Assembly (NCBI GenBank): GCA_902625895.1 | Contig: CACODD010000003.1 | Span: forward strand, 1 to 62,099 | Reading direction: 5' to 3' | Origin: an uncultured Alphaproteobacteria bacterium | GTDB lineage: Bacteria; Pseudomonadota; Alphaproteobacteria; Methylaequorales; Methylaequoraceae | Length of the DNA stretch: 62,099 nt | Shown: positions 1-62,099 of the stretch, piece by piece | How the letters are laid out: the number at the start of each line of letters is the position of its first letter | Numbering within the stretch: position 1 is the stretch's first letter | Translations under genes and position numbers: made by a program | Notes under the pieces: generated by a model | Databases searched by the model: none | The model's input: only the letters and a program-made list of their open reading frames with translations | Told to the model about the DNA's origin: nothing

Positions 1-1557
1 CCGGGTGGTCCAGGAGATTTTGGTCCGGGTGGTCCAGGAGATTTTGCTCCTGGCGGTCCCGGAGATCCTGGACTTCCAGGCGGTCCAGGTATGCCTGGAG
101 GCCCAGGACTTCCAGGTGGCCCTAATTTTGATCCCGGTCCAGCAGGCCCAGGTGGCCCAGGTATTCCAGGTCCAGGTGGTGGCCCTAATTTTGATCCCGG
201 TCCAGCAGGCCCAGGTGGCCCAGGTATTCCAGGTCCAGGTGGTGGCCCTAATTTTGATCCCGGTCCAGCAGGCCGAGGTCCAGTCCCTGTATCTGCTCCA
301 ATTGGTAAGTTCTTGCCACCCGGTTCTTTTTTACCTCCGGGCACTATTCAACAACCAGGCGCATATATTCCTGCGGGAGTAGACGGATTTGCACCAATTG
401 CACCTGTTACTACAGCGCCTGTTCTTGGAACAGGATTTGCCGGCGGTACAGATGACGGTGGTTTTCATGGTGGCTCTGGTAGTCATGGGAGTTCTGATCA
501 AGGCCCAGGTGGTGGTCCTGGAGATACAGGTCCAGGTGGTCCCGCAGATTTTGGTCCTGGTGGTCCTATGGATATGGCTTTTGGTGCTGGCGGCCCAGGA
601 GATTTTGGTCCTGCTGGCTTTGGTCCTGCTGGCTTTGGTCCTCCTGGCTTTGGTCCTGGTGGTCCTGGAGGCTTTGCTCCTGGAGGCTTTGGTCCTGGAG
701 GCTTTGGTCCTGGAGGCTTTGGTCCTGGAGGCTTTGGTCCAGGTCAATTTGGACCAGGCGGCTTCGACCCATATGCTTCTGGTCCTGGAGCACCTGCTGG
801 AAATTTTTATTATGAAGATTCTAGCATGTTTGATAATTTTGGAGAAGCAGAAGATACCGGATATGCAAGTGGAAGTGGAAGTGGAAGTGGAAGTGGAAGC
901 AGTGCAACTACATACGTAGGATCAAATAGTGTTGATAGCGTTGATAAATCTTCCGAAACTGCCGCGTGGCGCTTTGAGGGTTACAGCGGTGCAGATATTT
1001 TTAAAGGTGGATCAGGTAATGACGTCTTCTGGGGAGCAATTGATGGTGATACTTTAACTGGTAATGCTGGACAAGATGTTTTTTATTTTGGGGATTTGAC
1101 TGAAGGAACTGATACAATAACTGACTTCACAATTGGAGCCGGTGGTGATGTTTTAAAGTTTTCTACTTCTGTACAAACAAGCTCGTACACAAGAGATGCA
1201 TCGCTTGTCAATGTTACTGCAGCTAACGGTTCAACTTACAATATGGCATTAAATTCAAATGTTCTTCCATCAATTTTTAATTTTTCATCACAATTTGCAT
1301 CATCAAACACAACAACTGGCGTTAAAAACCAACTCACAGGTTTCAAAGTTACGACTGATGGTTCTACTGCAATTTCAAATGCAACTGATTTTATTATCGT
1401 AACAGGAAGTTCAAGCCCAAATAATGGTTATGTGTATGGATGGTCAGACCAGGGAAATGGTGTTATCGACAATGGAGAACTTTTCGGCCTAGCAGTCTTA
1501 ACTGGTGTTGACACTGATAACATTGGGGCAACAAATTTTGCTTTTGGTCCAATATAA
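1..1557 (+). CDS. Gly/Pro-rich repeat protein with C-terminal RTX-type calcium-binding repeats; type I secretion cargo candidate (5' end cut by window edge)
   Basis: Frame 1 is open from nt 1 ([11 protein letters not shown]...), so the ATG at 91 is internal. It has GPGGF/GFGPA arrays and (GS)5. These are followed by [10 protein letters not shown] / [10 protein letters not shown] nonapeptide-type repeats and a TDTITDF..GGDVL tail that recurs in the next ORF. Confidence 0.8.
118..273 (+). repeat. Tandem 63-bp coding repeat, about 2.5 perfect copies (unit [21 protein letters not shown])
   Basis: Copies at 118-180 and 181-243 are identical by eye. A third copy starts at 244 and diverges near 273. 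Confidence 0.9.
607..765 (+). repeat. Array of about ten 15-bp units (ggtcctggaggcttt and variants) encoding GPGGF/GPAGF pentapeptides
   Basis: Direct reading: ggtcctgctggcttt x2, ggtcctcctggcttt, ggtcctggaggcttt x4, plus degenerate flanking units. Confidence 0.9.
871..900 (+). repeat. Hexanucleotide (ggaagt)n microsatellite encoding (GS)5
   Basis: ggaagt x4 then ggaagc, inside the CDS. Confidence 0.9.
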
Positions 1558-1637
1558 AGTTTCTAAACAATAGAGCTTTTAGCTAAATAAATTTCCTTTT
1601 AGGTCGTAAATATAATATTAACAGTGGTTCGTGGAAT

Positions 1638-4331
1638 GTGCATAATGAAAATCAAATAAATGTCATTAATAAAAATAACAAAGTAGACACACTCCGATCA
1701 TCAATTGAAGATTTAAGAGATAAACTTTTTATCAATAACCTTAAAAAAGATCTTCTAGAATTTATTGATACAAATATTGAACTAGATAAAAGCAATTATC
1801 ACTTAAAAATCCCAATAATCAAAGATGCTCCATCTTGGTTTCCGAAAGCTTACTTGTCAAAAACGCAAACGGATTTAATTGCAACATCAGTTGATGGTGA
1901 AGAGTTAATTTTTTTTGATTATTTTACAAATCACAGACTTCCATCTATTCAAACCGAAAATGGTTTAAATTTTCATGGAGGTTTAGTAGATAGGTTGGCT
2001 GGTTCATTAGCAAAAGGTCAGTATGTTCAGGCGTCTCTTGATGGTGAATTATCTATAGGAGAAGTGTCGAGTTTAACGGGCGTAGCCAAAGCAAAACGAG
2101 TTGACGGCAACGAATTTAACTTATCAAATGGTGACCCTGTATTTCAGGGAGATACAATAACAGTTTCAAATTCTGGTGCGGTTGGTCTCACATTTTTGGA
2201 TAAAACCACCTTATCTTTATCTGAAGGTGGAAAGATGCTTTTAGATGAGTTGGTTTATAATCCTGAAAATGGGGATGGGAATATGACTATCGATATGGTT
2301 GAAGGTGCATTCAGTTTTATAAGCGGTGAGATAGCAAAAACTGGAGAGGATGCTATGACTATAAAAACACCTGTTGCAACGATTGGAATTAGAGGAACTA
2401 CAGTAGCTGGTAAAGCTGCAGTAGAAGGAAACGAGAACTCATTTACATTGCTTCAGGACGCTGATGGAGGAGTAGGGCAAATATCCGTAAGTAATGCTGG
2501 GGGTATACAAATATTAGAACAAGTTGGAGCAACCACAAGTATAGCTAGTTTTAATGCTCCCCCACCTCCGCCAGTTATATTAAGCGCCGCACAGATTCAA
2601 GCTAATTATGGAACAGCTTTAAACGTTTTACCACCGACACCAACTGTTCCACCCACGCCACAACAAGCGCCACCACCACAAGAGCAACAGCTAGAAGAAG
2701 CTCAAGAAGAAGTTTCAGAAGAAGAATCTGATGAAGAAGCAGAAGAAGCTTCTCAAGAAGTTCCCGAAGAAGAAGGTTCTTTAGAAGAGGAGGAGGAATT
2801 AGCTGAAGGGGAGGAACCAGCAGAAGAAGAATTAGCAAGAGCTGAGGAAGGTTTGTCTGAGGAAGATGCACCAGAGGACCGAGTGCCTGCAGGAGAAGAT
2901 GTGGCAGCGGAAGAAGACGGAGCTCCACCACCTGAGGAAGTTCAGCCTGACAGTGACGAACAAGCTGCTCGAGAGGCTTTTGATACTGCACTTGCAACTG
3001 GAGCATCTCCTGAACAAGCAATGGCCGAAGCAGCGGCAACAGTTGGTTTTGATGATTCTGTGGCCGGAGAATCAGCACTAGAAAGTGTGCAATTAGGGGA
3101 GTCAGGACCACCACTAGGTAACGATGCGTTGGGAGGAGCTCCTTTTACACAAACATTTGCTCCTGGAGTTGGAAGCCCAATATTAGGTCTGCCACTTGGA
3201 CCTACACCTATGAACGTTGGTCAAGAGTCTGTAATGATACCGGTTTTTGGTATGGGACCAGCATTTGGACCTGCAGCCATGGATGCATTTGGAGGTCAGT
3301 TAAGTGGAAGATTTGAAAACTTTCTTCAAGGTGCTTCTGGTTTTGGAGACGAAATTTTTGGAGTTTTGGATGCAAATCCATACAGTCTTTCTGAAACAGA
3401 ATCTTTTACAAGTTATTTTTTTGACGATCCATCACTCTATGATGATTATAAGAAACAAGATTTTGATCAATCAACACAAATCTCAAGTTCACCAACAACA
3501 AATACTTTTGATGGTACAAATTTAAACGACACTATTGATAAATCTTCTGAAACCGCAAGTGTTATAATAAATGGATTAGATGGAGCTGATACACTTGAAG
3601 GAGGAATAAATAATGACACAATTAATGGAGGTGATGGGATTGACAAACTAGTTGGTAATCAAGGTGATGATGTTTTAAGAGGTGATGAAGGTAATGATTT
3701 TATTTTTGGAGGTGAAGGGAATGACAAATTGATTGGAGGTTTGGGCGATGATGAACTTAACGGTGGTGACCAAGATGATATAATTGTTGGAGGCCTGGGT
3801 AGTGATACCCTTTATGGAAATGATGGTGATGACAAATTTTATTATGAACCAGGTCACATAGATGGAACTTCAAAAGATGAAATAATTGACTTTAGAGCGA
3901 GCGGTAATGATTTGATTGTAGGTTCTCAAGCTCCCTCGTCAGCTTATAATCGAAGTTTAATACACACAGACTCGTCTCAGTTCGGTAGTAACTATGATAT
4001 TACTAGTAACTCCAATGAGTTACCCTACGTATTCAATTTTACTAATGATTTAACAACAGCCGTTGCTGAGAGTTCTTCTGCTCTTGCTAATCATTTCACT
4101 GGTTTTTCAATAAGTGTAAGTGGTAGTGGAACTAATGATTTTGAAAATGAATCAATGTATATAAGCGTAGGTGACGGAACAAGCACATATATTTGGTTTT
4201 GGACTGATACTAATAATCATCACGGGATGATAGCTGATAGCGAACTTGAACCATTAGCTAAATTAAGTAATTATGATAATGATAATTTAACTGGTAACGA
4301 ATTTGTATTCCAAACAATTTCTGGAGTTTAA
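1638..4331 (+). CDS. Large RTX protein: FecR-like domain, Pro-rich segment, about 130-aa poly-acidic (Glu) block, GGxGxD nonapeptide repeats and a C-terminal T1SS-type tail
   Basis: GTG start; there is no in-frame ATG nearby. GDTITVS..LSLSEGGKM..TPVATIGIRGTT resembles the FecR fold. GGINNDTINGGDGIDKLVGNQGDDVLRGDEGNDFIFGGEGNDKLIGGLGDDELNGG are classic RTX repeats. The IIDF..SGNDL and LPYVFNF tail is paralogous to ORF 1-1557. Confidence 0.8.
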   Translation: MHNENQINVINKNNKVDTLRSSIEDLRDKLFINNLKKDLLEFIDTNIELDKSNYHLKIPIIKDAPSWFPKAYLSKTQTDLIATSVDGEELIFFDYFTNHRLPSIQTENGLNFHGGLVDRLAGSLAKGQYVQASLDGELSIGEVSSLTGVAKAKRVDGNEFNLSNGDPVFQGDTITVSNSGAVGLTFLDKTTLSLSEGGKMLLDELVYNPENGDGNMTIDMVEGAFSFISGEIAKTGEDAMTIKTPVATIGIRGTTVAGKAAVEGNENSFTLLQDADGGVGQISVSNAGGIQILEQVGATTSIASFNAPPPPPVILSAAQIQANYGTALNVLPPTPTVPPTPQQAPPPQEQQLEEAQEEVSEEESDEEAEEASQEVPEEEGSLEEEEELAEGEEPAEEELARAEEGLSEEDAPEDRVPAGEDVAAEEDGAPPPEEVQPDSDEQAAREAFDTALATGASPEQAMAEAAATVGFDDSVAGESALESVQLGESGPPLGNDALGGAPFTQTFAPGVGSPILGLPLGPTPMNVGQESVMIPVFGMGPAFGPAAMDAFGGQLSGRFENFLQGASGFGDEIFGVLDANPYSLSETESFTSYFFDDPSLYDDYKKQDFDQSTQISSSPTTNTFDGTNLNDTIDKSSETASVIINGLDGADTLEGGINNDTINGGDGIDKLVGNQGDDVLRGDEGNDFIFGGEGNDKLIGGLGDDELNGGDQDDIIVGGLGSDTLYGNDGDDKFYYEPGHIDGTSKDEIIDFRASGNDLIVGSQAPSSAYNRSLIHTDSSQFGSNYDITSNSNELPYVFNFTNDLTTAVAESSSALANHFTGFSISVSGSGTNDFENESMYISVGDGTSTYIWFWTDTNNHHGMIADSELEPLAKLSNYDNDNLTGNEFVFQTISGV

Positions 4332-4383
4332 GATGTTATATGTTTATTTTGAAGGTAAGAGAGTGATATTATAAAATAATATT

Positions 4384-5973
4384 ATGAAGTTTTGGTTTCA
4401 CATATTAAAAGAAAGTAACTCTCTAAATACTATTCTTTTATTGACTTTTTTTATCACTATAATGGGTTTATTAAGCCCAATCTTTATCATTCACATTTTT
4501 AATAGATATATCGCATTTGGCCTTCAGGGAACATTGTTTTTTCTATTATCAGGTGCTCTTTTAGTTGCAGTATTCGAGTATATATTTAGGAATATTAGGA
4601 GTAAAATCTTATGTGAACTTCTCATAAATCCAATAAAATTTTTTAAATTAGACCTAATCAAAACATTTTTTGAGAGAGAAAATAAAACCTCAAAAAGAAA
4701 TTTTGTTGAAATAATTGATTTCAACAATAATTTTTTTCAATTCTTATCACCTAAAGTTCAGTCAAATATTCTCGACTCAATTTTTGCAACTTTGATTATT
4801 ATTATTCTTTTTTTTCTGGACCTATTATTAGCAACAATTTTTTTAATTCTTGTTATTATTTTCTTGTTGTTGCAACAAAGATTAATAAAAAATAAAAATC
4901 TAAACCTGGAAAAATTAAATTTATCTAAGAATGATAAATTAATAATTAAAGAGATTGGAACTAATCAAGAGCTTTTAAAATCTACTTTAGCATTTAAATA
5001 TTCTGGATATTATCTAGAAAATTACTTAAATAAAAAATTAAAAATTGACTCTTCAACTGCAAATTTTGATGCTCAACAAATATCCACAACCAGTTTTTTT
5101 GTTTTGCTATCATCAATTATTACAATTGGATTTGGGAGTATCTTTGTCGTGAATGGGAATCTTTCTATTGGTAGCCTGATAGGATTCAACATATTTGCTA
5201 CTCGAGCTTTGGGTACAATTTCATCGGCACAAAATTCATATTCTATCATTGAGAGAACAAATATGTATCTTAATGATTGCCAAGATTTTTTCAAAAACTC
5301 TAAAAATAGAGTTGAGGGTATGCAACTAAGTAAAATTATAGGGAATTATAAACTTAAAAATATCAACTATTCTTTCGATAATGATAATAAGTATATAATT
5401 AAAAATTTCTCTGCTAATTTTAATTCTTCAGAAATTTCAGTTATTAGCGGAGCGAATGGCTCCGGAAAGACCACAATTGCAAAATTGCTCATGGGACTAA
5501 TTAATCCAGAATCTGGAGATATTTTATTAGATGAAACTAATTTGGAGAAACTATCATTGCAATGGTATAAGAATAAAGTAGCTTATATACCTGAAGATGT
5601 TGAAGTGTTAAATTCATCAATTTTAAATAATATTTTAATATCCAACCCTGATCTGAATGAACAAGAGGTTAGTAGACTGCTTCAAAATGTTGGATTAGAT
5701 AAAGAGTTAAAAAAATCAGATTTAACAATAACTGATTCTATAAATAAAAATTATTCAAAAGGGATTTTAAAAAAAATACATATTGCACGGTCGATTTCAA
5801 AAACCTATCAAGTTTATATTTTTGATGATCCGTTATTATATCTAGATAAATTAGGTAAAAATATGGTGCTGAAATTGATAGCCTCATTAAAAAGAGCTGG
5901 AAAAACCGTAATTTGTTTTTCAGAAGATTCTGAAATTATTAAACTAAGTGATAAACAAACTAATTTAGGGTGA
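4384..5973 (+). CDS. T1SS-type ABC exporter (TMD+NBD, no N-terminal peptidase/CLD domain) with non-canonical NBD motifs
   Basis: Hydrophobic N-terminal half. Walker A is GANGSGKTT. The signature position reads YSKGI, Walker B reads IFDDP and the H-loop position reads SED. It sits directly upstream of the HlyD gene. Confidence 0.8.
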   Translation: MKFWFHILKESNSLNTILLLTFFITIMGLLSPIFIIHIFNRYIAFGLQGTLFFLLSGALLVAVFEYIFRNIRSKILCELLINPIKFFKLDLIKTFFERENKTSKRNFVEIIDFNNNFFQFLSPKVQSNILDSIFATLIIIILFFLDLLLATIFLILVIIFLLLQQRLIKNKNLNLEKLNLSKNDKLIIKEIGTNQELLKSTLAFKYSGYYLENYLNKKLKIDSSTANFDAQQISTTSFFVLLSSIITIGFGSIFVVNGNLSIGSLIGFNIFATRALGTISSAQNSYSIIERTNMYLNDCQDFFKNSKNRVEGMQLSKIIGNYKLKNINYSFDNDNKYIIKNFSANFNSSEISVISGANGSGKTTIAKLLMGLINPESGDILLDETNLEKLSLQWYKNKVAYIPEDVEVLNSSILNNILISNPDLNEQEVSRLLQNVGLDKELKKSDLTITDSINKNYSKGILKKIHIARSISKTYQVYIFDDPLLYLDKLGKNMVLKLIASLKRAGKTVICFSEDSEIIKLSDKQTNLG

Positions 5974-5977
5974 AAAG

Positions 5978-7249
5978 ATGACAGAGAAATGGGTAAAATG
6001 GAATTTATTTAAAAACGATGAAAAACCAAAAAACGTTATTAGTAAAAGACTTAAAGTATCATTAATTCTTTTCTCACTTATTTTTTTGCTACTAGTGAAT
6101 TTAAAAATTATTGAGGTATTAAGCTTAGCTGACGGAAAAATAATACCCCAAGGAAGAATGAAGTATGTACAACATTTGGAAGGTGGAATAGTTGAAGAAA
6201 TATTAATTAGTGAAGGTGAAAAGGTTGAGATAAATCAACCTTTGGTTATTTTATCGAAAGAAAAAGCAAGCTCTGAATTTGAGGAGATTAACTCAAGACT
6301 TAAATCAATTGATCTGTCGATACTAAGAGTTAATTCTGAAATAAATTCTAATAATTCAATAGAAATTCCTGAAAATAAAAATGACTTATTTGATGAGGAA
6401 TTAGTAAAATCTGAAAATGAACTTTTTCAAAGTAGAAGAAAAGCAATCAACTCTGAAATAAAGTCAAAGAAAGCAAGTATTGATAAAGCTAATAAAAATC
6501 TCAAAAATTTAAAAAAAAGATTAACAATCGTAAAAGAACAAGAAGATATCAGTCAAAAATTATTAGAAGTCGAGGCAACAAATAGGTTAAAGCATTTAGA
6601 AATTTTAAGAGAAAGGCAAGAGGTTGAAGGAAGTATCGACGAACAACAATCTATAATTGATTTGAGCAAGAATGACTTAGAAAAAGTGCAAAACAATTAT
6701 ATAGAAGAATTAAATATCGAGTTGTCACAGTACAAAAAAGAAAAAGAGGAACTTAATAAAAGAATTCAGAAATATTCAGACAGCTTAAATAGAACCGTTT
6801 TAAAAAGCCCTGTATCTGGAACAGTAAAACTTGTGTCAGTAAATTCTAAGGGAGCTATAGTCGCTCCTGGCGTGACTGTTGTTGAAATTGTACCTGAAAA
6901 TGAAAAACTAATAATTGAGGCAAAATTACCTTTATCAGAAATTGGATACGTAAAAAAAAATCTTGAAGCAAAAATTAGACTGAATACACCTGAAGGCTCT
7001 AGGTTTAGATCAATAAAAGGGAAAGTTGTATTTGTAGGCGCTGACAGAATTTCTGGTAAAGATGAAGAGGGTTTTTATTTAGTCAAGGTGGAAACCTCTG
7101 AAAACTCTTTTGCACGAAAAAACGAGGAATATAAACTTTTGTCTGGTGTTCCAGTTATGGTTGGTATTATAACTGGTAAAAGAAGTTTTATGGATTATTT
7201 CTTAACGCCTTTTATAACCGGTGCAAGCTTTGCATTATCTGAAAGGTAA
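5978..7249 (+). CDS. HlyD-family type I secretion membrane fusion (periplasmic adaptor) protein
   Basis: N-terminal TM segment, GKIIPQGR..VQHLEGGIV lipoyl-like start, long coiled-coil region, and C-terminal SGTV..PG..V.IVP and GKRS..DYFL motifs typical of T1SS adaptors. Confidence 0.85.
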   Translation: MTEKWVKWNLFKNDEKPKNVISKRLKVSLILFSLIFLLLVNLKIIEVLSLADGKIIPQGRMKYVQHLEGGIVEEILISEGEKVEINQPLVILSKEKASSEFEEINSRLKSIDLSILRVNSEINSNNSIEIPENKNDLFDEELVKSENELFQSRRKAINSEIKSKKASIDKANKNLKNLKKRLTIVKEQEDISQKLLEVEATNRLKHLEILRERQEVEGSIDEQQSIIDLSKNDLEKVQNNYIEELNIELSQYKKEKEELNKRIQKYSDSLNRTVLKSPVSGTVKLVSVNSKGAIVAPGVTVVEIVPENEKLIIEAKLPLSEIGYVKKNLEAKIRLNTPEGSRFRSIKGKVVFVGADRISGKDEEGFYLVKVETSENSFARKNEEYKLLSGVPVMVGIITGKRSFMDYFLTPFITGASFALSER

Positions 7250-7250
7250 A

Positions 7251-7550
7251 TTATTTTACAGAAGATTTGGAAATTGTTTCAGATTTGAAAATTACGCCGT
7301 TTTTTTGAGAATTGAGTTTTAAATGTTTGTAAAGCTCATCAAAAATAACATTTCCTTTTCTTTCTTTGACAATGAGAGTAAGAATGTCTGCTTCACTAGC
7401 ATCACCAAATTGCTGTATGTCAAACATATCTGTGGCTCTACCATTAGCATAACCGACTGAAATAACGTCTGAGTTTTCAGAAAACTTTTTAACAACTTTT
7501 TGTCCTAAACCTTTTTTTATTAAGCCACCAATTTCAACAAACTTTGACAT
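7251..7550 (-). CDS. Small hypothetical protein, possibly a second divergent PII-like partner
   Basis: 99-aa ORF 2 nt downstream of the PII-like gene. The C-terminal ILTLIV..GVIFKSE pattern loosely resembles the PII beta-alpha-beta fold. The functional call is weak. Confidence 0.45.
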   Translation of the reverse strand: MSKFVEIGGLIKKGLGQKVVKKFSENSDVISVGYANGRATDMFDIQQFGDASEADILTLIVKERKGNVIFDELYKHLKLNSQKNGVIFKSETISKSSVK

Positions 7551-7552
7551 AT

Positions 7553-7909
7553 TTATCCTCCAGCTCGTTTAATGACATCTTTAGGTATATATGTCGCAAC
7601 TCTGTCAAGTTTAACCATCCACATTATGCCTTTACCAGGTGTATCAAGATTTCCGGCTAAATACATTGATTCAAAGACTCTGTTCGATTGTTCTTTAGAA
7701 ACTATAATTCTTATTATTTCTTTTTGTTCATCTATAGTTACTCCAAGAAGTCCCATTCTATCCCTAATGCCTGTACCCCTGGCATAATTAATTGTTGCAC
7801 CTTGGGCTCCAACACTGGTGGCAGCATCTATGATTTTGTCGGCTAGACCACTTTCAACAACACAAGTGATTAAAAAAACGTCTGTTAAATAAGTGATATC
7901 TCTGGCCAT
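7553..7909 (-). CDS. PII-like (GlnB-fold) signal transduction protein
   Basis: 118 aa. The layout (FLITCVVESGLADKIIDAA..GAQGATI..ARG.G, ..IIRIIVS......VFESM...) matches PII-family proteins that accompany DUF1538 membrane proteins. Confidence 0.65.
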   Translation of the reverse strand: MARDITYLTDVFLITCVVESGLADKIIDAATSVGAQGATINYARGTGIRDRMGLLGVTIDEQKEIIRIIVSKEQSNRVFESMYLAGNLDTPGKGIMWMVKLDRVATYIPKDVIKRAGG

Positions 7910-7925
7910 AATTTTTTCCTTTTAG

Positions 7926-9623
7926 TTATTTTTTTTGTTTAAATTGTATATATAGTCCCATTAGGAGTACAGCAAGAATTGGACAAATACTTGCCATTGA
8001 TAGAATACCAAAACCTTCAGTGGCGGATACAGCATTTCCTAGACCCAGACCCATAGCCAGAACAAGTGGTACGGTTACCGGGCCGGTTGTGACTCCAGCG
8101 CTGTCCCAGGCGACATTAACAAATTCTTCAGTTGAAAAGTAAGTTAAAATAATTGCAAGAAGATAAAGTGGTATTAAAACGGTTGCTAAGTCAAAAGCAA
8201 ATACAATTTTTCCAACACCTAAGGCTATCCCAAATGCAACACCCCCGGCAACGCTATACATTAACATTGACTTTTTGAAAGCACCATTGGTAAGCTCTTG
8301 AACTGTCAAACCAAGGGCATTAAGTGCTGGCTCAGCAAGTGTTGCTCCAAATCCTAAGAGCCAAGCAAAAAGAATTACTATAGTTAAACCCAATAATTCG
8401 TTATAAATTGGTGATACTTCACTTATTGGGACTTCCATAAAGGCAGCAGGAAGATTGGTTCCAGCTTGTCCACCTATAGCTCCTAAACCATATGTGAGTC
8501 CTATATTGAAGACACACATCCCAACAATGGACAAAGTTAACCCATAAGTTGTTATCATGTTGTTAGGAAGTTTAGATCTAAGGATTATAAAAAGCACAAT
8601 CATTAAAAATATCACAAGTGGAAGTATCGCTCGAACTCCTCCAATAATTTCAACAAACGGGGTTTGTGACCATTTAGAAACCTCTCCTATGGTCATATCT
8701 GAAACCATACTAGTCGAAGCAATTATTTCCTCAACTGAGATTGTCTGAGAAACATGTATAGCGAGAATCAGAACAGCTATAATTGGAAATAATGAAGCCA
8801 TTGTAACGACGCCGAAACCAGAAAGAGATGAATCTCCTTTACCAGCTGATGCTGCAATTCCAATACCTAGTGATAGCACAAGAGGTACAGTAACTGGTCC
8901 AGTTGTAACAGCACCACAATCCCAAGCTAATCCGAGAATAGTTCTTAAATCAGGATTACTCCATACATATGCAGTAAGAATTATTGTTGGTGTAAGAGCT
9001 GCATAAATCATAGGTTTTAGAGACCAACCTTTGACAAACCTAATCGTTCCAATTATGGCTGCTAGTCCAACACCAGCACCGACCATTACAACTAAGGTTT
9101 CACTTCTATTATTTAGTATCTCATACAGATACGGTGCGTCCTGAGGGTTTATTGATGAACCAAATGCTTTGAGTGCTCCAATAGCTGGTTCCGCATAAGT
9201 TACCCCCACCCCAAGTATTCCAATAATAATTAAAACAAGAACCATTGGTGCTTTTTTTGGTAATGTATCACCAATTACATTGCCAAATGGCATTAAACCG
9301 GTTTTAAGACCTTCCATAAAAATTGCTAGGCCTATTATTACTGCAATTAATCCTAGACAAATTGTTGTCGCTGAAGAGATTGGTTGTCTTAAAATTAAAA
9401 GTTGAAACAGAAATAAATATGCTGCAAGTGGAACAACAGCTTTAATTTGTTCCATAACTCTAGAAATCGTGTAAGGTGCTAATAAAGTAAGTGCCTTGGC
9501 AGGTGATACTTTTATTTTCTGAGGCTTTAGTGATTTTCCTTTAGCTGCCTTCGGCGTAAGAAGGTTATAACTTAAAGATTTATGATTTATCTCTGATTCG
9601 TGAATGTAATCGGAATATTTCAT
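7926..9623 (-). CDS. Polytopic membrane protein with internal duplication (two DUF1538-like halves)
   Basis: The motif AWDCGAVTTGPVTVPLVLSLGIG recurs as AWDSAGVTTGPVTVPLVLAMGLG about 270 aa later. The protein has many TM segments. Confidence 0.7.
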   Translation of the reverse strand: MKYSDYIHESEINHKSLSYNLLTPKAAKGKSLKPQKIKVSPAKALTLLAPYTISRVMEQIKAVVPLAAYLFLFQLLILRQPISSATTICLGLIAVIIGLAIFMEGLKTGLMPFGNVIGDTLPKKAPMVLVLIIIGILGVGVTYAEPAIGALKAFGSSINPQDAPYLYEILNNRSETLVVMVGAGVGLAAIIGTIRFVKGWSLKPMIYAALTPTIILTAYVWSNPDLRTILGLAWDCGAVTTGPVTVPLVLSLGIGIAASAGKGDSSLSGFGVVTMASLFPIIAVLILAIHVSQTISVEEIIASTSMVSDMTIGEVSKWSQTPFVEIIGGVRAILPLVIFLMIVLFIILRSKLPNNMITTYGLTLSIVGMCVFNIGLTYGLGAIGGQAGTNLPAAFMEVPISEVSPIYNELLGLTIVILFAWLLGFGATLAEPALNALGLTVQELTNGAFKKSMLMYSVAGGVAFGIALGVGKIVFAFDLATVLIPLYLLAIILTYFSTEEFVNVAWDSAGVTTGPVTVPLVLAMGLGLGNAVSATEGFGILSMASICPILAVLLMGLYIQFKQKK

Positions 9624-9660
9624 AGTTTACCATAACATATTGTAGAAATTAATAAAATCT

Positions 9661-10128
9661 TTATTCAACATGACTTGTTGACCTCTCTAATCTGTAAAGA
9701 ATTTGTTTTGTTATTTTTTTTATTATTTGATTCTCTGACTCTATTATCTGATCTATTTCATCATGTGAATAAAGTACATTTTGAAACTCATTTCTTTTAG
9801 CAAGTTCTTTACATAAATTTAAAATTACCTTTTGGGCGGCCTTTGAACCAGAATTAATTAGCTCATCAAGATTTTCTTTACTAATAGATATTAACTCTGT
9901 AGATTGAGCTGATGTAATAGTTGCACTTCTGTTTTGTTTTAATATCAAAGCCATTTCACCAAAAACCTCTCCATCTCTCATAGATCCAACTTTTTTTCCG
10001 TCAACTAGTACATCAAGGACTCCAGAAACTATCATGTATGCTTTATCACCTTTGTCTCCTTGATTAAAAAGCGTCTCACCTTCTAACATCAAAATTTTTG
10101 TTGTTTTTCCATGACTAACTTCTTTCAA
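9661..10128 (-). CDS. Stand-alone cyclic-nucleotide-binding domain protein
   Basis: The phosphate-binding cassette FGEMALILKQNRSATITS is present. A short helical tail (QILYRLE) follows and there is no HTH. Confidence 0.8.
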   Translation of the reverse strand: MKEVSHGKTTKILMLEGETLFNQGDKGDKAYMIVSGVLDVLVDGKKVGSMRDGEVFGEMALILKQNRSATITSAQSTELISISKENLDELINSGSKAAQKVILNLCKELAKRNEFQNVLYSHDEIDQIIESENQIIKKITKQILYRLERSTSHVE

Positions 10129-10565
10129 GAAAATATCCTTTGAGATAATCTATAGTGAATCTGTAAAGCTAAAGCTCTTATTACGTTAGGAGAGTCCTTA
10201 GTTAGCTTTACAAGATCGGCTTTGGTAACTGGAAGTTTTTGGTTATCGGATTTTCCTAATTCCTTTGACATTTCATTAATTACTTTATGAAGATCTATGT
10301 TGGAGGATAATAAAATAGCTTCCAACGCCTTTCTTTTTATTTCAACGATTTCACTTGGTACAATAGCTTTTATACTCGCAGTTCTATTTTCATTAAGAAT
10401 TAAAGACAATTCTCCAAAGATTTCACCTGTTTCAATTTTCCCTATTTTTTTTCCTTCAATTTCTGCAACTAATCCACCTGAGACAACTAAAAAGGCTGTT
10501 TCTCCTTTATCTCCCTCTCGAACAATATATTGATCTGGAAGAACTCTTATCTTTTTTAAACTCAT
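10125..10565 (-). CDS. Stand-alone cyclic-nucleotide-binding domain protein (paralog of the next gene)
   Basis: FGELSLILNENRTASIKA cassette and a QIHYRLS tail. It overlaps the downstream paralog by 4 nt (ATGA). Confidence 0.8.
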   Translation of the reverse strand: MSLKKIRVLPDQYIVREGDKGETAFLVVSGGLVAEIEGKKIGKIETGEIFGELSLILNENRTASIKAIVPSEIVEIKRKALEAILLSSNIDLHKVINEMSKELGKSDNQKLPVTKADLVKLTKDSPNVIRALALQIHYRLSQRIFS

Positions 10566-10578
10566 TTAAACCTTTTTT

Positions 10579-12954
10579 TTATTTAGAAGTTGCAACAAAA
10601 ACACCATCCCAATCTTTTGGGGGAGGATGCTTTTTATATTCATTAATTCTTTCTGTCATCATTTCATAGTAATCTTTCATTAAACTTTTACAAAGTGTTT
10701 TTGCCTGAGTCATTTCCTCGATAGCATCTTTCCAATTTTGATTAAAATAGAGATTTAAAACATTTTTATGCTTTTTTTCAAGATTTTTGAAATCAACACT
10801 ATTTTTAAAACTTGGATCACCAAGCAAACAAAAAATTGATACAGCTTCTTTTTTTCCTTTTACTGCTAACATATCAAGTTGGAGCGTAGCATAAGTATCT
10901 TTAACAGCATCGTTTGTTTCTTGCCCAATAACTGTTTTAACTCCATAACCTTTTGATTGACCTTCAAGACGTGATGCTAGATTGACTGCGTCTCCCAATA
11001 CTGAATAGTCAAATCTTTGATCTGACCCCATATTTCCAACAACACAACCTCCAGTATTTAGTCCAATTCCAATTTTCAATTCCAAAAAATCTTTATTTTC
11101 TGACTTTGCTTCCTGTTCTCTTATATCGTTAAGTTCCTTAAGTGCTTTGTGCATGCTCAATGCTGCTTCACAAGAAACTTGCTCGTGTTTATCGACATCT
11201 ATAGGTGCATTCCAAAAAGCCATAATACAATCACCCATATATTTATCTATTGTTCCATTTTTATTTATGATTTCATTTGTAAGAGGAGTTAAAAATCTAT
11301 TTATAAGTTTTGTAAGGCCTTGAGGATCGGATTTAAAAGCTTCTGAAATTGTTGTAAAACCTCTTACATCACAAAAAAGAAATGTCATTTTTTTTGTTTC
11401 TCCACCCAACACTAATTTATCAGGATCTTCAGCTAATTGCTCTACTAAAGCAGGGGATAGATATTGAGAAAATGCACCCCTTATTTGTTTTTTCTCATTG
11501 GCATCTCGTAAGTAGTTTGCAAAGGTGTTACTAAAATAAATTACAAAAGTTGTTACACCTGCAAAGGTTGGATCAAATAAAGTTTTATGTTCAGTAAATA
11601 ACCTTACACTAATATAAAATGCAGAACTTATTATGGTTACAAGTAATGAAATATTTACAATTGGACCAAACCTTAATGCAGACACTGTAATAAATAATGC
11701 AAGCAAAATTGTAAAGAGTGCTTCATAAAATTTCATATTTGCACCAGATTTCAAAAAAGGTGATCCTGAAATTTTAACTTTGTTTTTTTCAATTATTGCT
11801 TCTTCTTCACTTAAACCTTTTTTTAATGCTTCTTTATAAACTTTTTCAGAATTTTTTGTAGATGTATAATAAAGAATTGCTGAAATGACTGTATCAATAA
11901 GATTTGCATGAATTTCAACACCTGGCATTCTTTCATCGACTGGAGTGGGTCTAATATCCTTTAATCCAGTGGCCGATGTGCCTAATATACCAAGTTTTCC
12001 TTGTAATCTATCTTTGCCAACCCTTCCTTTAATTATATCCACTGCACTTACATAATATCTTGATTTACCTTCTTTAACTTTTCCAGCATCTGAATCACCA
12101 TAATAAATCCACACTCTACCATTCTCATCAGTCGGAATAGCAGCATTACCAATAGCTTTAGTTTGAATTATTATTTCTTTAATTCCCGTCAAACCTGTCC
12201 TAGTGGCAATACTATTTCCTTGAAACGCAACCCTTATCATATCAAGTCCAAGAGTTGGTCTGATTTCACCTGCAACATTTGATATTAAGGGTACTCTTCT
12301 AATAATTCCATCTGGTTCCTGTGCAACTGAAACTGTACCAGATCCAGAGGCAGCTTTTTCAAACTCTGTCACATTAGCAAGTAATCCAGGATAAGATATC
12401 AACCATTCCTTTGGATTTTTACCTTTGCCAACAAAAACTTTTACAGATGAATCGTTTATATCATTTCTGTTTGCATCACCTTCTACATCCAAGCCAGAGT
12501 GCCCGATTACTACAGGAAAGTCACTCATAGCTTCAGTGGCTAAAAACTCATTAGAAGGAAGTTCACTTAATAATTTTGCAATAGTTGGATTTCGTTTTTC
12601 TAAATCTTGAGAAATTAAGTCAGGTGAAGTTCTGTCTTTTTCTGCAAAGAGAACATCTAGACCTAAAACAAGCATACCTGACTCTTTAGATTTTTTAAAA
12701 AGATCAGCAAGTACAGTTCTTGGCCATGGCCATTGACCGATTTCTCTTAGAGATTTTTCGTCAATATCTACAATTACGGAGTAAGTTTGACCGTCTGTAG
12801 ATCTTGGAAATTTTTTTTGAAGAACATCAAAATATTTAAGTCGTAGAACTTCTACTATTTCAGGATCAGCTATTCGAATCAAACCAAAAAGAATTGCCAT
12901 TACTAAAGAGGCAATAGTAACAATAAGTCTAAAACTTAGCTTTAATTTAATCAT
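10579..12954 (-). CDS. CHASE2-domain class III adenylate/guanylate cyclase (Lys/Asp pair suggests adenylate cyclase)
   Basis: N-terminal TM, a large periplasmic-type domain, then 3 TM segments. The catalytic domain reads FLFCDVRGFT..DKYMGDCIMAFWNAP..FDYSVLGDAVNLASRLE. Confidence 0.9.
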   Translation of the reverse strand: MIKLKLSFRLIVTIASLVMAILFGLIRIADPEIVEVLRLKYFDVLQKKFPRSTDGQTYSVIVDIDEKSLREIGQWPWPRTVLADLFKKSKESGMLVLGLDVLFAEKDRTSPDLISQDLEKRNPTIAKLLSELPSNEFLATEAMSDFPVVIGHSGLDVEGDANRNDINDSSVKVFVGKGKNPKEWLISYPGLLANVTEFEKAASGSGTVSVAQEPDGIIRRVPLISNVAGEIRPTLGLDMIRVAFQGNSIATRTGLTGIKEIIIQTKAIGNAAIPTDENGRVWIYYGDSDAGKVKEGKSRYYVSAVDIIKGRVGKDRLQGKLGILGTSATGLKDIRPTPVDERMPGVEIHANLIDTVISAILYYTSTKNSEKVYKEALKKGLSEEEAIIEKNKVKISGSPFLKSGANMKFYEALFTILLALFITVSALRFGPIVNISLLVTIISSAFYISVRLFTEHKTLFDPTFAGVTTFVIYFSNTFANYLRDANEKKQIRGAFSQYLSPALVEQLAEDPDKLVLGGETKKMTFLFCDVRGFTTISEAFKSDPQGLTKLINRFLTPLTNEIINKNGTIDKYMGDCIMAFWNAPIDVDKHEQVSCEAALSMHKALKELNDIREQEAKSENKDFLELKIGIGLNTGGCVVGNMGSDQRFDYSVLGDAVNLASRLEGQSKGYGVKTVIGQETNDAVKDTYATLQLDMLAVKGKKEAVSIFCLLGDPSFKNSVDFKNLEKKHKNVLNLYFNQNWKDAIEEMTQAKTLCKSLMKDYYEMMTERINEYKKHPPPKDWDGVFVATSK

Positions 12955-14675
12955 GGTTCTGCAAAACTATTACCAAGAGTTCTTATGAGTGGATAAATAA
13001 AATACGTAATTAATCTTCTTTGCCCAACTCTAAACTTTCCTGAAACTTTCATTCCTGGCATTAAATTAAATCCTGGAGGAATATCTTTTAACTCATTTTC
13101 TGTTATTTGAGCCCTAGCTCTATAAAAATTTCCAGGTTTTCCATCGACATCTTTATCAATTGTGTCAGCAGAAACATAAATAAGCTTTCCTTTTAATTCA
13201 CCATGTTTTTGTGCTGGAAGAGCATTAAGTTGAATTTTAACAGATGTATCCGGAATTAGTTTACTAATATCAGAAGGGTCAACATCAAAAACAGTTAATA
13301 ACTCCACACCTGTTGGTACCAATGTTACAACACTTTTACCTGGTGTTATTACTGCTCCAGGGTATAGAGAATGAAGGTCTAGAATCATTCCGTCAGAAGG
13401 CGCTCTGACCACGACATCAGTTTGTTGTCTTTCAAGTTTTTTAACATCCTCTTGTAGCGACATTCTTTGATCTTCTAACCCAACAAGCTCATCGTTTATT
13501 CCTCCAAAAAATTGGCTGTTATATTCTTTTCTATTAGATTTTAATTCGCTTAGTTTATTGCTAGTTTTTGTAAATTCTTTTTCTAAAGATAACCTTTTAT
13601 TTTTTTCAGCTAAAACTTGTGACTCTGCTACAAGATCAAGTTCAAACAACTCCAACTTTGAATCTTCCAGCTGTTTTTGTATATCAAGTTGTTCCTTGAT
13701 AAACTTTAAATCGTCTTCAGTGGAACCTATTTGTTGATCTAATGAAGCAATCTTTGCTAAATATTGGTCTTTTTTATCTTTAAAGATTCGACTTTGTCTT
13801 TCGTCATTTGGATTTGCAACCGAAACATTATTTCTTAACAATGACTGCTTTCTTAGTCTATCAATTTTTGAATTTACAACTGAAAGCTGATAATCAAGTT
13901 TCATTTTATCGGCTCTTTGTAGTGTAGCATCGAAAGTTACGAGTGGGTCTCCTTGATTTACACTCTCGCCTTTTTTTACAAGTATTTCTTTGACAACAGA
14001 ATTATAGTTTGATTGTACCTCTACATTTGGGACAACGGTGGTAATCTTTCCAGAAGCAGAAATTGTAGTGTCAATTTCCGAAATAGTGCCCCAAGTAATT
14101 AAAAATAAAATAAGGAAACCAAATGAATAGACTGACATTTTTACTGAACTTGGTACCTGCTTTGTTTTAATTCTATCAATGTCGTCATCAAATTCATCTA
14201 ATAATTCACTCATCATTTTTTTTTTTGATCTATTTTCTTTTTCTTCCTCAGTTAAAACTTCTTCTTGATCTTTGTTATTCTCATTTTCATTTCCAGATTC
14301 AAAAGCATCCACAGATAATTTTTCGTTTGCATTTCTGGCATAGCTTGCAAGTTGCTGCATCATATTGAAAGCTGTTTGTGGAGAGTTTTTGAGATATCCT
14401 AGTAAAGCATTTTGATCAATTTCTTTTACCGTTGTCTCAACTGTCGCTCTTGCCATTGCACTTCTTGGTTGTTTGTCAATTAATGCCATTTCTCCAAACA
14501 ACGCACCTTTTTCAAGTATTGACAGAGTTACGTATTCGTCACCGTTGAATTTGCATACCTCTATTTTCCCTTTTACTATTTGATAGGCATAGTCACCAAC
14601 TTCACCTTCTCTAAAAAGCACATCACCAGCAGCTAAATTTCTAACAGCGGGTTGAATATTTTTTTTTTCAGCCAT
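12951..14675 (-). CDS. HlyD-family T1SS adaptor with N-terminal cyclic-nucleotide-binding domain
   Basis: Residues 1-125 form a cNMP domain (FGEMALIDKQPRSAMARA). An acidic linker and a TM follow. The rest has HlyD features (GKITTVVPN, coiled coil, GMILDL..PGAVITPG, RRLITYFIYP). Confidence 0.85.
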   Translation of the reverse strand: MAEKKNIQPAVRNLAAGDVLFREGEVGDYAYQIVKGKIEVCKFNGDEYVTLSILEKGALFGEMALIDKQPRSAMARATVETTVKEIDQNALLGYLKNSPQTAFNMMQQLASYARNANEKLSVDAFESGNENENNKDQEEVLTEEEKENRSKKKMMSELLDEFDDDIDRIKTKQVPSSVKMSVYSFGFLILFLITWGTISEIDTTISASGKITTVVPNVEVQSNYNSVVKEILVKKGESVNQGDPLVTFDATLQRADKMKLDYQLSVVNSKIDRLRKQSLLRNNVSVANPNDERQSRIFKDKKDQYLAKIASLDQQIGSTEDDLKFIKEQLDIQKQLEDSKLELFELDLVAESQVLAEKNKRLSLEKEFTKTSNKLSELKSNRKEYNSQFFGGINDELVGLEDQRMSLQEDVKKLERQQTDVVVRAPSDGMILDLHSLYPGAVITPGKSVVTLVPTGVELLTVFDVDPSDISKLIPDTSVKIQLNALPAQKHGELKGKLIYVSADTIDKDVDGKPGNFYRARAQITENELKDIPPGFNLMPGMKVSGKFRVGQRRLITYFIYPLIRTLGNSFAEP

Positions 14676-14680
14676 TTAAA

Positions 14681-16852
14681 TTACCCGGCCTTTTTTAAAG
14701 ATTTAATTTTGTTTTCAACACCTAAAATAGACATTTGCTTATTATACGTCTTACCAAAATAGCCTGAGGTCTGTCTAAGTTCTTCAAAAGAACCTTGTTG
14801 AGATATTTTTCCTTTTTCAAGTACAAAGATTTTATTACAAAGTCGAAGGTGCCAAACTCTGTTTGACACGATAATAATCGTTCTACCAAGAGCAATATCT
14901 GATAATGCATCATATAATTTTATTTCACTATCAACGTCAAAACCTGTGAAAGCATCATCTAGTATCATGATACGAGGGTTTCTAATAAGTGCTCTAGCGA
15001 TTGCTAGTTTCTGTCTTAAACCAGTTGCTAGGTTTGTAGCGTTTTCTTCAAGAAATGTTTCATATCCATCGGGATAAGACTCTATTTCTTCATGCGCAAA
15101 AACTTTTTTGGCAGCCCACGTTATCCTGTCCATAGAAGAATTTGGCATTGCACTTGCTATTGTTTCTCTTATTGTTCCAGGAAAAAAATAACTATCTGTT
15201 CCGACCAATGAAACCTGTGATCTTACATGACTAAGGTCCAGTAAACGAAGATCTATATTATCAAGGGCTACGATGCCAGCTTGCGGTCTATACAAACCTT
15301 GAATCAGTTTTGCAATGGTACTTTTCCCACAGCCACTTTTACCAGTGATACCAATTATTTGTCTTGGATTAATTTCAATATCAACATCATTTAATACTTT
15401 TGTATTATCGTCGTAGCCGAACTCAACATTTTTAAAAGTAACCTGTCCCATTAGTTGAGGTTTTTGGCCCTTAACAGTTGTTTCGGAGTTTGCATCCACT
15501 ATTCCTGATATGATCTGAAGAGACTGAACTAATTTTGTTATTTCTGTTTTAAGAGTAACTAGATCAATTATTGGTTTTGAAACTCTGCCGGCTAGCATAT
15601 TAAAACCTACTAAAATTCCAGCTGAAAGAGAACCAGAAAATACAAGATGCACCCCAACAAAAATGACCATCGCTGTCATTAGTTGATTTATGGTTGATGA
15701 AATGTTGTTTAAAACTGCTGACTTTTTTTGCATTTCTTCATTTGCAATAATATAATTAGCTTCCAAATCTCTCCACTGATCTTTTAAATTAGGCTCAAGA
15801 GCAAGTCCCTTTACATTCTCAATTCCGTTAACAGCAACAGAAATAAATTCTTGTCTTTTTGATTCAGCCTTACTTAAACCAGCGAGTGAGTCTCTTTGTT
15901 TTTTCGAGTAAAACATTGATGCTAAAGCTCCTAAAATACTGAATGAAAACACAACAATAAATAGTAATGGACTATAAAAAAATAAAATTGGAACAAAAAC
16001 AAGTAAACTAATTGAGTCTAGTGCTGTTGAGAAAACTTTTTGAGTCAGAAGGCTTTTGATCTGAGATATTTGACCTGTGAATCTCAAAAAAGTTGCTGAT
16101 TCTTTGTGAAACCTTTGCATTGGTAAAGCAATTAATTTTTCAAAAACTTTAACTGAAAGTTTGGCTTCAACTTTTTGTGAGAAAAAATCAAGAAGATATG
16201 ATTTTAAATACCCAAGTATTCCATTAAATACATACGCAACAACTACACCTGAAGTTATAACATATAAAGTTGAATAAGCTTCATAGTTTACAACCTTATC
16301 CAAAACTAACATCATGAAAACAGCCGGTATAACTGCGAAAATGTTTAAAATCAAAGCTACGATTACAACTTGAACCATAACAGATTTGTTCCTAAATGAC
16401 TCGCCAATTAACCATCCAATTTTTAATTCGCTGTCTTCTTCGAATTTTTTCAGTTTAGCTTTAAGAAGTATTACTTCTCCGTTCCAGCCTTTTTTTAATT
16501 CTTTTAAATTAATTTGTTGAGGTTTAGGACTGGTAACACCAGTATCAAGGCATAAAACTGACTTATCATCATCTTTTTCACCTTGAATAACTCTTAAAGC
16601 TATTATGTATCTTCCATTTTTAAGTCTTAAGATTTGTTGTTTTTTAGATAAGAGCTTTACTAGTTCTTTATCGCTAATTTTGGTTGCTTTTGCTTTTAAA
16701 TCAAAGGATTGAGCTAGTTCACACATTTCAGTGGTTCTAAGCTCTCTATCTTCAATTTGAAATCTTTCTGGAATATCATTTGGACCAATATGAACCCCTA
16801 GTTGTCTTGCAACTAGAATAATTGATTTTTGAGAACCTCGCATCGCTTCCAT
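14681..16852 (-). CDS. HlyB-like T1SS ABC exporter with N-terminal C39-like domain (no catalytic Cys) and non-canonical NBD motifs
   Basis: The N-terminus aligns by eye with the HlyB CLD (GPNDIPERF, LKAKATKISDKEL, GRYIIALRV). Walker A is GKSGCGKST. The signature reads LATGL, Walker B reads ILDDA and the H-loop reads SNR. Confidence 0.9.
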   Translation of the reverse strand: MEAMRGSQKSIILVARQLGVHIGPNDIPERFQIEDRELRTTEMCELAQSFDLKAKATKISDKELVKLLSKKQQILRLKNGRYIIALRVIQGEKDDDKSVLCLDTGVTSPKPQQINLKELKKGWNGEVILLKAKLKKFEEDSELKIGWLIGESFRNKSVMVQVVIVALILNIFAVIPAVFMMLVLDKVVNYEAYSTLYVITSGVVVAYVFNGILGYLKSYLLDFFSQKVEAKLSVKVFEKLIALPMQRFHKESATFLRFTGQISQIKSLLTQKVFSTALDSISLLVFVPILFFYSPLLFIVVFSFSILGALASMFYSKKQRDSLAGLSKAESKRQEFISVAVNGIENVKGLALEPNLKDQWRDLEANYIIANEEMQKKSAVLNNISSTINQLMTAMVIFVGVHLVFSGSLSAGILVGFNMLAGRVSKPIIDLVTLKTEITKLVQSLQIISGIVDANSETTVKGQKPQLMGQVTFKNVEFGYDDNTKVLNDVDIEINPRQIIGITGKSGCGKSTIAKLIQGLYRPQAGIVALDNIDLRLLDLSHVRSQVSLVGTDSYFFPGTIRETIASAMPNSSMDRITWAAKKVFAHEEIESYPDGYETFLEENATNLATGLRQKLAIARALIRNPRIMILDDAFTGFDVDSEIKLYDALSDIALGRTIIIVSNRVWHLRLCNKIFVLEKGKISQQGSFEELRQTSGYFGKTYNKQMSILGVENKIKSLKKAG

Positions 16853-16884
16853 GAGGATATAATATATTAATTTTTAATTTAATC

Positions 16885-16917
16885 AAAAAAAAAACCCCCT
16901 TAGAAACTCTAAGAGGG
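16885..16917 (-). terminator. Rho-independent terminator between the P/G/M/D-rich gene and the ABC exporter gene
   Basis: Minus strand: CCCTCTTAG-AGTTT-CTAAGGGGG (9-bp stem with one G-U) followed by T10. Confidence 0.75.
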
Positions 16918-16941
16918 TTTTTTATCTATAGAAGTATAGGT

Positions 16942-18102
16942 TTAAACTACCTCACCACCGTCATTTGGGTCGTCTGGTGGCGGAGGTACATCGGCTGGCA
17001 TATCACCAGGCATTGGCCCAGGATCTCCAGGAGGAGGCCCTTCTGGACCTTGATGTGCTCCTGCATCGTCCATGTGAGTATGCATATCACCCATTCCATC
17101 TGGAGGAGGCATATCACCTGGACCACCAGGTCCGCCATCCATTGGCCCTGGTTGACCCATCGGATCACCTGGAGGCATATCACCTGGTGGCGGTCCACCA
17201 GCTGGCCCACCTTCACCAAATAATGGATCTGGCCCTTCACCACCAGGAGGTGGCGGAGGCATTCCGTCTCCATCCATATCCATGCCTGGAGGTGGTCCGT
17301 CAGGTCCCATTGTCCCTGGTCCCATATCAGGAGGAGGAGTTCCTGGTCCGAATTCTGGTCCACCTGCCATATCACCTGGAGGAGGTCCATCTGGTCCTGG
17401 CCCAAAACCGCCCTCTGGATTAGGTGGTTCTCCCATAGGAGGTCCCATTGGTTCTCCATCTGGTCCAAAAGCTGGCCCATCTGGTTGAGGTCCGCCTGCC
17501 ATATCACCTGGAGGAGGTCCGTCTGGTCCCATTCCGCCTGGTCCCATATCACCTGGAGGAGGTCCGTCTGGTCCCATTCCACCTGGTCCCATCTCACCTG
17601 GAGGAGGTCCATCTGGTCCCATTCCAGCTGGTCCCATATCAGTCATTGGTCCTGGTTCCCATGCACCTGGCATAGCACCAGGATCGAATTCTGGTCCACC
17701 TGGAAAATCACCATAAGGTGGTGCTCCATCCATCATTGGACCAAAATCCTCTGGTGGTGGAGGGAAATCGCCTGCCATGTCCATACAAGGCATATCACCG
17801 GGAAACTCTGCCATATGAAAATCTAACGCACCGCCAACAGCATCAAATGCATCCATTGGAGGTGAATCAGGATTTGCTGCCATATGAGCATCAAAAGCAC
17901 CCTGTGCAACGTCTGCGATATTATCCATCATTTCTTTTGGCATACCAGCATCCGCCATAAAATTCATTGCTGCTCCCATACCTTCTCCGAAGGCTGCACT
18001 AGGGTCAGCAGCGAAGTCAGCCGCTTGAAATGGACCCATAGCTGCATCGCCAGCGGCTTCAGCAAAAGCTTCCATTTCAGGTGGCAAAACAAATTCTGCC
18101 AT
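16942..18102 (-). CDS. Pro/Gly/Met/Asp-rich low-complexity protein (no signal peptide, no RTX repeats); possible T1SS cargo
   Basis: 386-aa ORF with AAGGA 8 nt upstream of the ATG. The N-terminal about 110 aa are non-repetitive. The rest is built from GPDGPPPGDMGPGGM-type repeats. A terminator follows immediately. Confidence 0.75.
   Translation of the reverse strand: MAEFVLPPEMEAFAEAAGDAAMGPFQAADFAADPSAAFGEGMGAAMNFMADAGMPKEMMDNIADVAQGAFDAHMAANPDSPPMDAFDAVGGALDFHMAEFPGDMPCMDMAGDFPPPPEDFGPMMDGAPPYGDFPGGPEFDPGAMPGAWEPGPMTDMGPAGMGPDGPPPGEMGPGGMGPDGPPPGDMGPGGMGPDGPPPGDMAGGPQPDGPAFGPDGEPMGPPMGEPPNPEGGFGPGPDGPPPGDMAGGPEFGPGTPPPDMGPGTMGPDGPPPGMDMDGDGMPPPPPGGEGPDPLFGEGGPAGGPPPGDMPPGDPMGQPGPMDGGPGGPGDMPPPDGMGDMHTHMDDAGAHQGPEGPPPGDPGPMPGDMPADVPPPPDDPNDGGEVV
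17495..17641 (-). repeat. About three tandem 45-bp units encoding GGMGPDGPPPGDMGP
   Basis: Units at 17495-17539, 17540-17584 and 17585-17629 are near-identical. A partial fourth follows, and dispersed copies occur elsewhere in the ORF. Confidence 0.85.
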
Positions 18103-18215
18103 AATAAATTCCTTTATTAAATTGTAAGATTAAATTGTGTTAATACTTTAAAAAGTCGATACAGTCTAGTTTAACAATATTTTATTTTTTTATTTTAAGC
18201 AAGCTTTAATTAATT

Positions 18216-19541
18216 TTACTTTTCAATTGTTTCGAAATTGAGAATTCCGCATAGTTTTAATAATTCGAAGGATGAAATAATAAGTTGATATTGTGCGTTC
18301 ACTAAATTTGATTCAGAATTTGTTAGTTCTTTTTGTGCATCTAAAATTTCTAATGTTGTTCTGGTACCAACACTTGCTTCTTTAGTTACTCCCTCAACTG
18401 CCATTAAATTTGACTCAACCGAAACCTCAAGAGAATCTATACTTGATTTTGAACTTTCTATTTTCTTCCATGCCGAATTAATTTGAAATTGTAAGTCAAG
18501 TTTTTTTGTCTCAATTGATTTAATGACGGTGAGAGCAGAATCTTTGGATTTTTCTAAATTCAAAAAATTATGTCCTTTGTTAAATAATGGAACTGTAACA
18601 TTTGCAGTTACTGAGAATGAATCTGTTCTTTCAACCGTTCTTGAGGAATCAAGTGATTTTCCTACTGAACCAGACAAAGAAAATTCTGGTGCAAAATTTA
18701 AATTATTTTTTCTTACATCCAATTTTGAGTTCATAAGTTGTAATTTTAATTTTCTATAATCTGGGTTCTTTTCTAAGCCTGTTTTTATTGAATCGTCCAA
18801 AGATTTTGGAAGTTTTGGTATTTGACCAAATTTTAACCAATCTTTTGGATTGGCGTCGACAATTTGGGCATTATTGGAATCAAACCATTTAATATCCGGA
18901 TCTCTTCCGACAATTGTTTTAAAATCAGAAATTGAAATTTCTAAGTTATTTTCAGCCTCTATTCTCTTTGAAGTAGCACCTGCTAATCTTGCTTTAGCCT
19001 GAAAAACGTCAGTTTTAGTAACATCTTTAAATTCGAATCGCTTTTCTGCAGCATTTAGTTTTTTTTCAAGAGTTTCTTCGTTCCTTTTTGAAACATCTAA
19101 AAGAAAATAATCCTTTAGAACAGTATAATAGGCTTTACTAGCTTTAAATAAAACATCTTGGACTGTTGCGTAAAAGGTTAACTTTGCGATGTTCACGTTA
19201 TTTTTAGCTTGCTTGAAATTTATAGCCTTTGTGTAACCTAAAGGTTGAGATAAATCTAAGTCGAACGTAGTTGGGTTGATAGCGCTATCATTAATTCGAG
19301 ATGTATCAGGGTTGCTTTTTGAAATTTTCCTTCCTTGTGATGCAGATAAATCAAGAGATGGTAGAAAATCTGTTTTTGAAATTTTTAAATCTTTTTCTGA
19401 AATTTTCAGTTCTGTTTTACTTTTTTCAATGTCGGGATAAAACTTATATGCATCTTTTAAAACATCGGAGAGTTCTTCAGAAATTGAAATAATAGGAAAA
19501 AATATTGATGCTAAGATAGCCAGATTAAGTTTGGATTTCAC
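18216..19541 (-). CDS. tolC: TolC-family outer membrane efflux/secretion protein
   Basis: Signal peptide, two-repeat architecture, typical N-terminal L.D.L..AY..YPDI and LPSLDLSAS motifs, 441 aa. Confidence 0.85.
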   Translation of the reverse strand: MKSKLNLAILASIFFPIISISEELSDVLKDAYKFYPDIEKSKTELKISEKDLKISKTDFLPSLDLSASQGRKISKSNPDTSRINDSAINPTTFDLDLSQPLGYTKAINFKQAKNNVNIAKLTFYATVQDVLFKASKAYYTVLKDYFLLDVSKRNEETLEKKLNAAEKRFEFKDVTKTDVFQAKARLAGATSKRIEAENNLEISISDFKTIVGRDPDIKWFDSNNAQIVDANPKDWLKFGQIPKLPKSLDDSIKTGLEKNPDYRKLKLQLMNSKLDVRKNNLNFAPEFSLSGSVGKSLDSSRTVERTDSFSVTANVTVPLFNKGHNFLNLEKSKDSALTVIKSIETKKLDLQFQINSAWKKIESSKSSIDSLEVSVESNLMAVEGVTKEASVGTRTTLEILDAQKELTNSESNLVNAQYQLIISSFELLKLCGILNFETIEK

Positions 19542-19667
19542 TTTTAAATTTCCATTTCCTCAAATTTATTTAATATTAAAGTAACTTCGAATTAACAACA
19601 ACATTTAAAACAAAAATTTAAATTTTTCGCTTTTAATTCACCAATTCATATATTATAAGCAGATTAT

Positions 19668-19744
<77 letters not shown>

Positions 19745-19790
19745 TAAAGTTTTTGGAAAGCATTAATATTGACCTTTATGGGAGAAAGTT

Positions 19791-20399
19791 ATGTTTAAAA
19801 ATTATTTTGTTGCAATTTTTATCAATGTAATTGGATTTTCCGCTTCTGCAAACGATTATTTTAAAGCTCTAGAGCTTTTTAATAAAAAAATGATAGAACA
19901 AGCTATAATTCACTTTAAGAAAGTTGCTGAAGATGAAAATAATGAAAAAAGAAGTGATGCTATGTTTAATATTGCTTTGATTTATGACAATGGTTTTGGG
20001 ATACAAACTGATAAAACTAGAGCACTTTATTATTACGAATCAGCTTCACAACTATCAAATAAGTATGCTTTATTTAATTTAGGTTGGATGTACTATAATG
20101 GAGAAAACGTTAACAAAGACGTTTTCAAAGCATTCGAATTATATAAAATGTCTTCAGACTTCGGTCATCCGAGAGCTATGTATAATTTAGCTAATATGCA
20201 TTTTACAGGAACGGGAACTGTTAAAGATTTAAAAATGGCTTATAAATTATTTTTGAAATCTAAGATGCATGGAATCAAAGAAAGTGAATATTTTATTGAA
20301 CAAATTGCAATTTCTTTAAAACCTGAGGAGTTAACTCTACTTAATAAAGAGTTTGAATCATTGATAGAAAAAAAGATTGTTTTACCTCCTATAAATTAA
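19791..20399 (+). CDS. Sel1-repeat (TPR-like) secreted protein
   Basis: Signal peptide plus repeated A...Y..ga..G...A.fnLg.mY..G motifs (NIALIYDNGFG, NLGWMYYNGENV, NLANMHFTGTG). Confidence 0.8.
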   Translation: MFKNYFVAIFINVIGFSASANDYFKALELFNKKMIEQAIIHFKKVAEDENNEKRSDAMFNIALIYDNGFGIQTDKTRALYYYESASQLSNKYALFNLGWMYYNGENVNKDVFKAFELYKMSSDFGHPRAMYNLANMHFTGTGTVKDLKMAYKLFLKSKMHGIKESEYFIEQIAISLKPEELTLLNKEFESLIEKKIVLPPIN

Positions 20400-20645
20400 A
20401 TATATATCTTACTAATACTAATATTAAGTAAAATGAAATTAGGAAGCATAGAATAACTTTTGAAAACTTATTTTTTTTAAACTTTAAAAAAAATTTGTAA
20501 GTCAGGTATGTATCAATAATTGCAAGTATAAATGCCAAAAAGTAGATATTCATTTAATAAATAAACTATATTATTAAAATAAATTTTTATAAATATAGTT
20601 TTTTGTTATATTTAAACTAATTCCTCCCCAATATAAATCATATTA

Positions 20646-20667
20646 AGGCGCTTTTCTAAAAGCGCCT
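20646..20667. terminator. Hairpin (aggcgctt-ttctaa-aagcgcct) overlapping the stop codon of the minus-strand ORF; T-rich tail on the plus strand
   Basis: 8-11 bp GC-containing stem in an otherwise AT-rich spacer, followed by tttttattttc. Confidence 0.45.
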
Positions 20668-20988
20668 TTTTATTTTCTCACAGTCATAACGTTTAATATA
20701 TTGATCTTTGTATGTTATCCATTTGTTCGTAGAAATATTGAAGGTACTTCTAGTATTAAAAATATTATTATTAAAAACAATTTCATTTCTGCCAAATAAA
20801 ACCACATTATCAAAAACTCCGCCCGAATAATTTACTATAGTCTGATCTTTAAAGTTAACAATTTTTGAAAAATCTCTACTCAATCCTATGTCTAAGGAGG
20901 AGTTTATTTCTGAACATACAAGTTTAAAGTCTTGGCTTATTAAAGACTTGTTAAATAATAAAATTATAATTGTCAAAATTCTAATCAT
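20656..20988 (-). CDS. Small secreted hypothetical protein (two-Cys)
   Basis: 110-aa ORF with an N-terminal signal-like segment. I recognise no family. Confidence 0.5.
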   Translation of the reverse strand: MIRILTIIILLFNKSLISQDFKLVCSEINSSLDIGLSRDFSKIVNFKDQTIVNYSGGVFDNVVLFGRNEIVFNNNIFNTRSTFNISTNKWITYKDQYIKRYDCEKIKRRF

Positions 20989-21000
20989 ATTTAAATAATT

Positions 21001-21077
<77 letters not shown>

Positions 21078-21142
21078 CCTGTAAGACTATTTATACATAA
21101 AGATACTAGAGATTGAAATATTTCTTTTTTTTACTTTATTAT

Positions 21143-22024
21143 TTAAAATGTAAATACTTTTTTTAATTTTTTTTTGATTATATCAAATTTTCTTTTAATT
21201 TCTTTAGTGTACGGAGATTTCATAACATTATCATTCAACAAACATTCGTACATTTTTTCAGTCAGAGAATCAGAGCGGTTTGGACGAATAATATTTAAAT
21301 AATTAATTTTTTTTTTTATTTGATTTAATTTTTTCTTTACATCTATTTTTTTTAAATTTTTGTAAGACTCTAACACTTCATCACACCACAAAAACTTAAG
21401 TTCATAACGTGAGTTAATTTTACTGTAAGTTAAAATTTTTGGTTTTTCTAACTTACTTGAATCAAATCTGGACAGTTTATTATTAATTTGATCGATATAA
21501 TCTAAAGAATTTTCAATATATTTTAATGCATTTTTTTTTTCACGATTATATTTCTGTTCGATTTTTCTCGTGTCTTTTCCGATCACATTATTGAAAGGAT
21601 CATAAAAATTTATTTCTATACTATCTTTAAATTTTATTTTTTTTTGCTTTAAGTTATTTTCTTTTGCACTCAAATTGAAACACTTAATTATATCTGGGTG
21701 AGAGAGGTCAGGTTTTATAACTGAAATTTTTGAATAAAAATTCTTCATCGCCATTAACACATTTAAAACTTCTTTTTTTTCTATATTTTTTTGAGATCTT
21801 ATAATTTTCTTTGACCATTTCAGGTGAACATTAAAGTGATTTAACATAAAATTTGAAGTTTCCCAATGATTAGACTTTTTCTTTTTAGAAAATATCTGGT
21901 AAAAAAAAAATTTTTCTTGGAATTCATTCCATTCTTCAATAGAGATTTGAATATCCTTTAATGCTTGTTCTTTGTATGGTTTTAAAAAATTACTTTTTTT
22001 TTGATTTTGAAGAACGTTTGTCAT
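21143..22024 (-). CDS. Lys-rich hypothetical protein
   Basis: 293-aa ORF with no recognisable motifs. Confidence 0.5.
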   Translation of the reverse strand: MTNVLQNQKKSNFLKPYKEQALKDIQISIEEWNEFQEKFFFYQIFSKKKKSNHWETSNFMLNHFNVHLKWSKKIIRSQKNIEKKEVLNVLMAMKNFYSKISVIKPDLSHPDIIKCFNLSAKENNLKQKKIKFKDSIEINFYDPFNNVIGKDTRKIEQKYNREKKNALKYIENSLDYIDQINNKLSRFDSSKLEKPKILTYSKINSRYELKFLWCDEVLESYKNLKKIDVKKKLNQIKKKINYLNIIRPNRSDSLTEKMYECLLNDNVMKSPYTKEIKRKFDIIKKKLKKVFTF

Positions 22025-22310
22025 TTTTTTTTCTCATTATAAAGACTGGAAATAATGTTATAAACGAAATTACAAGTGAAGCTATTAAAATAACAATCAT
22101 CCAGTATGTGGTTGCGATTTTTTCACAAAGATCTTTATTAGGTAAAGAGAACTCTTCGTTACATTTTTCGTAGTTATTGAATAGGTGAGGAATAAGTTGT
22201 GTATCTGAAAAGTAAATTATTTTAATTAAGTATACAAAAGAAATTAAAAAAAGCGCTAGAAAAATAAGGCCTATCACGCATAGAAGGAGTCTCAGAAGGA
22301 AAAAAATCAT
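21990..22310 (-). CDS. Small membrane protein, hypothetical
   Basis: 106 aa with two hydrophobic segments. It overlaps the next ORF by 35 nt. Confidence 0.4.
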   Translation of the reverse strand: MIFFLLRLLLCVIGLIFLALFLISFVYLIKIIYFSDTQLIPHLFNNYEKCNEEFSLPNKDLCEKIATTYWMIVILIASLVISFITLFPVFIMRKKNDKRSSKSKKK

Positions 22311-22333
22311 CTTTTTTTATTATGAATATGTTT

Positions 22334-22939
22334 CTAATTTTTGATTTTATATTCTAATTCATTGACATGTCTTTGAAATTTATCTTTAAGTGTTTTGTGA
22401 TTTTTTAAGAATTTTTTTAATTTATTACAAAGTGTTTTGTAGTACCACAAGATATCATTTGTTGTTTGTATATGATTTTTCCATAATTTTTTTCCAATTT
22501 TATTATGGTCGTTTATCATACAGCTAACGCTATGAAGTTTATCACATAAAATTACAAATAAAGAAGATTGAGATTTTTTCTGAATTGTTTCCAAATATTC
22601 TTTTTTTTTTTCAAGCCATTGATGATTCTGGTTATCCAAATCCTCGCAATCAGAACATTGTTTTACTATATTGAAAACTTTAATACCAAATTTTTTTTTT
22701 ATTAAATTTGACTTTTTATTTATATCTTCTAACTCAAAATAATCGTGAATTAATGCTGCAATTGCCTCATCAGTATTTCCGTTATTTTCTATGATTAAAT
22801 TACTAACAGATGATAAATAGTTAAAATATGGAAATTTTATACCTTTTCTGTATTTATGCCTATAAAAGTTATATGAAAAGTCTAATGCTCTTTTATACTG
22901 TATTAAGTCTAATTTCCTCATGTTATAATTAAATATCAA
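22334..22939 (-). CDS. HD-domain protein related to SpoT/RelA-type (p)ppGpp hydrolase domains (small alarmone hydrolase-like)
   Basis: AIAALIHDYFE (HD) and LCDKLHSV motifs are spaced as in the SpoT hydrolase fold. The upstream PY..H position reads FPYFNYL, so the His is not conserved. Confidence 0.5.
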   Translation of the reverse strand: MIFNYNMRKLDLIQYKRALDFSYNFYRHKYRKGIKFPYFNYLSSVSNLIIENNGNTDEAIAALIHDYFELEDINKKSNLIKKKFGIKVFNIVKQCSDCEDLDNQNHQWLEKKKEYLETIQKKSQSSLFVILCDKLHSVSCMINDHNKIGKKLWKNHIQTTNDILWYYKTLCNKLKKFLKNHKTLKDKFQRHVNELEYKIKN

Positions 22940-22990
22940 AAAGATTATAATTTAATGTTCAGAAGAGTAATATCAGTATTGGAAATCTTT

Positions 22991-24007
22991 TTAAATGTTT
23001 TTGTAAAAATTATTTAAAGTTTCAACGTGTGTTACAGCTGCTTTTGCAGAACCCTCTAGATTGTACCCTCCCTCTAAAATTGACAGAAGTCTTCCATTGC
23101 AATGGTTTTCGGCTATTTGCAGCGCAATTGTTGTAAGTGTTTTAAATCCTTTATCTGAAATGTCAAAGCAACCAAGAGGGTCATCTTTTCTACTATCAAA
23201 TCCAGCCGATATTAAAATAAAATCAGGTTTAAAAATATTTGCTCTCTTTACTAAAATATTTTCATAAGTACTTATAATTTTTTTATCAGTTGTACCGCAA
23301 GGAAGGTGAATATTAACATTAAACCCTTTACCTTTTCCACTTCCTGTTCTGTCAGGTGATCCAGTTCTAGGATAGGCGTTTGCATCATGAGTTGAAAAGA
23401 AAAGAACTGAAGGATCATTATAAAAGAATAATTCTGTCGAATTTCCATGATGATAGTCCCAATCAATGATAAGGATCTTCCTTAATTTATATTTACTTTG
23501 TATATATTTAGCTGATATTGCAATATGATTATAAAAACAAAATCCTTCGTGTTTACCAGTATTTAGGGCATGATGACCAGGTGGACGCACTGCACAAAAA
23601 ATATTTTTATGCTTGTTTTTCATAATTTCGTCGATACCTTGCAAACAACCTTTAACTGCGGTTAGTGATGATTTCTCACCAATTGGATACTTACTCTTTA
23701 AAGACTTAATATGATAATTTGAATGGATAGTCTTTACCCAATTTTTTTCTTTTGTTTTTAGATTGATTTCACGAATCAAAATTCCCAACTTTTTCTTTTT
23801 TAGTAATTTTATTAATTCTATAATTCTTTCTGGTTTCTCTGGATGATCAATTGAGATTAAATGATTTAGTACAATATCGTGCGTCAAAACTCCTGTTTGA
23901 TTCCGTTTGTTAAAATTTGCAAATAGACTATTGAAAAACTTTATTTTAAAAAAGAAAAAAAAAATAGTAAAACAAGAAAACAGCAAAAATTTTCTTTTTT
24001 TTTTCAT
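22991..24007 (-). CDS. Histone deacetylase-family amidohydrolase (acetylpolyamine/acetoin-utilisation type)
   Basis: Motifs RPPGHHA, IIDWDYHHGNST, ISAGFD and LEGGYN are present. The N-terminal 30 aa are hydrophobic, which is an unusual membrane-anchor or signal-like feature. Confidence 0.85.
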   Translation of the reverse strand: MKKKRKFLLFSCFTIFFFFFKIKFFNSLFANFNKRNQTGVLTHDIVLNHLISIDHPEKPERIIELIKLLKKKKLGILIREINLKTKEKNWVKTIHSNYHIKSLKSKYPIGEKSSLTAVKGCLQGIDEIMKNKHKNIFCAVRPPGHHALNTGKHEGFCFYNHIAISAKYIQSKYKLRKILIIDWDYHHGNSTELFFYNDPSVLFFSTHDANAYPRTGSPDRTGSGKGKGFNVNIHLPCGTTDKKIISTYENILVKRANIFKPDFILISAGFDSRKDDPLGCFDISDKGFKTLTTIALQIAENHCNGRLLSILEGGYNLEGSAKAAVTHVETLNNFYKNI

Positions 24008-24013
24008 TTAAAA

Positions 24014-24610
24014 TTATCTCTTTAATTGAAATATTGATTCATAAGTAGTTTCGTAGATTCTTTCTATTAAATTTTCAAGGGCTTTTTGTCCTGATTTAAC
24101 TGCACCACTCTGTAAATTACAATTAAGAAAAATATTCTTTTCCCAATTCATACTTGAAGAAATGTCATTTGTGACGCTTTTTGAGGAATTTGAGACCTGA
24201 ATTTTGATATCTAATGTAATTTGGTACATCCCAGTATTTCTGATTGTTTCAAATTTTGAGTTTCCTTTAAAATCATAAAAAGAAATTTGAGAAACAAAAC
24301 CACTTCTTTCTATTTTTTCTTTTTCTAATTTTTGATCAACTATTTCAAAATCTTTGAACATCTTATAAACTAAATTTTCAATTGATTTCTTGATTGGTTT
24401 CTCAAAGTTTAATTTTACTGCCCAGGATTCACAGTCTTCAGATTTAATTAGATTAATTTGGTTGAAGTTTTCTTTAGAAATAAAGATTGCATGCTTTCCC
24501 TCTATTTTTGCTGTAGGAGGAGGAGAAACATCCGAGATATTTGATTTATCAAAATTTTTAGCGCAACCTAGAATAAGAAAAAATGAACATATAAAAAAAA
24601 TTTTTTTCAC
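24014..24610 (-). CDS. Lipoprotein, hypothetical
   Basis: Lipobox FLILGC at residues 10-16. Confidence 0.6.
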   Translation of the reverse strand: MKKIFFICSFFLILGCAKNFDKSNISDVSPPPTAKIEGKHAIFISKENFNQINLIKSEDCESWAVKLNFEKPIKKSIENLVYKMFKDFEIVDQKLEKEKIERSGFVSQISFYDFKGNSKFETIRNTGMYQITLDIKIQVSNSSKSVTNDISSSMNWEKNIFLNCNLQSGAVKSGQKALENLIERIYETTYESIFQLKR

Positions 24611-24656
24611 AATATTTAGATTACAATAATTAAAAACATTATTAAAACGAAAATTT

Positions 24657-24690
24657 AAATACGTAGGACTTGAAATTTGCCTACGTATTT
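24657..24690 (-). terminator. Perfect 11-bp hairpin (aaatacgtagg / cctacgtattt) with a T-rich tail on the minus strand
   Basis: Read directly from the sequence. It lies downstream of a candidate small minus-strand ORF (24706-24870). Confidence 0.45.
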
Positions 24691-24989
24691 AAGAAGAATA
24701 AAGTTTTACTTCTTTGAATATTTATATCCCCATCTGTTTTCAGATGCGTCCCAAACTCTGTTTGTTTCTTTTGGTATTTTTACAAAAAAGTTGTTAAACT
24801 TTATTATATTATTGGTTAATAACATACTGTTCACTCCATTAAAGTTAATTAGCATGTACTTTTGACGCATGTACTATGCGCCACTTTTAAACCATGTGGA
24901 TGGTATTATTAATATACAAATATTTTAGCAAATTACAACAATTAATAAATATTTGATGAATTTCATAAATTGATAGCTTTAAAATATTC

Positions 24990-25424
24990 ATGTTTCAGTT
25001 TTATACTTTTAAAAGAGTTTACAGAGGTGTTGAATATCCACAAGAGAACTATATTCTATTAATCATGATTTTGTTTTTTCTGATATCTTTTTTTTCTATA
25101 CCGGTATATGCAGGTGAAATTGACGGGAAAGGTATAATTTGTGATGTATATGGAGATACTGTGGGATATTTCTTTGAAAGTGACAGAGCTTTTGAATATA
25201 AGATCGCTGGAGGAGATAAAGGGTTAGAGGTTGTAAAAAAAGATGTGGGAAAATATTATACAAATGAAAATTCAATTTTCATAAATGAAATTAAAATTAA
25301 TAGAAAAGATTTAAAATATCAAAAATTCTCTTCATTTAGAGGTGACTGTAAGCCTTATGACAATTTTAATTCCTTCAAAGAGGGATTTAATATAGAAAAA
25401 CTTATTGAGGACAACAAAATTTAA
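24990..25424 (+). CDS. Small secreted hypothetical protein (paralog of 28566-29036)
   Basis: A signal-like segment ends in PVYAGE. An alternative start at 25065 is possible. It shares GKG[IL].C, FFESD/YFESD, R[KR]DL and C-terminal NKI with ORF 28566. Confidence 0.6.
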   Translation: MFQFYTFKRVYRGVEYPQENYILLIMILFFLISFFSIPVYAGEIDGKGIICDVYGDTVGYFFESDRAFEYKIAGGDKGLEVVKKDVGKYYTNENSIFINEIKINRKDLKYQKFSSFRGDCKPYDNFNSFKEGFNIEKLIEDNKI

Positions 25425-25841
25425 ATGAAAAGTTTCAATCTAACCTATGCAGCATTTTTATTTCCAGCTATTCCTTTGATGATGCTTACCTTTGGAAATA
25501 GGTGGATTGCAATTAGCAAGCTAATTAGACAAATGCATAAGGATTTAATTGATAAACGAAAACAACAAAGTAAATCAGCACCTAAATATTTGGTTCAAAT
25601 TAAAATTTTAAGTTTGAGACTTAAATATGTAAAATATATGCAATTATTTTCAGGAATAGCTTTTATCATTAACCTTTTGACAATTTTCTTTGGAATGATT
25701 GGAAGCATAATTGCGCCTTATTTGTTTGCATTAGCTTTATTAATTTTTTCAACTGCTTTGTTTATTTTTCTTATTGAAATTAATTTAAGTAGCCGTGCTC
25801 TTAAAACACACCTTGAAGATTTAGAAGAAAAAAAAAAATAA
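25425..25841 (+). CDS. Membrane protein, DUF2721-like
   Basis: 138 aa. FPAIPLMMLTFGNRWIAISKLIRQMHKDL plus two C-terminal TM segments resemble the DUF2721 layout. The start abuts the previous stop codon. Confidence 0.5.
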   Translation: MKSFNLTYAAFLFPAIPLMMLTFGNRWIAISKLIRQMHKDLIDKRKQQSKSAPKYLVQIKILSLRLKYVKYMQLFSGIAFIINLLTIFFGMIGSIIAPYLFALALLIFSTALFIFLIEINLSSRALKTHLEDLEEKKK

Positions 25842-25901
25842 TTTTTAATACACTTGTTAATTTTATCTTGTGTTTTTTTTTTTTAATATTAAAAAACTAA
25901 T

Positions 25902-26522
25902 ATGATTTTTGTAAGGCTTACAGTTCTGTTACTTCTATTTTCAGGAAATTTAAAAGCTTCTGAGTTTAGTTCTCGAGAAGTTTTCAATAAACTTCTTAAG
26001 GGTTTTTATAAAAATGAAATATATAAATGTAACTATGTAAATAAATCGTGGAGTACTGGTTTTGAGCAGTATCCTTATGGAATGGTCTTAAATAGCAGCG
26101 CATTTAAGAGTATATTGGTTTTTAACAACAGAAATGTTGTAGGGACATTATGGCCAAATATTGGAGAAATATCATTGGAAAGAGGCGTAAGAAAGTATCA
26201 ATTATGGAAAAAAAATAAAAATGATGAATATGAATTACTTAATTCAGATTATCTAGATGATACAAGCAGTGCTGATATAAATCTAAAATCTGAAACAAAT
26301 TCGAATTATAAAGTATACTTTGATAACAAAACATTAAAAATTGGTGTAAAACACTGGATAACAGATTTTTACAGTTGCCAAAAAATTGAATCATCGAATT
26401 TTGCAAAAAAAAAATTAATCGATATCTTTGTTAATCAAAACGAATATGTAAAAAAAGATTTCGCGTATAGAGAGAAAAACCCAAGTTTATTCACAAATAA
26501 TATTGAACTCCTTGCAAATTAA
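25902..26522 (+). CDS. Secreted hypothetical protein
   Basis: 206 aa with a signal peptide (LLLFSGNLKASE). Confidence 0.55.
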   Translation: MIFVRLTVLLLLFSGNLKASEFSSREVFNKLLKGFYKNEIYKCNYVNKSWSTGFEQYPYGMVLNSSAFKSILVFNNRNVVGTLWPNIGEISLERGVRKYQLWKKNKNDEYELLNSDYLDDTSSADINLKSETNSNYKVYFDNKTLKIGVKHWITDFYSCQKIESSNFAKKKLIDIFVNQNEYVKKDFAYREKNPSLFTNNIELLAN

Positions 26523-26621
26523 TGTAGTAGAATTGTGGTAGAAATTGTATTTATTAAAGAAATCTAAATTTATTTTGTGGTTACTTCATTAAAAACTATA
26601 TTTATGTGATAGATATTTAAT

Positions 26622-26792
26622 ATGAAAAAAGTTAATTTTGGAATTGCATTGCTGATTTTTGTAATACTGTTTCTTTCAATATTCTACGCTAAGGTTAACA
26701 ATAGCTTTTTAGAGATTGATGAGCAGTTAGAAGTTATAAACTCGAAATTGGATCACATAGAATATGATCTGCACGAATTGGAAGAAAAATAA
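26622..26792 (+). CDS. Candidate 56-aa single-pass membrane protein (not in ORF track)
   Basis: MKKVNFGIALLIFVILFLSIFYA... followed by an acidic coiled-coil-like tail. Translated codon by codon from the sequence. There is no strong SD. Confidence 0.35.
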   Translation: MKKVNFGIALLIFVILFLSIFYAKVNNSFLEIDEQLEVINSKLDHIEYDLHELEEK

Positions 26793-26813
26793 TATCAATT
26801 AATTAAGTTTGAC

Positions 26814-27014
26814 TTAAATTTTAAGATTAACAGCTGAATTTTTTCCATTTTCTTCAGCGATTTCAAATGTTATGTCTTGGCCTTCTTCTAGATTATCAAT
26901 GCCTGAGCTTTTTAAAGCTGTCTTGTGAACAAAAACGTCTTTAGATCCGTCTTCGGGTTGAATAAATCCATAACCTTTTTTGAAATTAAACCATTTAACT
27001 TTACCTTTTATCAT
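26814..27014 (-). CDS. Cold-shock protein (CspA family)
   Basis: [18 protein letters not shown] (RNP1) and DVFVH (RNP2). AAGGAG lies upstream. Confidence 0.95.
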
Positions 27015-27293
27015 TTTTCTCCTTATCTTAAAATGAACTTAGATAATAAACTCCTAAGTGCACTAAATAAATTAAATTGAATCTAAATGATATTCCAAAA
27101 GATAGATATTATTGTAGGAGTCAATGCAATTTATTTATTTCATTATAACTAAGTTCTAGTAATTAGATAGTTTTAATATTTAAAAAAGCAATCATTAATA
27201 TTTTTATTTGAAAGCCACCTTGCTTTTGCTTCAATATAAAATTTACTATTACAAGGTGGTAAAGTTAAAGTAATAGAAATTTTTAAAAAGAAA

Positions 27294-27641
27294 ATGAAAA
27301 AGTTAATAATTTTTATGTATTTTTTTGGTTTTGGCCTGTTATCTGAGGATTTCTGTGTTGTTCCTAATATTTTGGATAACAACAAACAGATCCTAAATTG
27401 CAATGATAAACAGTTACTTTTTGGTTATATTAAATTCAAATCAAAACAAAATAATTTAAAATTCATTTTAAACAAAGAGTTAAAAGAGTATGTACCTTAT
27501 AGTTATAAGTCAGAAATTTTGACTTTTATCAGAAATAATTGTTATAAAAAATCTTTAAAAATAAAAACTATTACAAACTTCAATAGTAAACTAGAAGAAT
27601 ATTTTAATGAAATTATTATAGAATGCAGATATAAATTATGA
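27294..27641 (+). CDS. Small secreted hypothetical protein
   Basis: Signal-like N-terminus. Its stop overlaps the next start (ATGA). Confidence 0.5.
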   Translation: MKKLIIFMYFFGFGLLSEDFCVVPNILDNNKQILNCNDKQLLFGYIKFKSKQNNLKFILNKELKEYVPYSYKSEILTFIRNNCYKKSLKIKTITNFNSKLEEYFNEIIIECRYKL

Positions 27642-27772
27642 CAAATGACGACGATGTAGAGTTACAGGTTTGCAAAAAATGTGATGCGCCATTACCTTGC
27701 GATGCTTCAAGGTTAAATTATTTTAATTTAAATACTTACATTTGTGATGACTGTTACAATCAGCTGTCGTAG
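27638..27772 (+). CDS. Candidate 44-aa zinc-ribbon mini-protein (not in ORF track)
   Basis: MTNDDDVELQVCKKCDAPLPCD...YICDDCYNQLS has a CxxC...CxxC arrangement. An ATGA overlap links it to the upstream ORF. Confidence 0.4.
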   Translation: MTNDDDVELQVCKKCDAPLPCDASRLNYFNLNTYICDDCYNQLS

Positions 27773-27773
27773 C

Positions 27774-27953
27774 ATGAGAATAAGAGAGCAAAGAAGTTGT
27801 TTTAGGTGTGGCAAATTGTTTTCTGAATTATTTCGATGCAAATATGACGAAAAAGGTAATTGGGTATTTCTTTGTAAAAACTGTTTAGAGGAATCGAAGT
27901 TGAATAATTTATTTTATCAATATGGTGGAACTTGGAAATCAAAAAAAAGATAG
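27774..27953 (+). CDS. 59-aa zinc-ribbon mini-protein
   Basis: MRIREQRSCFRCGK...FLCKNCLEE has a CxxC...CxxC arrangement. It starts 1 nt after the previous stop. The track ORF 27744 start is probably too far upstream. Confidence 0.5.
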   Translation: MRIREQRSCFRCGKLFSELFRCKYDEKGNWVFLCKNCLEESKLNNLFYQYGGTWKSKKR

Positions 27954-27966
27954 AAAAATAAAAATC

Positions 27967-28539
27967 ATGTGTGGCAGATACGTACTTTATTCAAAAGAGA
28001 AATTTAAAAATAAATATAATATAAATATAAGCCCAAATTATAACATTTCGCCTAATCAAAAAGTGTTTGTAATTGATCAAAACATGAATATTATGAAACT
28101 AAAGTGGGGTATTAGAGCGGAATGGAACAGTTCCTTAATTATTAACGCAAGATCGGAAACAATTGATATCAAAAAATCTTTTGTTAGCCTAAATAGATGT
28201 GTTTTTATAAGTGATGGTTATTATGAGTGGAAGAGAAGTGGAAAACTAAAGACTCCGTTTTATCATTATGTTCCAAATAGTTTTTTGTATTTTGCTGGCC
28301 TTTGCAATAACGTAGGTTGTGTTGTCGTTACCATGGATAGTTTTCAATACCTTTCAACGGTTCATAGAAGGCAGCCATTTTTTTTAAAAGAAAATCAAAT
28401 TGATTCATGGATTAAAAATGATAGAAGTAGTATTATGTTTGATGATGTAATAAATTATCATCAAGTATCAACTGAAGTTAATAAAATATGGTGTAACTCG
28501 AACGATTTGATAAATGAAATCGAAGATAAAGCTCAATAA
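27967..28539 (+). CDS. SOS-response-associated peptidase (SRAP/YedK family, abasic-site processing)
   Basis: It starts with MCGRY (catalytic Cys2). The motifs NISPNYNISPNQ, NARSET and YYEW are present. Confidence 0.85.
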   Translation: MCGRYVLYSKEKFKNKYNINISPNYNISPNQKVFVIDQNMNIMKLKWGIRAEWNSSLIINARSETIDIKKSFVSLNRCVFISDGYYEWKRSGKLKTPFYHYVPNSFLYFAGLCNNVGCVVVTMDSFQYLSTVHRRQPFFLKENQIDSWIKNDRSSIMFDDVINYHQVSTEVNKIWCNSNDLINEIEDKAQ

Positions 28540-28565
28540 TAACATATACTTACTAAATATATCTA

Positions 28566-29036
28566 ATGCTTAAGGTCATAAAAATAATTTTTATCACGCT
28601 TTGCATAAACTTTCTAGTGCATGTTGAACTTCAAAGTAGACCTGTTGGTAAAGGCTTATCGTGTTTTCCTGAAAAAAATTCGATCAATAATAATTATGAA
28701 TCATTTCGTGGATTATATTTCGAATCAGACAATTCAATTAGAGTAGTAAGTTTCAAAAGTAAAAATAAATCTCTTAAAATTATTTCAAAACTTACTCCTT
28801 ATAAAATTTCTGAGAATTCTGTAAAATTTAAAATAAAGTTTATTTGGTATGGGAATATTTCTTTTGAAGAATTTACTTTGGGAAGAAGAGACCTTGAACT
28901 AAATCATGAAATAAATAATAAAAACAGGATTTTGAAGTGTAAAATTCTAGATGGGGAGTTTATGCCAGAAATGATAGAGCTAAAGAATTTCTTTCAATTG
29001 AAATTCGATGATGGTTTAAAATCAAATAAAATATAA
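28566..29036 (+). CDS. Small secreted hypothetical protein (paralog of 24990-25424)
   Basis: Signal peptide plus the motifs shared with ORF 24990 (listed under that feature). Confidence 0.6.
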   Translation: MLKVIKIIFITLCINFLVHVELQSRPVGKGLSCFPEKNSINNNYESFRGLYFESDNSIRVVSFKSKNKSLKIISKLTPYKISENSVKFKIKFIWYGNISFEEFTLGRRDLELNHEINNKNRILKCKILDGEFMPEMIELKNFFQLKFDDGLKSNKI

Positions 29037-29066
29037 AAAAAAAGCCTGACTTAATTAAGTCAGGCT
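29035..29066 (-). terminator. Rho-independent terminator for the PqqA-like gene (palindrome agcctgacttaattaagtcaggct plus T9 on the minus strand)
   Basis: 24-nt perfect palindrome at 29043-29066, flanked by the A9 run at 29035-43, which reads as a T-run on the minus strand. Confidence 0.7.
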
Positions 29067-29094
29067 CATTAAATACATGAAAATCTTTAACTAT

Positions 29095-29172
29095 TTACTT
29101 TTCAGCGCAAGCGTAAGAATTGATTTCAAGTCCTACTGAGATTTCAGAAATAGTTGGTTTTGTCCAAGCCAT
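29095..29172 (-). CDS. pqqA: PqqA-like coenzyme PQQ precursor peptide (25 aa; not in ORF track)
   Basis: The reverse complement translates to MAWTKPTISEISVGLEINSYACAEK. It has W.KP and the Glu-x3-Tyr pair (EINSY). AGGAG lies 6 nt upstream and a terminator lies directly downstream. Confidence 0.75.
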   Translation of the reverse strand: MAWTKPTISEISVGLEINSYACAEK

Positions 29173-29324
29173 TGTATACTCCTTTTATATTAATATTAAT
29201 AATTGTTTACAATATATTAGTTTAATCTTAATTAACTCTGATAAGCTTGTTCATAATTGGTTAATATTGAAAAGTCTCGAAAATATAGTTTTGTTGGTGT
29301 TTTGTTTATGACAATTAATGGAAT

Positions 29325-29356
29325 AATAAAGAGAATGAAGTATCATTCTCTTTATT
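29325..29356 (-). terminator. Perfect 14-bp hairpin (aataaagagaatga / tcattctctttatt) just downstream of ORF 29365-29607
   Basis: Read directly from the sequence. The loop is agta and there is no clear T-run. Confidence 0.45.
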
Positions 29357-29364
29357 ACTGCAGA

Positions 29365-29607
29365 TTAGTTGTTTAGAAGTGCAAGAGCTCTGTCAAAGAT
29401 CTCTTCAGCGTTATCAAGCTCACCAATTTCTAACTTTTCAACTGCTTGAGATCTGAGACTAGATATCTTTGCAAAAGTTTCTGTGTTGATTGAACTTTTA
29501 TCTGAAAATAACTTTGAATCAACTTCAGCCATTTTTTGATAAGGACAAGCTTCAGCACTTGTTGAAATGACAAAAGCAGCAGCTAAGCATAAAATAATTT
29601 TTTTCAT
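29365..29607 (-). CDS. Small secreted helical protein, hypothetical
   Basis: 80 aa with the signal peptide MKKIILCLAAAFVISTSAEA. Confidence 0.55.
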   Translation of the reverse strand: MKKIILCLAAAFVISTSAEACPYQKMAEVDSKLFSDKSSINTETFAKISSLRSQAVEKLEIGELDNAEEIFDRALALLNN

Positions 29608-29808
29608 AGTTAATCCTTTGTTAAGTATTTAAGATAGTATGTAAAATTTTTTTTTCTATCATTATTTTTTTAAGTTGTATTTTAATGTAAACTCAAACAC
29701 TGCAAATTGTTTTTTTTAACTTTTTACTCATAAATTAGCTAAAAACATTTTTTTTTAAATTCTTTTGTAAATAAGTAAAATCTAAAAAATTAAAAAGGTA
29801 TAAATTTA

Positions 29809-30645
29809 ATGGAATTCACTGGAAGTAAAAATTATATTTCGACGAACGATTTAACTATCGCCGTAAATGCCTCAATTGCACTGGAAAAACCATTATTGGT
29901 TAAAGGAGAACCAGGTACTGGTAAGACCGAGTTAGCAAGACAGATTGCTAGTAGTTTAAAATTAAAAATAATTGAATGGAGCATAAAGTCCACAACCAAG
30001 GCACAGCAAGGCTTATATGAGTACGATGCTGTCAGTAGATTAAGAGACAGTCAGCTTGGAGAAGAAATAAAAGACATTTCTAAGTATATTAAAAAAGGTA
30101 AAATATGGGAATCTTTTGAAACAACAAAAAAATCAGTTCTTTTAATTGATGAAATAGACAAAGCTGATATTGAGTTTCCCAATGATTTACTTCAAGAATT
30201 GGATAAAATGGAGTTTTACATATACGAAACTGGTGAAGTTGTTAAAGCTAATCATAGACCGATAATAATCATAACATCCAATAATGAAAAAGAACTTCCT
30301 GAGGCGTTTTTAAGGAGATGTTTTTTCCACTATATTCAATTCCCTGAAATTAACACACTCAGAAAGATTGTTGAAGTTCATTTTCCAGACATAAAAAAAT
30401 CATTATTAGAAACGGCACTTAAAAAATTTTTTCAGATAAGAGAAGTTCCAGGATTAAAAAAGAAACCATCTACATCAGAGGCTCTCGATTGGATAAAACT
30501 TTTATTAGTAGAAGATTTGGACTCAAAAGATTTGAAATCAGACGGAAAAAACATTTTACCAAAGCTTCATGGGGCATTGCTAAAAAATGAACAAGATATT
30601 CAACTTTTTGAACAATTAGCGTTTATGTCAAGAAGAGAAGATTAA
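29809..30645 (+). CDS. MoxR-like AAA+ ATPase (AAA_5 / CoxD-like)
   Basis: Walker A GEPGTGKT and Walker B LLIDEIDKA. The size of about 280 aa is typical. It is paired with a VWA gene. Confidence 0.85.
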   Translation: MEFTGSKNYISTNDLTIAVNASIALEKPLLVKGEPGTGKTELARQIASSLKLKIIEWSIKSTTKAQQGLYEYDAVSRLRDSQLGEEIKDISKYIKKGKIWESFETTKKSVLLIDEIDKADIEFPNDLLQELDKMEFYIYETGEVVKANHRPIIIITSNNEKELPEAFLRRCFFHYIQFPEINTLRKIVEVHFPDIKKSLLETALKKFFQIREVPGLKKKPSTSEALDWIKLLLVEDLDSKDLKSDGKNILPKLHGALLKNEQDIQLFEQLAFMSRRED

Positions 30646-30649
30646 GTTT

Positions 30650-31846
30650 ATGTTTTTAGATTTTTTCTTTAAATTAAAAAATGCCAAAATACCTGTATCG
30701 CTAAATGAATTTTTAAATCTTCTCAATGCTTTAGATAATCAGATAATTTCATATGACGTAAATGCATTTTATTTTTTGGCAAGAACTTGTTTAATAAAAG
30801 ACGAAAAACTTTTTGATAAGTTTGACTTGGTTTTTGGTGAATATTTCAAGTCAATTGAAAGAATTGAATTAGAAGATGTGATGTCATCCATGGATATCCC
30901 TGATGATTGGATTAAACAAATGTTTAACAGATATTTCACTGAAGACGAAATTAACAAAATCAAATCTCAAGGTGGTATTGAAAAACTTTTAAAAACTTTA
31001 AAACAAAGATTAAAAGATCAAAAAAAAAGACATCATGGCGGAAATAAATGGATTGGAACCTCTGGAACTTCTCCATTCGGAGCATATGGATATAATCCTG
31101 AGGGCATAAGAATGGGCCAAGATAAAAGACGTCATGGTAAGGCAATAAAAGTTTGGGATAAAAGGATTTTTAAAGATTTTGATAATACCAAGGAATTTAA
31201 TAATAGAAGTTTTAAAGTAGCTTTAAAGAAACTAAGACAATGGGCTAGAACTGGAATTAACCAGGAGTTGGATATTGAGGAAACAATATCAGATACTGCA
31301 AAAAATGGGGTTTTGAACATTAAAACTAAAAGAGAAAGAGAAAATTCAATTAAAGTTTTATTGTTCTTAGATGTTGGTGGGTCCATGGACAGTCACATTG
31401 AGCAAGTTGAACAACTTTTTTCAGCTGCTAGTAATGTATTTAAAAATCTTCATTATTTTTATTTCCATAACTGCTTATACGAGGGTATTTGGAAAAATAA
31501 TAATAGAAGATGGAATGAAAGGTTACTAACTTATGATGTTATAAGGACTTATGGAAAAGAGTTTAAATGTATTTTTGTTGGAGATGCAACTATGAGTCCA
31601 TACGAAATTGTGATTCCAGGCGGTGGTAATGAACATTTTAATGATGAACCGGGAAGAATCTGGTTGGAAAGAGCTATTACCCAATGGCCGTCATATATAT
31701 GGATAAATCCTGTTGTCGAAAAATACTGGGAGTATTCAGAATCCACAATGATAATAAAAGATATCTTTCAAAATCGGATGGTACCGTTAACGTTAGAAGG
31801 GATTGATAAAGCAACGAAAATCCTGGCACAACCAAATTTTAATTGA
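30650..31846 (+). CDS. VWA-domain protein (CoxE-like partner of the MoxR ATPase)
   Basis: It starts 4 nt after the ATPase stop. LLFLDVGGSMDS is a MIDAS-type DxSxS motif. The size is about 400 aa. Confidence 0.8.
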   Translation: MFLDFFFKLKNAKIPVSLNEFLNLLNALDNQIISYDVNAFYFLARTCLIKDEKLFDKFDLVFGEYFKSIERIELEDVMSSMDIPDDWIKQMFNRYFTEDEINKIKSQGGIEKLLKTLKQRLKDQKKRHHGGNKWIGTSGTSPFGAYGYNPEGIRMGQDKRRHGKAIKVWDKRIFKDFDNTKEFNNRSFKVALKKLRQWARTGINQELDIEETISDTAKNGVLNIKTKRERENSIKVLLFLDVGGSMDSHIEQVEQLFSAASNVFKNLHYFYFHNCLYEGIWKNNNRRWNERLLTYDVIRTYGKEFKCIFVGDATMSPYEIVIPGGGNEHFNDEPGRIWLERAITQWPSYIWINPVVEKYWEYSESTMIIKDIFQNRMVPLTLEGIDKATKILAQPNFN

Positions 31847-31853
31847 GAAATTA

Positions 31854-32057
31854 TTATTTTTTTATTATTAAATTTTTCTTATTTTTAGTTTCTTGTTTAT
31901 TTTTTTTTTCAAAATCAGTAGGTTGTACTTTAATTGAGTATGAATTGTTTTCCTTACCGTAATTTGATCTTACTGAATCAAAAAAGTTATTATTAGAATA
32001 AACAGTAGAAAAAAACAGGACTAGGTTTAGGAATATTAAAATTTTCATTGTAATCAC
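31854..32057 (-). CDS. Small secreted hypothetical protein
   Basis: 67 aa with a signal-like N-terminus. Confidence 0.4.
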   Translation of the reverse strand: MITMKILIFLNLVLFFSTVYSNNNFFDSVRSNYGKENNSYSIKVQPTDFEKKNKQETKNKKNLIIKK

Positions 32058-32130
32058 GTAATAATTTCACTAATAACTTCAATAAAAATTTTAATTTGTG
32101 ATAATAATGAATAACTGAAAGTTTTATAAA

Positions 32131-32391
32131 ATGAATGAAAAAGTAAATATATTCTTTAAAAATATCGATTACTGGAGATGGTTTGGTTTTTTTTTAGCAG
32201 TAATCGGAGCTTATGTACTAGGAAATGCAAAAGTATCGTCTCAATCAATTGGTTGGATAATATGTAGTTTCTCCTGCCTCATTTGGATAATTATGGGAAT
32301 AAAAGATAAAGATATACCAAGAACTTTAATGGAAGTAATGTATTTTGTGATTGGCATAAGAGCAACAATTAATTGGCTCGACTTTATATAA
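32131..32391 (+). CDS. Small membrane protein, hypothetical
   Basis: 86 aa with 2-3 hydrophobic, Trp-rich segments. Confidence 0.45.
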   Translation: MNEKVNIFFKNIDYWRWFGFFLAVIGAYVLGNAKVSSQSIGWIICSFSCLIWIIMGIKDKDIPRTLMEVMYFVIGIRATINWLDFI

Positions 32392-32463
32392 TTTGGTGTA
32401 AATCTAAATCCAATAAAAAATTAAAAAGATTTTATGAAATTATTGTCTTTAATTTTGAGGGCA

Positions 32464-32472
32464 GGGGGGGGG
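32464..32472. repeat. G9 homopolymer tract 24 nt upstream of the GIY-YIG gene start
   Basis: gagggcaggggggggg read directly from the sequence. It is striking in an AT-rich spacer. Confidence 0.9.
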
Positions 32473-32495
32473 AAAATCATATATAATATTTTAAT

Positions 32496-32768
32496 ATGAA
32501 GAACTGGTGGGTCTACATAATCCAATGTCGGAATAAAAGTTTGTATACAGGTATTACAACTGATGTCGAACGACGACTGCATGAACACCAAAACGATAAC
32601 AAAAAAGCATCTAAGTATTGTGTGAGACTTCGTCCACTTAAACTGGTTTACAAAAGTTCAGCTTATGAAAATAAAAGTGATGCATCCAAAGAAGAGTATC
32701 GTATTAAAAAATTATGTCATAAAGATAAACTTAAAATTATAAAAAAAAATTATGAACGAACTAGCTGA
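32496..32768 (+). CDS. GIY-YIG nuclease-domain protein (YhbQ/UPF0213-like)
   Basis: WVYIIQCRNKSLYTGITTDVERRLHEH matches the GIY-YIG core. Confidence 0.85.
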   Translation: MKNWWVYIIQCRNKSLYTGITTDVERRLHEHQNDNKKASKYCVRLRPLKLVYKSSAYENKSDASKEEYRIKKLCHKDKLKIIKKNYERTS

Positions 32769-34566
32769 AACTCTTGAAAATGTATTTGGGTTTTACTCTT
32801 TTAGACCAGGGCAAGAGGAAATTATTAATCATTTAATGCAGAAGAAAAAACTGTTAGCAGTTATGCCCACAGGAGCAGGAAAATCTTTATGCTTTCAACT
32901 TCCAGCTTTGCTCTTTGAAAATCAGACTATTGTAGTGTCTCCACTTTTAGCTCTTATGGATGACCAAGTTATTGGCTTGAAGGATTTGGGTGTTAAGGCT
33001 GAGCGTGTTCACTCAGGAATGACTGAGTTAAAGAGGGAACAAGTATGGGAAGATTTTAAAAATAAAAAGATTAAAATTTTATATATTTCGCCTGAATCAT
33101 TAATGCGTAATGAAATGATATCTGCAATAAAGCCATTGAACATTAGTATGTTTGTGGTTGACGAAGCTCACTGTATTTCTAAATGGGGGAGTGATTTTAG
33201 ACGAGAATATGAGCTCCTAAAAGAACTTCAAAATCATTTTCCTGAAGCAGTTATTTCAGCATTTACTGCAACAGCTGATGAGGAAACACGTTCTGACATA
33301 AATAACAAATTAACTAATGGCAAAGGTAAAATATTTCTTTATGGTTTTAATCGTCCTAACCTCTCTTTAGCTGTGCAACAAAAAACAAAAAATTGGAAAG
33401 CTCAACTCTTTGAGTTTTTAGAAAATCGAAAAAATCAATCAGGTATTGTGTATTGTTTGTCTCAAAAACTCACCGAACAATGTTCTGAATTTTTGAAATC
33501 AGAGGGATTCAATGCCTACCCGTTTCATGCTGGATTAGATACTCAGGTAAAAATTGAAACCCAAAATAAATTTATGACAGAAGACAATGTTGTAGTTTGT
33601 GCAACAATAGCTTTCGGGATGGGAATTGATAAAGCTGACGTTAGATACATTGTTCATATAAGTTTACCAAGTAGTATGGAAGCTTTCTATCAAGAAATTG
33701 GTAGAGCAGGGCGAGACGGTTTGGAGGCTGACACATTGCTAATTTTTGGTTTACAGGATTTATTTCAACGCAAACGTTTTATTGATATGAGCGATGCCGA
33801 TGATAGCTTTAAAATAAAAGAGCATAAACGATTAGACGCATTGATTGCGTATTGTGATTCTGCTACTTGTAGGCGTCAAACACTATTGTCATATTTTAAA
33901 GAAACCTGCGAAACATGTGGTAAGTGTGATAATTGTCTTAACCCACCTCAAATGATTGAAGGAACAGAGTATGCACAAATGGTTTTATCAGCTGTATATC
34001 GTACAGGTCAATATTTTGGTTCGGGACATATAGTTGATATACTGAGAGGGGTTTTAAGCGATAAAGTTAAGGCAAAAGGACACGATACAATTAAAACATT
34101 TGGAGTAGGGGAAACAGCGACGGCTGATTTTTGGAAAATATTTATTCGTCAGATGGTGTCAGCGAACTATCTGCTAATTAATATTCAGAGTTATGGTGCA
34201 TTACAAATTACTCCAAAAGGTGAAATGGTTCTTAGAGGAGAGGACGAATATTTTTATCGTAAGATTGAATTTAATCAACCGAAAAAAGAAAAAAGAATTA
34301 AACCTGAAACTATTGATACTGAAACACTTGATGATGAAAAAGAATTATTCTCGGCATTAAAATCAAAACGCTTGGAATTGGCTCGCAAAAGGCGAGTTCC
34401 TGCTTACATAATTTTCCCAGATGCCACTCTCCATCAAATGCTACTTCATAAACCTCAAACAATCGGGGAGATGGGAAAGCTAAATGGAGTAGGGCCACAA
34501 AAATTGGAAAAATATGGCGAAGCTTTTTTATCTATTATAACAAACGAAAAATATTCAAATGATTAA
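32752..34566 (+). CDS. recQ: ATP-dependent DNA helicase RecQ
   Basis: FRPGQEEII, MPTGAGKSLCFQ, DEAHCISKWG, TATA and the Zn-binding C..C..C..C are present. A C-terminal HRDC-like region (RRVPAYIIFPDATL) follows. Confidence 0.95.
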   Translation: MNELAETLENVFGFYSFRPGQEEIINHLMQKKKLLAVMPTGAGKSLCFQLPALLFENQTIVVSPLLALMDDQVIGLKDLGVKAERVHSGMTELKREQVWEDFKNKKIKILYISPESLMRNEMISAIKPLNISMFVVDEAHCISKWGSDFRREYELLKELQNHFPEAVISAFTATADEETRSDINNKLTNGKGKIFLYGFNRPNLSLAVQQKTKNWKAQLFEFLENRKNQSGIVYCLSQKLTEQCSEFLKSEGFNAYPFHAGLDTQVKIETQNKFMTEDNVVVCATIAFGMGIDKADVRYIVHISLPSSMEAFYQEIGRAGRDGLEADTLLIFGLQDLFQRKRFIDMSDADDSFKIKEHKRLDALIAYCDSATCRRQTLLSYFKETCETCGKCDNCLNPPQMIEGTEYAQMVLSAVYRTGQYFGSGHIVDILRGVLSDKVKAKGHDTIKTFGVGETATADFWKIFIRQMVSANYLLINIQSYGALQITPKGEMVLRGEDEYFYRKIEFNQPKKEKRIKPETIDTETLDDEKELFSALKSKRLELARKRRVPAYIIFPDATLHQMLLHKPQTIGEMGKLNGVGPQKLEKYGEAFLSIITNEKYSND

Positions 34567-35206
34567 AATCATAAACGTTTTTATTATGTTATTTTTGGTT
34601 GTAAGTATTTCTAAAGCTAAATCTCCTGAAGAAATGATTAAAGAATCAATTGCAAACTATCCTGGAAAATGTCCATGTCCTTATTCGATAATGAGTAACG
34701 GCAAAAAATGTGGAAAAAGAAGTGCATATTCCAAACCTGGTGGTTACGAGCCATTGTGCTATGTTTCAGATATTACAGTTGCAAAAAATAATAGTGGAGG
34801 AATTCAAGAAAAGATAAGAATTATTGATGGAGATACTATCCATATAAATAAAATTAAATATAGACTTCACGGGATTGATGCACCTGAAATGAAGCAATTA
34901 TGCAAAATAAAAGAAAAAAATTACAAATGTGGGGTCAAATCAAAAAAATTTTTAGCTTCTCTGATTGGTAAACAATCAGTGAAGTGTAATCACAAAGACA
35001 AAGATAGATACAAACGAATTGTTGCTGAATGTTTTGCAGGTGAAACCAACCTTAATAAAGAACTAGTAAGAAATGGGTGGGCCCTTGCTTACAGAGATTA
35101 TTCCAAAGACTATGTTATTGATGAAGAATATGCTCAAGAAAATAATCTAGGTATGTGGAAAGGAACATTTATTCACCCAAAAAAATGGAGAAGAATTAAT
35201 AGATGA
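34559..35206 (+). CDS. Secreted thermonuclease (staphylococcal nuclease/SNase-like) with a Cys-rich N-terminal module
   Basis: Signal peptide, then CPCPY...KCGKRSAYSKPGG, then the SNase core IDGDTI..YRLHGIDAPE...GWA. Confidence 0.8.
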   Translation: MIKIINVFIMLFLVVSISKAKSPEEMIKESIANYPGKCPCPYSIMSNGKKCGKRSAYSKPGGYEPLCYVSDITVAKNNSGGIQEKIRIIDGDTIHINKIKYRLHGIDAPEMKQLCKIKEKNYKCGVKSKKFLASLIGKQSVKCNHKDKDRYKRIVAECFAGETNLNKELVRNGWALAYRDYSKDYVIDEEYAQENNLGMWKGTFIHPKKWRRINR

Positions 35207-35481
35207 AAAATATACAGGGCACTGATTTTCAAAAAATGGTGTGGTTAGAGATAACAAAAATTCCTAAAGGGAAAACAATCACTTATAAGAAACTTGCAAT
35301 GAAAATAGGTAAGCCCAAAGCCTATCGTGCTGTTGCTAATGCATGTGCTAAGAATCCATTATTAGAAATAATTCCATGTCACAGAGTTATTAGGGAAGAC
35401 GGAAAAATGGCAGGATATAAAGGAAAAAAGGGAATAGAAAGAAAAAAAAGACTTCTTAAAAGTGAAGGCGTAAAATTATAA
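35203..35481 (+). CDS. Methylated-DNA-protein-cysteine methyltransferase, short form (DNA-binding/active-site domain only)
   Basis: The IPCHRVI active-site motif is present. The 92-aa protein overlaps the previous stop by 4 nt. Confidence 0.85.
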   Translation: MKNIQGTDFQKMVWLEITKIPKGKTITYKKLAMKIGKPKAYRAVANACAKNPLLEIIPCHRVIREDGKMAGYKGKKGIERKKRLLKSEGVKL

Positions 35482-35566
35482 AAATGACGATACCAAGGAG
35501 AAGGAACTGCATTCATTCACGAGAAAATTTACAATAAACAAATTAAGTAATGCGTGTTTATTCATT

Positions 35567-35770
35567 TCATTTCTTTAAAAATATTAATATCAAACTAATA
35601 ACTACACTTACAACAATACAAGTCACTATTGGAAAATAAAAAGAAGAGTTTTCTTTTTTAATAACAATATCACCTGGCAATCTTCCAAATCCAATATCTC
35701 TAAAAAATGGATACAATAACCCGAAAACAATAAATAGTAACCCAATGATGATTAGCGACTTTTGAACCAT
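35567..35770 (-). CDS. DUF2905-like small membrane protein
   Basis: FGRLPGDI motif between two TM segments, 67 aa. Confidence 0.6.
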   Translation of the reverse strand: MVQKSLIIIGLLFIVFGLLYPFFRDIGFGRLPGDIVIKKENSSFYFPIVTCIVVSVVISLILIFLKK

Positions 35771-35832
35771 AATTTAATTTTATGCTTAAAAAATCATTTG
35801 AAAACTAAATTTGTATTTATTAATATTTAATT

Positions 35833-36126
35833 ATGAAAAATATAGTTATAATTTCACTTTTTCTAGGGCTTACTTCCTGTTCAAGTATCGATAACAAAAC
35901 AATTGGCAATACGCTAGGTGCAGCTGCAGGTGGAGTTATTGGTGCTCAATTTGGAGCTGGAACTGGCAAACTATTCATGACAGCTATCGGTGCTGGTTTA
36001 GGATCCTTGGTTGGTGGTGAGATAGCAGATGAATTGTCTGTAGACAAAGTAAAAAAGAAATGTGAAGAGTTGGGCTTTGAAGAAAACACTCCAGAGTTTC
36101 AAAATTGTTTAAATAAACTTAAATAA
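35833..36126 (+). CDS. Glycine-zipper lipoprotein (17-kDa surface antigen-like)
   Basis: Lipobox LGLTSC and glycine zipper GAAAGGVIGAQFGAGTG..IGAGLGSLVGG. Confidence 0.7.
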   Translation: MKNIVIISLFLGLTSCSSIDNKTIGNTLGAAAGGVIGAQFGAGTGKLFMTAIGAGLGSLVGGEIADELSVDKVKKKCEELGFEENTPEFQNCLNKLK

Positions 36127-36177
36127 ATATCTTATCATTGCTTGAGTTTTGTAATTTATATTCATATATGATTCTAT

Positions 36178-36801
36178 ATGATAAAATTCCTATCATCTTT
36201 AGTTATTACAATTCTTCTTTTGTCATGTGCAGTAGAAAAAGAAAAACTTACAGAAAATGTTGGTAAATATGTTCCACCAAATATTGATGATACTAATTTT
36301 AAAAATTCCGTAATTACTAATAAAAATTTTGACGAAACTTGGACCTCTGTACTTGATTTTGTAAATGATTCTTTTTTTAAAATCGAAGACCTTGAGCAAG
36401 ATCTTGGATTATTAACGTTATCATTTGGTTCAAAAGAAACTGAAAATTTTATAGATTGTGGTGATTTTGAGTATACTCTTTTTTTTACTGGTGAAGAATT
36501 TAAAGGTTCTTATATTGATTATGCTAAAAGCGGCTTACTGGCAGTACTTGAGGCAAAAATGAATATCAATATACAAAAAATTGATAACGAATCCACAAAA
36601 ATAAGTATTAACACAAACTATACATACTCAACACAACATGCACTTGGTTATTACGACCCTAAGCTTAACCAAACTTATAGTTTTGAATCAGGAGGCTATC
36701 AAACCATAGATGTTATCAATCCTATTAAAGGAAGTATTCCAACACGAACCTGTAAATCAACTAACTTTGCAGAGACTGCAATTTTTAATGCAATTAAGTA
36801 A
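36178..36801 (+). CDS. Lipoprotein, hypothetical
   Basis: Lipobox LLLSC, 207 aa. Confidence 0.55.
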   Translation: MIKFLSSLVITILLLSCAVEKEKLTENVGKYVPPNIDDTNFKNSVITNKNFDETWTSVLDFVNDSFFKIEDLEQDLGLLTLSFGSKETENFIDCGDFEYTLFFTGEEFKGSYIDYAKSGLLAVLEAKMNINIQKIDNESTKISINTNYTYSTQHALGYYDPKLNQTYSFESGGYQTIDVINPIKGSIPTRTCKSTNFAETAIFNAIK

Positions 36802-36845
36802 GGTTTCTAAGTAGTTTTTAAAGAAGTTAGTTTATAAAAAAAAAA

Positions 36846-37094
36846 TTAGACTAGATTTTCATCTTTAGGTGATGATGGAACTTTTTTTTCCCACTCAAAC
36901 TCTTCAATATGTTTTTCCATCTCTTGAAATATATTTTGAATCTCATTAAACCCATCACCAACAAATCCTACGAACTGAAAAATAGGAATTAGAAACATAA
37001 CAATGGTTAAAATAATAATTATGCTAATAGGAATGAATATGAGTTTAAATGCATTTCGTTCAAACCATTTGAATATTTTAAGCAAGTCTTTCAT
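36846..37094 (-). CDS. Small membrane protein, hypothetical
   Basis: 82 aa with one long hydrophobic segment. Confidence 0.4.
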   Translation of the reverse strand: MKDLLKIFKWFERNAFKLIFIPISIIIILTIVMFLIPIFQFVGFVGDGFNEIQNIFQEMEKHIEEFEWEKKVPSSPKDENLV

Positions 37095-37258
37095 AAAATT
37101 AACTGGTTGCTACTAGTGTTAAATTTTTAGAATAGTTGCATTAAAAAAATTAAAATTAAAAAAAATAAAACTCACCCTAAAAGCGTTTTTCCTTATTTAA
37201 TTAAACTTTAATATTAATTAAAATTCAAGATATCACTACTTTATCTGTCTTAAAAACT

Positions 37259-37459
37259 TTATTTATCCCATGGAAACCATCGTGGTTTACCAAAAAATAA
37301 ATACCATAATAATGCGGGAAAAGATGAGAAAATAGCTCCGACGATAAAGAGTAAAAGTAAACCTGCCTCAGCATTGTTAAATGCCATAATCAAAATAAAT
37401 CCCACTATCCAAAAAAGATAATGTGTAATTATCATAAATCTTTCAAAAAATTCTTTCAT
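37259..37459 (-). CDS. Small membrane protein, hypothetical
   Basis: 66 aa with two hydrophobic segments. Confidence 0.4.
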   Translation of the reverse strand: MKEFFERFMIITHYLFWIVGFILIMAFNNAEAGLLLLFIVGAIFSSFPALLWYLFFGKPRWFPWDK

Positions 37460-37634
37460 TATTAATTACACTTTCCGTACCTTGTTACTGTAACCTTTTT
37501 TTCATGCTAAATAATAATAAATTACATACACAATGAATGTCTATATAGAAATTTTGGTGAGGTCTTTAATTTGTAGCCCCAGTGTAGTCTAAACTGATTT
37601 CCATGAATGTAGGTTTTATGAAACCCTTGGTGAG

Positions 37635-37710
37635 TGGTGCCGCTTGAGAGATTTGAACTCCCGACCCACTGATTACAAATCAGTTGCTCTACCAACTGAG
37701 CTAAAGCGGC
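37635..37710 (-). tRNA. tRNA-Thr (anticodon UGU)
   Basis: The reverse complement GCCGCTTTAGCTCAGTTGGTAGAGCAACTGATTTGTAATCAGT...AAGCGGCACCA folds as a cloverleaf. The anticodon loop is TTTGTAA. Confidence 0.9.
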
Positions 37711-37749
37711 ATAAGAAATCAAATTACATAAAAATTATTTTTTTTCAAC

Positions 37750-37989
37750 CTAATTTTGTGGAGGCTCAAATGGCAACTCGTCTTCAACATTATTCTCATT
37801 AGTCTCCATATTTTCGTTATTATTTGGATTGACAAAAGAACTAGGCGTGCACTGCTTCATTACAACTTGAGCAAAAAGAGATTCTTTACATTTTACCCAT
37901 GGTGGTGCTTCTCTATTTCTTCCAAAATAAAATGAACTTATCGTAAGAATTAATATTAAAACTGAGATTATCCACATACCTCTAGACAT
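37750..37989 (-). CDS. Small membrane-anchored hypothetical protein
   Basis: 79 aa with an N-terminal TM. It begins 2 nt after the panD stop. Confidence 0.5.
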   Translation of the reverse strand: MSRGMWIISVLILILTISSFYFGRNREAPPWVKCKESLFAQVVMKQCTPSSFVNPNNNENMETNENNVEDELPFEPPQN

Positions 37990-37991
37990 GA

Positions 37992-38390
37992 CTATATTGA
38001 AACCACATTATTACGTTGAATAGGAATTGAAGATTTAATTTTATCAATGATATTAGAATCATTTTTGAAATAAATAAGTTTTGGAGTGTGTTTTTTAATA
38101 TCTTTCTTGTTTATCTCTGCATATGTACAGATTATAACTTTATCGTTTTTGTTACCCTTAAAGGCAGCAGCGCCATTGAGTGTGATTATACCACTTCCGC
38201 TTTCAGCTTTGATGGCGTAAGTGGTGAATCTTTCTCCATTTACTAAATTATAAATATGAATCATTTCATATTCTGAAATATCAGCAGCATCTAACAATTC
38301 ACTATCAATTGCACATGAACCTTCGTAATCAAGGTGGGTATTTGTAATTGTTGCTCTGTGAAGCTTCGATTTTAAAATGCTAATTTTCAT
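37992..38390 (-). CDS. panD: Aspartate 1-decarboxylase
   Basis: KLHRATIT..LDYEGSCAID (Gly-Ser self-cleavage site) and FTTYAI are present. The start is moved to the second Met (MKISIL) by comparison with the PanD N-terminus. Confidence 0.95.
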   Translation of the reverse strand: MKISILKSKLHRATITNTHLDYEGSCAIDSELLDAADISEYEMIHIYNLVNGERFTTYAIKAESGSGIITLNGAAAFKGNKNDKVIICTYAEINKKDIKKHTPKLIYFKNDSNIIDKIKSSIPIQRNNVVSI

Positions 38391-38454
38391 AAATGTAACT
38401 AAAAACATAATGATGATGGATAATCAACAAAAAATATAATATAATATACTGTTT

Positions 38455-40272
38455 ATGAAATTAAGAAGATGGCAACAAAAAGTAATTGATGAATTTCCTG
38501 AAATTACAAAAAATTATAAGAAATTTATCTTAAAAGCTCCAACAGGTGCTGGCAAAACTGTTCTAGCAAGTGAAATAATCAATAGATTTTATAAAAATAA
38601 AAAAATAGTTGTTCTTTGTCATAGATTAGTTTTGTTAGAACAGCTTGAAAAAGGGTTATCTACTGATCACAAAGTTAAAAAACTTGGTCTATCTGAAGAG
38701 GGGACTCCATTTGATAATTATGACGTTTTAATTTCTACAAATTTAAGGTCCAGAGATTTCCTTCAAAATGCAATTAAACATTGTGATTTACTTATTATTG
38801 ACGAGGCACACAGGGTTTCTCCTAATGGACAAGCTTACAAGGAATTACTTGATCAATTTGACAAAGAATCTGCAGAACAATCTAAACTTCTTGGTCTAAC
38901 GGCCTCTCCTGAGAGAAGAACGGGTGATCAAAAAGATCAATTAGGTTTAGCATTTGATGCAATAATAGATTGTGCTGACATAGAGGAGTTAATCAAAGAA
39001 GGGGTCCTTGTTCCAGCTGATTATAGATCGTTTTTTATTCACGATTTAGAACTCGATAATATGGATATTTCCACGGGCGATTTTCCAATAGAACAATTAT
39101 CTAATGCAATCATTAAGTCGTCAATGATTGAGTATGCCATAAATATATATCTTGGAGAAACAAAAAAAATGAAAGACAAACCTATTTCTGCATGGTTTTG
39201 TCCAGATATTTTAGTTGCTGAGGAAACCAAAAAGCAGGTAGCAGATAAAAATCTCAATGTTGAGTTAATAACAGCTAAAACTCCAATTAAAGAGAGATTA
39301 GAGATACTAAAAAAGCATGAAGTTGGTGATCTTGAGTGTTTGATTTCTGTAGGAGTTCTCTCTGAAGGGTGGGATAACCCAAATTGTAATATTATTGTCC
39401 ATCTAAGGCCAACTTTATCAAAAGTATTTTGGGGACAATCAGTTGGACGGGGTTTAAGGTCGGCTGAGGGAAAGACTAAATGTTTGGTTATAGATGTAAG
39501 TTCAAACTTCACAACGTTTGGCCCTGTTGAACAACTAAAGTGGAAACTAATGAATCATCGAAAATCCTACTTAGAATTTAAAAATAGATTTAATTGGGTA
39601 AGTAAACAGCAATTTGTAAAAGACAGAGATTACACGTATTTACTCTGTGAAGGACCCAGTGACACTGGGAAAAGATGTTCACTTGTATACAAAAAAAAAC
39701 AACTTTCAGACGAGGCATGTCCGATATGTAAGTCTTATGCTTCAACAGATCTTTATAAAGATAATAAGATTGAAAAACCTAAAAATGATAACAGTCTTCA
39801 CAAAATCTTTTTTGAAAAAGTACCTAAAATTTTTGAGGATATGAATAAAAATATATGGCAAAATATGGAATCTACAGCTTGGCGAGATGCTAATATTTAT
39901 GAAAAACTGTTCTTAACATTTTGTTTGGCTTTTGACTTTGTATCAGGTGAAATGACTAATTCTGAACATGAGTTCTGGAACTTAACCTTGGATGCTGAAA
40001 AAAAAATACGAGAGTTTTTATTTAAAAAAGAAATTACTATTCCACAGCAGGAAGAATTTATATTTACTACATTAGCAGACGGATTAAGTAAAGGCAGAGT
40101 GATAAGACCAGTGCAAACAAACTATGGTATTGCTTTATGTGGTGAAAATTTTGTTAAAAATTCAAGTGACGAAAACGAAAGAAAGTTTCAAAAGGCTTTA
40201 CAAGTAATTGAAAGAATTGCTGCGATGGGTGTAACTAATACAGAGGAACTACCATACTATAAGATAAACTAA
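38455..40272 (+). CDS. Superfamily-2 DEAD/DEAH-box helicase (restriction-enzyme Res-subunit-like core) with a zinc ribbon and an uncharacterised C-terminal domain
   Basis: APTGAGKT (motif I), IIDEAHRV (II), GLTASP (III) and QSVGRGLR (VI) are present. CEGPSDTGKRC...CPIC follows, then about 170 aa with no recognisable motif. Confidence 0.75.
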   Translation: MKLRRWQQKVIDEFPEITKNYKKFILKAPTGAGKTVLASEIINRFYKNKKIVVLCHRLVLLEQLEKGLSTDHKVKKLGLSEEGTPFDNYDVLISTNLRSRDFLQNAIKHCDLLIIDEAHRVSPNGQAYKELLDQFDKESAEQSKLLGLTASPERRTGDQKDQLGLAFDAIIDCADIEELIKEGVLVPADYRSFFIHDLELDNMDISTGDFPIEQLSNAIIKSSMIEYAINIYLGETKKMKDKPISAWFCPDILVAEETKKQVADKNLNVELITAKTPIKERLEILKKHEVGDLECLISVGVLSEGWDNPNCNIIVHLRPTLSKVFWGQSVGRGLRSAEGKTKCLVIDVSSNFTTFGPVEQLKWKLMNHRKSYLEFKNRFNWVSKQQFVKDRDYTYLLCEGPSDTGKRCSLVYKKKQLSDEACPICKSYASTDLYKDNKIEKPKNDNSLHKIFFEKVPKIFEDMNKNIWQNMESTAWRDANIYEKLFLTFCLAFDFVSGEMTNSEHEFWNLTLDAEKKIREFLFKKEITIPQQEEFIFTTLADGLSKGRVIRPVQTNYGIALCGENFVKNSSDENERKFQKALQVIERIAAMGVTNTEELPYYKIN

Positions 40273-40278
40273 GAAGTG

Positions 40279-40569
40279 TTAGTTAGGTTCGTAAATGCAA
40301 ATTAAAGTGAAAGCGCTACCTCTTTTATGTATAATATTAACTTCATCTTTTGTTATTATTGTATGCTTAAGGTTACATAATTTTACAATCAATTCCTCTT
40401 CTCTTACTTTTATGTCAAAATAAAGAAGTAACTTATCACCTTTATCGCATATTTTTAATTTTTCTTGAATTTCATTTTCGGATTTAATGATTGGTGGTTT
40501 GCAAATCTTTTTTGCTATACTCAATTTTGATGTAAGTAAAATAAAGAAAATTATAAAAATTTTTTGCAT
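40279..40569 (-). CDS. Small secreted Cys-containing hypothetical protein
   Basis: 96 aa with a signal peptide. Confidence 0.45.
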   Translation of the reverse strand: MQKIFIIFFILLTSKLSIAKKICKPPIIKSENEIQEKLKICDKGDKLLLYFDIKVREEELIVKLCNLKHTIITKDEVNIIHKRGSAFTLICIYEPN

Positions 40570-42239
40570 TATATTATTGCAGAAACCTTACCCAAATGTT
40601 TTGTTAACTTCATATTTTCACTATAATCGACAGGAACACCTATTATTGCCGGACCTTTTTGTTTAAAAGCTTCATTAAGAGCTGGTATGAATTGGTCTGC
40701 AGAGTGCACCTGTTTTCCCCACATACCAAAAGATTTTGCTAACTCAAGAAAATTTGGATTATCAAATTTAAGATCAGAATGCTCACCTTTAAATTGAACT
40801 TGTTGTTTCCATTTTATTAATCCGTATTCACCGTCTAACCAAACAACAGCAACAATATTTATTTTCTTTCTTACAGCAGTTTCTAAATCTTGTACATTCA
40901 TGAGGAATCCAGCATCACCATTTACTGAGAGAACTTTTCTATCTGGAAATGCCATTTTTGCTCCAATTGAACCAGGAAGAGCAAAACCCATTGTACAAAA
41001 TCCGTTGGAGATTAGACATGTATTTGGATTGACACAATTATACTCTCTAGCAACCCACATCTTATGAGCTCCAACGTCTGAAAGGATAATATCATGTTCG
41101 TCGAGTACTTTCTTTATGTCTGCCAAGACTCTTTGTGGTTTCATTGGAAATGAGTTATCTTCATTATTTTTATCTAAATGATTTAACATTTTTGATCTTA
41201 ATTTTTTTCTTGAATCGATGTTGAACAATGGTAATTGACTTCTAGAAACTTTATTTATTAAAGCTAAATTGAGTTGATATAGAGCGCCTGCTAAATCTGC
41301 AATAATTTCAACGTTAGGAAGATAGTCTCTGTCTACTTCTGCGGGAGTATAATCAATGTGAATAATCTTCTTTTCTCTCCCCTCAATTCTATTCCATGCT
41401 GACGGGGAATATTCAACGAGATCGTAACCTACAGCAATTACTAAATCTGATTCGTCAATTGCCAAATTGTTGTAATCACCACTTCCAAGTCCAATAGTAA
41501 ATAGGGAATGTTTGTCTTTGAAAGAAACTGATCCTTTGCCCATAAAAGTATTGATTACTCCGATTCCTAAGTTCTCTACTAACACTCTTAGTCTGTTAGA
41601 AGCTCTTTTACGTATGGTTCCGTTACCAGCTAGGATGATTGGATTTTTTGCATCCAAAATAAGATTAAGTGCCATTTCAATTGCCCTATTATCAGCTGCT
41701 GGTCTTCTTATTAAAGACGGTTTGATTGGTGTATCTTTTATTTCTTCTTTTGCAATATCCTCTGGAAATTCAACAACGGTTACGCCTGGTTTCTCGGTTT
41801 CAGCGACCTTAAAAGCTTTTCGTACTACTTCAGTAATATTTTTAGGGGACAATATTGTCTGCGCCCATTTTGATATCGGGTGAACCATGCTTATTGAATC
41901 CATAATTTGGTGACTTTCTTTGTGAAGTCTATTTGTAGATCCTTGTCCAATTATTGCTACTACTGGGGATCTATCCATGTTAGCATCTGCTAACCCTGTC
42001 ATAAGGTTAGTCACACCAGGACCAAGTGTAGATAAACAAACTCCTGCTTTACCAGTTAATCTCCCGTATGCATCGGCCATAAAAGCAGCTGCTTGTTCGT
42101 GTCTACATAAAATAAATTCTATCTTTTTACTTTTTTTTAAGGAAATCATAAAATCAGCATTTTCTTCTCCAGGAACTCCAAATATCCGAGTTACCCCTTC
42201 CTCTTCAAGACATTTTACGAATAATTCTGATGCTTTCAT
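40569..42239 (-). CDS. Thiamine-diphosphate enzyme, catabolic acetolactate synthase (AlsS)-like
   Basis: GVTRIFGVPGEEN, RHEQAAAFMADAYGRLTGK and the ThDP motif GDAGF...N are present. AGGAG precedes the Met at 42239, so I prefer that start over 42257. Confidence 0.8.
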   Translation of the reverse strand: MKASELFVKCLEEEGVTRIFGVPGEENADFMISLKKSKKIEFILCRHEQAAAFMADAYGRLTGKAGVCLSTLGPGVTNLMTGLADANMDRSPVVAIIGQGSTNRLHKESHQIMDSISMVHPISKWAQTILSPKNITEVVRKAFKVAETEKPGVTVVEFPEDIAKEEIKDTPIKPSLIRRPAADNRAIEMALNLILDAKNPIILAGNGTIRKRASNRLRVLVENLGIGVINTFMGKGSVSFKDKHSLFTIGLGSGDYNNLAIDESDLVIAVGYDLVEYSPSAWNRIEGREKKIIHIDYTPAEVDRDYLPNVEIIADLAGALYQLNLALINKVSRSQLPLFNIDSRKKLRSKMLNHLDKNNEDNSFPMKPQRVLADIKKVLDEHDIILSDVGAHKMWVAREYNCVNPNTCLISNGFCTMGFALPGSIGAKMAFPDRKVLSVNGDAGFLMNVQDLETAVRKKINIVAVVWLDGEYGLIKWKQQVQFKGEHSDLKFDNPNFLELAKSFGMWGKQVHSADQFIPALNEAFKQKGPAIIGVPVDYSENMKLTKHLGKVSAII

Positions 42240-42260
42240 TTCTTTTCTCCTTTGCAAATC

Positions 42261-43640
42261 TCATTTTCTTAAAACTAACATTTTATCTATTTGCATGTCA
42301 TGCATAGAATATTTCATACCACCGATTCCGTGACCAGAGTTTTTAAGACCAGCAAATGGCATCCAGTCCACCCTAAATGCTGTATGATCGTTATGAAAAA
42401 CTGAAGAGGCGTTTATTTTTGCGTAGAATTGTAAAAGCTCATCTATTTGGTTTGTAAAAATTGATGTCTGAAATGAAACATTTACTGAATTAGCATCACG
42501 AATAGCGTTTTCTAAATTTTCATATTCATTAATTGTTACAACTGGACCGAATACTTCAAATTGAGAAATTTTATCTTCCTTTTTTGGGTTTAAAATTATG
42601 GTTTTGTCATACGTAGATTCAGATAAAATTTTACCTCCTAAAATCAACTCTGAACCGTTTTCAATTGATTCTCCTACCCATTGGTTCACACGTTTAATTT
42701 CGGAGTTTCTAATCAATGGACCTACAACTGTTTTTTTGTCCATAGGATCGCCTAAATGCACTTTTTTGACTTCTTCTTTAAATTTTTCAATAAAACTATC
42801 CGATATAGTTTTGCTTAAATATATCCTCTGAACTGATACGCAAACTTGACCAGCATGGTAAAAACCTCCTCTTGCTATACTCTTTGCACACAAATTTAAA
42901 TCGCTATTTTTTGTGATAAAGGTAGGTGCCATTCCTCCATGCTCAAGAGAACAACGTGTTCCAGGTGCTAATTTAGAACGTAAGAACCATCCAACTTTAC
43001 TTGAACCAATAAATGAAAAAAAATCTATTCTTTTATCTGAAACTAACTTTGTAGCTAAATCTAAATTTTCAGGCATTACAAAGTGACATCTATTTTTTGG
43101 CAAACCAGCTTCATATAGCATTTCAACAATTTTAAGACAAGATAGTGGAGTATCTTCTGCTGGTTTAACAATTACGGGACAACCCACGGCTATTGCTGGA
43201 ATTACTTGATGAATAATTAAATTAAATGGATGGTTAAATGCACTTATCGCAAGTACTACACCAATTGGTTCTTTTTGTGTAAATGCAATTCTATTTGAAG
43301 AAGCTTCGTTTATATTCATTGGAATAACCGAACCACTCTCTGATTTTAAAACTTCTATGCAAGATTCAACACCCTCAGCACCCCTTTTAATTTCAATTAT
43401 TGAGTCGGAAATTGGTTTACCACCCTCAGATGTTGCAAGTTCGGCTAAACTTTGAGAATTTTCTTGTATAATTTTAATAAAATATTTTAAAACATTAATT
43501 CGTTCTTTGGGAGGAAAATCTTCACCCTTATTAACAGAAACCCTGCAAACTTCTTGAACAATATCCTCAATTTGTGAGGAGTTATGAGTTTTAACTGTTC
43601 CCACAGTTTCATTGTTCCAAGGAGATTTAACTTCAAGCAT
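42261..43640 (-). CDS. Aldehyde dehydrogenase family protein
   Basis: About 460 aa. VIVKPAEDTP, LEHGGMAP and GQVCVSVQR are at the positions of the ALDH Glu/Cys active-site motifs. Confidence 0.85.
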   Translation of the reverse strand: MLEVKSPWNNETVGTVKTHNSSQIEDIVQEVCRVSVNKGEDFPPKERINVLKYFIKIIQENSQSLAELATSEGGKPISDSIIEIKRGAEGVESCIEVLKSESGSVIPMNINEASSNRIAFTQKEPIGVVLAISAFNHPFNLIIHQVIPAIAVGCPVIVKPAEDTPLSCLKIVEMLYEAGLPKNRCHFVMPENLDLATKLVSDKRIDFFSFIGSSKVGWFLRSKLAPGTRCSLEHGGMAPTFITKNSDLNLCAKSIARGGFYHAGQVCVSVQRIYLSKTISDSFIEKFKEEVKKVHLGDPMDKKTVVGPLIRNSEIKRVNQWVGESIENGSELILGGKILSESTYDKTIILNPKKEDKISQFEVFGPVVTINEYENLENAIRDANSVNVSFQTSIFTNQIDELLQFYAKINASSVFHNDHTAFRVDWMPFAGLKNSGHGIGGMKYSMHDMQIDKMLVLRK

Positions 43641-43723
43641 ACTATTTATTATTTACATTATGAAAAGATTAATTTTATAATAGACATTGTTAATTACAAC
43701 AAAATATTGAATAGGACTAATAA

Positions 43724-44209
43724 ATGCCATCTTTCGACATAGTATCAAAAGTAGATATAGCTGAAGTAGACAACGCACTAAATGGAGCAATGAGAGAAAT
43801 AACGAGCCGATATGATTTTAAGAATAGTGAATCAAAAATAATAAGAGTTGACAATCAAATTGAACTGATGGCTGAAGATCAATATAAAATAGATCAAGTT
43901 CAGCAAATTTTTAGAACCCATCTTGTCAAAAGAAAGCTTTCATCTGGTTCTTTTCAATTTTCAAAAGTAGAGGATGCGAGGGGAGGAATGTTAAGACAAA
44001 AATCTCCAATTATTCAGGGAATTGACAAAGATATTTCTCAAATCATAAATAAAACGATTAAAAACTCTAAGCTTAAAGTTCAGGTTTCAATTCGAGGAGA
44101 TGAACTTAGAGTTTCAAGCAATAAAAGAGACTTACTTCAAAAAACTATTGAAATGACTAAAGAATTGGATTTAAAACAACCGTTACAATTTATTAATTTT
44201 AGAGATTGA
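43724..44209 (+). CDS. yajQ: YajQ-family nucleotide (c-di-GMP)-binding protein
   Basis: MPSFDIVSKVD..EVDNA......RYDFK is the canonical YajQ N-terminus. The protein is 161 aa. Confidence 0.9.
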   Translation: MPSFDIVSKVDIAEVDNALNGAMREITSRYDFKNSESKIIRVDNQIELMAEDQYKIDQVQQIFRTHLVKRKLSSGSFQFSKVEDARGGMLRQKSPIIQGIDKDISQIINKTIKNSKLKVQVSIRGDELRVSSNKRDLLQKTIEMTKELDLKQPLQFINFRD

Positions 44210-44387
44210 ATTGGCATAAATATTTCATAGGATTTGCATGAAAAAAAAAGACGATACATTTAAAAAACTATTGGATAATTCCACAAATACTTTTGTTGAT
44301 AAGTTAGCATCACTAAAATACGTAAGTAAAAAAGATTCTAAGCTTTTATCATCTGTTGTTTCAGGAATTTTAAAGAAAAAAAAATAA

Positions 44388-45155
44388 TTATTTTTTAACA
44401 ACAAAAAAAGCTACACCTTGATGCCAATCACTGTTTTCGCCTATGAACAGCGAACTCGAGTTATCGGTAGTGGTTTTAATTTCTAATTTAGATATAATTT
44501 TCAATTTTTCATTGTTGATTGAGTCCAAAGTACCTTTTCTAACTTGCTCCCAGTTCCAATCATCAACAATTAATATAAACTTCTTTGTTAACGAGGGTAA
44601 AACTAATTTAATTGCATCATAATGATCCTGATAATGGTGAGATCCATCGTAAAAATAAATGTTTATATCGTTAAAATTTTGAAAATTAACTTTTCTGAAA
44701 TCTTTTTCTATAATTTGAATTGAAATATTTTCATTTAAAAATTTTTTTAAATTTTTTTTAAAAATTTCTTTTGAATCAAGGTCTGTTGAAAAATTTTGAG
44801 ACCAATCATCTATGCATGTAATGTTTACTTTATTGTCATAACATACTGAGCATGCACTAGAGCCAAGCCAAGAACCAATTTCAAGATATTTTGGATCCTT
44901 AAAATTTTTGATTAGATTATTCATCATTACTCTAAATTTTCTACCTGACAATCCCTTCATTTTTTTAACATCATCACGTAATTTTGATTTGCCAGAAATT
45001 GCACCTCTAAAAGAATTTTCAATAACTTTTGAAAAGGCATCATTTTCATCTCCCGAGAAGTTAATTGTTGTTTCATCTATAGAAAAAACATGATTTATGA
45101 TATTCATCATTTTTTTTTTCTTTTTCAGTCGTATTTTTGTTTGAATACTTTCCAT
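44388..45155 (-). CDS. Class I SAM-dependent methyltransferase
   Basis: LEIGSWLGSSA (motif I-like) and IYFYDGSHHY are present. The real start may be the MMNII Met pair at 45110/45107. Confidence 0.6.
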   Translation of the reverse strand: MESIQTKIRLKKKKKMMNIINHVFSIDETTINFSGDENDAFSKVIENSFRGAISGKSKLRDDVKKMKGLSGRKFRVMMNNLIKNFKDPKYLEIGSWLGSSACSVCYDNKVNITCIDDWSQNFSTDLDSKEIFKKNLKKFLNENISIQIIEKDFRKVNFQNFNDINIYFYDGSHHYQDHYDAIKLVLPSLTKKFILIVDDWNWEQVRKGTLDSINNEKLKIISKLEIKTTTDNSSSLFIGENSDWHQGVAFFVVKK

Positions 45156-45174
45156 AATGAATTAAGTTTAATTA

Positions 45175-46335
45175 ATGAATAATCTCTCAAAATGTAATAA
45201 TATAAATGATTTTAGAAAACTAGCCAAAAGTAAATTACCTTTTCCAATTTTTCATTATATAGATGGCGGTGCTGACGATGAAACGACTCTAAAAAGAAAT
45301 ACTAAATCATTCGAAGATTGTGATTTAGTTCCAAATGTATTAAGAGGAGTTGAGAATATTGATTTATCAATTAAGTTGTTTGGTAAAACAATTGACTTAC
45401 CTTTTTTTCTTTCACCAACAGCACTACAACGTCTTTTTCATTATGAAGGTGAAATGGCAGTTGGTCAGGCAGCTGAGTCTTTTAATACTTTTTTTGGCAT
45501 ATCTTCTCTCTCAACAGTTTCAGCTAGCGAAATAAGCAAATTAAAGGGACCAAAAATTTTCCAACTCTACTACCATAAAGATAAAGAACTAACAAAAAAT
45601 ATGATTGATGAATGCAAAGAGAAAAAATTTGACGCACTAGCATTAACAGTGGATACAATAACAGGAGGAAATAGAGAAAGAGATTTAAAAACTGGTTTCA
45701 CCTCTCCACCTAAATTTACTTTAAAAAGTATTTTTAGTTATGCAACGTCGCCTTCTTGGACTTTAAATTATTTAGTTAGGAAAAAATTTGATCTTCCTTT
45801 TTTGAGTGATTACGTTGGGGAAGGTACAAAGTTCGCAGTATCTGTGAGTGACTATTTTAGTACAATGTTGGATCAAAGTATGTCATGGAAAAATGCTGAA
45901 GAAATAAGAAAATATTGGAATGGTCCTTTTTGCCTTAAAGGAATAATGTCTGTAGAAGACGCGAAAAAAGCTGTTAAGATTGGTGCTTCTGCAATAATGA
46001 TATCAAATCATGGAGGACGTCAACTCGACGGATCAAGGTCTCCATTTGATCAACTAAAAGAAATTCTTGATGCAGTCGGAGGAAAAATAGAAGTTATTTG
46101 TGATGGAGGTATAAGAAGAGGAACGCACATTCTCAAAGCTTTATCTCTAGGAGCTAATGCGTGTTCTGGCGGAAGATTGTATTTATACGCTTTGGCAGCA
46201 GCAGGAAGAGAGGGGGTTGAAAAAACTCTAGAAAACCTCCAAAATGAATTAATTAGAAATATGAAGTTGTTAGGGTGTAAAAAAATTTCTGAATTAAATC
46301 GTGACAATGTTCGTTTTAGAAATGTTAAAGACTAA
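45175..46335 (+). CDS. FMN-dependent alpha-hydroxy-acid dehydrogenase (L-lactate dehydrogenase/glycolate oxidase family)
   Basis: The SNHGGRQLD and DGGIRRG motifs are present. The protein is 386 aa. Confidence 0.9.
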   Translation: MNNLSKCNNINDFRKLAKSKLPFPIFHYIDGGADDETTLKRNTKSFEDCDLVPNVLRGVENIDLSIKLFGKTIDLPFFLSPTALQRLFHYEGEMAVGQAAESFNTFFGISSLSTVSASEISKLKGPKIFQLYYHKDKELTKNMIDECKEKKFDALALTVDTITGGNRERDLKTGFTSPPKFTLKSIFSYATSPSWTLNYLVRKKFDLPFLSDYVGEGTKFAVSVSDYFSTMLDQSMSWKNAEEIRKYWNGPFCLKGIMSVEDAKKAVKIGASAIMISNHGGRQLDGSRSPFDQLKEILDAVGGKIEVICDGGIRRGTHILKALSLGANACSGGRLYLYALAAAGREGVEKTLENLQNELIRNMKLLGCKKISELNRDNVRFRNVKD

Positions 46336-47323
46336 TTTTAATAAAACTTTTTATCTTTTAGCAATTTTTATTTTTCTGCAACCGACCTATTCATTAGGTA
46401 AAAGTGCTGATTCACCCGATCTTGATAAATTTCAAAAAAATAAAATATCCTGGAATGAGTGGATTTTAAAAACCAAGAATGATCTTAAAAACAAAAATTA
46501 CAAGGATAATACTTTAAATTATCTTGATAATATTAAATTTAATCCAAGGGTCATTGAGTTAGACAGAAAACAGCCTGAATTCAGACTAACTTTTGACAAA
46601 TATTTAAAAAATGTTGTTAATACAAAAAGTAGAAAAAAAATTAATGAACAATATTATAAAAACAAGACACTACTTAAGAAAATCGAGTTAGAATTTAATG
46701 TAAGTGCTAAAATTTTATCAGCTTTATGGGGGATTGAAACTTCATTTGGCAAACATACGGGTAAAATGGACATAATCAGATCTTTAGCATCCTTAGCATA
46801 TGATGGAAGAAGAAAAGAATTTTTTACCAAAGAACTCGAGAACGCACTAAATATACTCGAAAGTAATCATTTTGAAAGAAATTCATTCAAGGGTTCATGG
46901 GCTGGCGCATTTGGTCAAACTCAATTTATGCCAAGTACTTTTTTAAAACATGCAATTGATTTTGATGGTGATTCAAGAGTAAATCTATTTAAAAAACCCG
47001 ATGCATTGGCATCTGGCGCAAATTATTTAAAAAAAATTGGCTGGAATAACAATTTGCAATGGGGTGAAGAAATAAATATTCAATTAACAGATGCATTGAG
47101 AAAATTAGCAAAAAATAAAGTTTATAAAGATATTACTTTTTGGTCAGGTAATGGAATCAAATTAAAAAAAGAATATGGCCAATCTAAACTTAAACTCGTT
47201 ATTCCTGATTCAAATTATAATGAATGTTATCTTGTTTCAAAAAACTATGATGTTATATTAAATTGGAATAGGTCTAATTATTTCGCATTAACAGTATTTT
47301 TATTCTCTGATGAAATTAAATAA
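46322..47323 (+). CDS. Lytic murein transglycosylase (MltB/SLT_2-like)
   Basis: WGIETSFG and GAFGQTQFMPSTF are present. The start is ambiguous (46301 GTG, 46307 or 46322 ATG). Confidence 0.85.
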   Translation: MLKTNFNKTFYLLAIFIFLQPTYSLGKSADSPDLDKFQKNKISWNEWILKTKNDLKNKNYKDNTLNYLDNIKFNPRVIELDRKQPEFRLTFDKYLKNVVNTKSRKKINEQYYKNKTLLKKIELEFNVSAKILSALWGIETSFGKHTGKMDIIRSLASLAYDGRRKEFFTKELENALNILESNHFERNSFKGSWAGAFGQTQFMPSTFLKHAIDFDGDSRVNLFKKPDALASGANYLKKIGWNNNLQWGEEINIQLTDALRKLAKNKVYKDITFWSGNGIKLKKEYGQSKLKLVIPDSNYNECYLVSKNYDVILNWNRSNYFALTVFLFSDEIK

Positions 47324-48212
47324 AATTTTTACCTCCTTGAAATTTCAAATCATTTTCTTGATTCCATTTTTTTTATTGGGGTGTTCTGAAGCAACATTTC
47401 TTGTTAATTCTGCAAAAAGAATAGGAACATGGGGAGATGAACCGATATATAAAATAGGTACTCCATATAAGATTAATGGTAAATGGTACTATCCAGCTGT
47501 TGATTATGACTATGAAGAAATTGGCATTGCATCATGGTATGGACCAGGGTTTCATGGGAAAAAAACAGCAAATGGAGAAATTTTTGACCAAAACAAGGTT
47601 TCTGCGGCACATAGAACATTACCAATGCCTTCAATAGTAAGAGTTACTAATCTTGAAAATGGAAAAGTACTCCCAAAGGTAAGAGTAAATGACAGGGGGC
47701 CTTTTGCTGGAAACAGAATAATTGATTTATCAAAAAAAGCTGCACAAGAACTGGGTTTTGTGAATACAGGGATAGCTAAAGTAAAAGTTGAAATTTTGGA
47801 AAATGAGTCAAGAGAACATGCATTAGTTAATTCAGGTAATAAAATAACAAAAGTTGAGTCTGCTGAAATTAAAGAAATTAAGAAAACAGAAATCGCAAAT
47901 AATTTTGATAAGCATAAAATCAAAAAAAAAGAGAAAAAAAAATCGCAAAATGAAGACTTTGACGAGCAAAACTCTATTTTAAGTGATAAACAATTAGCTA
48001 TTCAAGTTGGCGCATTCACTGATCACAGAAATGCTAAATCATTAACTCAAAAACTATCAAACTTTCAAGCATATATTGAAAGGACTTTTGTAAATAATAA
48101 GTATTTGTATAGAGTTAGGATAGGACCGATAGAAAGTCTAAATTTAGCCGAAAATATAAAAAAAAAACTTTTTGAATTAGGTTACACTGCGAGCCATTTA
48201 ATAGTAAATTAA
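47310..48212 (+). CDS. rlpA: Septal-ring lytic transglycosylase RlpA family protein with a C-terminal SPOR domain
   Basis: Lipobox FFLLGC, DPBB core ASWYG..FHGKKTANGE.FD..AH.TLP..S.VRVTN, and a SPOR-like IQVGAF...A tail. Confidence 0.9.
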   Translation: MKLNKIFTSLKFQIIFLIPFFLLGCSEATFLVNSAKRIGTWGDEPIYKIGTPYKINGKWYYPAVDYDYEEIGIASWYGPGFHGKKTANGEIFDQNKVSAAHRTLPMPSIVRVTNLENGKVLPKVRVNDRGPFAGNRIIDLSKKAAQELGFVNTGIAKVKVEILENESREHALVNSGNKITKVESAEIKEIKKTEIANNFDKHKIKKKEKKKSQNEDFDEQNSILSDKQLAIQVGAFTDHRNAKSLTQKLSNFQAYIERTFVNNKYLYRVRIGPIESLNLAENIKKKLFELGYTASHLIVN

Positions 48213-48213
48213 A

Positions 48214-49353
48214 ATGAAATTCTTTTTAATACCTTTTTTCGTTTCTTGTTTATTTAATTATAAGGCTTTTTCACTAGACACAATTGCAAAACAAGCAATA
48301 CTTTATGATTATGAAACCAAAACAATAATTTTCGAAAAAAACTCAGAAGAACTCATGTCACCAAGCTCTATGAGCAAGATTATGACAATCTATTATGTTT
48401 TTAAAAAAATTAAAGATGGTGATTTAAAACTAACAGATAAATTTAAAGTAAGTAAGAAAGCCTGGAAGAAGGGTGGTTCAAAAATGTTTGTAAACGTTAA
48501 TACAATGGTTTCTGTTGAGGATTTAATAAGAGGAATAATTGTTCAATCTGGAAATGATGCCTGTATAGCTATAGCAGAAGGGATATCAGGAAGTGAATCA
48601 CTTTTTGCAGAAGAATTAAACCTTCTTGCTAAAGAAATGGGAATGATGAACTCAAACTTCACTAATTCAACTGGTTGGCCAGACCCAGACCATTTGACAA
48701 CAATACAAGATCTACTGACATTGACAGTAAGAACTATTGAAGATTTTCCAGAACTTTACTATTATTATGCTGAGAAAGAATTTACTTACAGTGGAATTAG
48801 ACAATTAAATAGGAATCCATTGTTATTTAACGAAATTAATGCTGACGGTCTAAAAACTGGACATACATCTTTAGGAGGCTATGGTCTAGTTGCATCTGTT
48901 TTAAAAAATAATCGAAGGTTAATTCTTATATTAAATGGTTTAAAACGAAATAAAGATAGAAGTGATGAGTCAGAAAGATTGATTAAAGTAGGTTTCAATC
49001 AATATAAAGTTATTGATCTTTTTAACAAAAATCAAACAATTACAAATCTTCAGGTCTGGGGTGGGAGGAAAAAAAATGTGAATGTGTATTCGAAAGAGAA
49101 TGTAAATCTTACTGTACCCAAAAGAATAAAAAAAGATTTAGTATTTACCATTAAACATTATAAACCATTACTAGCTCCTATTGAAAAAGATCAAAAAGTT
49201 GCTGATTTAATTGTTAAAAATAAAAACTCAGAAATTATTAAAAAATTTGAACTTTTTTCTAAGAATGAAATCAAAAAAATGTCTTTCTTTTCCAAAGTTT
49301 ATAATAACTTAAAATTTTTGTTACTTGGTGACAGTATTTTTAAAACAAAATGA
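48214..49353 (+). CDS. D-alanyl-D-alanine carboxypeptidase (PBP5/6 class)
   Basis: SMSK (SxxK), SGND (SxN) and KTGHT (KTG) are present, with a signal peptide. Confidence 0.9.
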   Translation: MKFFLIPFFVSCLFNYKAFSLDTIAKQAILYDYETKTIIFEKNSEELMSPSSMSKIMTIYYVFKKIKDGDLKLTDKFKVSKKAWKKGGSKMFVNVNTMVSVEDLIRGIIVQSGNDACIAIAEGISGSESLFAEELNLLAKEMGMMNSNFTNSTGWPDPDHLTTIQDLLTLTVRTIEDFPELYYYYAEKEFTYSGIRQLNRNPLLFNEINADGLKTGHTSLGGYGLVASVLKNNRRLILILNGLKRNKDRSDESERLIKVGFNQYKVIDLFNKNQTITNLQVWGGRKKNVNVYSKENVNLTVPKRIKKDLVFTIKHYKPLLAPIEKDQKVADLIVKNKNSEIIKKFELFSKNEIKKMSFFSKVYNNLKFLLLGDSIFKTK

Positions 49354-49988
49354 AGAAATTTATAACTTTTGAAGGTGGGGAAGGAACTGGAAAATCAACC
49401 CAAGCTAAATTGTTGTCAAAATCATTATCATCTGTTAATGAAAATAATTTGCTTACAAGAGAACCGGGCGGGACTAAAATATCTGATAAGATAAGAAAAA
49501 TTTTAGTAGAAGGCAAAAGTAGTAATATTTCGTCTGATGTTGAATTACTTTTAATTTATGCATCAAGACATCAACATCTAAAAGAAAAAATAATTCCATC
49601 GTTAAAAGAAAAAACAGTAATTTGTGATAGGTATATTCATTCAACAATTTCGTATCAATTTGAAATAAAAAATTTCGCTAAAAAATTTGATTTTTTTCAC
49701 CAAAATTTTGCTTTTAATTTAATGCCTGACTTAACAATTCTATTAGACTTATCTCCAGATGTCGGTCTTAAAAGAAGTCTAAAGATTAAAAACAAAGAAA
49801 CTAGGTTTGAAAAAAAAGATAAAATCTATCATGAAAAGATTAGACAAAATTTTTTAAAATTGAGTAAAAAATACAAAAATATGTATAAAATTGATGCATC
49901 TTTATCTAAAAAAGTTATCCATAAAGAAATAGTTGATCACATAAATAAATTATTATTTTTTAAACGCAAACTACCTTGTGTAATTTAA
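49350..49988 (+). CDS. tmk: Thymidylate kinase
   Basis: FITFEGGEGTGKSTQ P-loop, TREPGGT, and DRY. Confidence 0.95.
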   Translation: MKKFITFEGGEGTGKSTQAKLLSKSLSSVNENNLLTREPGGTKISDKIRKILVEGKSSNISSDVELLLIYASRHQHLKEKIIPSLKEKTVICDRYIHSTISYQFEIKNFAKKFDFFHQNFAFNLMPDLTILLDLSPDVGLKRSLKIKNKETRFEKKDKIYHEKIRQNFLKLSKKYKNMYKIDASLSKKVIHKEIVDHINKLLFFKRKLPCVI

Positions 49989-49990
49989 TC

Positions 49991-50875
49991 ATGAAACACC
50001 CAACTAAAATTATTGGACATAACGAGCAATTAAAGATTTTAAATGAAAGTTATCGTGTAAAATTTCCACATGCTTGGATTTTTAATGGAATGAAAGGAGT
50101 AGGGAAGTATTCAACTGCGGTTAATTTCGCAAGATCGGTTTGTAAAATAGAAAGAAGTTACACTCAAAATCTATTTGAAATAAATTCTGAAGAAAACCCT
50201 GTGTTGGTAGACGATATAAGATTACTTATTAATCAAATAAACCTGACCAATGCAAATGAAAATCAAAATTGCTTTGTAATTATTGATAATGCTAACAGTT
50301 TGAATTTTAATTCATATAATGCAATGTTAAAAACAATAGAAGATCCACCTTCTAATACTATCATAATCATTATTTCCCATGACATTAAAAGAATCCCAAA
50401 AACAATATCATCTAGGTGTATTAAACTTGATTTTAAACCTTTGAGTGAAAAAGATATGTCTGAATTCTGTAAACATAACAAAATCGAGTGTAAGCATTTT
50501 GACCTAGAAAAAAATTACTTTTTAACAAATGGAAGTATCGAAAAGCTTTTTTTTTTGATAAGTGAGGAAGGAAAAATTATTCAGGAATATTTTGATAAGT
50601 TTGAAAAGAATAAAAGTTTCAAGATGTCTGAATTTGAGTCGTTCTATGACCTTATAGCTCATAATTATGATAAATTGTTTTCTTCGATAATGAACCATAT
50701 ATTTTTTGTCCAAAAGAGAAGGTTTCTAAAGTATTATCAAAATAGAACTTATATAAAAAAAATTTTAATATTTTTTTCAAATATTAGAATTCTTTATACT
50801 CAAAATTTAAATATTGATAAAAAAAAGGAATTATACTACTTACTTTCAGAATATATCAAAACAAATGAATATTAA
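49991..50875 (+). CDS. holB: DNA polymerase III delta-prime subunit
   Basis: GHNEQ...HAWIFNGMKGVGK, LKTIEDPP and SRC are present. I prefer the ATG at 49991 over the TTG at 49976. Confidence 0.85.
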   Translation: MKHPTKIIGHNEQLKILNESYRVKFPHAWIFNGMKGVGKYSTAVNFARSVCKIERSYTQNLFEINSEENPVLVDDIRLLINQINLTNANENQNCFVIIDNANSLNFNSYNAMLKTIEDPPSNTIIIIISHDIKRIPKTISSRCIKLDFKPLSEKDMSEFCKHNKIECKHFDLEKNYFLTNGSIEKLFFLISEEGKIIQEYFDKFEKNKSFKMSEFESFYDLIAHNYDKLFSSIMNHIFFVQKRRFLKYYQNRTYIKKILIFFSNIRILYTQNLNIDKKKELYYLLSEYIKTNEY

Positions 50876-52394
50876 AAAAACTTATATCACTACACCAATT
50901 TTTTATGTTAATGATCTTCCACATATTGGACACGCATATACAAGTATTATATGTGATACTGTAGCAAGATTTAACAAATTAGAAGGCAAGGAAATACTTT
51001 TTACAACTGGTACAGACGAACATGGAATGAAAGTTGAAAAAGCAGCTAAATTAAAAGGTGAAATACCTCAAGACTTTGTGGATAAAGTTTCTCAAAATTT
51101 CAAAAATCTTTCTCAAACTCTTGGAATAATAAATACTGATTTTATTAGAACCACAGAAAAAAGACATAAAAATTCAGCTATTTACTTTTGGAACGAACTC
51201 TTAAAAAACAACCAAATATATAAAAGCAAATATAGTGGTTGGTATTCAGTTAAGGACGAATCTTATTATCAAGATAAAGAGTTGATTAAAAAAGGTGACG
51301 TCTATACAACAAAAGACGGAAGTAAGGTTGACTGGATTGAGGAGGAGAGCTTTTTTTTCAAGTTATCAGAATGGCAGGAAAAATTATTAAATTTTTATGA
51401 AGAAAATCCAGATTTTGTAATGCCTAAATCCAGAATGAATGAAGTTAAAAGCTTCGTTAAAGGAGGATTAAAAGATTTATCGATTTCAAGAACAAGTTTT
51501 GATTGGGGAATAAAAGTTCCTGAATCTGAACATATCATGTACGTTTGGATCGATGCACTTACAAATTATTTGACTTCGATTGGTTATCCAAATATCACAG
51601 ATGAAAAAATGGAGTATTGGGAAAATTGCATTCATATAATTGGAAAAGACATATTAAAGTTTCATGCAATTTATTGGCCTGCTATGTTAATGGCAATAAA
51701 CCATACTTTGCCTAAAACTATATTTGCACATGGATGGTGGACAAATGAAGGAAAAAAAATATCAAAGTCTTCGGGAAACACAATTGATCCAAATCAAATG
51801 ATTGAAAAATTTGGTTTGGATCAACTGAGATATTTTCTTTTAAGAGAAGTACCTCTAGGAAATGATGGTGATTTTTCAGAAGCTTCTTTAATTAATAGAA
51901 TAAATTCAGATTTATCAAATAATCTTGGGAACTTAATTCAAAGAGTTGTAAAATTTATTAATAAAAATTTCGATAATTCTGTTCCAAATTCATTGAGAGA
52001 AGAAGCCGACGGAATAAAACTTATATGTCAAGGTTATGAAATCATATTACTTGTAAAAAAGAAAATGAAGGAATTCCAGATCAGCAAATGTCTTGAAGAT
52101 ATTTTCTTCTACATAGATGAATTAAATAAATATATGGACGAAAGTCAGCCTTGGAATAGTTTTAAAATAGATCCAAAAAAAGCAGGAAAAGATTTATCAA
52201 TTCTTATCGAATGTTTTAGAATTATTGGAATTATACTTCAGCCATTTGTTCCAAATGCTTCCAAAAAGATTTTAGATATTTTAAATATAAATAATGAGTC
52301 AAGAGGGTTTGATAATCTCAATTCGGAAAATATACTTATGAGTGACCATATGCTAAATAAACCCTCGCCAATATTTCCAAGATATGAAAAATAA
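50865..52394 (+). CDS. metG: Methionyl-tRNA synthetase
   Basis: YITTPIFYVNDLPHIGHAY (HIGH) and KISKS (KMSKS) are present. The start is set at MNIKKTY. Confidence 0.95.
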   Translation: MNIKKTYITTPIFYVNDLPHIGHAYTSIICDTVARFNKLEGKEILFTTGTDEHGMKVEKAAKLKGEIPQDFVDKVSQNFKNLSQTLGIINTDFIRTTEKRHKNSAIYFWNELLKNNQIYKSKYSGWYSVKDESYYQDKELIKKGDVYTTKDGSKVDWIEEESFFFKLSEWQEKLLNFYEENPDFVMPKSRMNEVKSFVKGGLKDLSISRTSFDWGIKVPESEHIMYVWIDALTNYLTSIGYPNITDEKMEYWENCIHIIGKDILKFHAIYWPAMLMAINHTLPKTIFAHGWWTNEGKKISKSSGNTIDPNQMIEKFGLDQLRYFLLREVPLGNDGDFSEASLINRINSDLSNNLGNLIQRVVKFINKNFDNSVPNSLREEADGIKLICQGYEIILLVKKKMKEFQISKCLEDIFFYIDELNKYMDESQPWNSFKIDPKKAGKDLSILIECFRIIGIILQPFVPNASKKILDILNINNESRGFDNLNSENILMSDHMLNKPSPIFPRYEK

Positions 52395-53190
52395 AATAGT
52401 TGATTCACATTGTCATTTAAATTTTGACGATTTTAAAGATGATCTTGATAATGTGATTAAAAATGCGAAAGATAAAGATGTAGATTACATGCTTAATATA
52501 TCAGTTAATCTTGAAAAGTTTGAAGAGATTTACAATTTAACTCAAAAATATAAAAATGTTTGGTGTACCACTGGAGTTCATCCAAATAATGTTCCAATAA
52601 AGCTAGATATTCAAAATATTACAAAACTTAAATCTCAATTGTTGAAAAATTTACTGAAAAAGAAAGTTGTGGGTATTGGTGAAACTGGACTGGATTATTA
52701 TAGAAGTTTAGAAAACAAGCAAAATCAAATAGATTTTTTTGAAACACACATGCAAGTCTCTGGGGAAACAAATTCTCCAACTGTAATTCATACTAGAAAT
52801 GCAGATGAAGATACAATTTTCTTTCTAAATCATTTTGTAAAAAAATACAATTCTATAGGTCTAATACACTGTTTTTCGTCTGGTAAATCTCTTGCTAATT
52901 GTGCATTAGATAACGGTTTTTACATATCTTTTTCTGGAGTTATCACCTTTGATAAGGCAGACGAAATTAGAAAAATAGTTAAGTATGTTCCCTTAAATAA
53001 AATTCTTGTAGAAACAGATTCACCATACCTTGCTCCTGTACCTAAAAGAGGCAAAAGAAACGAGCCTGCATTCACGAAATATACATTAGAACAAATAGCA
53101 AAAATTAAGAAAATTGATACCGAAGAGGTCGCTAACGAAACTACAAGAAATTTTTTTAATTTATTTTCAAAGGCTAAAGATGCAACTTGA
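52384..53190 (+). CDS. TatD-family metal-dependent hydrolase/DNase
   Basis: VDSHCHL, IGETGLDY, HTR and ETDSPYL motifs are present. Confidence 0.9.
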   Translation: MKNKIVDSHCHLNFDDFKDDLDNVIKNAKDKDVDYMLNISVNLEKFEEIYNLTQKYKNVWCTTGVHPNNVPIKLDIQNITKLKSQLLKNLLKKKVVGIGETGLDYYRSLENKQNQIDFFETHMQVSGETNSPTVIHTRNADEDTIFFLNHFVKKYNSIGLIHCFSSGKSLANCALDNGFYISFSGVITFDKADEIRKIVKYVPLNKILVETDSPYLAPVPKRGKRNEPAFTKYTLEQIAKIKKIDTEEVANETTRNFFNLFSKAKDAT

Positions 53191-53956
53191 AATAACAGTT
53201 TTGGGTTGCGGAAGTTCTTCTGGTGTACCAGCAATTGGAAACAATTGGGGTGATTGTAACCCAAAGAACCCTAAAAATAGGAGGCTTAGATCGTCCATTT
53301 TAATTAAATCTCCTAGCGTATCAATATTAGTTGATGCTACTCCAGATTTGAGACAACAACTTTTGAATGCAAATGTTAAAAATTTGGACGCAGTCTTAAT
53401 TACTCATTGTCACGCAGACCATATCAATGGTATTGATGACTTTAGATTTTTAAACGTCTTAATGAAAAAAGATTTAAATTTGTATGCTACTAGAGAAAAT
53501 ATAGAAGAAATTAGAAGTAGATTTGCATATGTTTTTGATAAACTATCTCCCAAGGCCAACGGTTTTTATTATAAACCGTGTTTAATTCCAAATGAAATAA
53601 ATGGATCATTTAAAGTTAAAAATTTAGATATTTTGAGTTTTCAGCAAGATCATGGCTTTGGATTATCAACGGGATTTAGGATAAATAATTTTGCTTATTG
53701 TTCGGACGTTTTTGATATAAGTCCAGATATTTTAAAAAAACTCGAAAAATTAGATTTATGGATTGTAGATTGTCTAAGATTTGAACCACATAAATCTCAT
53801 GCACATTACGATAAAGTTATGAAATGGATAGAAATTATTAAACCAAAAAAAACTATTCTAACTCACATGAACTACGAAGTTGATTACGATCATATCAACT
53901 CGCTTTGTCCTGATAATTGTCAACCTGCATACGATGGACTAAAATTGATTGTTTAA
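53180..53956 (+). CDS. MBL-fold metallo-hydrolase
   Basis: ITVLGCGSSSGVP and THCHADHING (HxHxDH) are present. The start is set at MQLEI. Confidence 0.85.
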   Translation: MQLEITVLGCGSSSGVPAIGNNWGDCNPKNPKNRRLRSSILIKSPSVSILVDATPDLRQQLLNANVKNLDAVLITHCHADHINGIDDFRFLNVLMKKDLNLYATRENIEEIRSRFAYVFDKLSPKANGFYYKPCLIPNEINGSFKVKNLDILSFQQDHGFGLSTGFRINNFAYCSDVFDISPDILKKLEKLDLWIVDCLRFEPHKSHAHYDKVMKWIEIIKPKKTILTHMNYEVDYDHINSLCPDNCQPAYDGLKLIV

Positions 53957-54843
53957 TTATTTAAAATTATTTTTTCAAGTTTTAATATCTCTCCAAGGAA
54001 AGAAGTAACTGCCTTAATTCTTTGTAAATTGTATAAATTTTCATGAACAACTAACCAATACTCTCTCTTTATATTAACTAAATTTGGTAACACAGGAATT
54101 AAATCTTGATGATTTCTTGCTATAAAAGAGTGCAAGAGTCCCAACCCAACCCCTTTTTTAACAGCATGTAATTGAGAACGAAGGCTATTACTTGAAAATA
54201 CAACGTTAAGCTTGTTATTAATTTCTTTAAGATAATTTAATTCAGGAAACTCTATTAATTCGTCAACATAGCTAACGAAATTGTGACTATTTAAATCTTT
54301 TAAACTTTTGATATTCTTAATATCTTTCTTATAATTTTTAGATCCATATAGTTTTACGAAATAATCACATAACTTCCAAGATAAAAGTCTTCCTTTATTT
54401 GGTCGTGACAAAGATATAAGTACATCAGCCTCGTGGTTAGATAAACTTCTTGATTTTGTATCTGCAAGAAGTTCTATTTCAATTTCTGGGAATCTTTCAT
54501 AGAAAAGATTCAAGTTTTTACTTATTATTTCAACACCTAGTCCTTCTCCAACACTTAATCTAACCTTTCCTCTGATTTTAGGATTTGATTTTAAAAAATT
54601 ATCATTAATTTCAAATACTTCATTTTCAATCTTTTCAACATGTCTTAATAATTCAACTCCTTTTTCTGTCAAAATATATCCTTTGGGTGATTTATTAAAT
54701 AGATCAGATTCAATATTTTTCTCCAGCCTTGCAATTCTCCTTGCAATTGTGGTTGGTTCAACTTTTAATTTTTTCGAAGCTAGCTTTAACTTTGAACATC
54801 TAGAAAGTGCAAGAAAAGAACTCAAATCGTTCCAATTAAACAT
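53953..54843 (-). CDS. LysR-family transcriptional regulator
   Basis: The N-terminal wHTH (LSSFLALSRCSKLKLASKKLKVEPTTIARRIARLE) is followed by a substrate-binding domain. It is divergent from mmsA. Confidence 0.9.
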   Translation of the reverse strand: MFNWNDLSSFLALSRCSKLKLASKKLKVEPTTIARRIARLEKNIESDLFNKSPKGYILTEKGVELLRHVEKIENEVFEINDNFLKSNPKIRGKVRLSVGEGLGVEIISKNLNLFYERFPEIEIELLADTKSRSLSNHEADVLISLSRPNKGRLLSWKLCDYFVKLYGSKNYKKDIKNIKSLKDLNSHNFVSYVDELIEFPELNYLKEINNKLNVVFSSNSLRSQLHAVKKGVGLGLLHSFIARNHQDLIPVLPNLVNIKREYWLVVHENLYNLQRIKAVTSFLGEILKLEKIILNN

Positions 54844-54949
54844 GAAGATATAATATATTTAAAACTATTTTTTTAAAATGCTTTTTTGCATTTTTATAAT
54901 TCAAAAATTTAAATTGAAATGCAAATAGGTTAATGTAATCTTATCTTTA

Positions 54950-56455
54950 ATGGTAGAAAATTTAGGACATATAGTCAACGGAAAATCAATTCATGATTCT
55001 GGTGCTCCCATTGAAATTTTTAATCCTTCTAATGGCAAGATTATTTCAACTATTTCGAATGCTTCCGATAAAATAATTGAAAACACATTGAACAGTTCAA
55101 CAGAAGCGTTCAATGAATGGAAAAATTTTTCAATTGCTAAACGCTCTTCCATTTTATTCGAATACAAGGTCTTGCTAGAAAAAAATATACAGAAACTTGC
55201 GGAAATAATAAGTAAGGATTTAGGAAAAGTTCACGATGATGCAGTGGGTGAAATTAGAAGAGGTATTGAAAATGTAGAGTACGCCTGCGGTATAGGAGAA
55301 ATTTTAAAGGGAGAATTTAACAAAAATATTAGTACCTCTGTAGACTCATGGAGTGAATTTTCGCCATTGGGGCCCGTTCTAGGTATTACGCCATTCAACT
55401 TTCCTGCAATGGTTCCTCTATGGATGTTTCCACTTGCGATTGCTGCTGGAAATTCCTTTATTTTAAAACCTTCAGAAAAAGATCCACTTGGTTCTATGTT
55501 CATAGTTGAGCTATTTAATCAAACTAAAGCTCCTCGTGGACTCTTAAATTTATTAAATGGAGATAAGAGTGTAGTAAATAAGTTAATAAAAGATGATAGA
55601 ATAAAAGCTGTAAGTTTTGTGGGTTCAACACCTGTTGCTAAAAATATATATGAAACCTCTGCAATTTCAGGTAAAAGATGTCAAGCTCTTGGTGGTGCTA
55701 AGAATCATGCTTTGATTTTACCTGATGCTGATATAGATTATACAACAGATCAGCTAATATCTGCTGCTTACGGTTCGTCAGGTCAGCGTTGCATGGCTTT
55801 ATCTGTTGCGGTAGTTTTTTCAGATATAAAGAATGAATTTATCCAAGATCTCGAAAGAAAAGTGCAGAAATTAAAATTTGGATTTGATGATCTTCATTCT
55901 AATAGTTTTGGGCCATTAGTTTCAAAAGAGCATTTAGAATCGGTTAAAAATTATATAGACATGTCTGAAGAGGAGGGAGCCAGAGTTTTAATTGATGGGA
56001 GAGACTTTCTAAAAAGAAAAAATTCTAATAATGGTTATTTTCTTGGTCCCACTATTATTGACAATGTCAGTTCGAATATGAAATCATACCAGAATGAAAT
56101 ATTTGGTCCAGTTCTTCAAATTATCGAAGTGAAAAAATTGTCAGATGCAATCAAACTTATTAATAATAACAAATTTGGGAATGGATGTTGTATTTTCACG
56201 AGAAGTGGAGAACAAGCGAAATCCTTTTCTGAAAATGTAGAAATTGGAATGGTAGGTGTTAACATACCATTGCCGGTACCTACTTCATTCCACAGTTTCG
56301 GTGGGTGGAAGAATTCGCTATTTGGTGATCTTAATATCTATGGCCCAGATGGTGTAAGATTTTACACCCAAAGAAAAACGATTACTCAAAGATGGCCGAC
56401 TTCTGGTTCGTCAAAAGGAGTAGATTTATCAATGCCTAATAATTTAAAACAATAA
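54950..56455 (+). CDS. mmsA: Methylmalonate-semialdehyde dehydrogenase (CoA-acylating)
   Basis: About 500 aa ALDH with GNSFILKPSEKDP and SSGQRCMALSV, which are typical of MmsA. Confidence 0.85.
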   Translation: MVENLGHIVNGKSIHDSGAPIEIFNPSNGKIISTISNASDKIIENTLNSSTEAFNEWKNFSIAKRSSILFEYKVLLEKNIQKLAEIISKDLGKVHDDAVGEIRRGIENVEYACGIGEILKGEFNKNISTSVDSWSEFSPLGPVLGITPFNFPAMVPLWMFPLAIAAGNSFILKPSEKDPLGSMFIVELFNQTKAPRGLLNLLNGDKSVVNKLIKDDRIKAVSFVGSTPVAKNIYETSAISGKRCQALGGAKNHALILPDADIDYTTDQLISAAYGSSGQRCMALSVAVVFSDIKNEFIQDLERKVQKLKFGFDDLHSNSFGPLVSKEHLESVKNYIDMSEEEGARVLIDGRDFLKRKNSNNGYFLGPTIIDNVSSNMKSYQNEIFGPVLQIIEVKKLSDAIKLINNNKFGNGCCIFTRSGEQAKSFSENVEIGMVGVNIPLPVPTSFHSFGGWKNSLFGDLNIYGPDGVRFYTQRKTITQRWPTSGSSKGVDLSMPNNLKQ

Positions 56456-56466
56456 AAGGAGTAAAA

Positions 56467-57348
56467 ATGAAAAAGTTATTGATGATACTTGCGATAATAT
56501 CGCTTAATTTCTTAGATAAAACTGCCCACTCGGATGGTCACGTTGAGAAAGTATGGGAAACTGAAAAAGTTTTTGAATTACCAGAATCTGTAATCTATGA
56601 CCCAACAAATGATGTTCTTTATGTTTCAAACATTACAGATCATCCTTTTAAAAAAGATGGTACTGGGTATATTTCCAAACTTGGTCTTGATGGAACTATT
56701 ATAAAAAAAAAATGGATTAATAAACTTAATGCTCCTAAAGGGCTTACAATTAGTAATGATAAATTATATATCGCTGATGTTGATGAGCTAGTAGAAGTAG
56801 ACATCGCTACTGCTAAAGTTACAAATAAATATAAAGGTTATGGTTCAGTATGTATGAATGACGTTACTCATGATAAGTATGGTAATGTTTATGTGGGGGA
56901 TACATATAATGATACTATTTATAGATTAAATCAATTCGGACAACTTCCTGCATGGTTTTATAGTCCAGGGTTAGCGCCTAATGGAATTCACATTGATGAA
57001 GAAGATGGTAATTTGATAGTTGGAAGTTGGGGGGCAGTAATGGAAGGCTGGGGAACTCCAGAGCTCAAAGGAAGCTTAAAAAGTATTAATATTCACACCA
57101 AAAAAATGAAGAATTTAGGTAAGAAACCTATCGGTAATTTAGACGGTATAGAGTCCGATGGTAAAGGTTCATACTTCGTTACTGATTGGACTGGTGCAAA
57201 GCTTTACAATATTAATAAAAAGGGAAAATTCAAAGTAATAGCTGAAGTTGGTAAAGGTGCGGCTGATCATGAGGTTATTTTAGATAAGAATCTTATTATA
57301 ATTCCAGTAATGGCTGAAGGAAAGGTTATTGCACTAAAAGTCAAATAA
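56467..57348 (+). CDS. Secreted beta-propeller-like protein (SMP-30/gluconolactonase-like?)
   Basis: Signal peptide. Repeated hydrophobic-G-D/N blade-like motifs (LYVSN, LYIADV, VYVGDT, LIVGSWG, YFVTDW). The family call is tentative. Confidence 0.45.
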   Translation: MKKLLMILAIISLNFLDKTAHSDGHVEKVWETEKVFELPESVIYDPTNDVLYVSNITDHPFKKDGTGYISKLGLDGTIIKKKWINKLNAPKGLTISNDKLYIADVDELVEVDIATAKVTNKYKGYGSVCMNDVTHDKYGNVYVGDTYNDTIYRLNQFGQLPAWFYSPGLAPNGIHIDEEDGNLIVGSWGAVMEGWGTPELKGSLKSINIHTKKMKNLGKKPIGNLDGIESDGKGSYFVTDWTGAKLYNINKKGKFKVIAEVGKGAADHEVILDKNLIIIPVMAEGKVIALKVK

Positions 57349-57352
57349 GAAA

Positions 57353-58729
57353 ATGTCATCACAAAAACTTGGAATATTTAACAACTTATCAAAACCGTTT
57401 GTTAAATTAGTTGAAAGATATTACCCAGATGCATTTATTTTTGTAATCGTTTTGTCTGTGTTAACTTTTGCTTTGGCACTTGTTAGCACAGATTCCACTT
57501 CTATTGAAGTTTTGGAGGCTTGGGGTAATGGTCTTCCAAAGCTGTTTACATTTACTGCTCAAATTACAATAATAATGATATCGGCTCATGCTCTTGCTCA
57601 TACAAAGCCAGTTGAAAATATTTTATCTAAGATTGGATCTTACCCTAATTCGCAAATTCAAGCTTATGCTCTTGTTACATTTATTTCGGGGTTAGCAAGT
57701 TTATTTGCATGGTCTTTTGGATTAATTGTCGGCGGAATTATTTCAAAATTTGTAGCTATTGGATGCTCAAAGAAAAGAATTAGAATTCATTATCCTCTTT
57801 TAGTTGCATCTGCTTATTCTGGTTATGTAATTTGGCATATGGGGTATTCTTCTTCCGCGGCATTATTTGTATCCTCAAGCGGACACTCTTTAGAAGAACA
57901 AATAGGCATTCTCCCTGTTACAGAAACAATATTTACTAATTTTAATATAACGTTAGCAATAATAACTCTTGCGATTATAACAATCATAAATCCTTTAATG
58001 AGACCTACGAATAAAACAGAGATTAAAGAGATAGATCCAAATGTTTTTCGTTTTAGTAACAGTAAAGACGATGTGCAAAATCTAAACCAAAATAATAGAA
58101 CATTTGCACAAGCAATTGAAAACAATAGATTAATAAGTTTATTTGTAGGTTTTGTCTTATTGTTTTTCATTTTTTATATTTTTCATCAAAAAGGATTTTC
58201 CTTAGATTTAAACCTTGTGAGTTGGACATTTTTAGGGTTGGGACTTATTTTATCCAGTTCACCAATTCATTATGTGAAATTGGTTAATAATGCGGCAATA
58301 ACAGTCGGACCAATTATTCTTCAATATCCGTTTTATGCAGGAATAATGGGCATGATGTCAGATACTGGCCTAATAAATGTAGTAGCAGCAAAAATTTCTC
58401 AAATTTCTTCTGCTGAAACACTAGGTTTTTATTCCTTTTTATCGGGTGGCCTGGTAAATATGTTTATTCCTTCCGGCGGAGGGCAGTGGGCTGTTCAAGG
58501 TCCTGTTATGATAGAAGCTGCCAAGAATCTTAATGTAGAGCCCTATGTAGTGGTACTTGGAGTTGCTTATGGGGATCAGTGGACTAATATGATTCAACCT
58601 TTTTGGACCATACCACTTCTTGCAATAGCGGGACTTCATATGCGACAGATTATGGGTTATACCTTTGTAATATTTCTGATTACTGGTTTTTTATATGGAG
58701 GAGGAATGCTTTATTTAGGATCGGGTTAG
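57353..58729 (+). CDS. atoE: Short-chain fatty acid transporter (AtoE family)
   Basis: It is colinear by eye with E. coli AtoE (YPDAFIF, GHALA, YPLLVA.AY, FPFYAGI, PSGGGQW.VQGP, AYGDQWTNM.QPFW..P). Confidence 0.85.
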   Translation: MSSQKLGIFNNLSKPFVKLVERYYPDAFIFVIVLSVLTFALALVSTDSTSIEVLEAWGNGLPKLFTFTAQITIIMISAHALAHTKPVENILSKIGSYPNSQIQAYALVTFISGLASLFAWSFGLIVGGIISKFVAIGCSKKRIRIHYPLLVASAYSGYVIWHMGYSSSAALFVSSSGHSLEEQIGILPVTETIFTNFNITLAIITLAIITIINPLMRPTNKTEIKEIDPNVFRFSNSKDDVQNLNQNNRTFAQAIENNRLISLFVGFVLLFFIFYIFHQKGFSLDLNLVSWTFLGLGLILSSSPIHYVKLVNNAAITVGPIILQYPFYAGIMGMMSDTGLINVVAAKISQISSAETLGFYSFLSGGLVNMFIPSGGGQWAVQGPVMIEAAKNLNVEPYVVVLGVAYGDQWTNMIQPFWTIPLLAIAGLHMRQIMGYTFVIFLITGFLYGGGMLYLGSG

Positions 58730-58835
58730 TTTTTTTAAATATTCTTAATAATTATTTAACAAAAATGTAACAAAAAGATAACAAATAATTTTTAATGTGC
58801 TTTAATTATTAACTCATTTTAATGAAAGATAACTT

Positions 58836-60206
58836 ATGAAATACATAGTTTTTTTTAATCTTATTTTCTTTTTAATTTTTACCTCTAATACTTTACATTC
58901 TCAAGACAATTCATCAGAGATCGAGTTATTAAAAGAAAAAATAAAAAAAATTGAAACAGATCTAGATAATAATAAAAAAAATAAGGCATATTTTGAGAAG
59001 GGTAGAGGATTGCAAATAAAAAGCTCTGATGGAAAATACAGTTTTCAAATTAAAGGTAGAATCATGTATGACATTGCCACAGTACTTGATTATGAGACTA
59101 CTGATACAAACGGAACACAATTAACCTCAGACGTACACCATGGAGGGCTTGGGTCAGATTTCAGAAGAGTACGATTTTCAATTAGTGGGAATATCGGAGA
59201 TGGTTGGGGGTTTAATATTACTCCTGATCTTTCAGATGGAGGTGATGATAGCGAAAGTCGGGACTTAACTTTCAAGGAACTTTTTATTTCTAAGGCATTT
59301 AAAGGTTTAGGTACTGTTTTTATCGGAAATCACAAGGCTGCCGGAGGATTGCATGAAAGTACAAGCTCAAATAACTTAATGTTTCAAAGACCCCATCATA
59401 ATGAGATGATGAACTTTGGACACAGAACAGGCATACATTATGACTCATCTGGTGCTTTTAGTGATAGATTTCACTTTAGAACTTCCCTTTTTCATGGGAG
59501 TGAAATGGCTTTTGATCAGCGTATTAGCGAAGATGGACATGAAACATTTGGTTTTAGCGTAACCTCAAAATACGAGTTTTATAAAGATGAGTTGAAAAAT
59601 GCCTCTGCTTTTATTGGGGTAAATTATAGTTTTTTAGATTTAAGTAATTTTGTTGGTACCTACGGAGGTGATAGTGCACGAGCAAACTACATCCATATGT
59701 TTAATGATAGAGCTGTGGATGATGATAGTATGTCAGACACTAATACATTTAAATTTTTTGGTCCTCAATTGAGTGTAATTTACGGCCAATTTTTTGCACA
59801 AGCTGAATATCAATATGGAGAATATGAATACAGTACCAGAGTAGATGGGCAGACAGAAGATGATTTAAATGGTCACGGTGGGTCGCTAGGGATTGCATAC
59901 GCTCTAAGTGGAAAGTTTAAACATGATATGAGTAGAGGTGGATTGAGCTCTTTTATATGCGAAAAAAACTGTTTTATACCGAAATATCAATATGAAGCAA
60001 TTGATTTTTTAGATTATGGCAGCTTAACTGCTGACAGAGGTGGTGGAGCTGGACAATTACATACTTTTGGTTTTAATCATTACTTTAACTCTAATGTAAG
60101 GCTAATGGCTCACTATGTCTATGGGGATTACTCTTCTGATGACAGCCAAAGTTTAGATGAATCAAAAATTCAAACTTTACATGCAAGATTGCATCTTAAG
60201 TTTTAA
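58836..60206 (+). CDS. Outer-membrane porin (phosphate-selective porin O/P-like)
   Basis: Signal peptide, N-terminal coiled coil (IELLKEKIKKIE), alternating beta-strand pattern, and a C-terminal ...LHLKF. Confidence 0.7.
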   Translation: MKYIVFFNLIFFLIFTSNTLHSQDNSSEIELLKEKIKKIETDLDNNKKNKAYFEKGRGLQIKSSDGKYSFQIKGRIMYDIATVLDYETTDTNGTQLTSDVHHGGLGSDFRRVRFSISGNIGDGWGFNITPDLSDGGDDSESRDLTFKELFISKAFKGLGTVFIGNHKAAGGLHESTSSNNLMFQRPHHNEMMNFGHRTGIHYDSSGAFSDRFHFRTSLFHGSEMAFDQRISEDGHETFGFSVTSKYEFYKDELKNASAFIGVNYSFLDLSNFVGTYGGDSARANYIHMFNDRAVDDDSMSDTNTFKFFGPQLSVIYGQFFAQAEYQYGEYEYSTRVDGQTEDDLNGHGGSLGIAYALSGKFKHDMSRGGLSSFICEKNCFIPKYQYEAIDFLDYGSLTADRGGGAGQLHTFGFNHYFNSNVRLMAHYVYGDYSSDDSQSLDESKIQTLHARLHLKF

Positions 60207-60369
60207 AGATTCTTCATTGTTGATCTTTAAGAACTAAGATCTCTTTGTTACCTAATATTAAACAACAACTATAAATCTTGACATTGGAAAGGGTACAGTA
60301 ATAGCTGTTGGCATTAGTTTAAAGAATTCCATAAAGCAAGTCGTATAATATATATTATGTTAAATTATT

Positions 60370-61197
60370 TTATACCAAGCTCAAGGCATGTTCTTTTATT
60401 GAATCTAAGTCAACTGATTGGCTATAAGCAATAAAAGCTCCATTTCTAAAATTTTTCTTTCCATACAAAAATTTACAGATATCGTTATTTTCAAAACCAA
60501 GCAGATTGGCATTAGAAGTTTGAATTATTGAATGTCCAGCTGCGATATCCCATTCCATTGTTGTGCCGAACCTTACATAGAGATTAGCTTTTGAGTCAGC
60601 TATCATACAAAGTTTTAAAGAAGAACCTTTTTTTATTAAAGGATTCTCATAATTAATTTTAGATAAAAAATCCTCTGTTTTTTTATCTAAATGTGATCTG
60701 CTACAAACTATTGACAATTCAGCTGATTTAGATGAATTAATTATTTGTGCCTCATTTTTTATTAACCTGAACGAATTATAACCATTAGAATAATATTGTG
60801 TTTTTAGTACAGGAACATCAATAACTCCAATTTGTGGACGATTTTGTTGGATAAGTGCAATATTTACTGTAAATTCGCCGTTCTTATTTAAAAACTCTTT
60901 AGTACCGTCTAAAGGGTCAATTAATATAAATTCATCAAAATCGTTACAATCAGGGATTTGTGACTCTTCAGAAACCCTTGTAATAGACCTTAATTCCTTT
61001 TTGAGTATTTCAATTATTATTCTATTAGACTCAATGTCAGCTTTTGTTAAAGGAGTGTTGTCTTTTTTTATTGTCTTGGTTACTTGATCGCATTCATATA
61101 TTTCTAGAATTTTAGATGCAGCTTTGTTTGAAGCAAATCTAAATATTTCTGTTATTTCTTCAAAGTTATAATTTTTTATTGTATTTTTTTTTGGCAT
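60370..61197 (-). CDS. cysQ: 3'(2'),5'-bisphosphate nucleotidase / inositol monophosphatase family
   Basis: VSEES, IDPLDGTKEF and WDIAAGH motifs are present. Confidence 0.8.
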   Translation of the reverse strand: MPKKNTIKNYNFEEITEIFRFASNKAASKILEIYECDQVTKTIKKDNTPLTKADIESNRIIIEILKKELRSITRVSEESQIPDCNDFDEFILIDPLDGTKEFLNKNGEFTVNIALIQQNRPQIGVIDVPVLKTQYYSNGYNSFRLIKNEAQIINSSKSAELSIVCSRSHLDKKTEDFLSKINYENPLIKKGSSLKLCMIADSKANLYVRFGTTMEWDIAAGHSIIQTSNANLLGFENNDICKFLYGKKNFRNGAFIAYSQSVDLDSIKEHALSLV

Positions 61198-62099
61198 TAT
61201 ATAACTTTTATCAAAGTTCTTCCTCTTATTTTTCCCTTTAATATTTGATTAGATATGTCGCGCAAGTCATTGAAACTCTTGCTAATTTTTATTTTTTTTA
61301 GAATTCTTTTATCCAAGTATTTTTCTAAAAATTTCCATGCATTGACCCTTTTTTTATAACTAGCATAAACACAATCAATTCCAGATAAAGTTATATTTCT
61401 TAGTATAAACGGGTAAACAGTTGTATTTAATGTTGCACTTTTTGCTAAACCTGTACTAACTACAATCCCATCATACATTGTTTCAGCTAATATAGTAGAC
61501 AAGATTTCTCCACCAACAGTATCGATAGTCCCCTGCCACTTTTGTTTGGATAAAGGATTTTTTGAATAATTAAAAGTATCTCTTTTAATAATGCTTGAAG
61601 CACCCAATTCTTTTAAGAATTTTTCATCTTTATTTGTTAAAGCCACAACTTTATAATTCAAATTAGCCAATAAATTTACTGCAATACAACCAACACCTCC
61701 TGATGCACCTGTAACTAAAATATTATTTGTAGTTGGTTTTTTTACTTTTTTTAACAATTCCTGAACGCACAAAGCAGCAGTGTATCCTGCAGCTCCAATA
61801 ATCATCGTTTCTTGAAGTGAAAAGTTATTCGGTAAATGAATTAACCAATCACTTTTGACTTGCGCATACTCTGCGAATCCACCAAAATGTTTTTCTCCAA
61901 TACCCCACCCATTACATAAAACTTTGTCCCCCTTCTTGAATTTTTTTGAGTTGGATTTCACAACCACACCCGAGAAATCTGCCCCTGGAATCATTGGAAA
62001 TCGTTTAATAATTGGTGCTTTGTTAAGAATTGCCAAACCGTCTTTATAGTTAAAACTTGTGTAATGAATTTTAATTAATACGTTTCCTTCCATTAACTC
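61197..62099 (-). CDS. NADPH:quinone/acrylyl-CoA reductase family oxidoreductase (YhdH/AcuI-like), 5' end beyond the window
   Basis: The frame stays open to nt 62099 (..ELMEGNVLIK). VLIKIHYTSFNYKDGLA and GASGGVG are present, so the Met at 62093 is probably internal. Confidence 0.8.
   Translation of the reverse strand, partial: ELMEGNVLIKIHYTSFNYKDGLAILNKAPIIKRFPMIPGADFSGVVVKSNSKKFKKGDKVLCNGWGIGEKHFGGFAEYAQVKSDWLIHLPNNFSLQETMIIGAAGYTAALCVQELLKKVKKPTTNNILVTGASGGVGCIAVNLLANLNYKVVALTNKDEKFLKELGASSIIKRDTFNYSKNPLSKQKWQGTIDTVGGEILSTILAETMYDGIVVSTGLAKSATLNTTVYPFILRNITLSGIDCVYASYKKRVNAWKFLEKYLDKRILKKIKISKSFNDLRDISNQILKGKIRGRTLIKVI

Follow-up and report, generated by a model that had tools for sequence, protein, structure and literature searches.

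Does a type I secretion system (T1SS) of an uncultured marine alphaproteobacterium carry its own cAMP switch? The question is raised by seven genes on the minus strand (19541-9661) of the 62,099-nucleotide stretch of DNA that was analysed, hereafter the window, in which the initial annotation had recognized a secretion cluster with a class III cyclase. In the reading that we favour, at a probability of roughly 0.55, the cluster encodes a dedicated T1SS with a Met-rich cargo, the export of which is switched via cAMP at a cyclic-nucleotide-binding (CNB) domain of the adaptor.

Organization of the locus

The features of the cluster and of the neighboring genes are as follows.

18216..19541, minus strand: TolC-family outer-membrane channel, 441 aa (Pfam OEP 7.7e-57)
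16942..18102, minus strand: Met/Pro/Gly/Asp-rich, extremely acidic protein, 386 aa, probable secreted substrate (composition, position)
16889..16923, minus strand: intrinsic terminator, 16-pair stem and T-run, between the Met-rich and ABC genes (sequence)
14681..16852, minus strand: HlyB-like T1SS ABC transporter, 723 aa, N-terminal C39-like domain (Pfam)
12951..14675, minus strand: HlyD-family T1SS periplasmic adaptor, 574 aa, N-terminal CNB domain, predicted cytoplasmic (Pfam, NCBIfam, AF2)
10579..12954, minus strand: membrane class III adenylate cyclase, 791 aa, periplasmic CHASE2 sensor (Pfam)
10125..10565, minus strand: stand-alone CNB protein 1, 146 aa (Pfam cNMP_binding 2.5e-15)
9661..10128, minus strand: stand-alone CNB protein 2, 155 aa from TTG or 142 aa from ATG (Pfam cNMP_binding 6.7e-18)
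7926..9623, minus strand: fused DUF1538 (UmpA+UmpB-like) membrane transporter, 565 aa (Pfam DUF1538 1.3e-107; NCBIfam UmpA and UmpB halves)
7553..7909, minus strand: PII-like signalling protein, 118 aa (Pfam P-II 3.1e-07; weak PDB matches to PII proteins)
7251..7550, minus strand: second, divergent PII-like protein, 99 aa (7.9e-19 to a PII profile built from the loci)
4384..7249, plus strand: inner-membrane pair of a second T1SS, ABC 529 aa and HlyD adaptor 423 aa (Pfam ABC_tran, HlyD_3)
1638..4331, plus strand: RTX protein, 897 aa, N-terminal FecR domain (Pfam HemolysinCabind 1.1e-16, FecR 2.6e-06; FecR profile 1.5e-50)
91..1557, plus strand: second RTX protein, 488 aa (Pfam HemolysinCabind 3.9e-05)

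All seven genes and their domains were recovered where they had been placed, the ORFs matching the earlier list exactly, and so was the hairpin terminator that had been noticed after the Pro/Gly/Met/Asp-rich gene (16923-16889). Intergenic gaps range from -4 nt, in the adaptor/cyclase and CNB protein 1/CNB protein 2 pairs, to 113 nt, and all domain scores lie above or near the curated cut-offs (Pfam, NCBIfam). The seven-gene layout is real, but the transcription unit probably extends past 9661 to 7251, through three more minus-strand genes, for the DUF1538 transporter and the two PII-like proteins, which are set off by gaps of 37, 16 and 2 nt. Relatives with 73-99% adaptor identity keep the whole gene order in a neighbourhood survey, the loci of which are numbered with L below. 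The conserved core is a triad and not the seven genes: the Met/Pro/Gly/Asp-rich protein and the HlyB-like ABC transporter are the invariant partners of the CNB-HlyD adaptor. Locus profiles find a single OEP gene, a single cyclase and three CNB domains in the window, and neither a Crp-like DNA-binding protein nor Lap-type parts were found in the cluster.

A secretion adaptor with a cyclic-nucleotide-binding domain

One of the known systems closest to the export machinery is the haemolysin T1SS of E. coli (HlyB-HlyD-TolC, HlyA). The ABC transporter (Pfam ABC_membrane 1.4e-32, ABC_tran 1e-26, Peptidase_C39 1e-05) has TIGR01846 HlyB as its top NCBIfam match, at 491.9 bits and below the cut-off, and its N-terminal domain matched solely the C39-like domain of HlyB (3zua) in the PDB; no Cys precedes residue 44 and this domain is therefore not a peptidase but a catalytically dead, C39-like domain like that of the haemolysin system. 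Likewise, the adaptor scores above the cut-off of TIGR01843 (222.6 against 208.65 bits) and matches the HlyD structures 8dck and 5c21, a TolC-type channel is encoded (TIGR01844 222.5 bits, just under the 225.15 cut-off), and the gene of the acidic putative substrate lies directly upstream, with the terminator before the ABC gene. In the classic hlyA/hlyB-hlyD layout, too, a terminator separates the substrate gene from the ABC and adaptor genes that come after it. That the ABC and TolC proteins fall under the NCBIfam T1SS subfamily cut-offs counts against the favoured reading. In contrast to the haemolysin system, RTX repeats are absent from the putative substrate, and cyclase and CNB genes belong to the cluster; unlike E. 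coli HlyD, the adaptor is extended in front of the usual short cytoplasmic segment by a CNB domain of 130 residues and a disordered linker of 40.

The cNMP fold that had been proposed for the N-terminus of the adaptor was borne out by Pfam (cNMP_binding at residues 12-97, 1.3e-19, 70.4 bits where the cut-off is 27.5, in addition to HlyD_3), by PDB matches to the CNB domains of PKG, PKA and CRP, and by an AF2 model (pLDDT 85.6) in which residues 10-120 form a beta-barrel, residues 123-164 (the acidic linker) are disordered and residues 176-198 make up a TM helix. In this model the CNB domain would lie on the cytoplasmic side of the single TM helix, tethered by the disordered linker. The phosphate-binding cassette is, as had been claimed, kept in all three CNB domains of the window (FGEMALIDKQPRSA, FGELSLILNENRTA, FGEMALILKQNRSA), and its GE...R..A signature (Gly61, Glu62, Arg71, Ala73) is almost invariant across 36 diverse CNB-HlyD representatives. 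The fusion, aligned over its full length, forms about 35 clusters at 50% identity and occurs in SAR116, Magnetococcales, Magnetovibrio, Rhodospirillaceae, Nisaea and UBA4588. Domain architecture, intact ligand-binding and catalytic residues and conservation patterns are thus established. Consistent with the view that no T1SS with a sensor-bearing adaptor has been described, a literature search found no paper on a CNB-bearing T1SS adaptor, nor on cAMP gating of secretion. The N-terminus of HlyD engages the substrate and triggers the recruitment of TolC.

A CNB domain on or beside an ABC/HlyD export system is also found in HetC of Nostoc PCC 7120 and in NHLP-type bacteriocin exporters (TIGR03896 'bacteriocin-type transport-associated' CNB proteins). 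There, either the ABC protein or a distinct protein with two CNB domains bears the sensor, whereas here it is part of the adaptor, and those exporters combine an active C39 peptidase with leader-peptide cargo, unlike the system of the window; the proteins of the window score far below the TIGR03794/96/97/03896 cut-offs (NCBIfam). The CNB-type domain of HetC is essential in vivo and in vitro bound ppGpp, GTP and GDP, not cAMP (PMC10986499), which differs from the ligand proposed here, and the CNB fold alone is accordingly no proof of ligand. This precedent, together with the lack of a nearby cyclase in most CNB-HlyD loci, favours an alternative in which the adaptor domain binds another ligand, such as ppGpp or GTP, or none at all and acts as an oligomerisation or docking module, the cyclase having the small CNB proteins, among others, as its targets instead of the secretion machine. 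We consider it unlikely, given that the almost invariant cassette residues are those contacting the ribose and phosphate of cNMP, that the top PDB matches of the domain are true cNMP binders, and that the cyclase and adaptor genes, which share 4 nt in the window, overlap in L022 as well.

The CHASE2 cyclase and its probable FecR-domain partner

The cyclase (Pfam CHASE2 2.7e-46, Guanylate_cyc 2e-19) has P. aeruginosa CyaB as its top PDB match (1.3e-32), adenylate cyclases make up nearly all matches listed, and its catalytic motifs (metal Asp, Lys, Asn/Arg) align. A CHASE2 cyclase directly follows a HlyD gene in SAR116 L022, Bradyrhizobiaceae L030, L033 and L092, so that this adjacency recurs, with rearranged neighbours, in at least four unrelated lineages, and L020 contains the same parts in another order. 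Such recurrence makes chance adjacency, which the initial annotation had named as fatal to its proposal, very unlikely. Streamlined marine genomes do pack unrelated genes tightly, and a terminator lies inside the cluster; the notion that T1SS and cAMP genes merely ended up side by side in a compact genome is nevertheless strongly disfavoured, for the adaptor itself bears a CNB domain and all three CNB domains and the sole cyclase of the 62 kb fall within the cluster. The description of the cyclase as a built-in part of the operon stands where gene order is kept, down to 73% adaptor identity, and where the HlyD-cyclase adjacency recurs, but not in the majority of the distant CNB-HlyD loci, where no cyclase lies within 10 kb (L084-L087, L011, L013, L015, L016). 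The CHASE2 cyclase is an optional neighbour, found beside the triad in some lineages only, and if cAMP is the ligand of the adaptor its source would often be a cyclase encoded elsewhere.

The same cyclase subfamily adjoins cNMP-C39-ABC exporters (SAR116 L090) and cNMP-MMPL exporters (L091, L093). A FecR-domain protein is next to the cyclase in all eight distant loci of the subfamily that were examined, and seven of the eight encode a CNB-domain protein, in six cases beside an exporter. In the window, the FecR domain belongs to the 897-aa RTX protein of a convergent locus (locus 1), which ends 1 nt from the operon; this protein is likely both the substrate of the convergent T1SS and the extracytoplasmic partner or co-sensor of the CHASE2 cyclase. 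The ABC protein of locus 1 has no C39-like domain, its HlyD has no CNB domain and the locus has no outer-membrane protein gene of its own; the pair is syntenic in relatives. The suggestion that both systems share one TolC fits these data, 18216..19541 being the sole OEP/TolC match in the window. CHASE2/FecR pairs have precedents in S. meliloti, where the CyaD1/CyaD2/CyaK-Clr system shares the CHASE2 adenylate cyclase architecture and the cyclase CyaD1 goes with SMc02177, a FecR-domain target of Clr (PMC5498481), and in the 'BiofilmReg' operon of Burkholderia, which pairs a CHASE2 kinase with a LysM-FecR protein (PMC5192318). Unlike in these pairs, the FecR domain is fused here to an RTX protein, and whereas the cAMP output of S. 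meliloti is the transcription factor Clr, the receivers here would be the secretion adaptor and small CNB proteins.

Based on these observations, we infer that gating of export by cAMP is the best candidate for a mechanism and that the gating would be post-translational, the ligand, the sensed cue, the substrate and the direction of the switch being deduced likewise. An adaptor that gained a CNB domain at its N-terminus may have acquired a cytoplasmic sensing function. The CHASE2 cyclase would sense a periplasmic or extracellular cue, probably together with the FecR-domain RTX protein, for which the convergent T1SS would use the same TolC as its exit, and produce cAMP, which would bind the adaptor ring at its six CNB domains and turn export on or off. 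Further local cAMP receptors may be found in the two small CNB proteins and perhaps also in the PII-like proteins that go with the adjacent DUF1538 transporter. The LapBCE T1SS with LapD/LapG is similar in that a nucleotide second messenger governs the fate of a T1SS substrate post-translationally. In the Lap system, c-di-GMP acts via a separate receptor and a periplasmic protease on the surface-retained adhesin LapA, that is, on the substrate and not on the transport machinery, unlike the adaptor sensor proposed here.

The probable Met-rich cargo and the genes downstream of the cyclase

The Met-rich protein contains 67 Asp+Glu, a single Lys+Arg and 43 Met in 386 aa, its gene includes three 45-nt tandem repeats, and no Pfam or NCBIfam family matched it. 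Of the 19 loci with upstream sequence, about 18 encode a Met-rich acidic protein immediately 5' of the ABC gene, and these counterparts are homologous within three subgroups, shuffled controls giving no matches. The protein shows only 55% identity between strains that share 97-99% in the flanking genes, as expected of an exposed protein; the C-terminal 40 residues differ at a single position, the remainder being about 55% identical. Gene position, composition and this conserved C-terminus make a substrate role probable, and the protein is most likely the cargo of the T1SS, an intrinsically disordered polyanion almost devoid of Lys and Arg. The lack of RTX repeats and of a recognisable secretion signal counts against this role.

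Alternatively, the Met-rich protein could be a cytoplasmic chaperone, plug or regulator, and the CNB-HlyD system could export large FecR/RTX proteins or a small molecule, for example cAMP, with the CNB domain as substrate-binding site. TolC-dependent efflux of cAMP has been reported in E. coli. Giant FecR-domain proteins are encoded about 3 kb 3' of the triad in two loci (L013, L084) where no second T1SS is visible, and the absence of RTX repeats would also suit this explanation. We nonetheless hold it to be quite improbable, as a separate ABC and HlyD pair is encoded immediately 3' of the RTX/FecR genes of the window, and no neighbour is as constant as the Met-rich gene, which always lies directly 5' of the ABC gene and has a fast-diverging product that keeps its C-terminus. 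The strong terminator splits the Met-rich gene from the ABC gene, which makes their co-transcription putative and is counted against cAMP-switched export of a Met-rich cargo; a promoter-like site (TTGATT-16-TATTAT, 16886-16859) follows it.

CNB protein 1 is present in all relatives of the clade. The small CNB proteins resemble the CNB domains of PKG and PKA, which are the best PDB matches of CNB protein 2 (2.8e-30). CNB protein 2 is a paralogue found only in the nearest relatives of the window, L004-L006 having one small CNB gene; it starts at TTG, and some database entries begin it at an ATG 13 codons further on. The DUF1538 protein fuses two halves that resemble UmpA and UmpB of the Na+(Li+,K+)/H+ antiporter UmpAB of Halomonas zhaodongensis (PMC5484666), and differs from it in scoring below the equivalog cut-offs, in being paired with two PII-like proteins and in its T1SS/cyclase neighbourhood. 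The triads of L013, L020 and L084 also have DUF1538 as a neighbour, in differing arrangements. The cyclase and CNB proteins might mainly regulate this cation transporter and the PII-like proteins, or serve as a general cAMP circuit, sharing an envelope-stress or ion-homeostasis regulon with the T1SS without directly gating export. Some PII-like proteins, such as SbtB, are cAMP sensors. Same-strand DUF1538, PII and PII-like genes with gaps of 2-37 nt, the recurrence of DUF1538/PII genes near the triad in four lineages and a cyclase directly before DUF1538 in L020 are consistent with this possibility, which appears doubtful to us in that it leaves unexplained both the CNB domain on the adaptor itself and the presence of the cyclase subfamily beside other CNB-fused exporters (L090, L091, L093). 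Regulation of DUF1538 and gating of export are compatible with each other. The second PII-like protein has no Pfam match, and in relatives its gene is always located 3' of the PII gene.

Composition of the cluster and type of secretion system

The minus strand from 19541 to 9661 carries exactly the seven ORFs listed in the initial annotation, and Pfam recovered every domain assigned there, namely OEP/TolC, ABC_membrane with ABC_tran and Peptidase_C39, cNMP_binding joined to HlyD, CHASE2 with Guanylate_cyc, and two small cNMP_binding proteins. In gene order the features are:

Minus strand, first of the seven: TolC-family channel (Pfam OEP, 7.7e-57)
18102-16942, minus strand: methionine-rich (Met-rich) protein of 386 aa, no Pfam or NCBIfam family
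Minus strand: ABC transporter with an N-terminal C39-like domain
14675-12951, minus strand: HlyD-family adaptor of 574 aa with an N-terminal cyclic-nucleotide-binding (CNB) domain
Minus strand: CHASE2 cyclase
10565-9661, minus strand: two small CNB proteins
Same strand, downstream: DUF1538 fused UmpA/UmpB-like transporter, then two PII-like genes, with successive gaps of 37, 16 and 2 nt

The hairpin terminator reported after the Met-rich gene is strong (16 pairs and a T-run, 16923-16889), and direct reading of the sequence agrees with the three phosphate-binding cassettes described earlier. A profile search of the whole window detected a single TolC gene, a single cyclase and three CNB domains, each of them inside the cluster. 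The only Rfam elements in the window are tRNAs, and thus no riboswitch is among them. The TolC protein scores 222.5 bits against TIGR01844, marginally under the subfamily cut-off of 225.15 (NCBIfam). It had been suggested that this channel also serves locus 1, the convergent type I secretion system (T1SS) of the plus strand (1-7249), and such sharing is probable, given that locus 1 is devoid of an outer-membrane gene and that the window holds a single TolC gene. The two convergent operons are 1 nt apart, the plus-strand HlyD stop lying at 7249 and that of the minus-strand 99-aa gene at 7251, and a search for a terminator-like site between these stops called none.

The ABC protein has clear Pfam matches to ABC_membrane and ABC_tran and a weak one to Peptidase_C39, and its best NCBIfam model is TIGR01846 (type_I_sec_HlyB), with 491.9 bits, below the cut-off of 725.55. 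Its C39-like domain contains no Cys ahead of residue 44, and the sole PDB entry type to which it aligns is the catalytically inactive counterpart in HlyB; the transporter is therefore not of the bacteriocin type and is probably of the HlyB type. A C39 peptidase-containing transporter (PCAT, bacteriocin exporter) was ruled out by the missing catalytic Cys and by scores far under the cut-offs of TIGR01193 and TIGR03796. Likewise, NHLP-type bacteriocin export was rejected because none of its models (TIGR03794/03796/03797/03896) reaches the equivalog cut-off, the scores being 53.8 against 156.2 for the adaptor, 330 against 853 and 267 against 709 for the ABC protein, and 27-33 against 161 for the CNB proteins. 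Furthermore, NHLP systems pair a peptidase with a non-peptidase ABC protein, whereas the operon studied here has one ABC gene.

The cluster is bordered by tRNA-Pro(TGG) (19668-19744, plus strand), located between the TolC gene and the divergent gene of a Sel1-repeat protein (19791-20399), and a tRNA-Arg(TCT) gene is found at 21001-21077. The tRNA-Pro gene thereby adjoins a cluster whose products include an unusually Pro-rich protein. The GC content rises to 0.42-0.44 at 1-4000 and 16000-18000, compared with about 0.30 for the genome, in exact coincidence with the RTX and the Met/Pro/Gly-rich genes; such a rise would be expected from Gly, Pro and Ala codons, and a foreign origin need not be invoked.

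The adaptor family and its conserved neighbours

The cNMP fold anticipated in the adaptor N-terminus is matched by Pfam cNMP_binding over residues 12-97, with 70.4 bits against a cut-off of 27.5. All three CNB domains of the cluster exceed the Pfam cut-off (PF00027) and have a cassette of the type G-E-x(n)-R-[ST]-A; these are features of cAMP/cGMP-binding domains, and ligand binding is accordingly a prediction from motifs and model. The adaptor also belongs to the T1SS HlyD subfamily (TIGR01843, 222.6 bits, over the cut-off of 208.65) and aligns with HlyD in the PDB (8dck, 1.4e-26). An AF2 model built with the family alignment is confident (mean pLDDT 85.6) and displays a CNB beta-barrel with a long C-helix (10-120), a disordered acidic linker (123-164), a single TM helix (176-198) and a periplasmic part with lipoyl domain, long alpha-hairpin and beta-barrel, which is canonical and resembles that of solved adaptors. 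A fold search with the whole model returned periplasmic adaptors only and added nothing on the CNB domain. The short cytoplasmic segment typical of HlyD is kept right before the TM helix (family consensus 'EF.PD...IE....P'), and therefore the CNB domain is an N-terminal addition to a complete adaptor.

As the first homologue search was swamped by relatives more than 82% identical, a library clustered at 50% identity was used together with a profile lacking the window clade. Among 1.8 billion cluster representatives, about 35 CNB-HlyD proteins align with the query, at 24-39% identity, over all but roughly its first ten residues, and in the family alignment (36 adaptors) the CNB hallmarks F21, E23, G24, G36, G61, E62, R71, A73 and A77 are invariant or nearly so. 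Genome loci, found with a 5-sequence adaptor alignment, belong to SAR116, Magnetococcales, Magnetovibrio, Rhodospirillaceae, Nisaea and UBA4588, and hundreds of adaptor clusters (90% identity) were found in marine metagenomes. The adaptor is 99% identical to copies in the single-cell genomes AG-349-G20 and AG-337-K15 ('uncultured Alphaproteobacteria bacterium') and 74-76% identical to those in 'Rickettsiales bacterium' assemblies. Databases label it 'HlyD family' or 'hypothetical', and one public copy is a hypothetical protein only.

Neighbourhoods were compared by calling ORFs in all fetched loci and searching them with profiles of the window proteins, the surroundings of four distant members being annotated with Pfam. 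Conservation of the cyclase and CNB genes beside this T1SS, as implied by the initial annotation, holds in part. In all close relatives, whose adaptors are 73-99% identical, the order is complete, with TolC, Met-rich protein, ABC, CNB-HlyD, CHASE2 cyclase, CNB protein(s), DUF1538, PII and PII-like genes followed by convergent HlyD, ABC and FecR/RTX genes, but in distant CNB-HlyD loci the cyclase is usually absent within 10 kb. The more distant clade members L004-L006 have one small CNB gene instead of two, which indicates that the second copy is a recent duplicate. At all loci examined the gene of the C39-like-domain ABC protein precedes that of the adaptor, and the gene directly 5' of the ABC gene is almost always of the Met-rich kind (L006, L009, L011, L013, L014, L015, L017, L019, L020, L022, L032, L084, L085 and L087, and also L086, where it was found with a motif profile). 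Because the ABC and Met-rich genes persist upstream of CNB-HlyD across loci, the conserved core is the triad of Met-rich protein, C39-like-domain ABC and CNB-HlyD adaptor.

Genes for DUF1538, PII and the PII-like protein form a trio that is found close to the triad in four lineages, with differing arrangements:

Window: downstream, same strand
Magnetovibrio locus L013: divergent
Loci L020 and L084: upstream

This proximity, retained despite rearrangement, argues for a functional link between trio and triad. The 118-aa PII-like protein reaches 31.1 bits against Pfam P-II (cut-off 25) with weak PDB matches, and for the 99-aa protein matches were obtained solely with locus-derived profiles. Among DUF1538 proteins, those so far characterised make up a Na+(Li+,K+)/H+ antiporter (PMC5484666). 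Beyond their CNB domains, the small CNB proteins (9661-10565) share a motif in a C-terminal helix, 'ALALQIHYRLSQR' and 'ITKQILYRLERS', which matches no known family and could be a docking element.

The CHASE2 cyclase and its probable FecR partner

The cyclase combines Pfam CHASE2 and Guanylate_cyc domains, its best PDB match is P. aeruginosa CyaB (1.3e-32), and nearly all matches listed are adenylate cyclases. When aligned with CyaB (3r5g), it retains the motifs for metal binding, the substrate Lys and the Asn/Arg pair (FCDVRGFT, DKYMGD and VNLASRLE conserved); judged by these motifs, the protein is a class III adenylate cyclase with a CHASE2 sensor. Among distant CNB-HlyD loci the cyclase is mostly missing within 10 kb (L011, L013, L015, L016, L084-L087); in SAR116 locus L022 it is directly downstream of, and overlaps, the adaptor gene, in L020 it is upstream with DUF1538/PII, and in L009 it is 4 kb from CNB-HlyD. 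In L030, L033 and L092 it comes right after HlyD genes encoding no CNB domain.

The neighbourhood was also surveyed from the cyclase side, with a profile from three distant members and six matches looked up. The surveyed cyclases have a common C-terminal extension ending 'DWDGV..ATSK', and hence constitute one subfamily. In 8/8 distant loci (L022, L033, L088-L093) a gene directly adjacent to the cyclase codes for a FecR-domain protein, and six of these eight have an exporter nearby; in 5/6 of the exporter-bearing loci a CNB domain is found on the exporter or on a small protein beside it. The exporters are of several kinds:

L022: CNB-HlyD T1SS
L033 and L092: TolC-ABC-HlyD, with a cNMP-EAL protein and a giant FecR protein
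L090, 1-8890 (SAR116 MED-G04 contig): two ABC proteins of about 1,015 and 1,033 aa with N-terminal cNMP_binding and Peptidase_C39 domains, HlyD between them, TolC after
L091, 1969-7705, and L093, 772-7606: MMPL/Patched-type transporter with fused cNMP_binding beside the CHASE2 cyclase/FecR pair, and two small CNB proteins

The exporter set of L090 is directly upstream of the CHASE2 cyclase/FecR pair; with it, the same cyclase subfamily is coupled to a second type of exporter that bears CNB domains. The surroundings in L091 and L093 also hold a metallophosphoesterase and a TP_0789-like protein. Pairing with FecR has precedent, since a LysM-FecR protein is encoded in a CHASE2 histidine-kinase operon of Burkholderia (PMC5192318) and S. 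meliloti has both the CHASE2 cyclase CyaD1 and the FecR-domain protein SMc02177, the latter a target of Clr, a cAMP regulator (PMC5498481). The recurrent CHASE2/FecR pairing, whose outputs are varied CNB-bearing exporters, offers a handle on the cue that CHASE2 senses.

The 897-aa RTX protein of locus 1 (1638-4331) carries the sole FecR domain of the window, in N-terminal position. Because this domain lies in the convergent T1SS operon, itself lacking an outer-membrane gene, locus 1 and the CNB-HlyD locus are probably one functional unit sharing TolC. Giant FecR proteins (more than 2,100 aa, N-terminal FecR, running past the locus end) were observed about 3 kb 3' of the triad in L013 (14493-21743) and L084 (15222-21761), lineages with no nearby cyclase.

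The Met-rich protein and the proposed mechanism

T1SS are usually regarded as constitutive conduits controlled at transcription, and their substrates have an uncleaved C-terminal secretion signal and usually RTX repeats. The Met-rich protein is acidic and Gly-rich and shows no RTX repeats; it is the best candidate cargo of the system. Across loci these proteins have 186-574 aa, 10-23% Met, abundant Pro, Gly, Asp and Ala, 26-97 acidic residues and 0-1 Lys plus Arg, except for that of L087 (3); no copy belongs to a Pfam or NCBIfam family. In BLASTP with composition correction they fall into three subgroups, with 0 matches to 260 shuffled controls. A 30-residue motif profile from the SAR116 and UBA4588 copies, 'GMDAFN.AI.NG..P.EA', ranks ORFs of the Met-rich type first among 11,684 and also reaches relatives of the window clade. 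Their C-termini are conserved in type ('...PPPPDDPNDGGEVV', '...PPPEDDGGEVI', '...DPSAGMG').

The Met-rich gene is a local hotspot of divergence: strains with 97-99% identity in the genes around it have Met-rich proteins that are only 55-69% identical (window against L007 6860-7732, 55%, and against L010 3-482) and differ in length (386 vs 290 aa), and in the C-terminal 40 residues one position differs. Such a pattern would be expected if the protein is exposed and evolves fast while an export signal at its C-terminus is kept under constraint. In a collection of 15 billion proteins the exact window sequence is absent and all its neighbours are present. When Met/His/Cys pairs 2-4 residues apart were compared with 500 shuffles, Mets-type spacing was significant in L015, L020 and L022, including motifs such as 'ADHMGNMPPDAMGGM' and 'GDMTGC'. 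The window copy displayed no enrichment (7, 6 and 8 observed, about 6 +/- 2 expected), and metal binding is therefore not supported for it; metal binding or a polyanionic surface coat are speculative functions for the group. Trypsin should give no usable peptides from proteins with almost no Lys or Arg, and for that reason standard metaproteomics would miss them.

The architecture, the intact motifs and their conservation are observed, and the reading that they support best is cAMP-gated type I secretion, in which the ligand, the cargo, the cue and whether cAMP acts positively or negatively are inferred. The N-terminus of haemolysin HlyD is cytoplasmic and needed for substrate engagement and TolC recruitment. 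A CNB domain placed on it would, according to the 8dck assembly, set six sensors beneath three ABC dimers, while the overlapping cyclase gene may provide a local cAMP supply in response to a cue detected by CHASE2 and FecR, and the small CNB proteins could serve in co-regulation or as buffers. In HetC of Nostoc the CNB-type domain is essential and in vitro bound ppGpp, GTP and GDP rather than cAMP (PMC10986499), which is the main caution for cAMP as the ligand here. A more extended hypothesis, to which we give a slim chance (roughly one in eight), is that, in a system widespread among marine Alphaproteobacteria, the CHASE2 cyclase and a secreted FecR partner read an extracellular cue, and that cAMP acting on the adaptor gates the release of Met-rich, Lys/Arg-free polyanions; these would either bind soft metals such as Cu(I) in seawater, and so account for part of the ocean's strong copper ligands of unidentified nature, or make up a surface coat that evolves fast, with trypsin-based metaproteomics blind to them.

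NCBIfam already has a model (TIGR03896) that ties CNB domains to ABC exporters of the bacteriocin type, HetC has been studied, and T1SS and CHASE2 cyclases are familiar. The view that no T1SS adaptor with a CNB domain had been described is borne out by a literature search, which found no publication on such an adaptor, on a Met-rich Lys/Arg-free family or on cyclase-T1SS operons, and nothing relevant on SAR11 T1SS with cAMP or on methionine-rich T1SS substrates. The system is real, coherent and widespread in marine bacterioplankton, the CNB-HlyD family being abundant in ocean metagenomes and across several major lineages. If gating by cAMP holds true, an adaptor with its own second-messenger sensor would act directly, after translation, as a valve on an exporter that works in one step. 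The putative Met-rich cargo is an unannotated protein class of extreme composition that trypsin-based proteomics would miss, and a common extracellular marine protein may thus have escaped notice. In L084 the 316-aa Met-rich gene occurs in two copies (2010-2960 and 6712-7662) with identical composition and identical stretches at both termini, one right after DUF1538/PII/PII-like and the other right before the ABC gene, with a histidine kinase and response-regulator pair between them.

Follow-up and report, generated by a model that had tools for sequence, protein, structure and literature searches.

The closest described relatives of the system analysed here fall among exporters and regulators that share one or other of its parts. 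In the E. coli HlyB-HlyD-TolC haemolysin machinery (8DCK, 7SGR, 5C21), the adaptor HlyD has about 59 cytoplasmic residues, made up of an amphipathic helix and a charged cluster. Recruiting TolC and recognizing the substrate both depend on this N-terminus, which contacts HlyB (10.1101/2025.05.27.656419; PMC8277102). Within it, TolC recruitment requires a charged motif, R34-E38, that contacts HlyB (10.1101/2025.05.27.656419), and the premise from which the initial annotation of this locus started, that the cytoplasmic N-terminus of HlyD takes part in cargo sensing and TolC recruitment, thus holds in the literature (10.1101/2025.05.27.656419). In HetC of Nostoc PCC 7120 and the cyanobacterial long-type CAP_ED-C39 bacteriocin exporters, an ABC/MFP-type exporter has a cyclic-nucleotide-binding (CNB) fold covalently joined to it on its cytoplasmic face (PMC10986499; PMC4558948). 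There it is the ABC subunit that bears the CNB domain, which precedes an active C39 peptidase, and the adaptor is plain ('type_1_hlyD' in every group). The HetC domain is needed for function in vivo and bound ppGpp, not cAMP (PMC10986499). CNB domains are also genomically coupled to ABC-adaptor exporters in the form of the TIGR03896 double-CNB proteins and of single CNB genes located by LssB/LssD-like T1SS. Finally, cAMP is linked to a T1SS through the Shewanella BpfA adhesin (cAMP-CRP/c-di-GMP-LapD-type), which is controlled by transcription and by periplasmic proteolysis/retention, without a receptor built into the translocon (PMC8938473).

We analysed a window of 62,099 nucleotides from an uncultured alphaproteobacterium, in which ten co-directional genes encode a TolC-family channel, a candidate cargo, an ABC exporter, a fusion of a CNB domain to a T1SS adaptor, a cyclase, two further CNB proteins, a DUF1538 protein, a PII-like protein and a 99-aa protein. 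All features described below lie on the reverse strand. The fusion adaptor is encoded beside the T1SS ABC exporter, with TolC in the same array. The predicted outer-membrane channel (18216..19541) matches PF02321 (OEP, E 7.7e-57) and scores 222.5 bits with TIGR01844, just under the cutoff of 225.15. The HlyB-like ABC exporter (14681..16852) is recognized by the Pfam models Peptidase_C39, ABC_membrane and ABC_tran, and its best NCBIfam match, TIGR01846, reaches 492 bits, under the cutoff of 725.55. Its degenerate N-terminal C39-like domain has neither the catalytic Cys nor the catalytic His, since there is no Cys in the first 40 aa and alignment to the HlyB CLD (3ZUA) places 'GRYII' against the 'GRHFI' of HlyB. 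The window ABC therefore resembles E. coli HlyB in having a non-catalytic C39-like domain. We rejected its assignment as a HetC-like PCAT because it had no cNMP_binding match and no catalytic Cys/His in C39.

Between the channel and the exporter lies the candidate cargo gene (16942..18102), which was nominated by position and composition. The encoded 386-aa protein is hyper-acidic (net charge -66), of low complexity and rich in Pro, Gly, Asp, Met and Ala; it has no match in Pfam or NCBIfam and, unlike haemolysin, lacks RTX GGxGxD repeats. Candidate cargos of the fusion loci share a common C-terminal pattern. A terminator-like hairpin with a 16-bp stem and a T-run separates the cargo and ABC genes (16889..16923). 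Terminator-like sites are not enriched in the 13.5 kb (5 versus 8.3 expected from shuffles), and this hairpin has by far the longest stem of the five. The TolC partner and a cargo gene that precedes the ABC gene across an intervening hairpin recall the E. coli haemolysin T1SS, from which the window operon differs in adding a cyclase and further CNB proteins. Across fusion loci, the ABC-fusion pair is kept wherever the upstream DNA is present, and in 11 of the 18 loci an ORF of similar composition to the candidate cargo immediately precedes the ABC gene, completing the trio of cargo, ABC and fusion genes. Of the remaining seven, five lack the upstream DNA and the others have no identified cargo.

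The fusion gene is a single ORF located exactly at 12951..14675, with a frame of 574 codons that is unbroken in the window and an ATG start 5 nt past the ABC stop codon. The initial annotation had described a cNMP domain, an acidic linker, a single TM helix and a T1SS adaptor within this one ORF, and this layout is borne out by Pfam, NCBIfam and an AlphaFold2 monomer model (mean pLDDT 85). The model places a CNB beta-barrel, phosphate-binding cassette (PBC) helix and alphaB/alphaC helices (aa 11 to about 116) ahead of a disordered stretch (117-165), the TM helix and the adaptor body. Profile HMMs agree on the boundaries, with Pfam cNMP_binding (PF00027) covering aa 12-97 (70.4 bits against a gathering cutoff of 27.5; E 1.3e-19) and TIGR01843 type_I_hlyD covering aa 178-573 (222.6 bits, above the cutoff of 208.65), although the start of HlyD homology was refined to about aa 158. 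From PF00027, the PDB matches and the model together, the CNB domain spans aa ~8-116 (14328..14654), comprising a beta-barrel (11-86), alphaB (88-97) and alphaC (99 to about 116). It is followed by an acidic disordered linker (aa 117-157; 14205..14327) with pLDDT below 50.

Homology to HlyD begins ahead of the TM helix, where the juxtamembrane motif LLDEFDDDIDRIKTKQVP (aa ~158-176) can be aligned both to '..NEFLPAHLELIETPVSRRP' of E. coli HlyD and to the family-wide 'EFxPDxxxIExxxxP'. The full segment LLDEFDDDIDRIKTKQVPS (aa 158-176; 14148..14204) is 83% identical among close homologs and follows the consensus 'F.xD...IE....P' across the fusion family. The single TM helix (aa 177-198; 14082..14147) was placed by the model (helix 176-198), a hydrophobic-window scan and alignment to the HlyD TM helix. 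The adaptor body (aa 199-574; 12954..14081), with lipoyl, long alpha-hairpin (251-419) and beta-barrel parts, matches the HlyD chain of 8DCK (E 1.4e-26) and, by Foldseek, structures of EmrA, MacA and HlyD. The predicted topology is thus that of a HlyD-type adaptor, with one N-terminal TM anchor, a cytoplasmic N-terminus and a periplasmic body. Adaptor body, TM helix and juxtamembrane motif are all homologous to those of E. coli, whereas the fusion has about 157 residues ahead of the juxtamembrane motif compared with the ~59 cytoplasmic residues of HlyD. The position of the sensor-like domain likewise separates the window from HetC and the long-type exporters, as here a CNB domain with a canonical PBC is on the adaptor while the ABC subunit has no CNB domain and its C39-like domain is catalytically dead. 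Assignment of the fusion to TIGR03896 (cyc_nuc_ocin) was rejected, as it scores 29.9 bits against a cutoff of 161.05 and joins one CNB domain to an adaptor, where members of that family consist of two tandem CNB domains and nothing else.

A fusion of this kind could be produced by sequencing, assembly or gene-calling error joining a small CNB gene to a HlyD gene, and the initial annotation had named such an error, or absence of the fusion from relatives, as grounds for discarding it. Neither was found. A homolog search of the database returned 662 matches, of which the best 120 are all 572-623 aa long with PF00027 and adaptor domains. At least 120 near-identical clusters, drawn from independent SAGs, MAGs and long-read assemblies, share the length and architecture, and the frame is continuous in the 120 listed clusters. 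A further set of at least 40 distant clusters (25-39% identity) has the same architecture; about 35 distinct clusters at 50% identity can be aligned with the fusion over its whole length, and both Pfam domains are present in 43 of the 49 clusters tested. The named SAGs and MAGs with full-length matches come from marine Alphaproteobacteria, Magnetococcales, Magnetovibrio, Nisaea and Rhodospirillaceae. The distribution covers marine low-GC Alphaproteobacteria, Rhodospirillales and Magnetococcales, and the fusion is present in many related and unrelated genomes. A crude NJ tree is compatible with either a single or a repeated origin. Stand-alone CNB genes beside HlyD genes do occur in other taxa, but nothing was found that favours an artefact, and in the unfused loci the CNB gene is downstream of HlyD, not upstream. 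The comparative data, with the unbroken frame in the window, refute an artefact, to which we attach a negligible probability.

The fused CNB domain is modelled with a pLDDT of about 90 (aa 11-110) and matches 60 PDB CNB chains at E <1e-6, including PKG, PKA-R, CRP-family proteins and SthK. Both motifs quoted in the initial annotation were found, GDVLFREGE at aa 17-25 and the PBC FGEMALIDKQPRSAMARA at aa 60-77 (14445..14498), the latter containing G61, E62, R71, S72 and A73. The canonical G-E-x-A-L ... R-[ST]-A residues, which make the ribose and cyclic phosphate contacts, are present as FGEMALIDKQPRSA (aa 60-73), and the PBC, which also matches that of PKG, is nearly identical to that of a cAMP-binding regulator of S. 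meliloti (PDB 7PZA; FGEMALLDGQPRSADATA). Among 38 aligned fusions of 23-82% identity, G36, G61, E62 and R71 are invariant and A73 is nearly so. The CNB domain is also the best-conserved region of the protein, with 92% mean identity among 120 close homologs compared with 55% for the linker and about 90% elsewhere. By these alignments, the CNB domain of the fusion is complete and retains every canonical residue for ligand contact, and the invariance of G36, G61, E62 and R71 together with this conservation indicates selection on ligand binding.

We rejected classification of the fusion as a CRP/FNR transcription factor because no helix-turn-helix lies C-terminal to the CNB domain: neither HTH_Crp_2 nor Crp scored above cutoff in the fusion protein, and the CRP model covered only aa 13-125 (40.7 bits versus 266). 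The same profile scan did detect a true Crp-type regulator in one locus (L016).

The fusion stop codon overlaps the start codon of the next gene in an ATGA, read directly, so that a cyclase gene (10579..12954) is, to judge by this overlap, translationally coupled to the fusion gene. The product combines a CHASE2 sensor with a class III (IIIb-like) catalytic domain (Pfam CHASE2 and Guanylate_cyc; best PDB matches to the adenylate cyclases CyaB and CyaC), which scores 70.3 bits with PF00211 and 119.5 bits with CyaB (3R5G). At the first specificity site it has the Lys of GTIDKYMGD, where the guanylate cyclase Cya2 (2W01) has Glu, and at the second the Ser of DYSVLG, where CyaB and CyaC have Thr. 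The catalytic-domain match, the metal-binding Asp, the adenine-specifying Lys and the Ser at the second site predict an adenylate cyclase, and because its gene adjoins that of the fusion, cAMP is probably the ligand of the CNB domain.

The array continues with two stand-alone CNB proteins: protein A (146 aa; 10125..10565; PBC FGELSLILNENRTA; PF00027 56.7 bits), present in all close relatives, and protein B (155 aa; 9661..10128; PBC FGEMALILKQNRSA; PF00027 64.9 bits), absent from the 74-76% identical relatives L006-L008. At the tail of the array (7251..9623) are the DUF1538 membrane protein, identified by Pfam/NCBIfam, in which UmpA/UmpB-like halves are fused, the PII-like protein, whose orthologs in L001-L004 match PF00543 weakly, and the 99-aa protein. 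The array is conserved in relatives at 74-99% identity. Adjacency of HlyD and CHASE2-cyclase genes recurs in L027 and a cyclase is nearby in L021, while most of the distant fusion loci have no cyclase within 10 kb, which indicates that fusion loci do not generally come with a dedicated cyclase.

The latter loci would fit a CNB-fold domain that senses a molecule other than a cyclic mononucleotide (ppGpp, GTP or another metabolite), tying secretion to nutritional state and not to the cyclase. CRP/FNR-family CNB folds bind diverse ligands, and the HetC domain, the one such domain characterized on an exporter, was not stabilized by cAMP or 2-OG and bound ppGpp with a Kd of 59 uM (PMC10986499). However, the cNMP-contacting residues (G-E ... 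R-S/T-A) are invariant in the fusion family and match those of proven cAMP/cGMP binders, an adenylate cyclase is translationally coupled in the window lineage and two more canonical CNB proteins are co-encoded, and we consider a ligand of this kind quite unlikely.

The abundance of CNB domains in the array raises the prospect that the fused domain chiefly serves structure or docking, either oligomerizing through its C-helix, as CRP does, or giving the small CNB proteins, cyclase or cargo a place to dock, with ligand secondary or constitutive and no real gating. The adaptor is expected to be hexameric, and the modelled alphaC helix is long (aa 99 to about 116 and beyond) and resembles the dimerization helix of CRP. 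The invariant positions, however, extend beyond structural glycines to the residues that contact ligand, and a scaffold would not need E62 and R71, making a mainly structural role unlikely. Signalling might also run in the reverse direction, with the adaptor CNB domains acting as a local cAMP sink or reporting translocon occupancy to a cAMP network (cyclase, small CNB proteins and PII/DUF1538) without control of secretion. Three CNB domains, a cyclase, a PII-like protein and DUF1538 do look like a signalling island, and the trio of DUF1538, PII-like and 99-aa proteins reappears close to the fusion at the distant loci L014 and L021. Yet the only genes universally kept beside the fusion are those of the ABC exporter and the upstream cargo-like protein, not signalling genes, and the sole output domain attached to the CNB domain is the adaptor; we regard this arrangement as very improbable.

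Evidence for a functional link between CNB domain and adaptor comes from unfused T1SS loci (L022-L030), in which a gene for a CNB protein of 115-125 aa lies just downstream of the adaptor gene, a split-gene ('Rosetta stone') relationship. The CNB proteins of these loci are separate and soluble, with PRMA or PRAA in the PBC where the fusion has PRSA. We favour, with somewhat better than even confidence, a T1SS membrane-fusion adaptor whose cytoplasmic N-terminus bears a receptor for a cyclic nucleotide, most likely cAMP, and which would thereby gate secretion. The linker constrains how such an adaptor could work. In the window protein it is 40-50 residues long, across the fusion family it varies in length and sequence, and a long, disordered and poorly conserved linker offers no defined structural path from ligand binding to the membrane part. 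This speaks against a rigid allosteric relay into the TM helix and favours a tethered domain that binds or releases a partner (ABC NBD/CLD, cargo or juxtamembrane motif).

Under the gating model, the CHASE2 cyclase would sense a periplasmic or external cue and produce cAMP, which would bind the tethered CNB domains; six of these would be present per translocon if HlyB/HlyD stoichiometry applies, beside the ABC nucleotide-binding and C39-like domains. Once ligand is bound, the alphaB/alphaC lid would move, and this might cause each tethered CNB domain to bind or release a partner surface, candidates being the ABC exporter, the C-terminal signal of the cargo and the adaptor's own juxtamembrane/charged segment, which could license or block cargo engagement and TolC bridging. 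The initial annotation had proposed ligand-dependent assembly of the channel. Ligand control of the machine is supported by the coupled cyclase, the invariant residues and the stand-alone CNB genes of unfused T1SS loci, whereas the step controlled, for which channel assembly is one candidate, the sign of the effect (activation or inhibition) and the identity of the ligand are inferred.

Secretion of the acidic Met/Pro/Gly-rich candidate cargo would then be gated rapidly and post-translationally by a second messenger. In the closest precedents it is the ABC subunit (HetC) or a stand-alone protein that bears the CNB domain, not the adaptor. If the gating model is correct, T1SS secretion in these bacteria would be switched directly by a second messenger, a mode of control not yet described for T1SS.

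[quoted passage not shown] The fusion (12951..14675, minus strand, 574 aa) starts with an ATG 5 nt past the stop codon of the upstream ABC gene, and its own stop codon overlaps the start of the next gene as ATGA. Pfam places cNMP_binding at aa 12-97 (70.4 bits against a gathering score of 27.5) and NCBIfam places TIGR01843, the family of HlyD-type adaptors of type I secretion systems (T1SS), at aa 178-573 (222.6 bits against a cutoff of 208.65). The same two-part split was returned by a PDB sequence search, in which residues 10-128 matched dozens of CNB domains (PKG, PKA-R, CRP-family regulators, Bd1971 and SthK) and residues 180-571 aligned with E. coli HlyD in the HlyB/HlyD complex 8DCK (E 1.4e-26), beginning at HlyD residue 60, which is the HlyD TM helix. 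The phosphate-binding cassette (PBC) of the fusion, FGEMALIDKQPRSAMARA, is almost the same as that of PDB 7PZA, FGEMALLDGQPRSADATA. The AlphaFold2 model, for which 38 diverse fusion sequences were the input (mean pLDDT 85), predicts a CNB beta-barrel at aa 11-86 with the PBC helix at aa 62-67, alphaB and alphaC helices from aa 88 to ~116, a disordered segment at aa 117-165 (pLDDT <50) and a TM helix at aa 176-198, followed by a typical adaptor body with a very long alpha-hairpin; EmrA, MacA and HlyD were the Foldseek matches to this body, the query being the full-length model and the matches coming mostly from the body. Judged by all the criteria that could be applied, the protein belongs to the HlyD/T1SS adaptor family and its N-terminus to the CNB domain family. 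Homology to HlyD begins upstream of the TM helix, at LLDEFDDDIDRIKTKQVP (aa ~158-176), the counterpart of a family-wide 'EFxPDxxxIExxxxP' motif and of '..NEFLPAHLELIETPVSRRP' in E. coli HlyD. Thus, the HlyD cytoplasmic tail has given way to the CNB domain and linker only in its distal part.

The fusion is real and robustly conserved, being neither an artefact nor rare. A word-indexed search gave 662 relatives; the best 120 of these, clusters drawn from ENA, NCBI, JGI, Logan and Tara data, are all 572-623 aa long and >=82% identical and carry PF00027 together with the adaptor domains. A look-up of the exact sequence of the window protein gave no record, and P0092, which is 82% identical, took its place. 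An exhaustive profile-free search of 1.84 billion representatives added ~35 clusters (at 50% identity) whose alignments span residues ~10 to 574 with an identity of only 25-39%, and Pfam found both cNMP_binding and HlyD_3 in 43 of 49 such distant proteins. Among reference genomes, the full-length fusion is present in marine SAGs and MAGs titled 'Alphaproteobacteria bacterium' or 'Rickettsiales bacterium' at 74-99% identity, with 99% reached in AG-349-G20 and AG-337-K15. At 28-37% identity it occurs in at least Magnetococcales, Magnetovibrio, Nisaea, UBA4588 and several Rhodospirillaceae/Rhodospirillales genomes, a list that is a lower bound, drawn from the loci listed by a genome scan with a 10-sequence subset of the 38-sequence alignment. 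About two thirds of the 80 loci listed by that scan are unrelated CNB proteins matched via the PBC pattern. A neighbour-joining tree of adaptor bodies contains several coherent fusion groups, but it does not resolve the deep branching order and includes truncated gene calls among the non-fusion entries; it supports neither a single origin nor several.

A structural or scaffolding module would be one rival explanation for the CNB domain, and the pattern of conservation bears on this. Across 38 fusions, which share 23-82% identity with the window protein, invariance in the N-terminal columns is confined to G36, G61, E62 and R71, with F21, E23, G24, Y31, A73 and A77 nearly invariant; in canonical CNB domains, E62 and R71 are the residues in contact with the ribose 2'-OH and the cyclic phosphate. 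Mean identity to the window protein among 120 close homologs is 92% for the CNB domain, 90% for the adaptor body and 83% for both the juxtamembrane motif and the TM helix, and falls to 55% in the linker. Such a pattern is the hallmark of a working ligand-binding domain held on a flexible tether.

Ten co-directional, closely spaced minus-strand genes form an array in which the fusion comes fourth, and relatives at 74-99% identity retain all of it. Upstream lie a TolC homologue (18216-19541), a 386-aa Pro/Gly/Asp/Met/Ala-rich protein of net charge -66 without a family match (16942-18102) and an HlyB-like ABC (14681-16852). Downstream, with gaps from the fusion to the last gene of -4 to 37 nt, are a protein combining CHASE2 with a class III cyclase (10579-12954), stand-alone CNB proteins A (10125-10565) and B (9661-10128), a DUF1538 protein with halves like UmpA and UmpB (7926-9623), a PII-like protein (7553-7909) and a 99-aa protein, p99 (7251-7550). 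Relatives at 74-76% identity (L006, L007 and L008) have a single small CNB gene of type A between the cyclase and DUF1538 genes while the window and its closer relatives have two, indicating that CNB protein B is dispensable or recent. A strong terminator-like hairpin with a 16-bp stem and a T-run (16923..16889, minus strand) separates the gene for the acidic protein, our candidate cargo, from the ABC gene, an arrangement familiar from hlyA-hlyB, and suggests a similar attenuation that would yield more cargo than transporter. A promoter scan gave fewer matches than in shuffled sequence and was set aside. The N-terminal domain of the ABC aligns with the C39-like domain of HlyB (3ZUA), lacks Cys in its first 40 residues and has 'GRYII' for the 'GRHFI' of HlyB, making it a non-catalytic substrate-docking domain rather than a leader peptidase. 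A leader-cleaving PCAT was ruled out by the missing catalytic Cys and His, and an NHLP/bacteriocin exporter by scores far under the cutoffs of TIGR03794, TIGR03796 and TIGR03797.

A second rival holds that the CNB domain binds a different ligand, as in HetC. HetC-like exporters carry the CNB domain on the ABC, have an active peptidase and have ppGpp as their reported ligand (PMC10986499); the fusion is not one of these, nor does it belong to TIGR03896 (29.9 bits against a cutoff of 161). In the window, the neighbouring cyclase points to cAMP: its catalytic domain is nearest to two adenylate cyclases, P. aeruginosa CyaB (3R5G, 119.5 bits) and Spirulina CyaC, and has Lys in GTIDKYMGD, against Glu in the guanylate cyclase Cya2 (2W01), and Ser in place of the Thr of CyaB and CyaC. 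From this similarity and these specificity residues, cAMP is the expected product. A link of the PII-like protein to cAMP, by analogy with the PII-like SbtB, is a guess; its exact sequence is present on at least 1000 contigs.

Otherwise, the window consists of ordinary chromosomal genes (RecQ, MetG, an acetolactate-synthase-like gene and aldehyde dehydrogenases) and a second, divergently oriented T1SS at 91-7249 on the plus strand. This second system is made up of a Pro/Gly-rich protein with RTX-like repeats (91-1557), an 897-aa RTX-repeat protein (1638-4331) whose orthologue in relatives has a weak FecR match, a PrtD-type ABC without an N-terminal domain (4384-5973) and an AprE-type adaptor (5978-7249), an arrangement kept in relatives L001-L012. 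GC content peaks at 1-4 kb and 16-18 kb, the positions of the Pro/Gly-rich protein genes. There are three tRNA genes, at 19668-19741 (+), 21004-21077 (-) and 37638-37710 (-), of which the first, at the array's upstream edge, has the TolC gene on one side and a Sel1-repeat gene on the other; no rRNA was found in the window.

Comparison of the window proteins with six-frame ORFs of related loci by phmmer separated constant from variable partners. The ABC-fusion pair was found in every locus for which upstream DNA was available. The cyclase gene adjoins the fusion only in the window's lineage, and in one distant locus (L021) it also lies upstream, together with DUF1538-PII-p99. This trio (window 7251-9623, minus strand) recurs at a distance of 4-8 kb or less from the fusion in Magnetovibrio and UBA4588 (L014:3873-6310 and L021:1895-4298), the distance in L014 being about 3.5 kb. 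In a Rhodospirillaceae locus, a true Crp-type regulator (CNB plus HTH_Crp_2; L016:6748-7488, minus strand) sits between the cargo-like and ABC genes.

In 11 of the 18 fusion loci, the ABC gene is immediately preceded, on its own strand, by a hyper-acidic ORF rich in Met, Pro, Gly, Ala and Asp; five of these loci are close (L005, L008, L009, L010 and L012) and six distant (L014:6664-7665; L016:4891-6612; L018:6116-7057; L020:1-684; L021:5470-6726 and 6987-7550; L031:3-371). The contig ends before the cargo position in L006, L007, L015, L017 and L019, with L015 keeping only a 140-aa fragment of an ORF of like composition; no clear cargo was found in the GC-rich L013 or in a Magnetococcales locus (L011), in which TolC is encoded immediately before the ABC. 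The recurrence of this ORF with the ABC-fusion pair indicates that the conserved core is a three-gene module of cargo, ABC and CNB-adaptor. The putative cargoes are a previously unrecognised candidate family, with net charges of -50 to -96, no Pfam or NCBIfam match and repeats that include MGPDGPPPGDM, GDMTGC and, in L021, the Met/His-rich MPPDAMGGMTADHMGNMPPHAMEGM; we assume that Met/His-rich repeats of this kind resemble Cu-binding MxxM-type motifs. RTX proteins were ruled out, as none of the cargo-like proteins has GGxGxD repeats. Their C-termini share a loose pattern, 'MD-A---QG ... (D/E)DP-xG-end', that fits a C-terminal T1SS signal, for which a low-complexity alignment is weak evidence.

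Unfused forms place the association in a broader setting. In seven loci from Rhodospirillales and Methylocystaceae (L022-L026, L029 and L030), the match consists of two separate genes (for example 9803-11239 and 11551-12120 in L023): a plain TIGR01843 adaptor (406 bits) after two LssB-like ABC genes and, a few hundred bases downstream of the adaptor gene, a single-domain CNB protein of 115-125 aa with the PBC FGEMALIDxxPR(M/A)A, in which the Ser/Thr is replaced. These CNB proteins score higher against the CNB domain of the fusion (46-63 bits) than do the window's own small CNB paralogues (24-37 bits), which argues for a functional link between CNB protein and T1SS adaptor that predates or outspans the fusion. 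In a Bradyrhizobiaceae MAG (L027, 1-3733 and 5563-6390), the gene of a plain T1SS adaptor shares an overlap with one for a CHASE2 cyclase, which scores 630 bits against the window cyclase, and two CNB genes are close by; thus, the linkage of adaptor and cyclase occurs without fusion.

In HlyD, the recruitment of TolC requires a charged motif of the cytoplasmic tail, R34-E38, that makes contact with HlyB (10.1101/2025.05.27.656419). The proposal in the initial annotation that a sensor on this tail confers ligand-dependent channel assembly is plausible and gains support from the genomic context, with the mechanism still a proposal. As the tether is floppy and variable, bind-and-release is preferred over rigid allostery. 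In this scheme, the cAMP-type receptor, held by ~40-50 disordered residues to the conserved juxtamembrane motif, would in one ligand state sit on the ABC (its NBD or C39-like domain), the cargo signal or the adaptor's own juxtamembrane segment. Binding of cAMP would shift the alphaB/alphaC lid, freeing or creating this contact, and the change would allow or prevent both cargo engagement and the bridge to TolC. In the window's lineage, cAMP would come from the CHASE2 cyclase in response to a periplasmic cue, and in lineages without a local cyclase from the cellular pool. We infer this mechanism as a whole, from the ligand and the partner to the step controlled and the sign of the effect; alternatively, the signalling may run in reverse. 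The most far-reaching reading is a tentative and rather unlikely one: that a whole T1SS family of abundant marine Alphaproteobacteria is post-translationally gated by cAMP via an adaptor-borne receptor, here wired to a CHASE2 environmental sensor-cyclase, and releases on demand unrecognised hyper-acidic, Met/His/Pro/Gly-rich disordered proteins whose MxxM/MxxxM-type repeats hint at extracellular binding of metals such as copper.

The fusion differs from CRP/FNR regulators in having no HTH domain. In surveys of cyanobacterial bacteriocin clusters, CAP_ED occurs on 'long-type' ABC transporters and in a stand-alone double-CAP_ED protein, with the HlyD component always a plain type_1_hlyD (PMC4558948). 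We found no description of a CNB-adaptor fusion in the non-exhaustive set of full-text literature searched for the fusion or for cNMP-T1SS links, and sources that name these proteins use only 'HlyD family type I secretion periplasmic adaptor subunit' or 'hemolysin D'.

Here we have characterized a T1SS with a putative second-messenger receptor on its adaptor, together with a well-defined and testable module. In the usual picture of type I secretion, the substrate is the only trigger and regulation is transcriptional; an adaptor-borne receptor, if true, would add a direct and rapid control point. The receptor is located on the cytoplasmic tail of the adaptor, the part of the machine least understood structurally, and with a candidate ligand, mutable residues (E62 and R71) and a cargo candidate in hand it offers a natural handle on how the tail connects the recognition of cargo with the recruitment of TolC. 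In biotechnology, a cAMP-switchable T1SS could be of use for controllable protein export. Finally, the system is found in a very abundant marine lineage, and its conserved, new family of candidate cargoes may bear on ocean trace-metal or surface chemistry.

Follow-up and report, generated by a model that had tools for sequence, protein, structure and literature searches.

The window examined here is a 62,099-nucleotide stretch of DNA from an uncultured alphaproteobacterium, and on its minus strand a gene at 14681-16852 encodes an HlyB-like ABC exporter with a C39-like N-terminal domain and several altered ATPase motifs. The question that this locus raises is what such an exporter carries and by what means. 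The earlier note, made from the sequence alone, had offered two answers: either the cargo assignments are crossed between this locus and a second exporter locus beside which two RTX proteins are encoded, or the C39-like domain recognises a new G/P-rich class of cargo.

The exporter ORF is real. Its product is 723 aa long, upstream extension is blocked by a stop codon, and a phmmer search against the PDB aligned residues 13-694 with E. coli HlyB (7sgr/8dck, E 3e-101), bearing out the HlyB-like assignment. The architecture is of HlyB type, with a C39-like domain, a type IV exporter transmembrane domain (TMD) and a C-terminal nucleotide-binding domain (NBD):

16433-16852, minus strand: non-catalytic C39-like domain, exporter residues 1-140 (Pfam, HlyB alignment, AlphaFold model, fold match)
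15473-16432, minus strand: ABC exporter transmembrane domain of six helices, residues 141-460 (Pfam ABC_membrane, E 1e-32; HlyB TMD alignment)
14681-15472, minus strand: nucleotide-binding domain, residues 461-723, and stop codon (HlyB alignment, orthologues, dN/dS)

The N-terminal domain matches Pfam Peptidase_C39 (E 1e-5), and the closest fold to its AlphaFold model (pLDDT 85) is the HlyB C39-like domain 3zua (E 2e-7, TM 0.73). When aligned to HlyB, the position of the C39 cysteine is occupied by Gly6, that of HlyB His83 by Tyr82 and that of HlyB Trp77 by Leu75, and the Cys/His/Asp triad of a C39 peptidase ABC transporter (PCAT/AMS) is absent. G6 and Y82 are invariant in 121 exporter orthologues, and among 80 distant subfamily members none has Cys or His at the two C39 catalytic columns. 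The exporter has the C39-like fold without a catalytic Cys that defines an RTX-type C39-like domain (CLD), and with Gly6 at the Cys position and the match to 3zua, the suggestion in the earlier note of a non-peptidase domain stands. As for the Trp77-His83 stacking pair that is characteristic of CLDs (PMC8277102), neither Trp nor His was ever seen at either position in the 80 subfamily members.

The formal alignment of the NBD to HlyB upheld the reading that canonical residues are missing from the Q-loop, the signature, the Walker B Glu position and the H-loop. The Q-loop VVLQDN of HlyB is LVGTDS in the exporter (Q to T552), the signature LSGGQRQR is LATGLRQK, Walker B ILIFDEAT is IMILDDAF (E to D633), and the H-loop IIIAHRL is IIVSNRV (H to N664). 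Walker A is intact (GRSGSGKST in HlyB, GKSGCGKST here), as are the A-loop Tyr480 and the Walker B Asp. Among the 121 orthologues, at 80-98% identity, xSTGL, LDD and N664 are invariant, the Q-loop position has S, A or T, and Walker A, the A-loop Tyr, the Walker B Asp and the D-loop Asp do not vary. HlyB without the switch His alone is inactive. Both H662 and E631 of HlyB are needed for ATP hydrolysis (PMC6222333). With T552, LATGL, D633 and N664 the exporter departs from the canonical catalytic motifs of the TIGR01846 (HlyB-type) family, for which it scores 491.9 bits, below the cut-off of 725.55, and no NCBIfam model scores above its own cut-off for this protein.

These changes are not the marks of a decaying gene. 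They are fixed in the 121 orthologues, the degree of conservation that the earlier note had asked about, and dN/dS lies below 0.1 in all three exporter domains (0.02-0.06 in the TMD); such strong purifying selection speaks against decay, and a pseudogene or a sequencing error could be ruled out. The possibility that the exporter is charge-adapted to a polyanion was also considered and gave no signal, since the C39-like domain and TMD have the same net charge as those of canonical relatives.

The gene directly upstream encodes the putative cargo and is separated from the exporter by a terminator:

16942-18102, minus strand: putative cargo, a 386-aa acidic P/G/M/D-rich protein (position in orthologous loci, composition, RNA depth)
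16889-16923, minus strand: strong intrinsic terminator, placed after the stop codon of the cargo gene and ahead of the exporter start (stem of 16 pairs, then a T run)

The putative cargo contains one K and no R, has a net charge of about -66, and is 11.8% Met and 12.9% Asp. Its N-terminal domain is helical, variable PPPGDMGPGGMGPDG repeats follow, and the C-terminus is conserved (...MHTHMDDAGAH...PPPPDDPNDGGEVV). The gene was found in frame at this position in all orthologous loci with a varying number of repeats, and the C-terminal 55 aa are 98% identical as compared to only 45% for the N-terminal domain. That N-terminal domain was modelled as a helical bundle (pLDDT 76) for which Foldseek gave no PDB fold match (E > 6), and the protein belongs to no Pfam or NCBIfam family. 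The claim that this neighbour has no RTX repeats proved correct, as neither it nor its counterparts yielded a HemolysinCabind match or a GGxGxD motif. The N-terminal double-glycine leader type of small cargo was not matched either; the conserved element is the C-terminus, and the cargos are 250-800 aa long. The motif MQGMDADMM occurs in the cargos of two relatives (L092 and L098), and MHTHMDD is also among the cargo motifs. ORFs in other frames and on the plus strand over the gene (16947-17612, 16965-17423, 17485-17826) stem from the repeats. That the G/P-rich ORF is itself a repeat artefact was ruled out by its non-repeat ends, which are conserved across species, and by its strong transcription.

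In six ocean metatranscriptomes, RNA depth was 350-1600 over the cargo gene and 0-13 over its neighbours, although depth taken from assembled contigs is a crude measure and the gene is partly repetitive. DNA depth across the gene was flat in the two runs of DNA that came from the same samples, and RNA was also high over the 5' part outside the repeats, which largely rules out repeat cross-mapping as the source of the signal. The terminator coincides with an approximately 100-fold drop in RNA depth. The cargo gene forms a unit with very high transcription, ended by a strong terminator. A promoter consensus scan was uninformative in this AT-rich DNA (26 sites found, 35 expected), and no riboswitch or other regulatory RNA was detected in the locus, where only two tRNAs were found.

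The wider cluster runs in the order TolC, cargo, exporter, adaptor, and supplies the HlyD-family adaptor and TolC-family channel of an HlyB-type operon. In the clade of the window it goes on with a CHASE2 adenylate cyclase and two small cyclic-nucleotide (cNMP)-binding proteins, and it is syntenic in 18 genomes of the clade:

18216-19541, minus strand: TolC-family outer-membrane channel, first gene of the cluster (Pfam OEP, E 8e-57)
12951-14675, minus strand: HlyD-family membrane fusion protein with a cNMP-binding domain (Pfam cNMP_binding, E 1e-19, and HlyD_3)
10579-12954, minus strand: CHASE2 sensor fused to a class III adenylate cyclase (Pfam CHASE2, E 3e-46; Guanylate_cyc, E 2e-19)
10125-10565, minus strand: stand-alone cNMP-binding protein, 146 aa (Pfam cNMP_binding, E 3e-15; syntenic)
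9661-10128, minus strand: stand-alone cNMP-binding protein, 155 aa (Pfam cNMP_binding, E 7e-18; syntenic)
7553-9623, minus strand: DUF1538 membrane protein (7926-9623) and PII-like protein (7553-7909), which close the gene run on this strand (Pfam)

The position of the TolC-family gene is conserved in 14 genomes, and its product scores 222.5 bits against TIGR01844, just under the cut-off of 225. The adaptor scores above the cut-off for TIGR01843 (222.6 vs 208.65 bits). Its first 125 aa (nt 14301-14675) form a cytoplasmic cyclic-nucleotide-binding domain, in which the phosphate-binding cassette FGEMAL...RSA is intact (FGEMALIDKQPRSA) when aligned to the cNMP domains of PKG and CRP, and a single TM helix at about aa 178-200, preceded by a K/R-rich segment, places the N-terminus in the cytoplasm. 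The cyclase, syntenic in the 18 genomes, has P. aeruginosa CyaB (3r5g, E 2e-33) as its closest PDB match, and the aligned class III residues include the two metal Asp, the substrate Lys/Asp and the transition-state Asn/Arg. Phosphate-binding cassettes are also present in the two small proteins (FGELSL..RTAS and FGEMAL..RSAT). The DUF1538 and PII-like pair adjoins the module in five distant loci as well (L036, L074, L076, L079, L099), and both genes are possibly associated with the exporter module.

Homologue searches with the exporter and adaptor retrieved the same clade only, and distant relatives were found through a search of representatives and a metagenome scan. The metagenome set comprises 80 loci. 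The signature is degenerate in 72 of 75 loci; a cNMP-binding domain fused to HlyD (cNMP::HlyD) lies directly downstream of the exporter in 58 of 61 distant loci; and a K/R-poor acidic ORF lies upstream in 45 of 63, no cargo-like upstream ORF being found in the other 18. Members with a canonical signature have neither the fusion (0/2) nor the K/R-poor ORF (0/3). SGGQ is absent from all nine representatives closest in TMD identity, and cNMP::HlyD follows the exporter in the seven that were looked up (P0121, P0122, P0123, P0128, P0135, P0145, P0164). In the control, P0130, the motifs are canonical, HlyD has no fused domain and the cargo is of an ordinary kind that contains K and R. Two of the representatives have lost Walker A outright, P0122 (GSSGTEKAA) and P0123 (ADNPKTASA), and no second ABC gene is found near either. 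The catalytic Glu is kept by 59 of 72 subfamily members and the His by 38 of 72; as the E-to-D change is conservative and many members keep Glu or His, hydrolysis may persist in much of the branch.

The upstream proteins of these relatives, which reach down to about 30% identity and span Alpha- and Gammaproteobacteria, are acidic, P/G-rich and almost free of K and R, with no RTX genes nearby. Together, 49 cargo ORFs amount to 15,402 aa with 42 K+R and 2,967 D+E, and an acidic-then-hydrophobic C-terminus is conserved in the class. A cyclase is adjacent only in the clade of the window and in two other loci (L037 and L093). Judged from these sequences, three features mark the branch: the ABC signature is lost, HlyD is fused to the cNMP-binding domain, and the protein encoded upstream is acidic, rich in P/G/A/M and almost without K or R. 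The exporter apparently belongs to an undescribed branch of type I secretion that is widespread in ocean bacteria, and literature searches returned nothing relevant on cNMP-binding adaptors, CHASE2 or cAMP in connection with type I secretion.

A second exporter locus is also present in the window:

4384-7249, plus strand: second type I exporter, convergent to the first, consisting of an ABC protein (4384-5973) and an HlyD (5978-7249) (family searches)

The ABC protein of this locus has no N-terminal domain, and its motifs are degenerate too (YSKGI, DD and H to E), as they are in one orthologue. It adjoins the genes of two RTX proteins (91-1557 and 1638-4331), just as the earlier note had described. 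The oddity seen in that arrangement was overstated, since RTX proteins beside an exporter without an N-terminal domain are normal for the PrtD/AprD/HasD type (PMC8277102), from which the second exporter differs in its degenerate motifs. The exporter of this locus is the natural one for both RTX proteins, whose genes run uninterrupted and in one direction with an ABC and HlyD of their own; it may share the TolC-family protein, the gene for which is the only outer-membrane protein gene near either exporter. The window contains only two ABC NBDs, both degenerate. The cNMP-fused adaptor, the cyclase with the two small cNMP-binding proteins, the degeneracy of the second exporter and the high transcription of the cargo gene had all escaped the earlier note.

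From gene content and conserved residues, we consider it somewhat probable that the cluster carries out cAMP-gated type I secretion of an acidic K/R-free cargo with little or no ATP turnover. The exporter gene would probably be the inner-membrane component of a distinct and conserved branch, and the acidic protein is its likely cargo. The cargo would be secreted unfolded, C-terminus first, through the exporter, the adaptor and TolC, with the C39-like domain as a docking or chaperone site for a non-RTX substrate. The NBD would still bind ATP, given its invariant Walker A, A-loop and Walker B Asp, and would hydrolyse it slowly or not at all; ATP would then be a dimerisation or gating ligand and not the fuel. 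Cyclic AMP from the CHASE2 cyclase would bind the cytoplasmic domain of the adaptor and license assembly or opening. The polyanion, devoid of positive charges (net charge -50 to -80), would be moved mainly by two forces, the membrane potential (negative inside) and the binding of cations on the outer side.

A conventional ATP-driven HlyB-type exporter, in which the altered residues suffice and the cNMP domain only modulates the rate, is doubtful but retains an appreciable chance. The invariance of Walker A, the A-loop Tyr, the Walker B Asp and the D-loop Asp, the purifying selection on the NBD and the catalytic Glu of most subfamily members all speak for it. However, a presumed homodimer here shows changes in four catalytic motifs simultaneously, the loss of the switch His by itself inactivates HlyB (PMC6222333), and Walker A is missing altogether from relatives that have the same operon. 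Heterodimeric exporters in which one site is degenerate are common (PMC7756269), and the protein could be the degenerate half of such a pair, its competent partner being encoded at another place, as happens with RtxB/RtxE and with two-subunit NHLP exporters. Like TM287/288, TmrAB, TAP and CFTR, it combines a Walker B Glu-to-Asp change with loss of the switch His and a non-canonical signature (PMC7756269), and in such exporters the degenerate site binds ATP stably in a structural or gating role. In those transporters, however, one site is catalytic, whereas here a single half-transporter bears all the changes and the locus encodes no partner for it, so that both sites would be degenerate; even a canonical partner would find both composite sites impaired. 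The other ABC of the window is degenerate itself, and another ABC lies within 6 kb in only three of the 80 metagenome loci (L042, L061, L091); as the signature of L061 is canonical, only 2 of 72 degenerate-signature loci have an extra one. That of L042, a canonical ABC with HlyD convergent to the module, speaks for a partner. We judge a hidden partner to be quite improbable.

That the assignments are crossed, with the C39-like exporter secreting the RTX proteins at 91-4331 and the G/P-rich protein leaving otherwise or never, is very unlikely. C39-like domains do correlate with RTX cargo (PMC8277102), one of the RTX proteins has a weak LapA-like retention-module match, and both systems probably use a single TolC. 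Nevertheless, the RTX genes sit with an ABC and HlyD of their own, the trio of cargo, exporter and cNMP::HlyD recurs in distant loci without RTX genes, and the C39-like domain lacks the Trp-His pair typical of RTX-type domains. Of the two answers offered at the outset, the new G/P-rich class, which the C39-like domain may recognise, is strongly favoured by comparative genomics, and the crossed cargo found no support. A tripartite pump that exports cAMP or signals, the G/P-rich protein being cytoplasmic and disordered, would fit an operon in which cNMP components prevail, with one cyclase and three cNMP-binding domains. E. coli is known to release cAMP in a TolC-dependent manner. Its chances are nonetheless slimmer still, as a cargo-like gene with a conserved C-terminal end is kept at the hlyA position, the cyclase is absent from most loci, and the TMD and C39-like domain are of protein-exporter type.

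The favoured reading, cAMP-gated secretion of an acidic cargo, places the cluster among known systems only in part. The order of C39-like domain, TMD and NBD, the HlyD-family adaptor and TolC are shared with HlyB/HlyD/TolC and LapB/LapC/LapE. As in the HlyB system, the cargo gene lies directly upstream with a terminator between it and the exporter; hlyA is reported to be likewise separated from hlyB by a terminator. Unlike the HlyB system, this one has four non-canonical ATPase motifs, has lost the Trp77-His83 pair and carries a cNMP domain on its adaptor, and its cargo, unlike those of HlyB/RTX systems, is devoid of RTX repeats and contains hardly any K or R. The cyanobacterial NHLP/Nif11 export systems (TIGR03796, TIGR03797, TIGR03794) are similar in being of the ABC exporter superfamily with cNMP domains; the matches are weak, with scores far below the cut-offs (330 vs 853; 29.9 vs 161). 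Their accessory protein TIGR03896 is cNMP-binding, whereas the domain is borne by the adaptor here, and they have an active C39 peptidase and small GG-leader cargos, whereas the window exporter has no triad. Finally, the Met/His/Asp-rich composition of the cargo recalls the segments of periplasmic CopA/PcoA/CueO whose motifs bind many copper ions (PMC3847284), a likeness of composition only, as no homology or family match links them to the cargo. The fullest version of the proposal, a secretion without hydrolysis that is opened by cAMP, is driven by the potential and by external cation capture, and exports unfolded K/R-free polyanions as extracellular ligands of copper or other metals that standard proteomics would have missed for want of tryptic cleavage sites, is unlikely as a whole.

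A signature-less HlyB-like branch challenges the rule that hydrolysis by a homodimeric ABC protein powers type I secretion, and also the rule that a C39-like domain implies RTX cargo. Its members without the catalytic Glu and His, or even without Walker A, are natural mutants for separating the roles of ATP binding, hydrolysis and membrane potential, and through a cNMP-binding adaptor a second messenger would switch a secretion machine directly. Of interest to marine microbiology is the cargo itself, an unannotated protein family that is transcribed at very high levels in widespread Alpha- and Gammaproteobacteria; being almost without K or R, it yields no tryptic peptides, and metaproteomes probably under-report it. 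A role in metal binding can be tested, given the Met/His/Asp-rich composition, and if the metal-ligand reading is true, exported Met/His/Asp-rich proteins would be among the most transcribed genes of abundant ocean bacteria.

[quoted passage not shown] The N-terminal domain, described there as having no catalytic cysteine, has Gly6 at the Cys position, Tyr82 at HlyB His83 and Leu75 at HlyB Trp77. For residues 1-145, an AlphaFold model (pLDDT 85) retrieved as its top match the HlyB C39-like domain, 3zua (E 2e-7, TM 0.73), followed by a second C39-like domain and then by true C39 peptidases. The adjoining gene, our putative cargo, indeed has no RTX repeats, and the two RTX proteins adjoin an exporter that has no N-terminal domain. 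The sequence observation on the exporter is confirmed.

Features of the two type I systems and their surroundings in the window
18216-19541 (-): TolC, first of a same-strand run
16942-18102 (-): 386-aa P/G/M/D-rich protein (putative cargo), second in the run, before the exporter
14681-16852 (-): exporter, 723 aa; Pfam Peptidase_C39, ABC_membrane, ABC_tran
12951-14675 (-): HlyD adaptor after the exporter; first 125 residues a cyclic-nucleotide-binding (cNMP) domain
10579-12954 (-): CHASE2/class III adenylate cyclase, after the adaptor
10125-10565 (-): stand-alone cNMP-binding protein, after the cyclase
9661-10128 (-): second stand-alone cNMP-binding protein, following the first
7553-9623 (-): DUF1538 membrane protein and PII-like protein, end of the run
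4384-5973 (+): ABC exporter of the second type I system, 529 aa, lacking an N-terminal domain
1638-4331 (+): RTX protein, 897 aa; FecR/LapA-retention-like N-terminal module, acidic PE-rich linker
91-1557 (+): RTX protein, 488 aa; N-terminal half G/P-rich with 10-residue repeats
16947-17612 (-), 16965-17423 (+), 17485-17826 (+), 331-919 (both strands): long alternative-frame or opposite-strand ORFs over G/P-rich genes, rejected as by-products of GC-rich repeats

We compared the window protein with 120 listed relatives (80-98% identity), found in marine metagenomes and in single-cell genomes that carry an Alphaproteobacteria or Rickettsiales label. In all 121 sequences the signature is x-S/A-T-G-L, Walker B D-D and the H-loop Asn are present, and the Q-loop residue is Ser, Ala or Thr. 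None of them varies in Walker A, at the A-loop Tyr480, or at Gly6 and Tyr82. With dN at 0.03-0.17 and dS saturated, dN/dS is below 0.1 alike in the C39-like domain, transmembrane domain (TMD) and NBD. Decay was rejected on the constancy of the motif pattern and this low ratio: the altered nucleotide site is being maintained.

When 1.84 billion cluster representatives were searched exhaustively, the closest relatives outside this clade (40-29% identity) proved to be degenerate in their motifs as well. SGGQ is absent from all of the top nine by TMD identity, two of which have lost Walker A (GSSGTEKAA, ADNPKTASA). A cNMP::HlyD fusion follows the exporter in 7/7 degenerate proteins looked up; it also follows one representative, P0124, that has canonical motifs. 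A further relative with canonical motifs, P0130, is paired with a plain HlyD and an ordinary cargo. Scanning metagenomes with the degenerate proteins as seeds gave 80 loci (31-100% identity to the representative P0121). The canonical signature is absent in 72 of 75, cNMP::HlyD lies immediately downstream in 58 of the 61 with downstream sequence (canonical-signature loci 0/2), and a K/R-poor acidic ORF lies upstream in 45 of the 63 with upstream sequence (canonical-signature loci 0/3). Among subfamily members, Walker A is intact in 69/72 and the catalytic Glu kept in 59/72, with the switch His retained in 38/72 and the Q-loop Gln in 10/72; in the C39-like domain, none of Cys, His or Trp occurs at the Cys, His83 and Trp77 positions. 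Named members come from Rhodospirillaceae MAGs, Gammaproteobacteria MAGs and Tara sequences. The degenerate exporters thus form a subfamily rather than a peculiarity of one lineage, with the window's clade toward its more degenerate end.

Gene order of the cluster is conserved in 18 species-level genomes. Every catalytic and adenine-specifying residue of the cyclase aligned with P. aeruginosa CyaB, and each of the three cNMP domains has an intact phosphate-binding cassette. The DUF1538/PII-like pair also adjoins the exporter/cNMP-HlyD module in five distant loci labelled Gammaproteobacteria (L036, L074, L076, L079, L099), a recurring adjacency that suggests a functional link. Every clade genome encodes, divergently from TolC, a secreted Sel1-repeat protein (19791-20399, + in the window), and in distant locus L027 a Sel1/ankyrin-repeat protein (6763-8715) immediately precedes the module. 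Between TolC and the Sel1 gene is a tRNA-Pro(UGG) (19668-19744, +), about 1.6 kb from the very highly transcribed cargo gene with its 25% proline (54 CCA, 38 CCT codons); cross-mapping to this conserved tRNA accounts for a peak of roughly 50-fold in the DNA depth of metagenomes.

The cargo gene lies upstream of the exporter in every orthologous locus and encodes PPPGDMGPGGMGPDG-type repeats in varying number plus conserved non-repeat motifs (250-405 residues, 0-1 Lys/Arg, net charge -50 to -79). Identity over the last 55 residues is 98% even between proteins whose N-terminal domains share only 45%, which fits a C-terminal secretion signal. Protease-type type I substrates have acidic-then-hydrophobic termini, and the cargo ends (…GGEVV, …DDVV, …DDIV; in distant loci …EDVV, …NDIV, …CGMV) recall these. 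Distant counterparts differ in sequence and share the compositional theme (15,402 residues: A 16.5%, G 15.6%, P 15.2%, D 12.9%, M 11.8%, K 0.1%, R 0.1%), some being made of MPPEAMQGMDADMM repeats. No Pfam family or RTX motif was found in window or distant cargos, and the window cargo's N-terminal domain, modelled as a helical bundle (pLDDT 76), had no PDB match. This domain occurs as two types with one common C-terminus, both types standing in tandem in one genome (clade locus L119, 7451-9893). The repeat array (17100-17640, -) is highly polymorphic in natural populations, with many in-frame skips or duplications of 90-430 nt in RNA and DNA contigs. In L092, L098, L099 and L103, the distant cargo homologues upstream of the exporter consist of dozens of MPP[ED]AM[QG]GMDADMM[AS]A repeats; they are conspicuously rich in Met, have at most one K or R, and resemble the Met/His/Asp-rich copper-binding segments of CopA/PcoA. 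The closest non-clade locus, L027, has copper-homeostasis genes (HMA chaperone, P-type ATPase with HMA domain, cupredoxin) within 3 kb after the module (17671-20494), which may be fortuitous or may point to what the cargo does.

Transcription of the cargo gene is high in ocean samples. Contig depth in four metatranscriptomes was 360-1170 for the cargo versus 0-20 for exporter, adaptor, cyclase and TolC, a crude measure whose contrast is still about two orders of magnitude. Two samples had paired runs: their DNA depth was flat (11-89), and their RNA depth was 345-1625 over the cargo gene and 0-13 on either side. Numerous repeat-number variants are visible as joints in reads. The drop after the cargo is attributable to a terminator with a 16-bp stem between its stop and the exporter start. 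A terminator also separates cargo and exporter genes in hlyA/hlyB, an arrangement mirrored here.

The convergent second system comprises the two RTX proteins, the ABC protein without an N-terminal domain and an HlyD; no TolC gene other than 18216-19541 was found near the two type I systems. A 2640-aa protein near the module in L036 (11547-12906) shares the N-terminal module of the 897-aa RTX protein. The second exporter is itself degenerate (Q-loop Q to E, LSGGQ to YSKGI, Walker B E to D (DD), H-loop H to E, Walker A intact), and its orthologue in L119 (82% clade) reads LSKGV and IIDDP and lacks the His; the organism's two type I exporters thus both have non-canonical ATP sites. A heterodimer with an unseen canonical half-transporter is quite improbable, as the window's other ABC protein and one orthologue are degenerate and few related loci carry a partner ABC gene. 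A conventional ATP-driven exporter tolerating its substitutions is less improbable, yet we consider it unlikely. The earlier note had proposed either a cargo assignment crossed between loci or a new cargo class; the former, with the exporter serving the RTX proteins, is disfavoured and very improbable, and a cAMP efflux or signalling device is about as improbable.

HlyB/HlyD/TolC resembles the window system in its working and represents its ancestry, but the exporter falls below the curated HlyB family cut-off and departs from HlyB's catalytic motifs and from the Trp77-His83 hallmark of C39-like domains. We rejected its identity as a C39 peptidase transporter. Cyanobacterial NHLP exporters share only a link to cNMP domains, and the scores lie far under their cut-offs. 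C39-like domains are stated to pair with RTX cargo (PMC8277102), a rule that the window system does not follow.

From a module whose components, conservation and co-occurrence are directly observed, we infer that the putative cargo would be secreted by a tripartite exporter/adaptor/TolC system. The exporter NBD would bind ATP with slow or absent hydrolysis, since both sites of a homodimer would lack the signature, catalytic base and switch His. The cytoplasmic region of HlyD senses substrate and triggers TolC recruitment; here, cAMP from the CHASE2 cyclase may act on the adaptor's cytoplasmic domain. In other ABC exporters, degenerate sites keep ATP bound for minutes and have structural roles (PMC7756269). 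Because the cargo is nearly devoid of positive charges, the export work would fall to the membrane potential, negative inside, and to cations outside the cell; a supporting charge signature was sought in the exporter and none was found, so we offer this step as a hypothesis.

Literature searches, within the library covered, turned up neither this cargo family nor any type I adaptor that binds cyclic nucleotides. The earlier note's interpretation is supported in part: comparative genomics strongly favours the acidic P/G-rich protein as a new cargo class over a crossed assignment. The system is of clear interest to ABC and secretion specialists as well as marine microbiologists.
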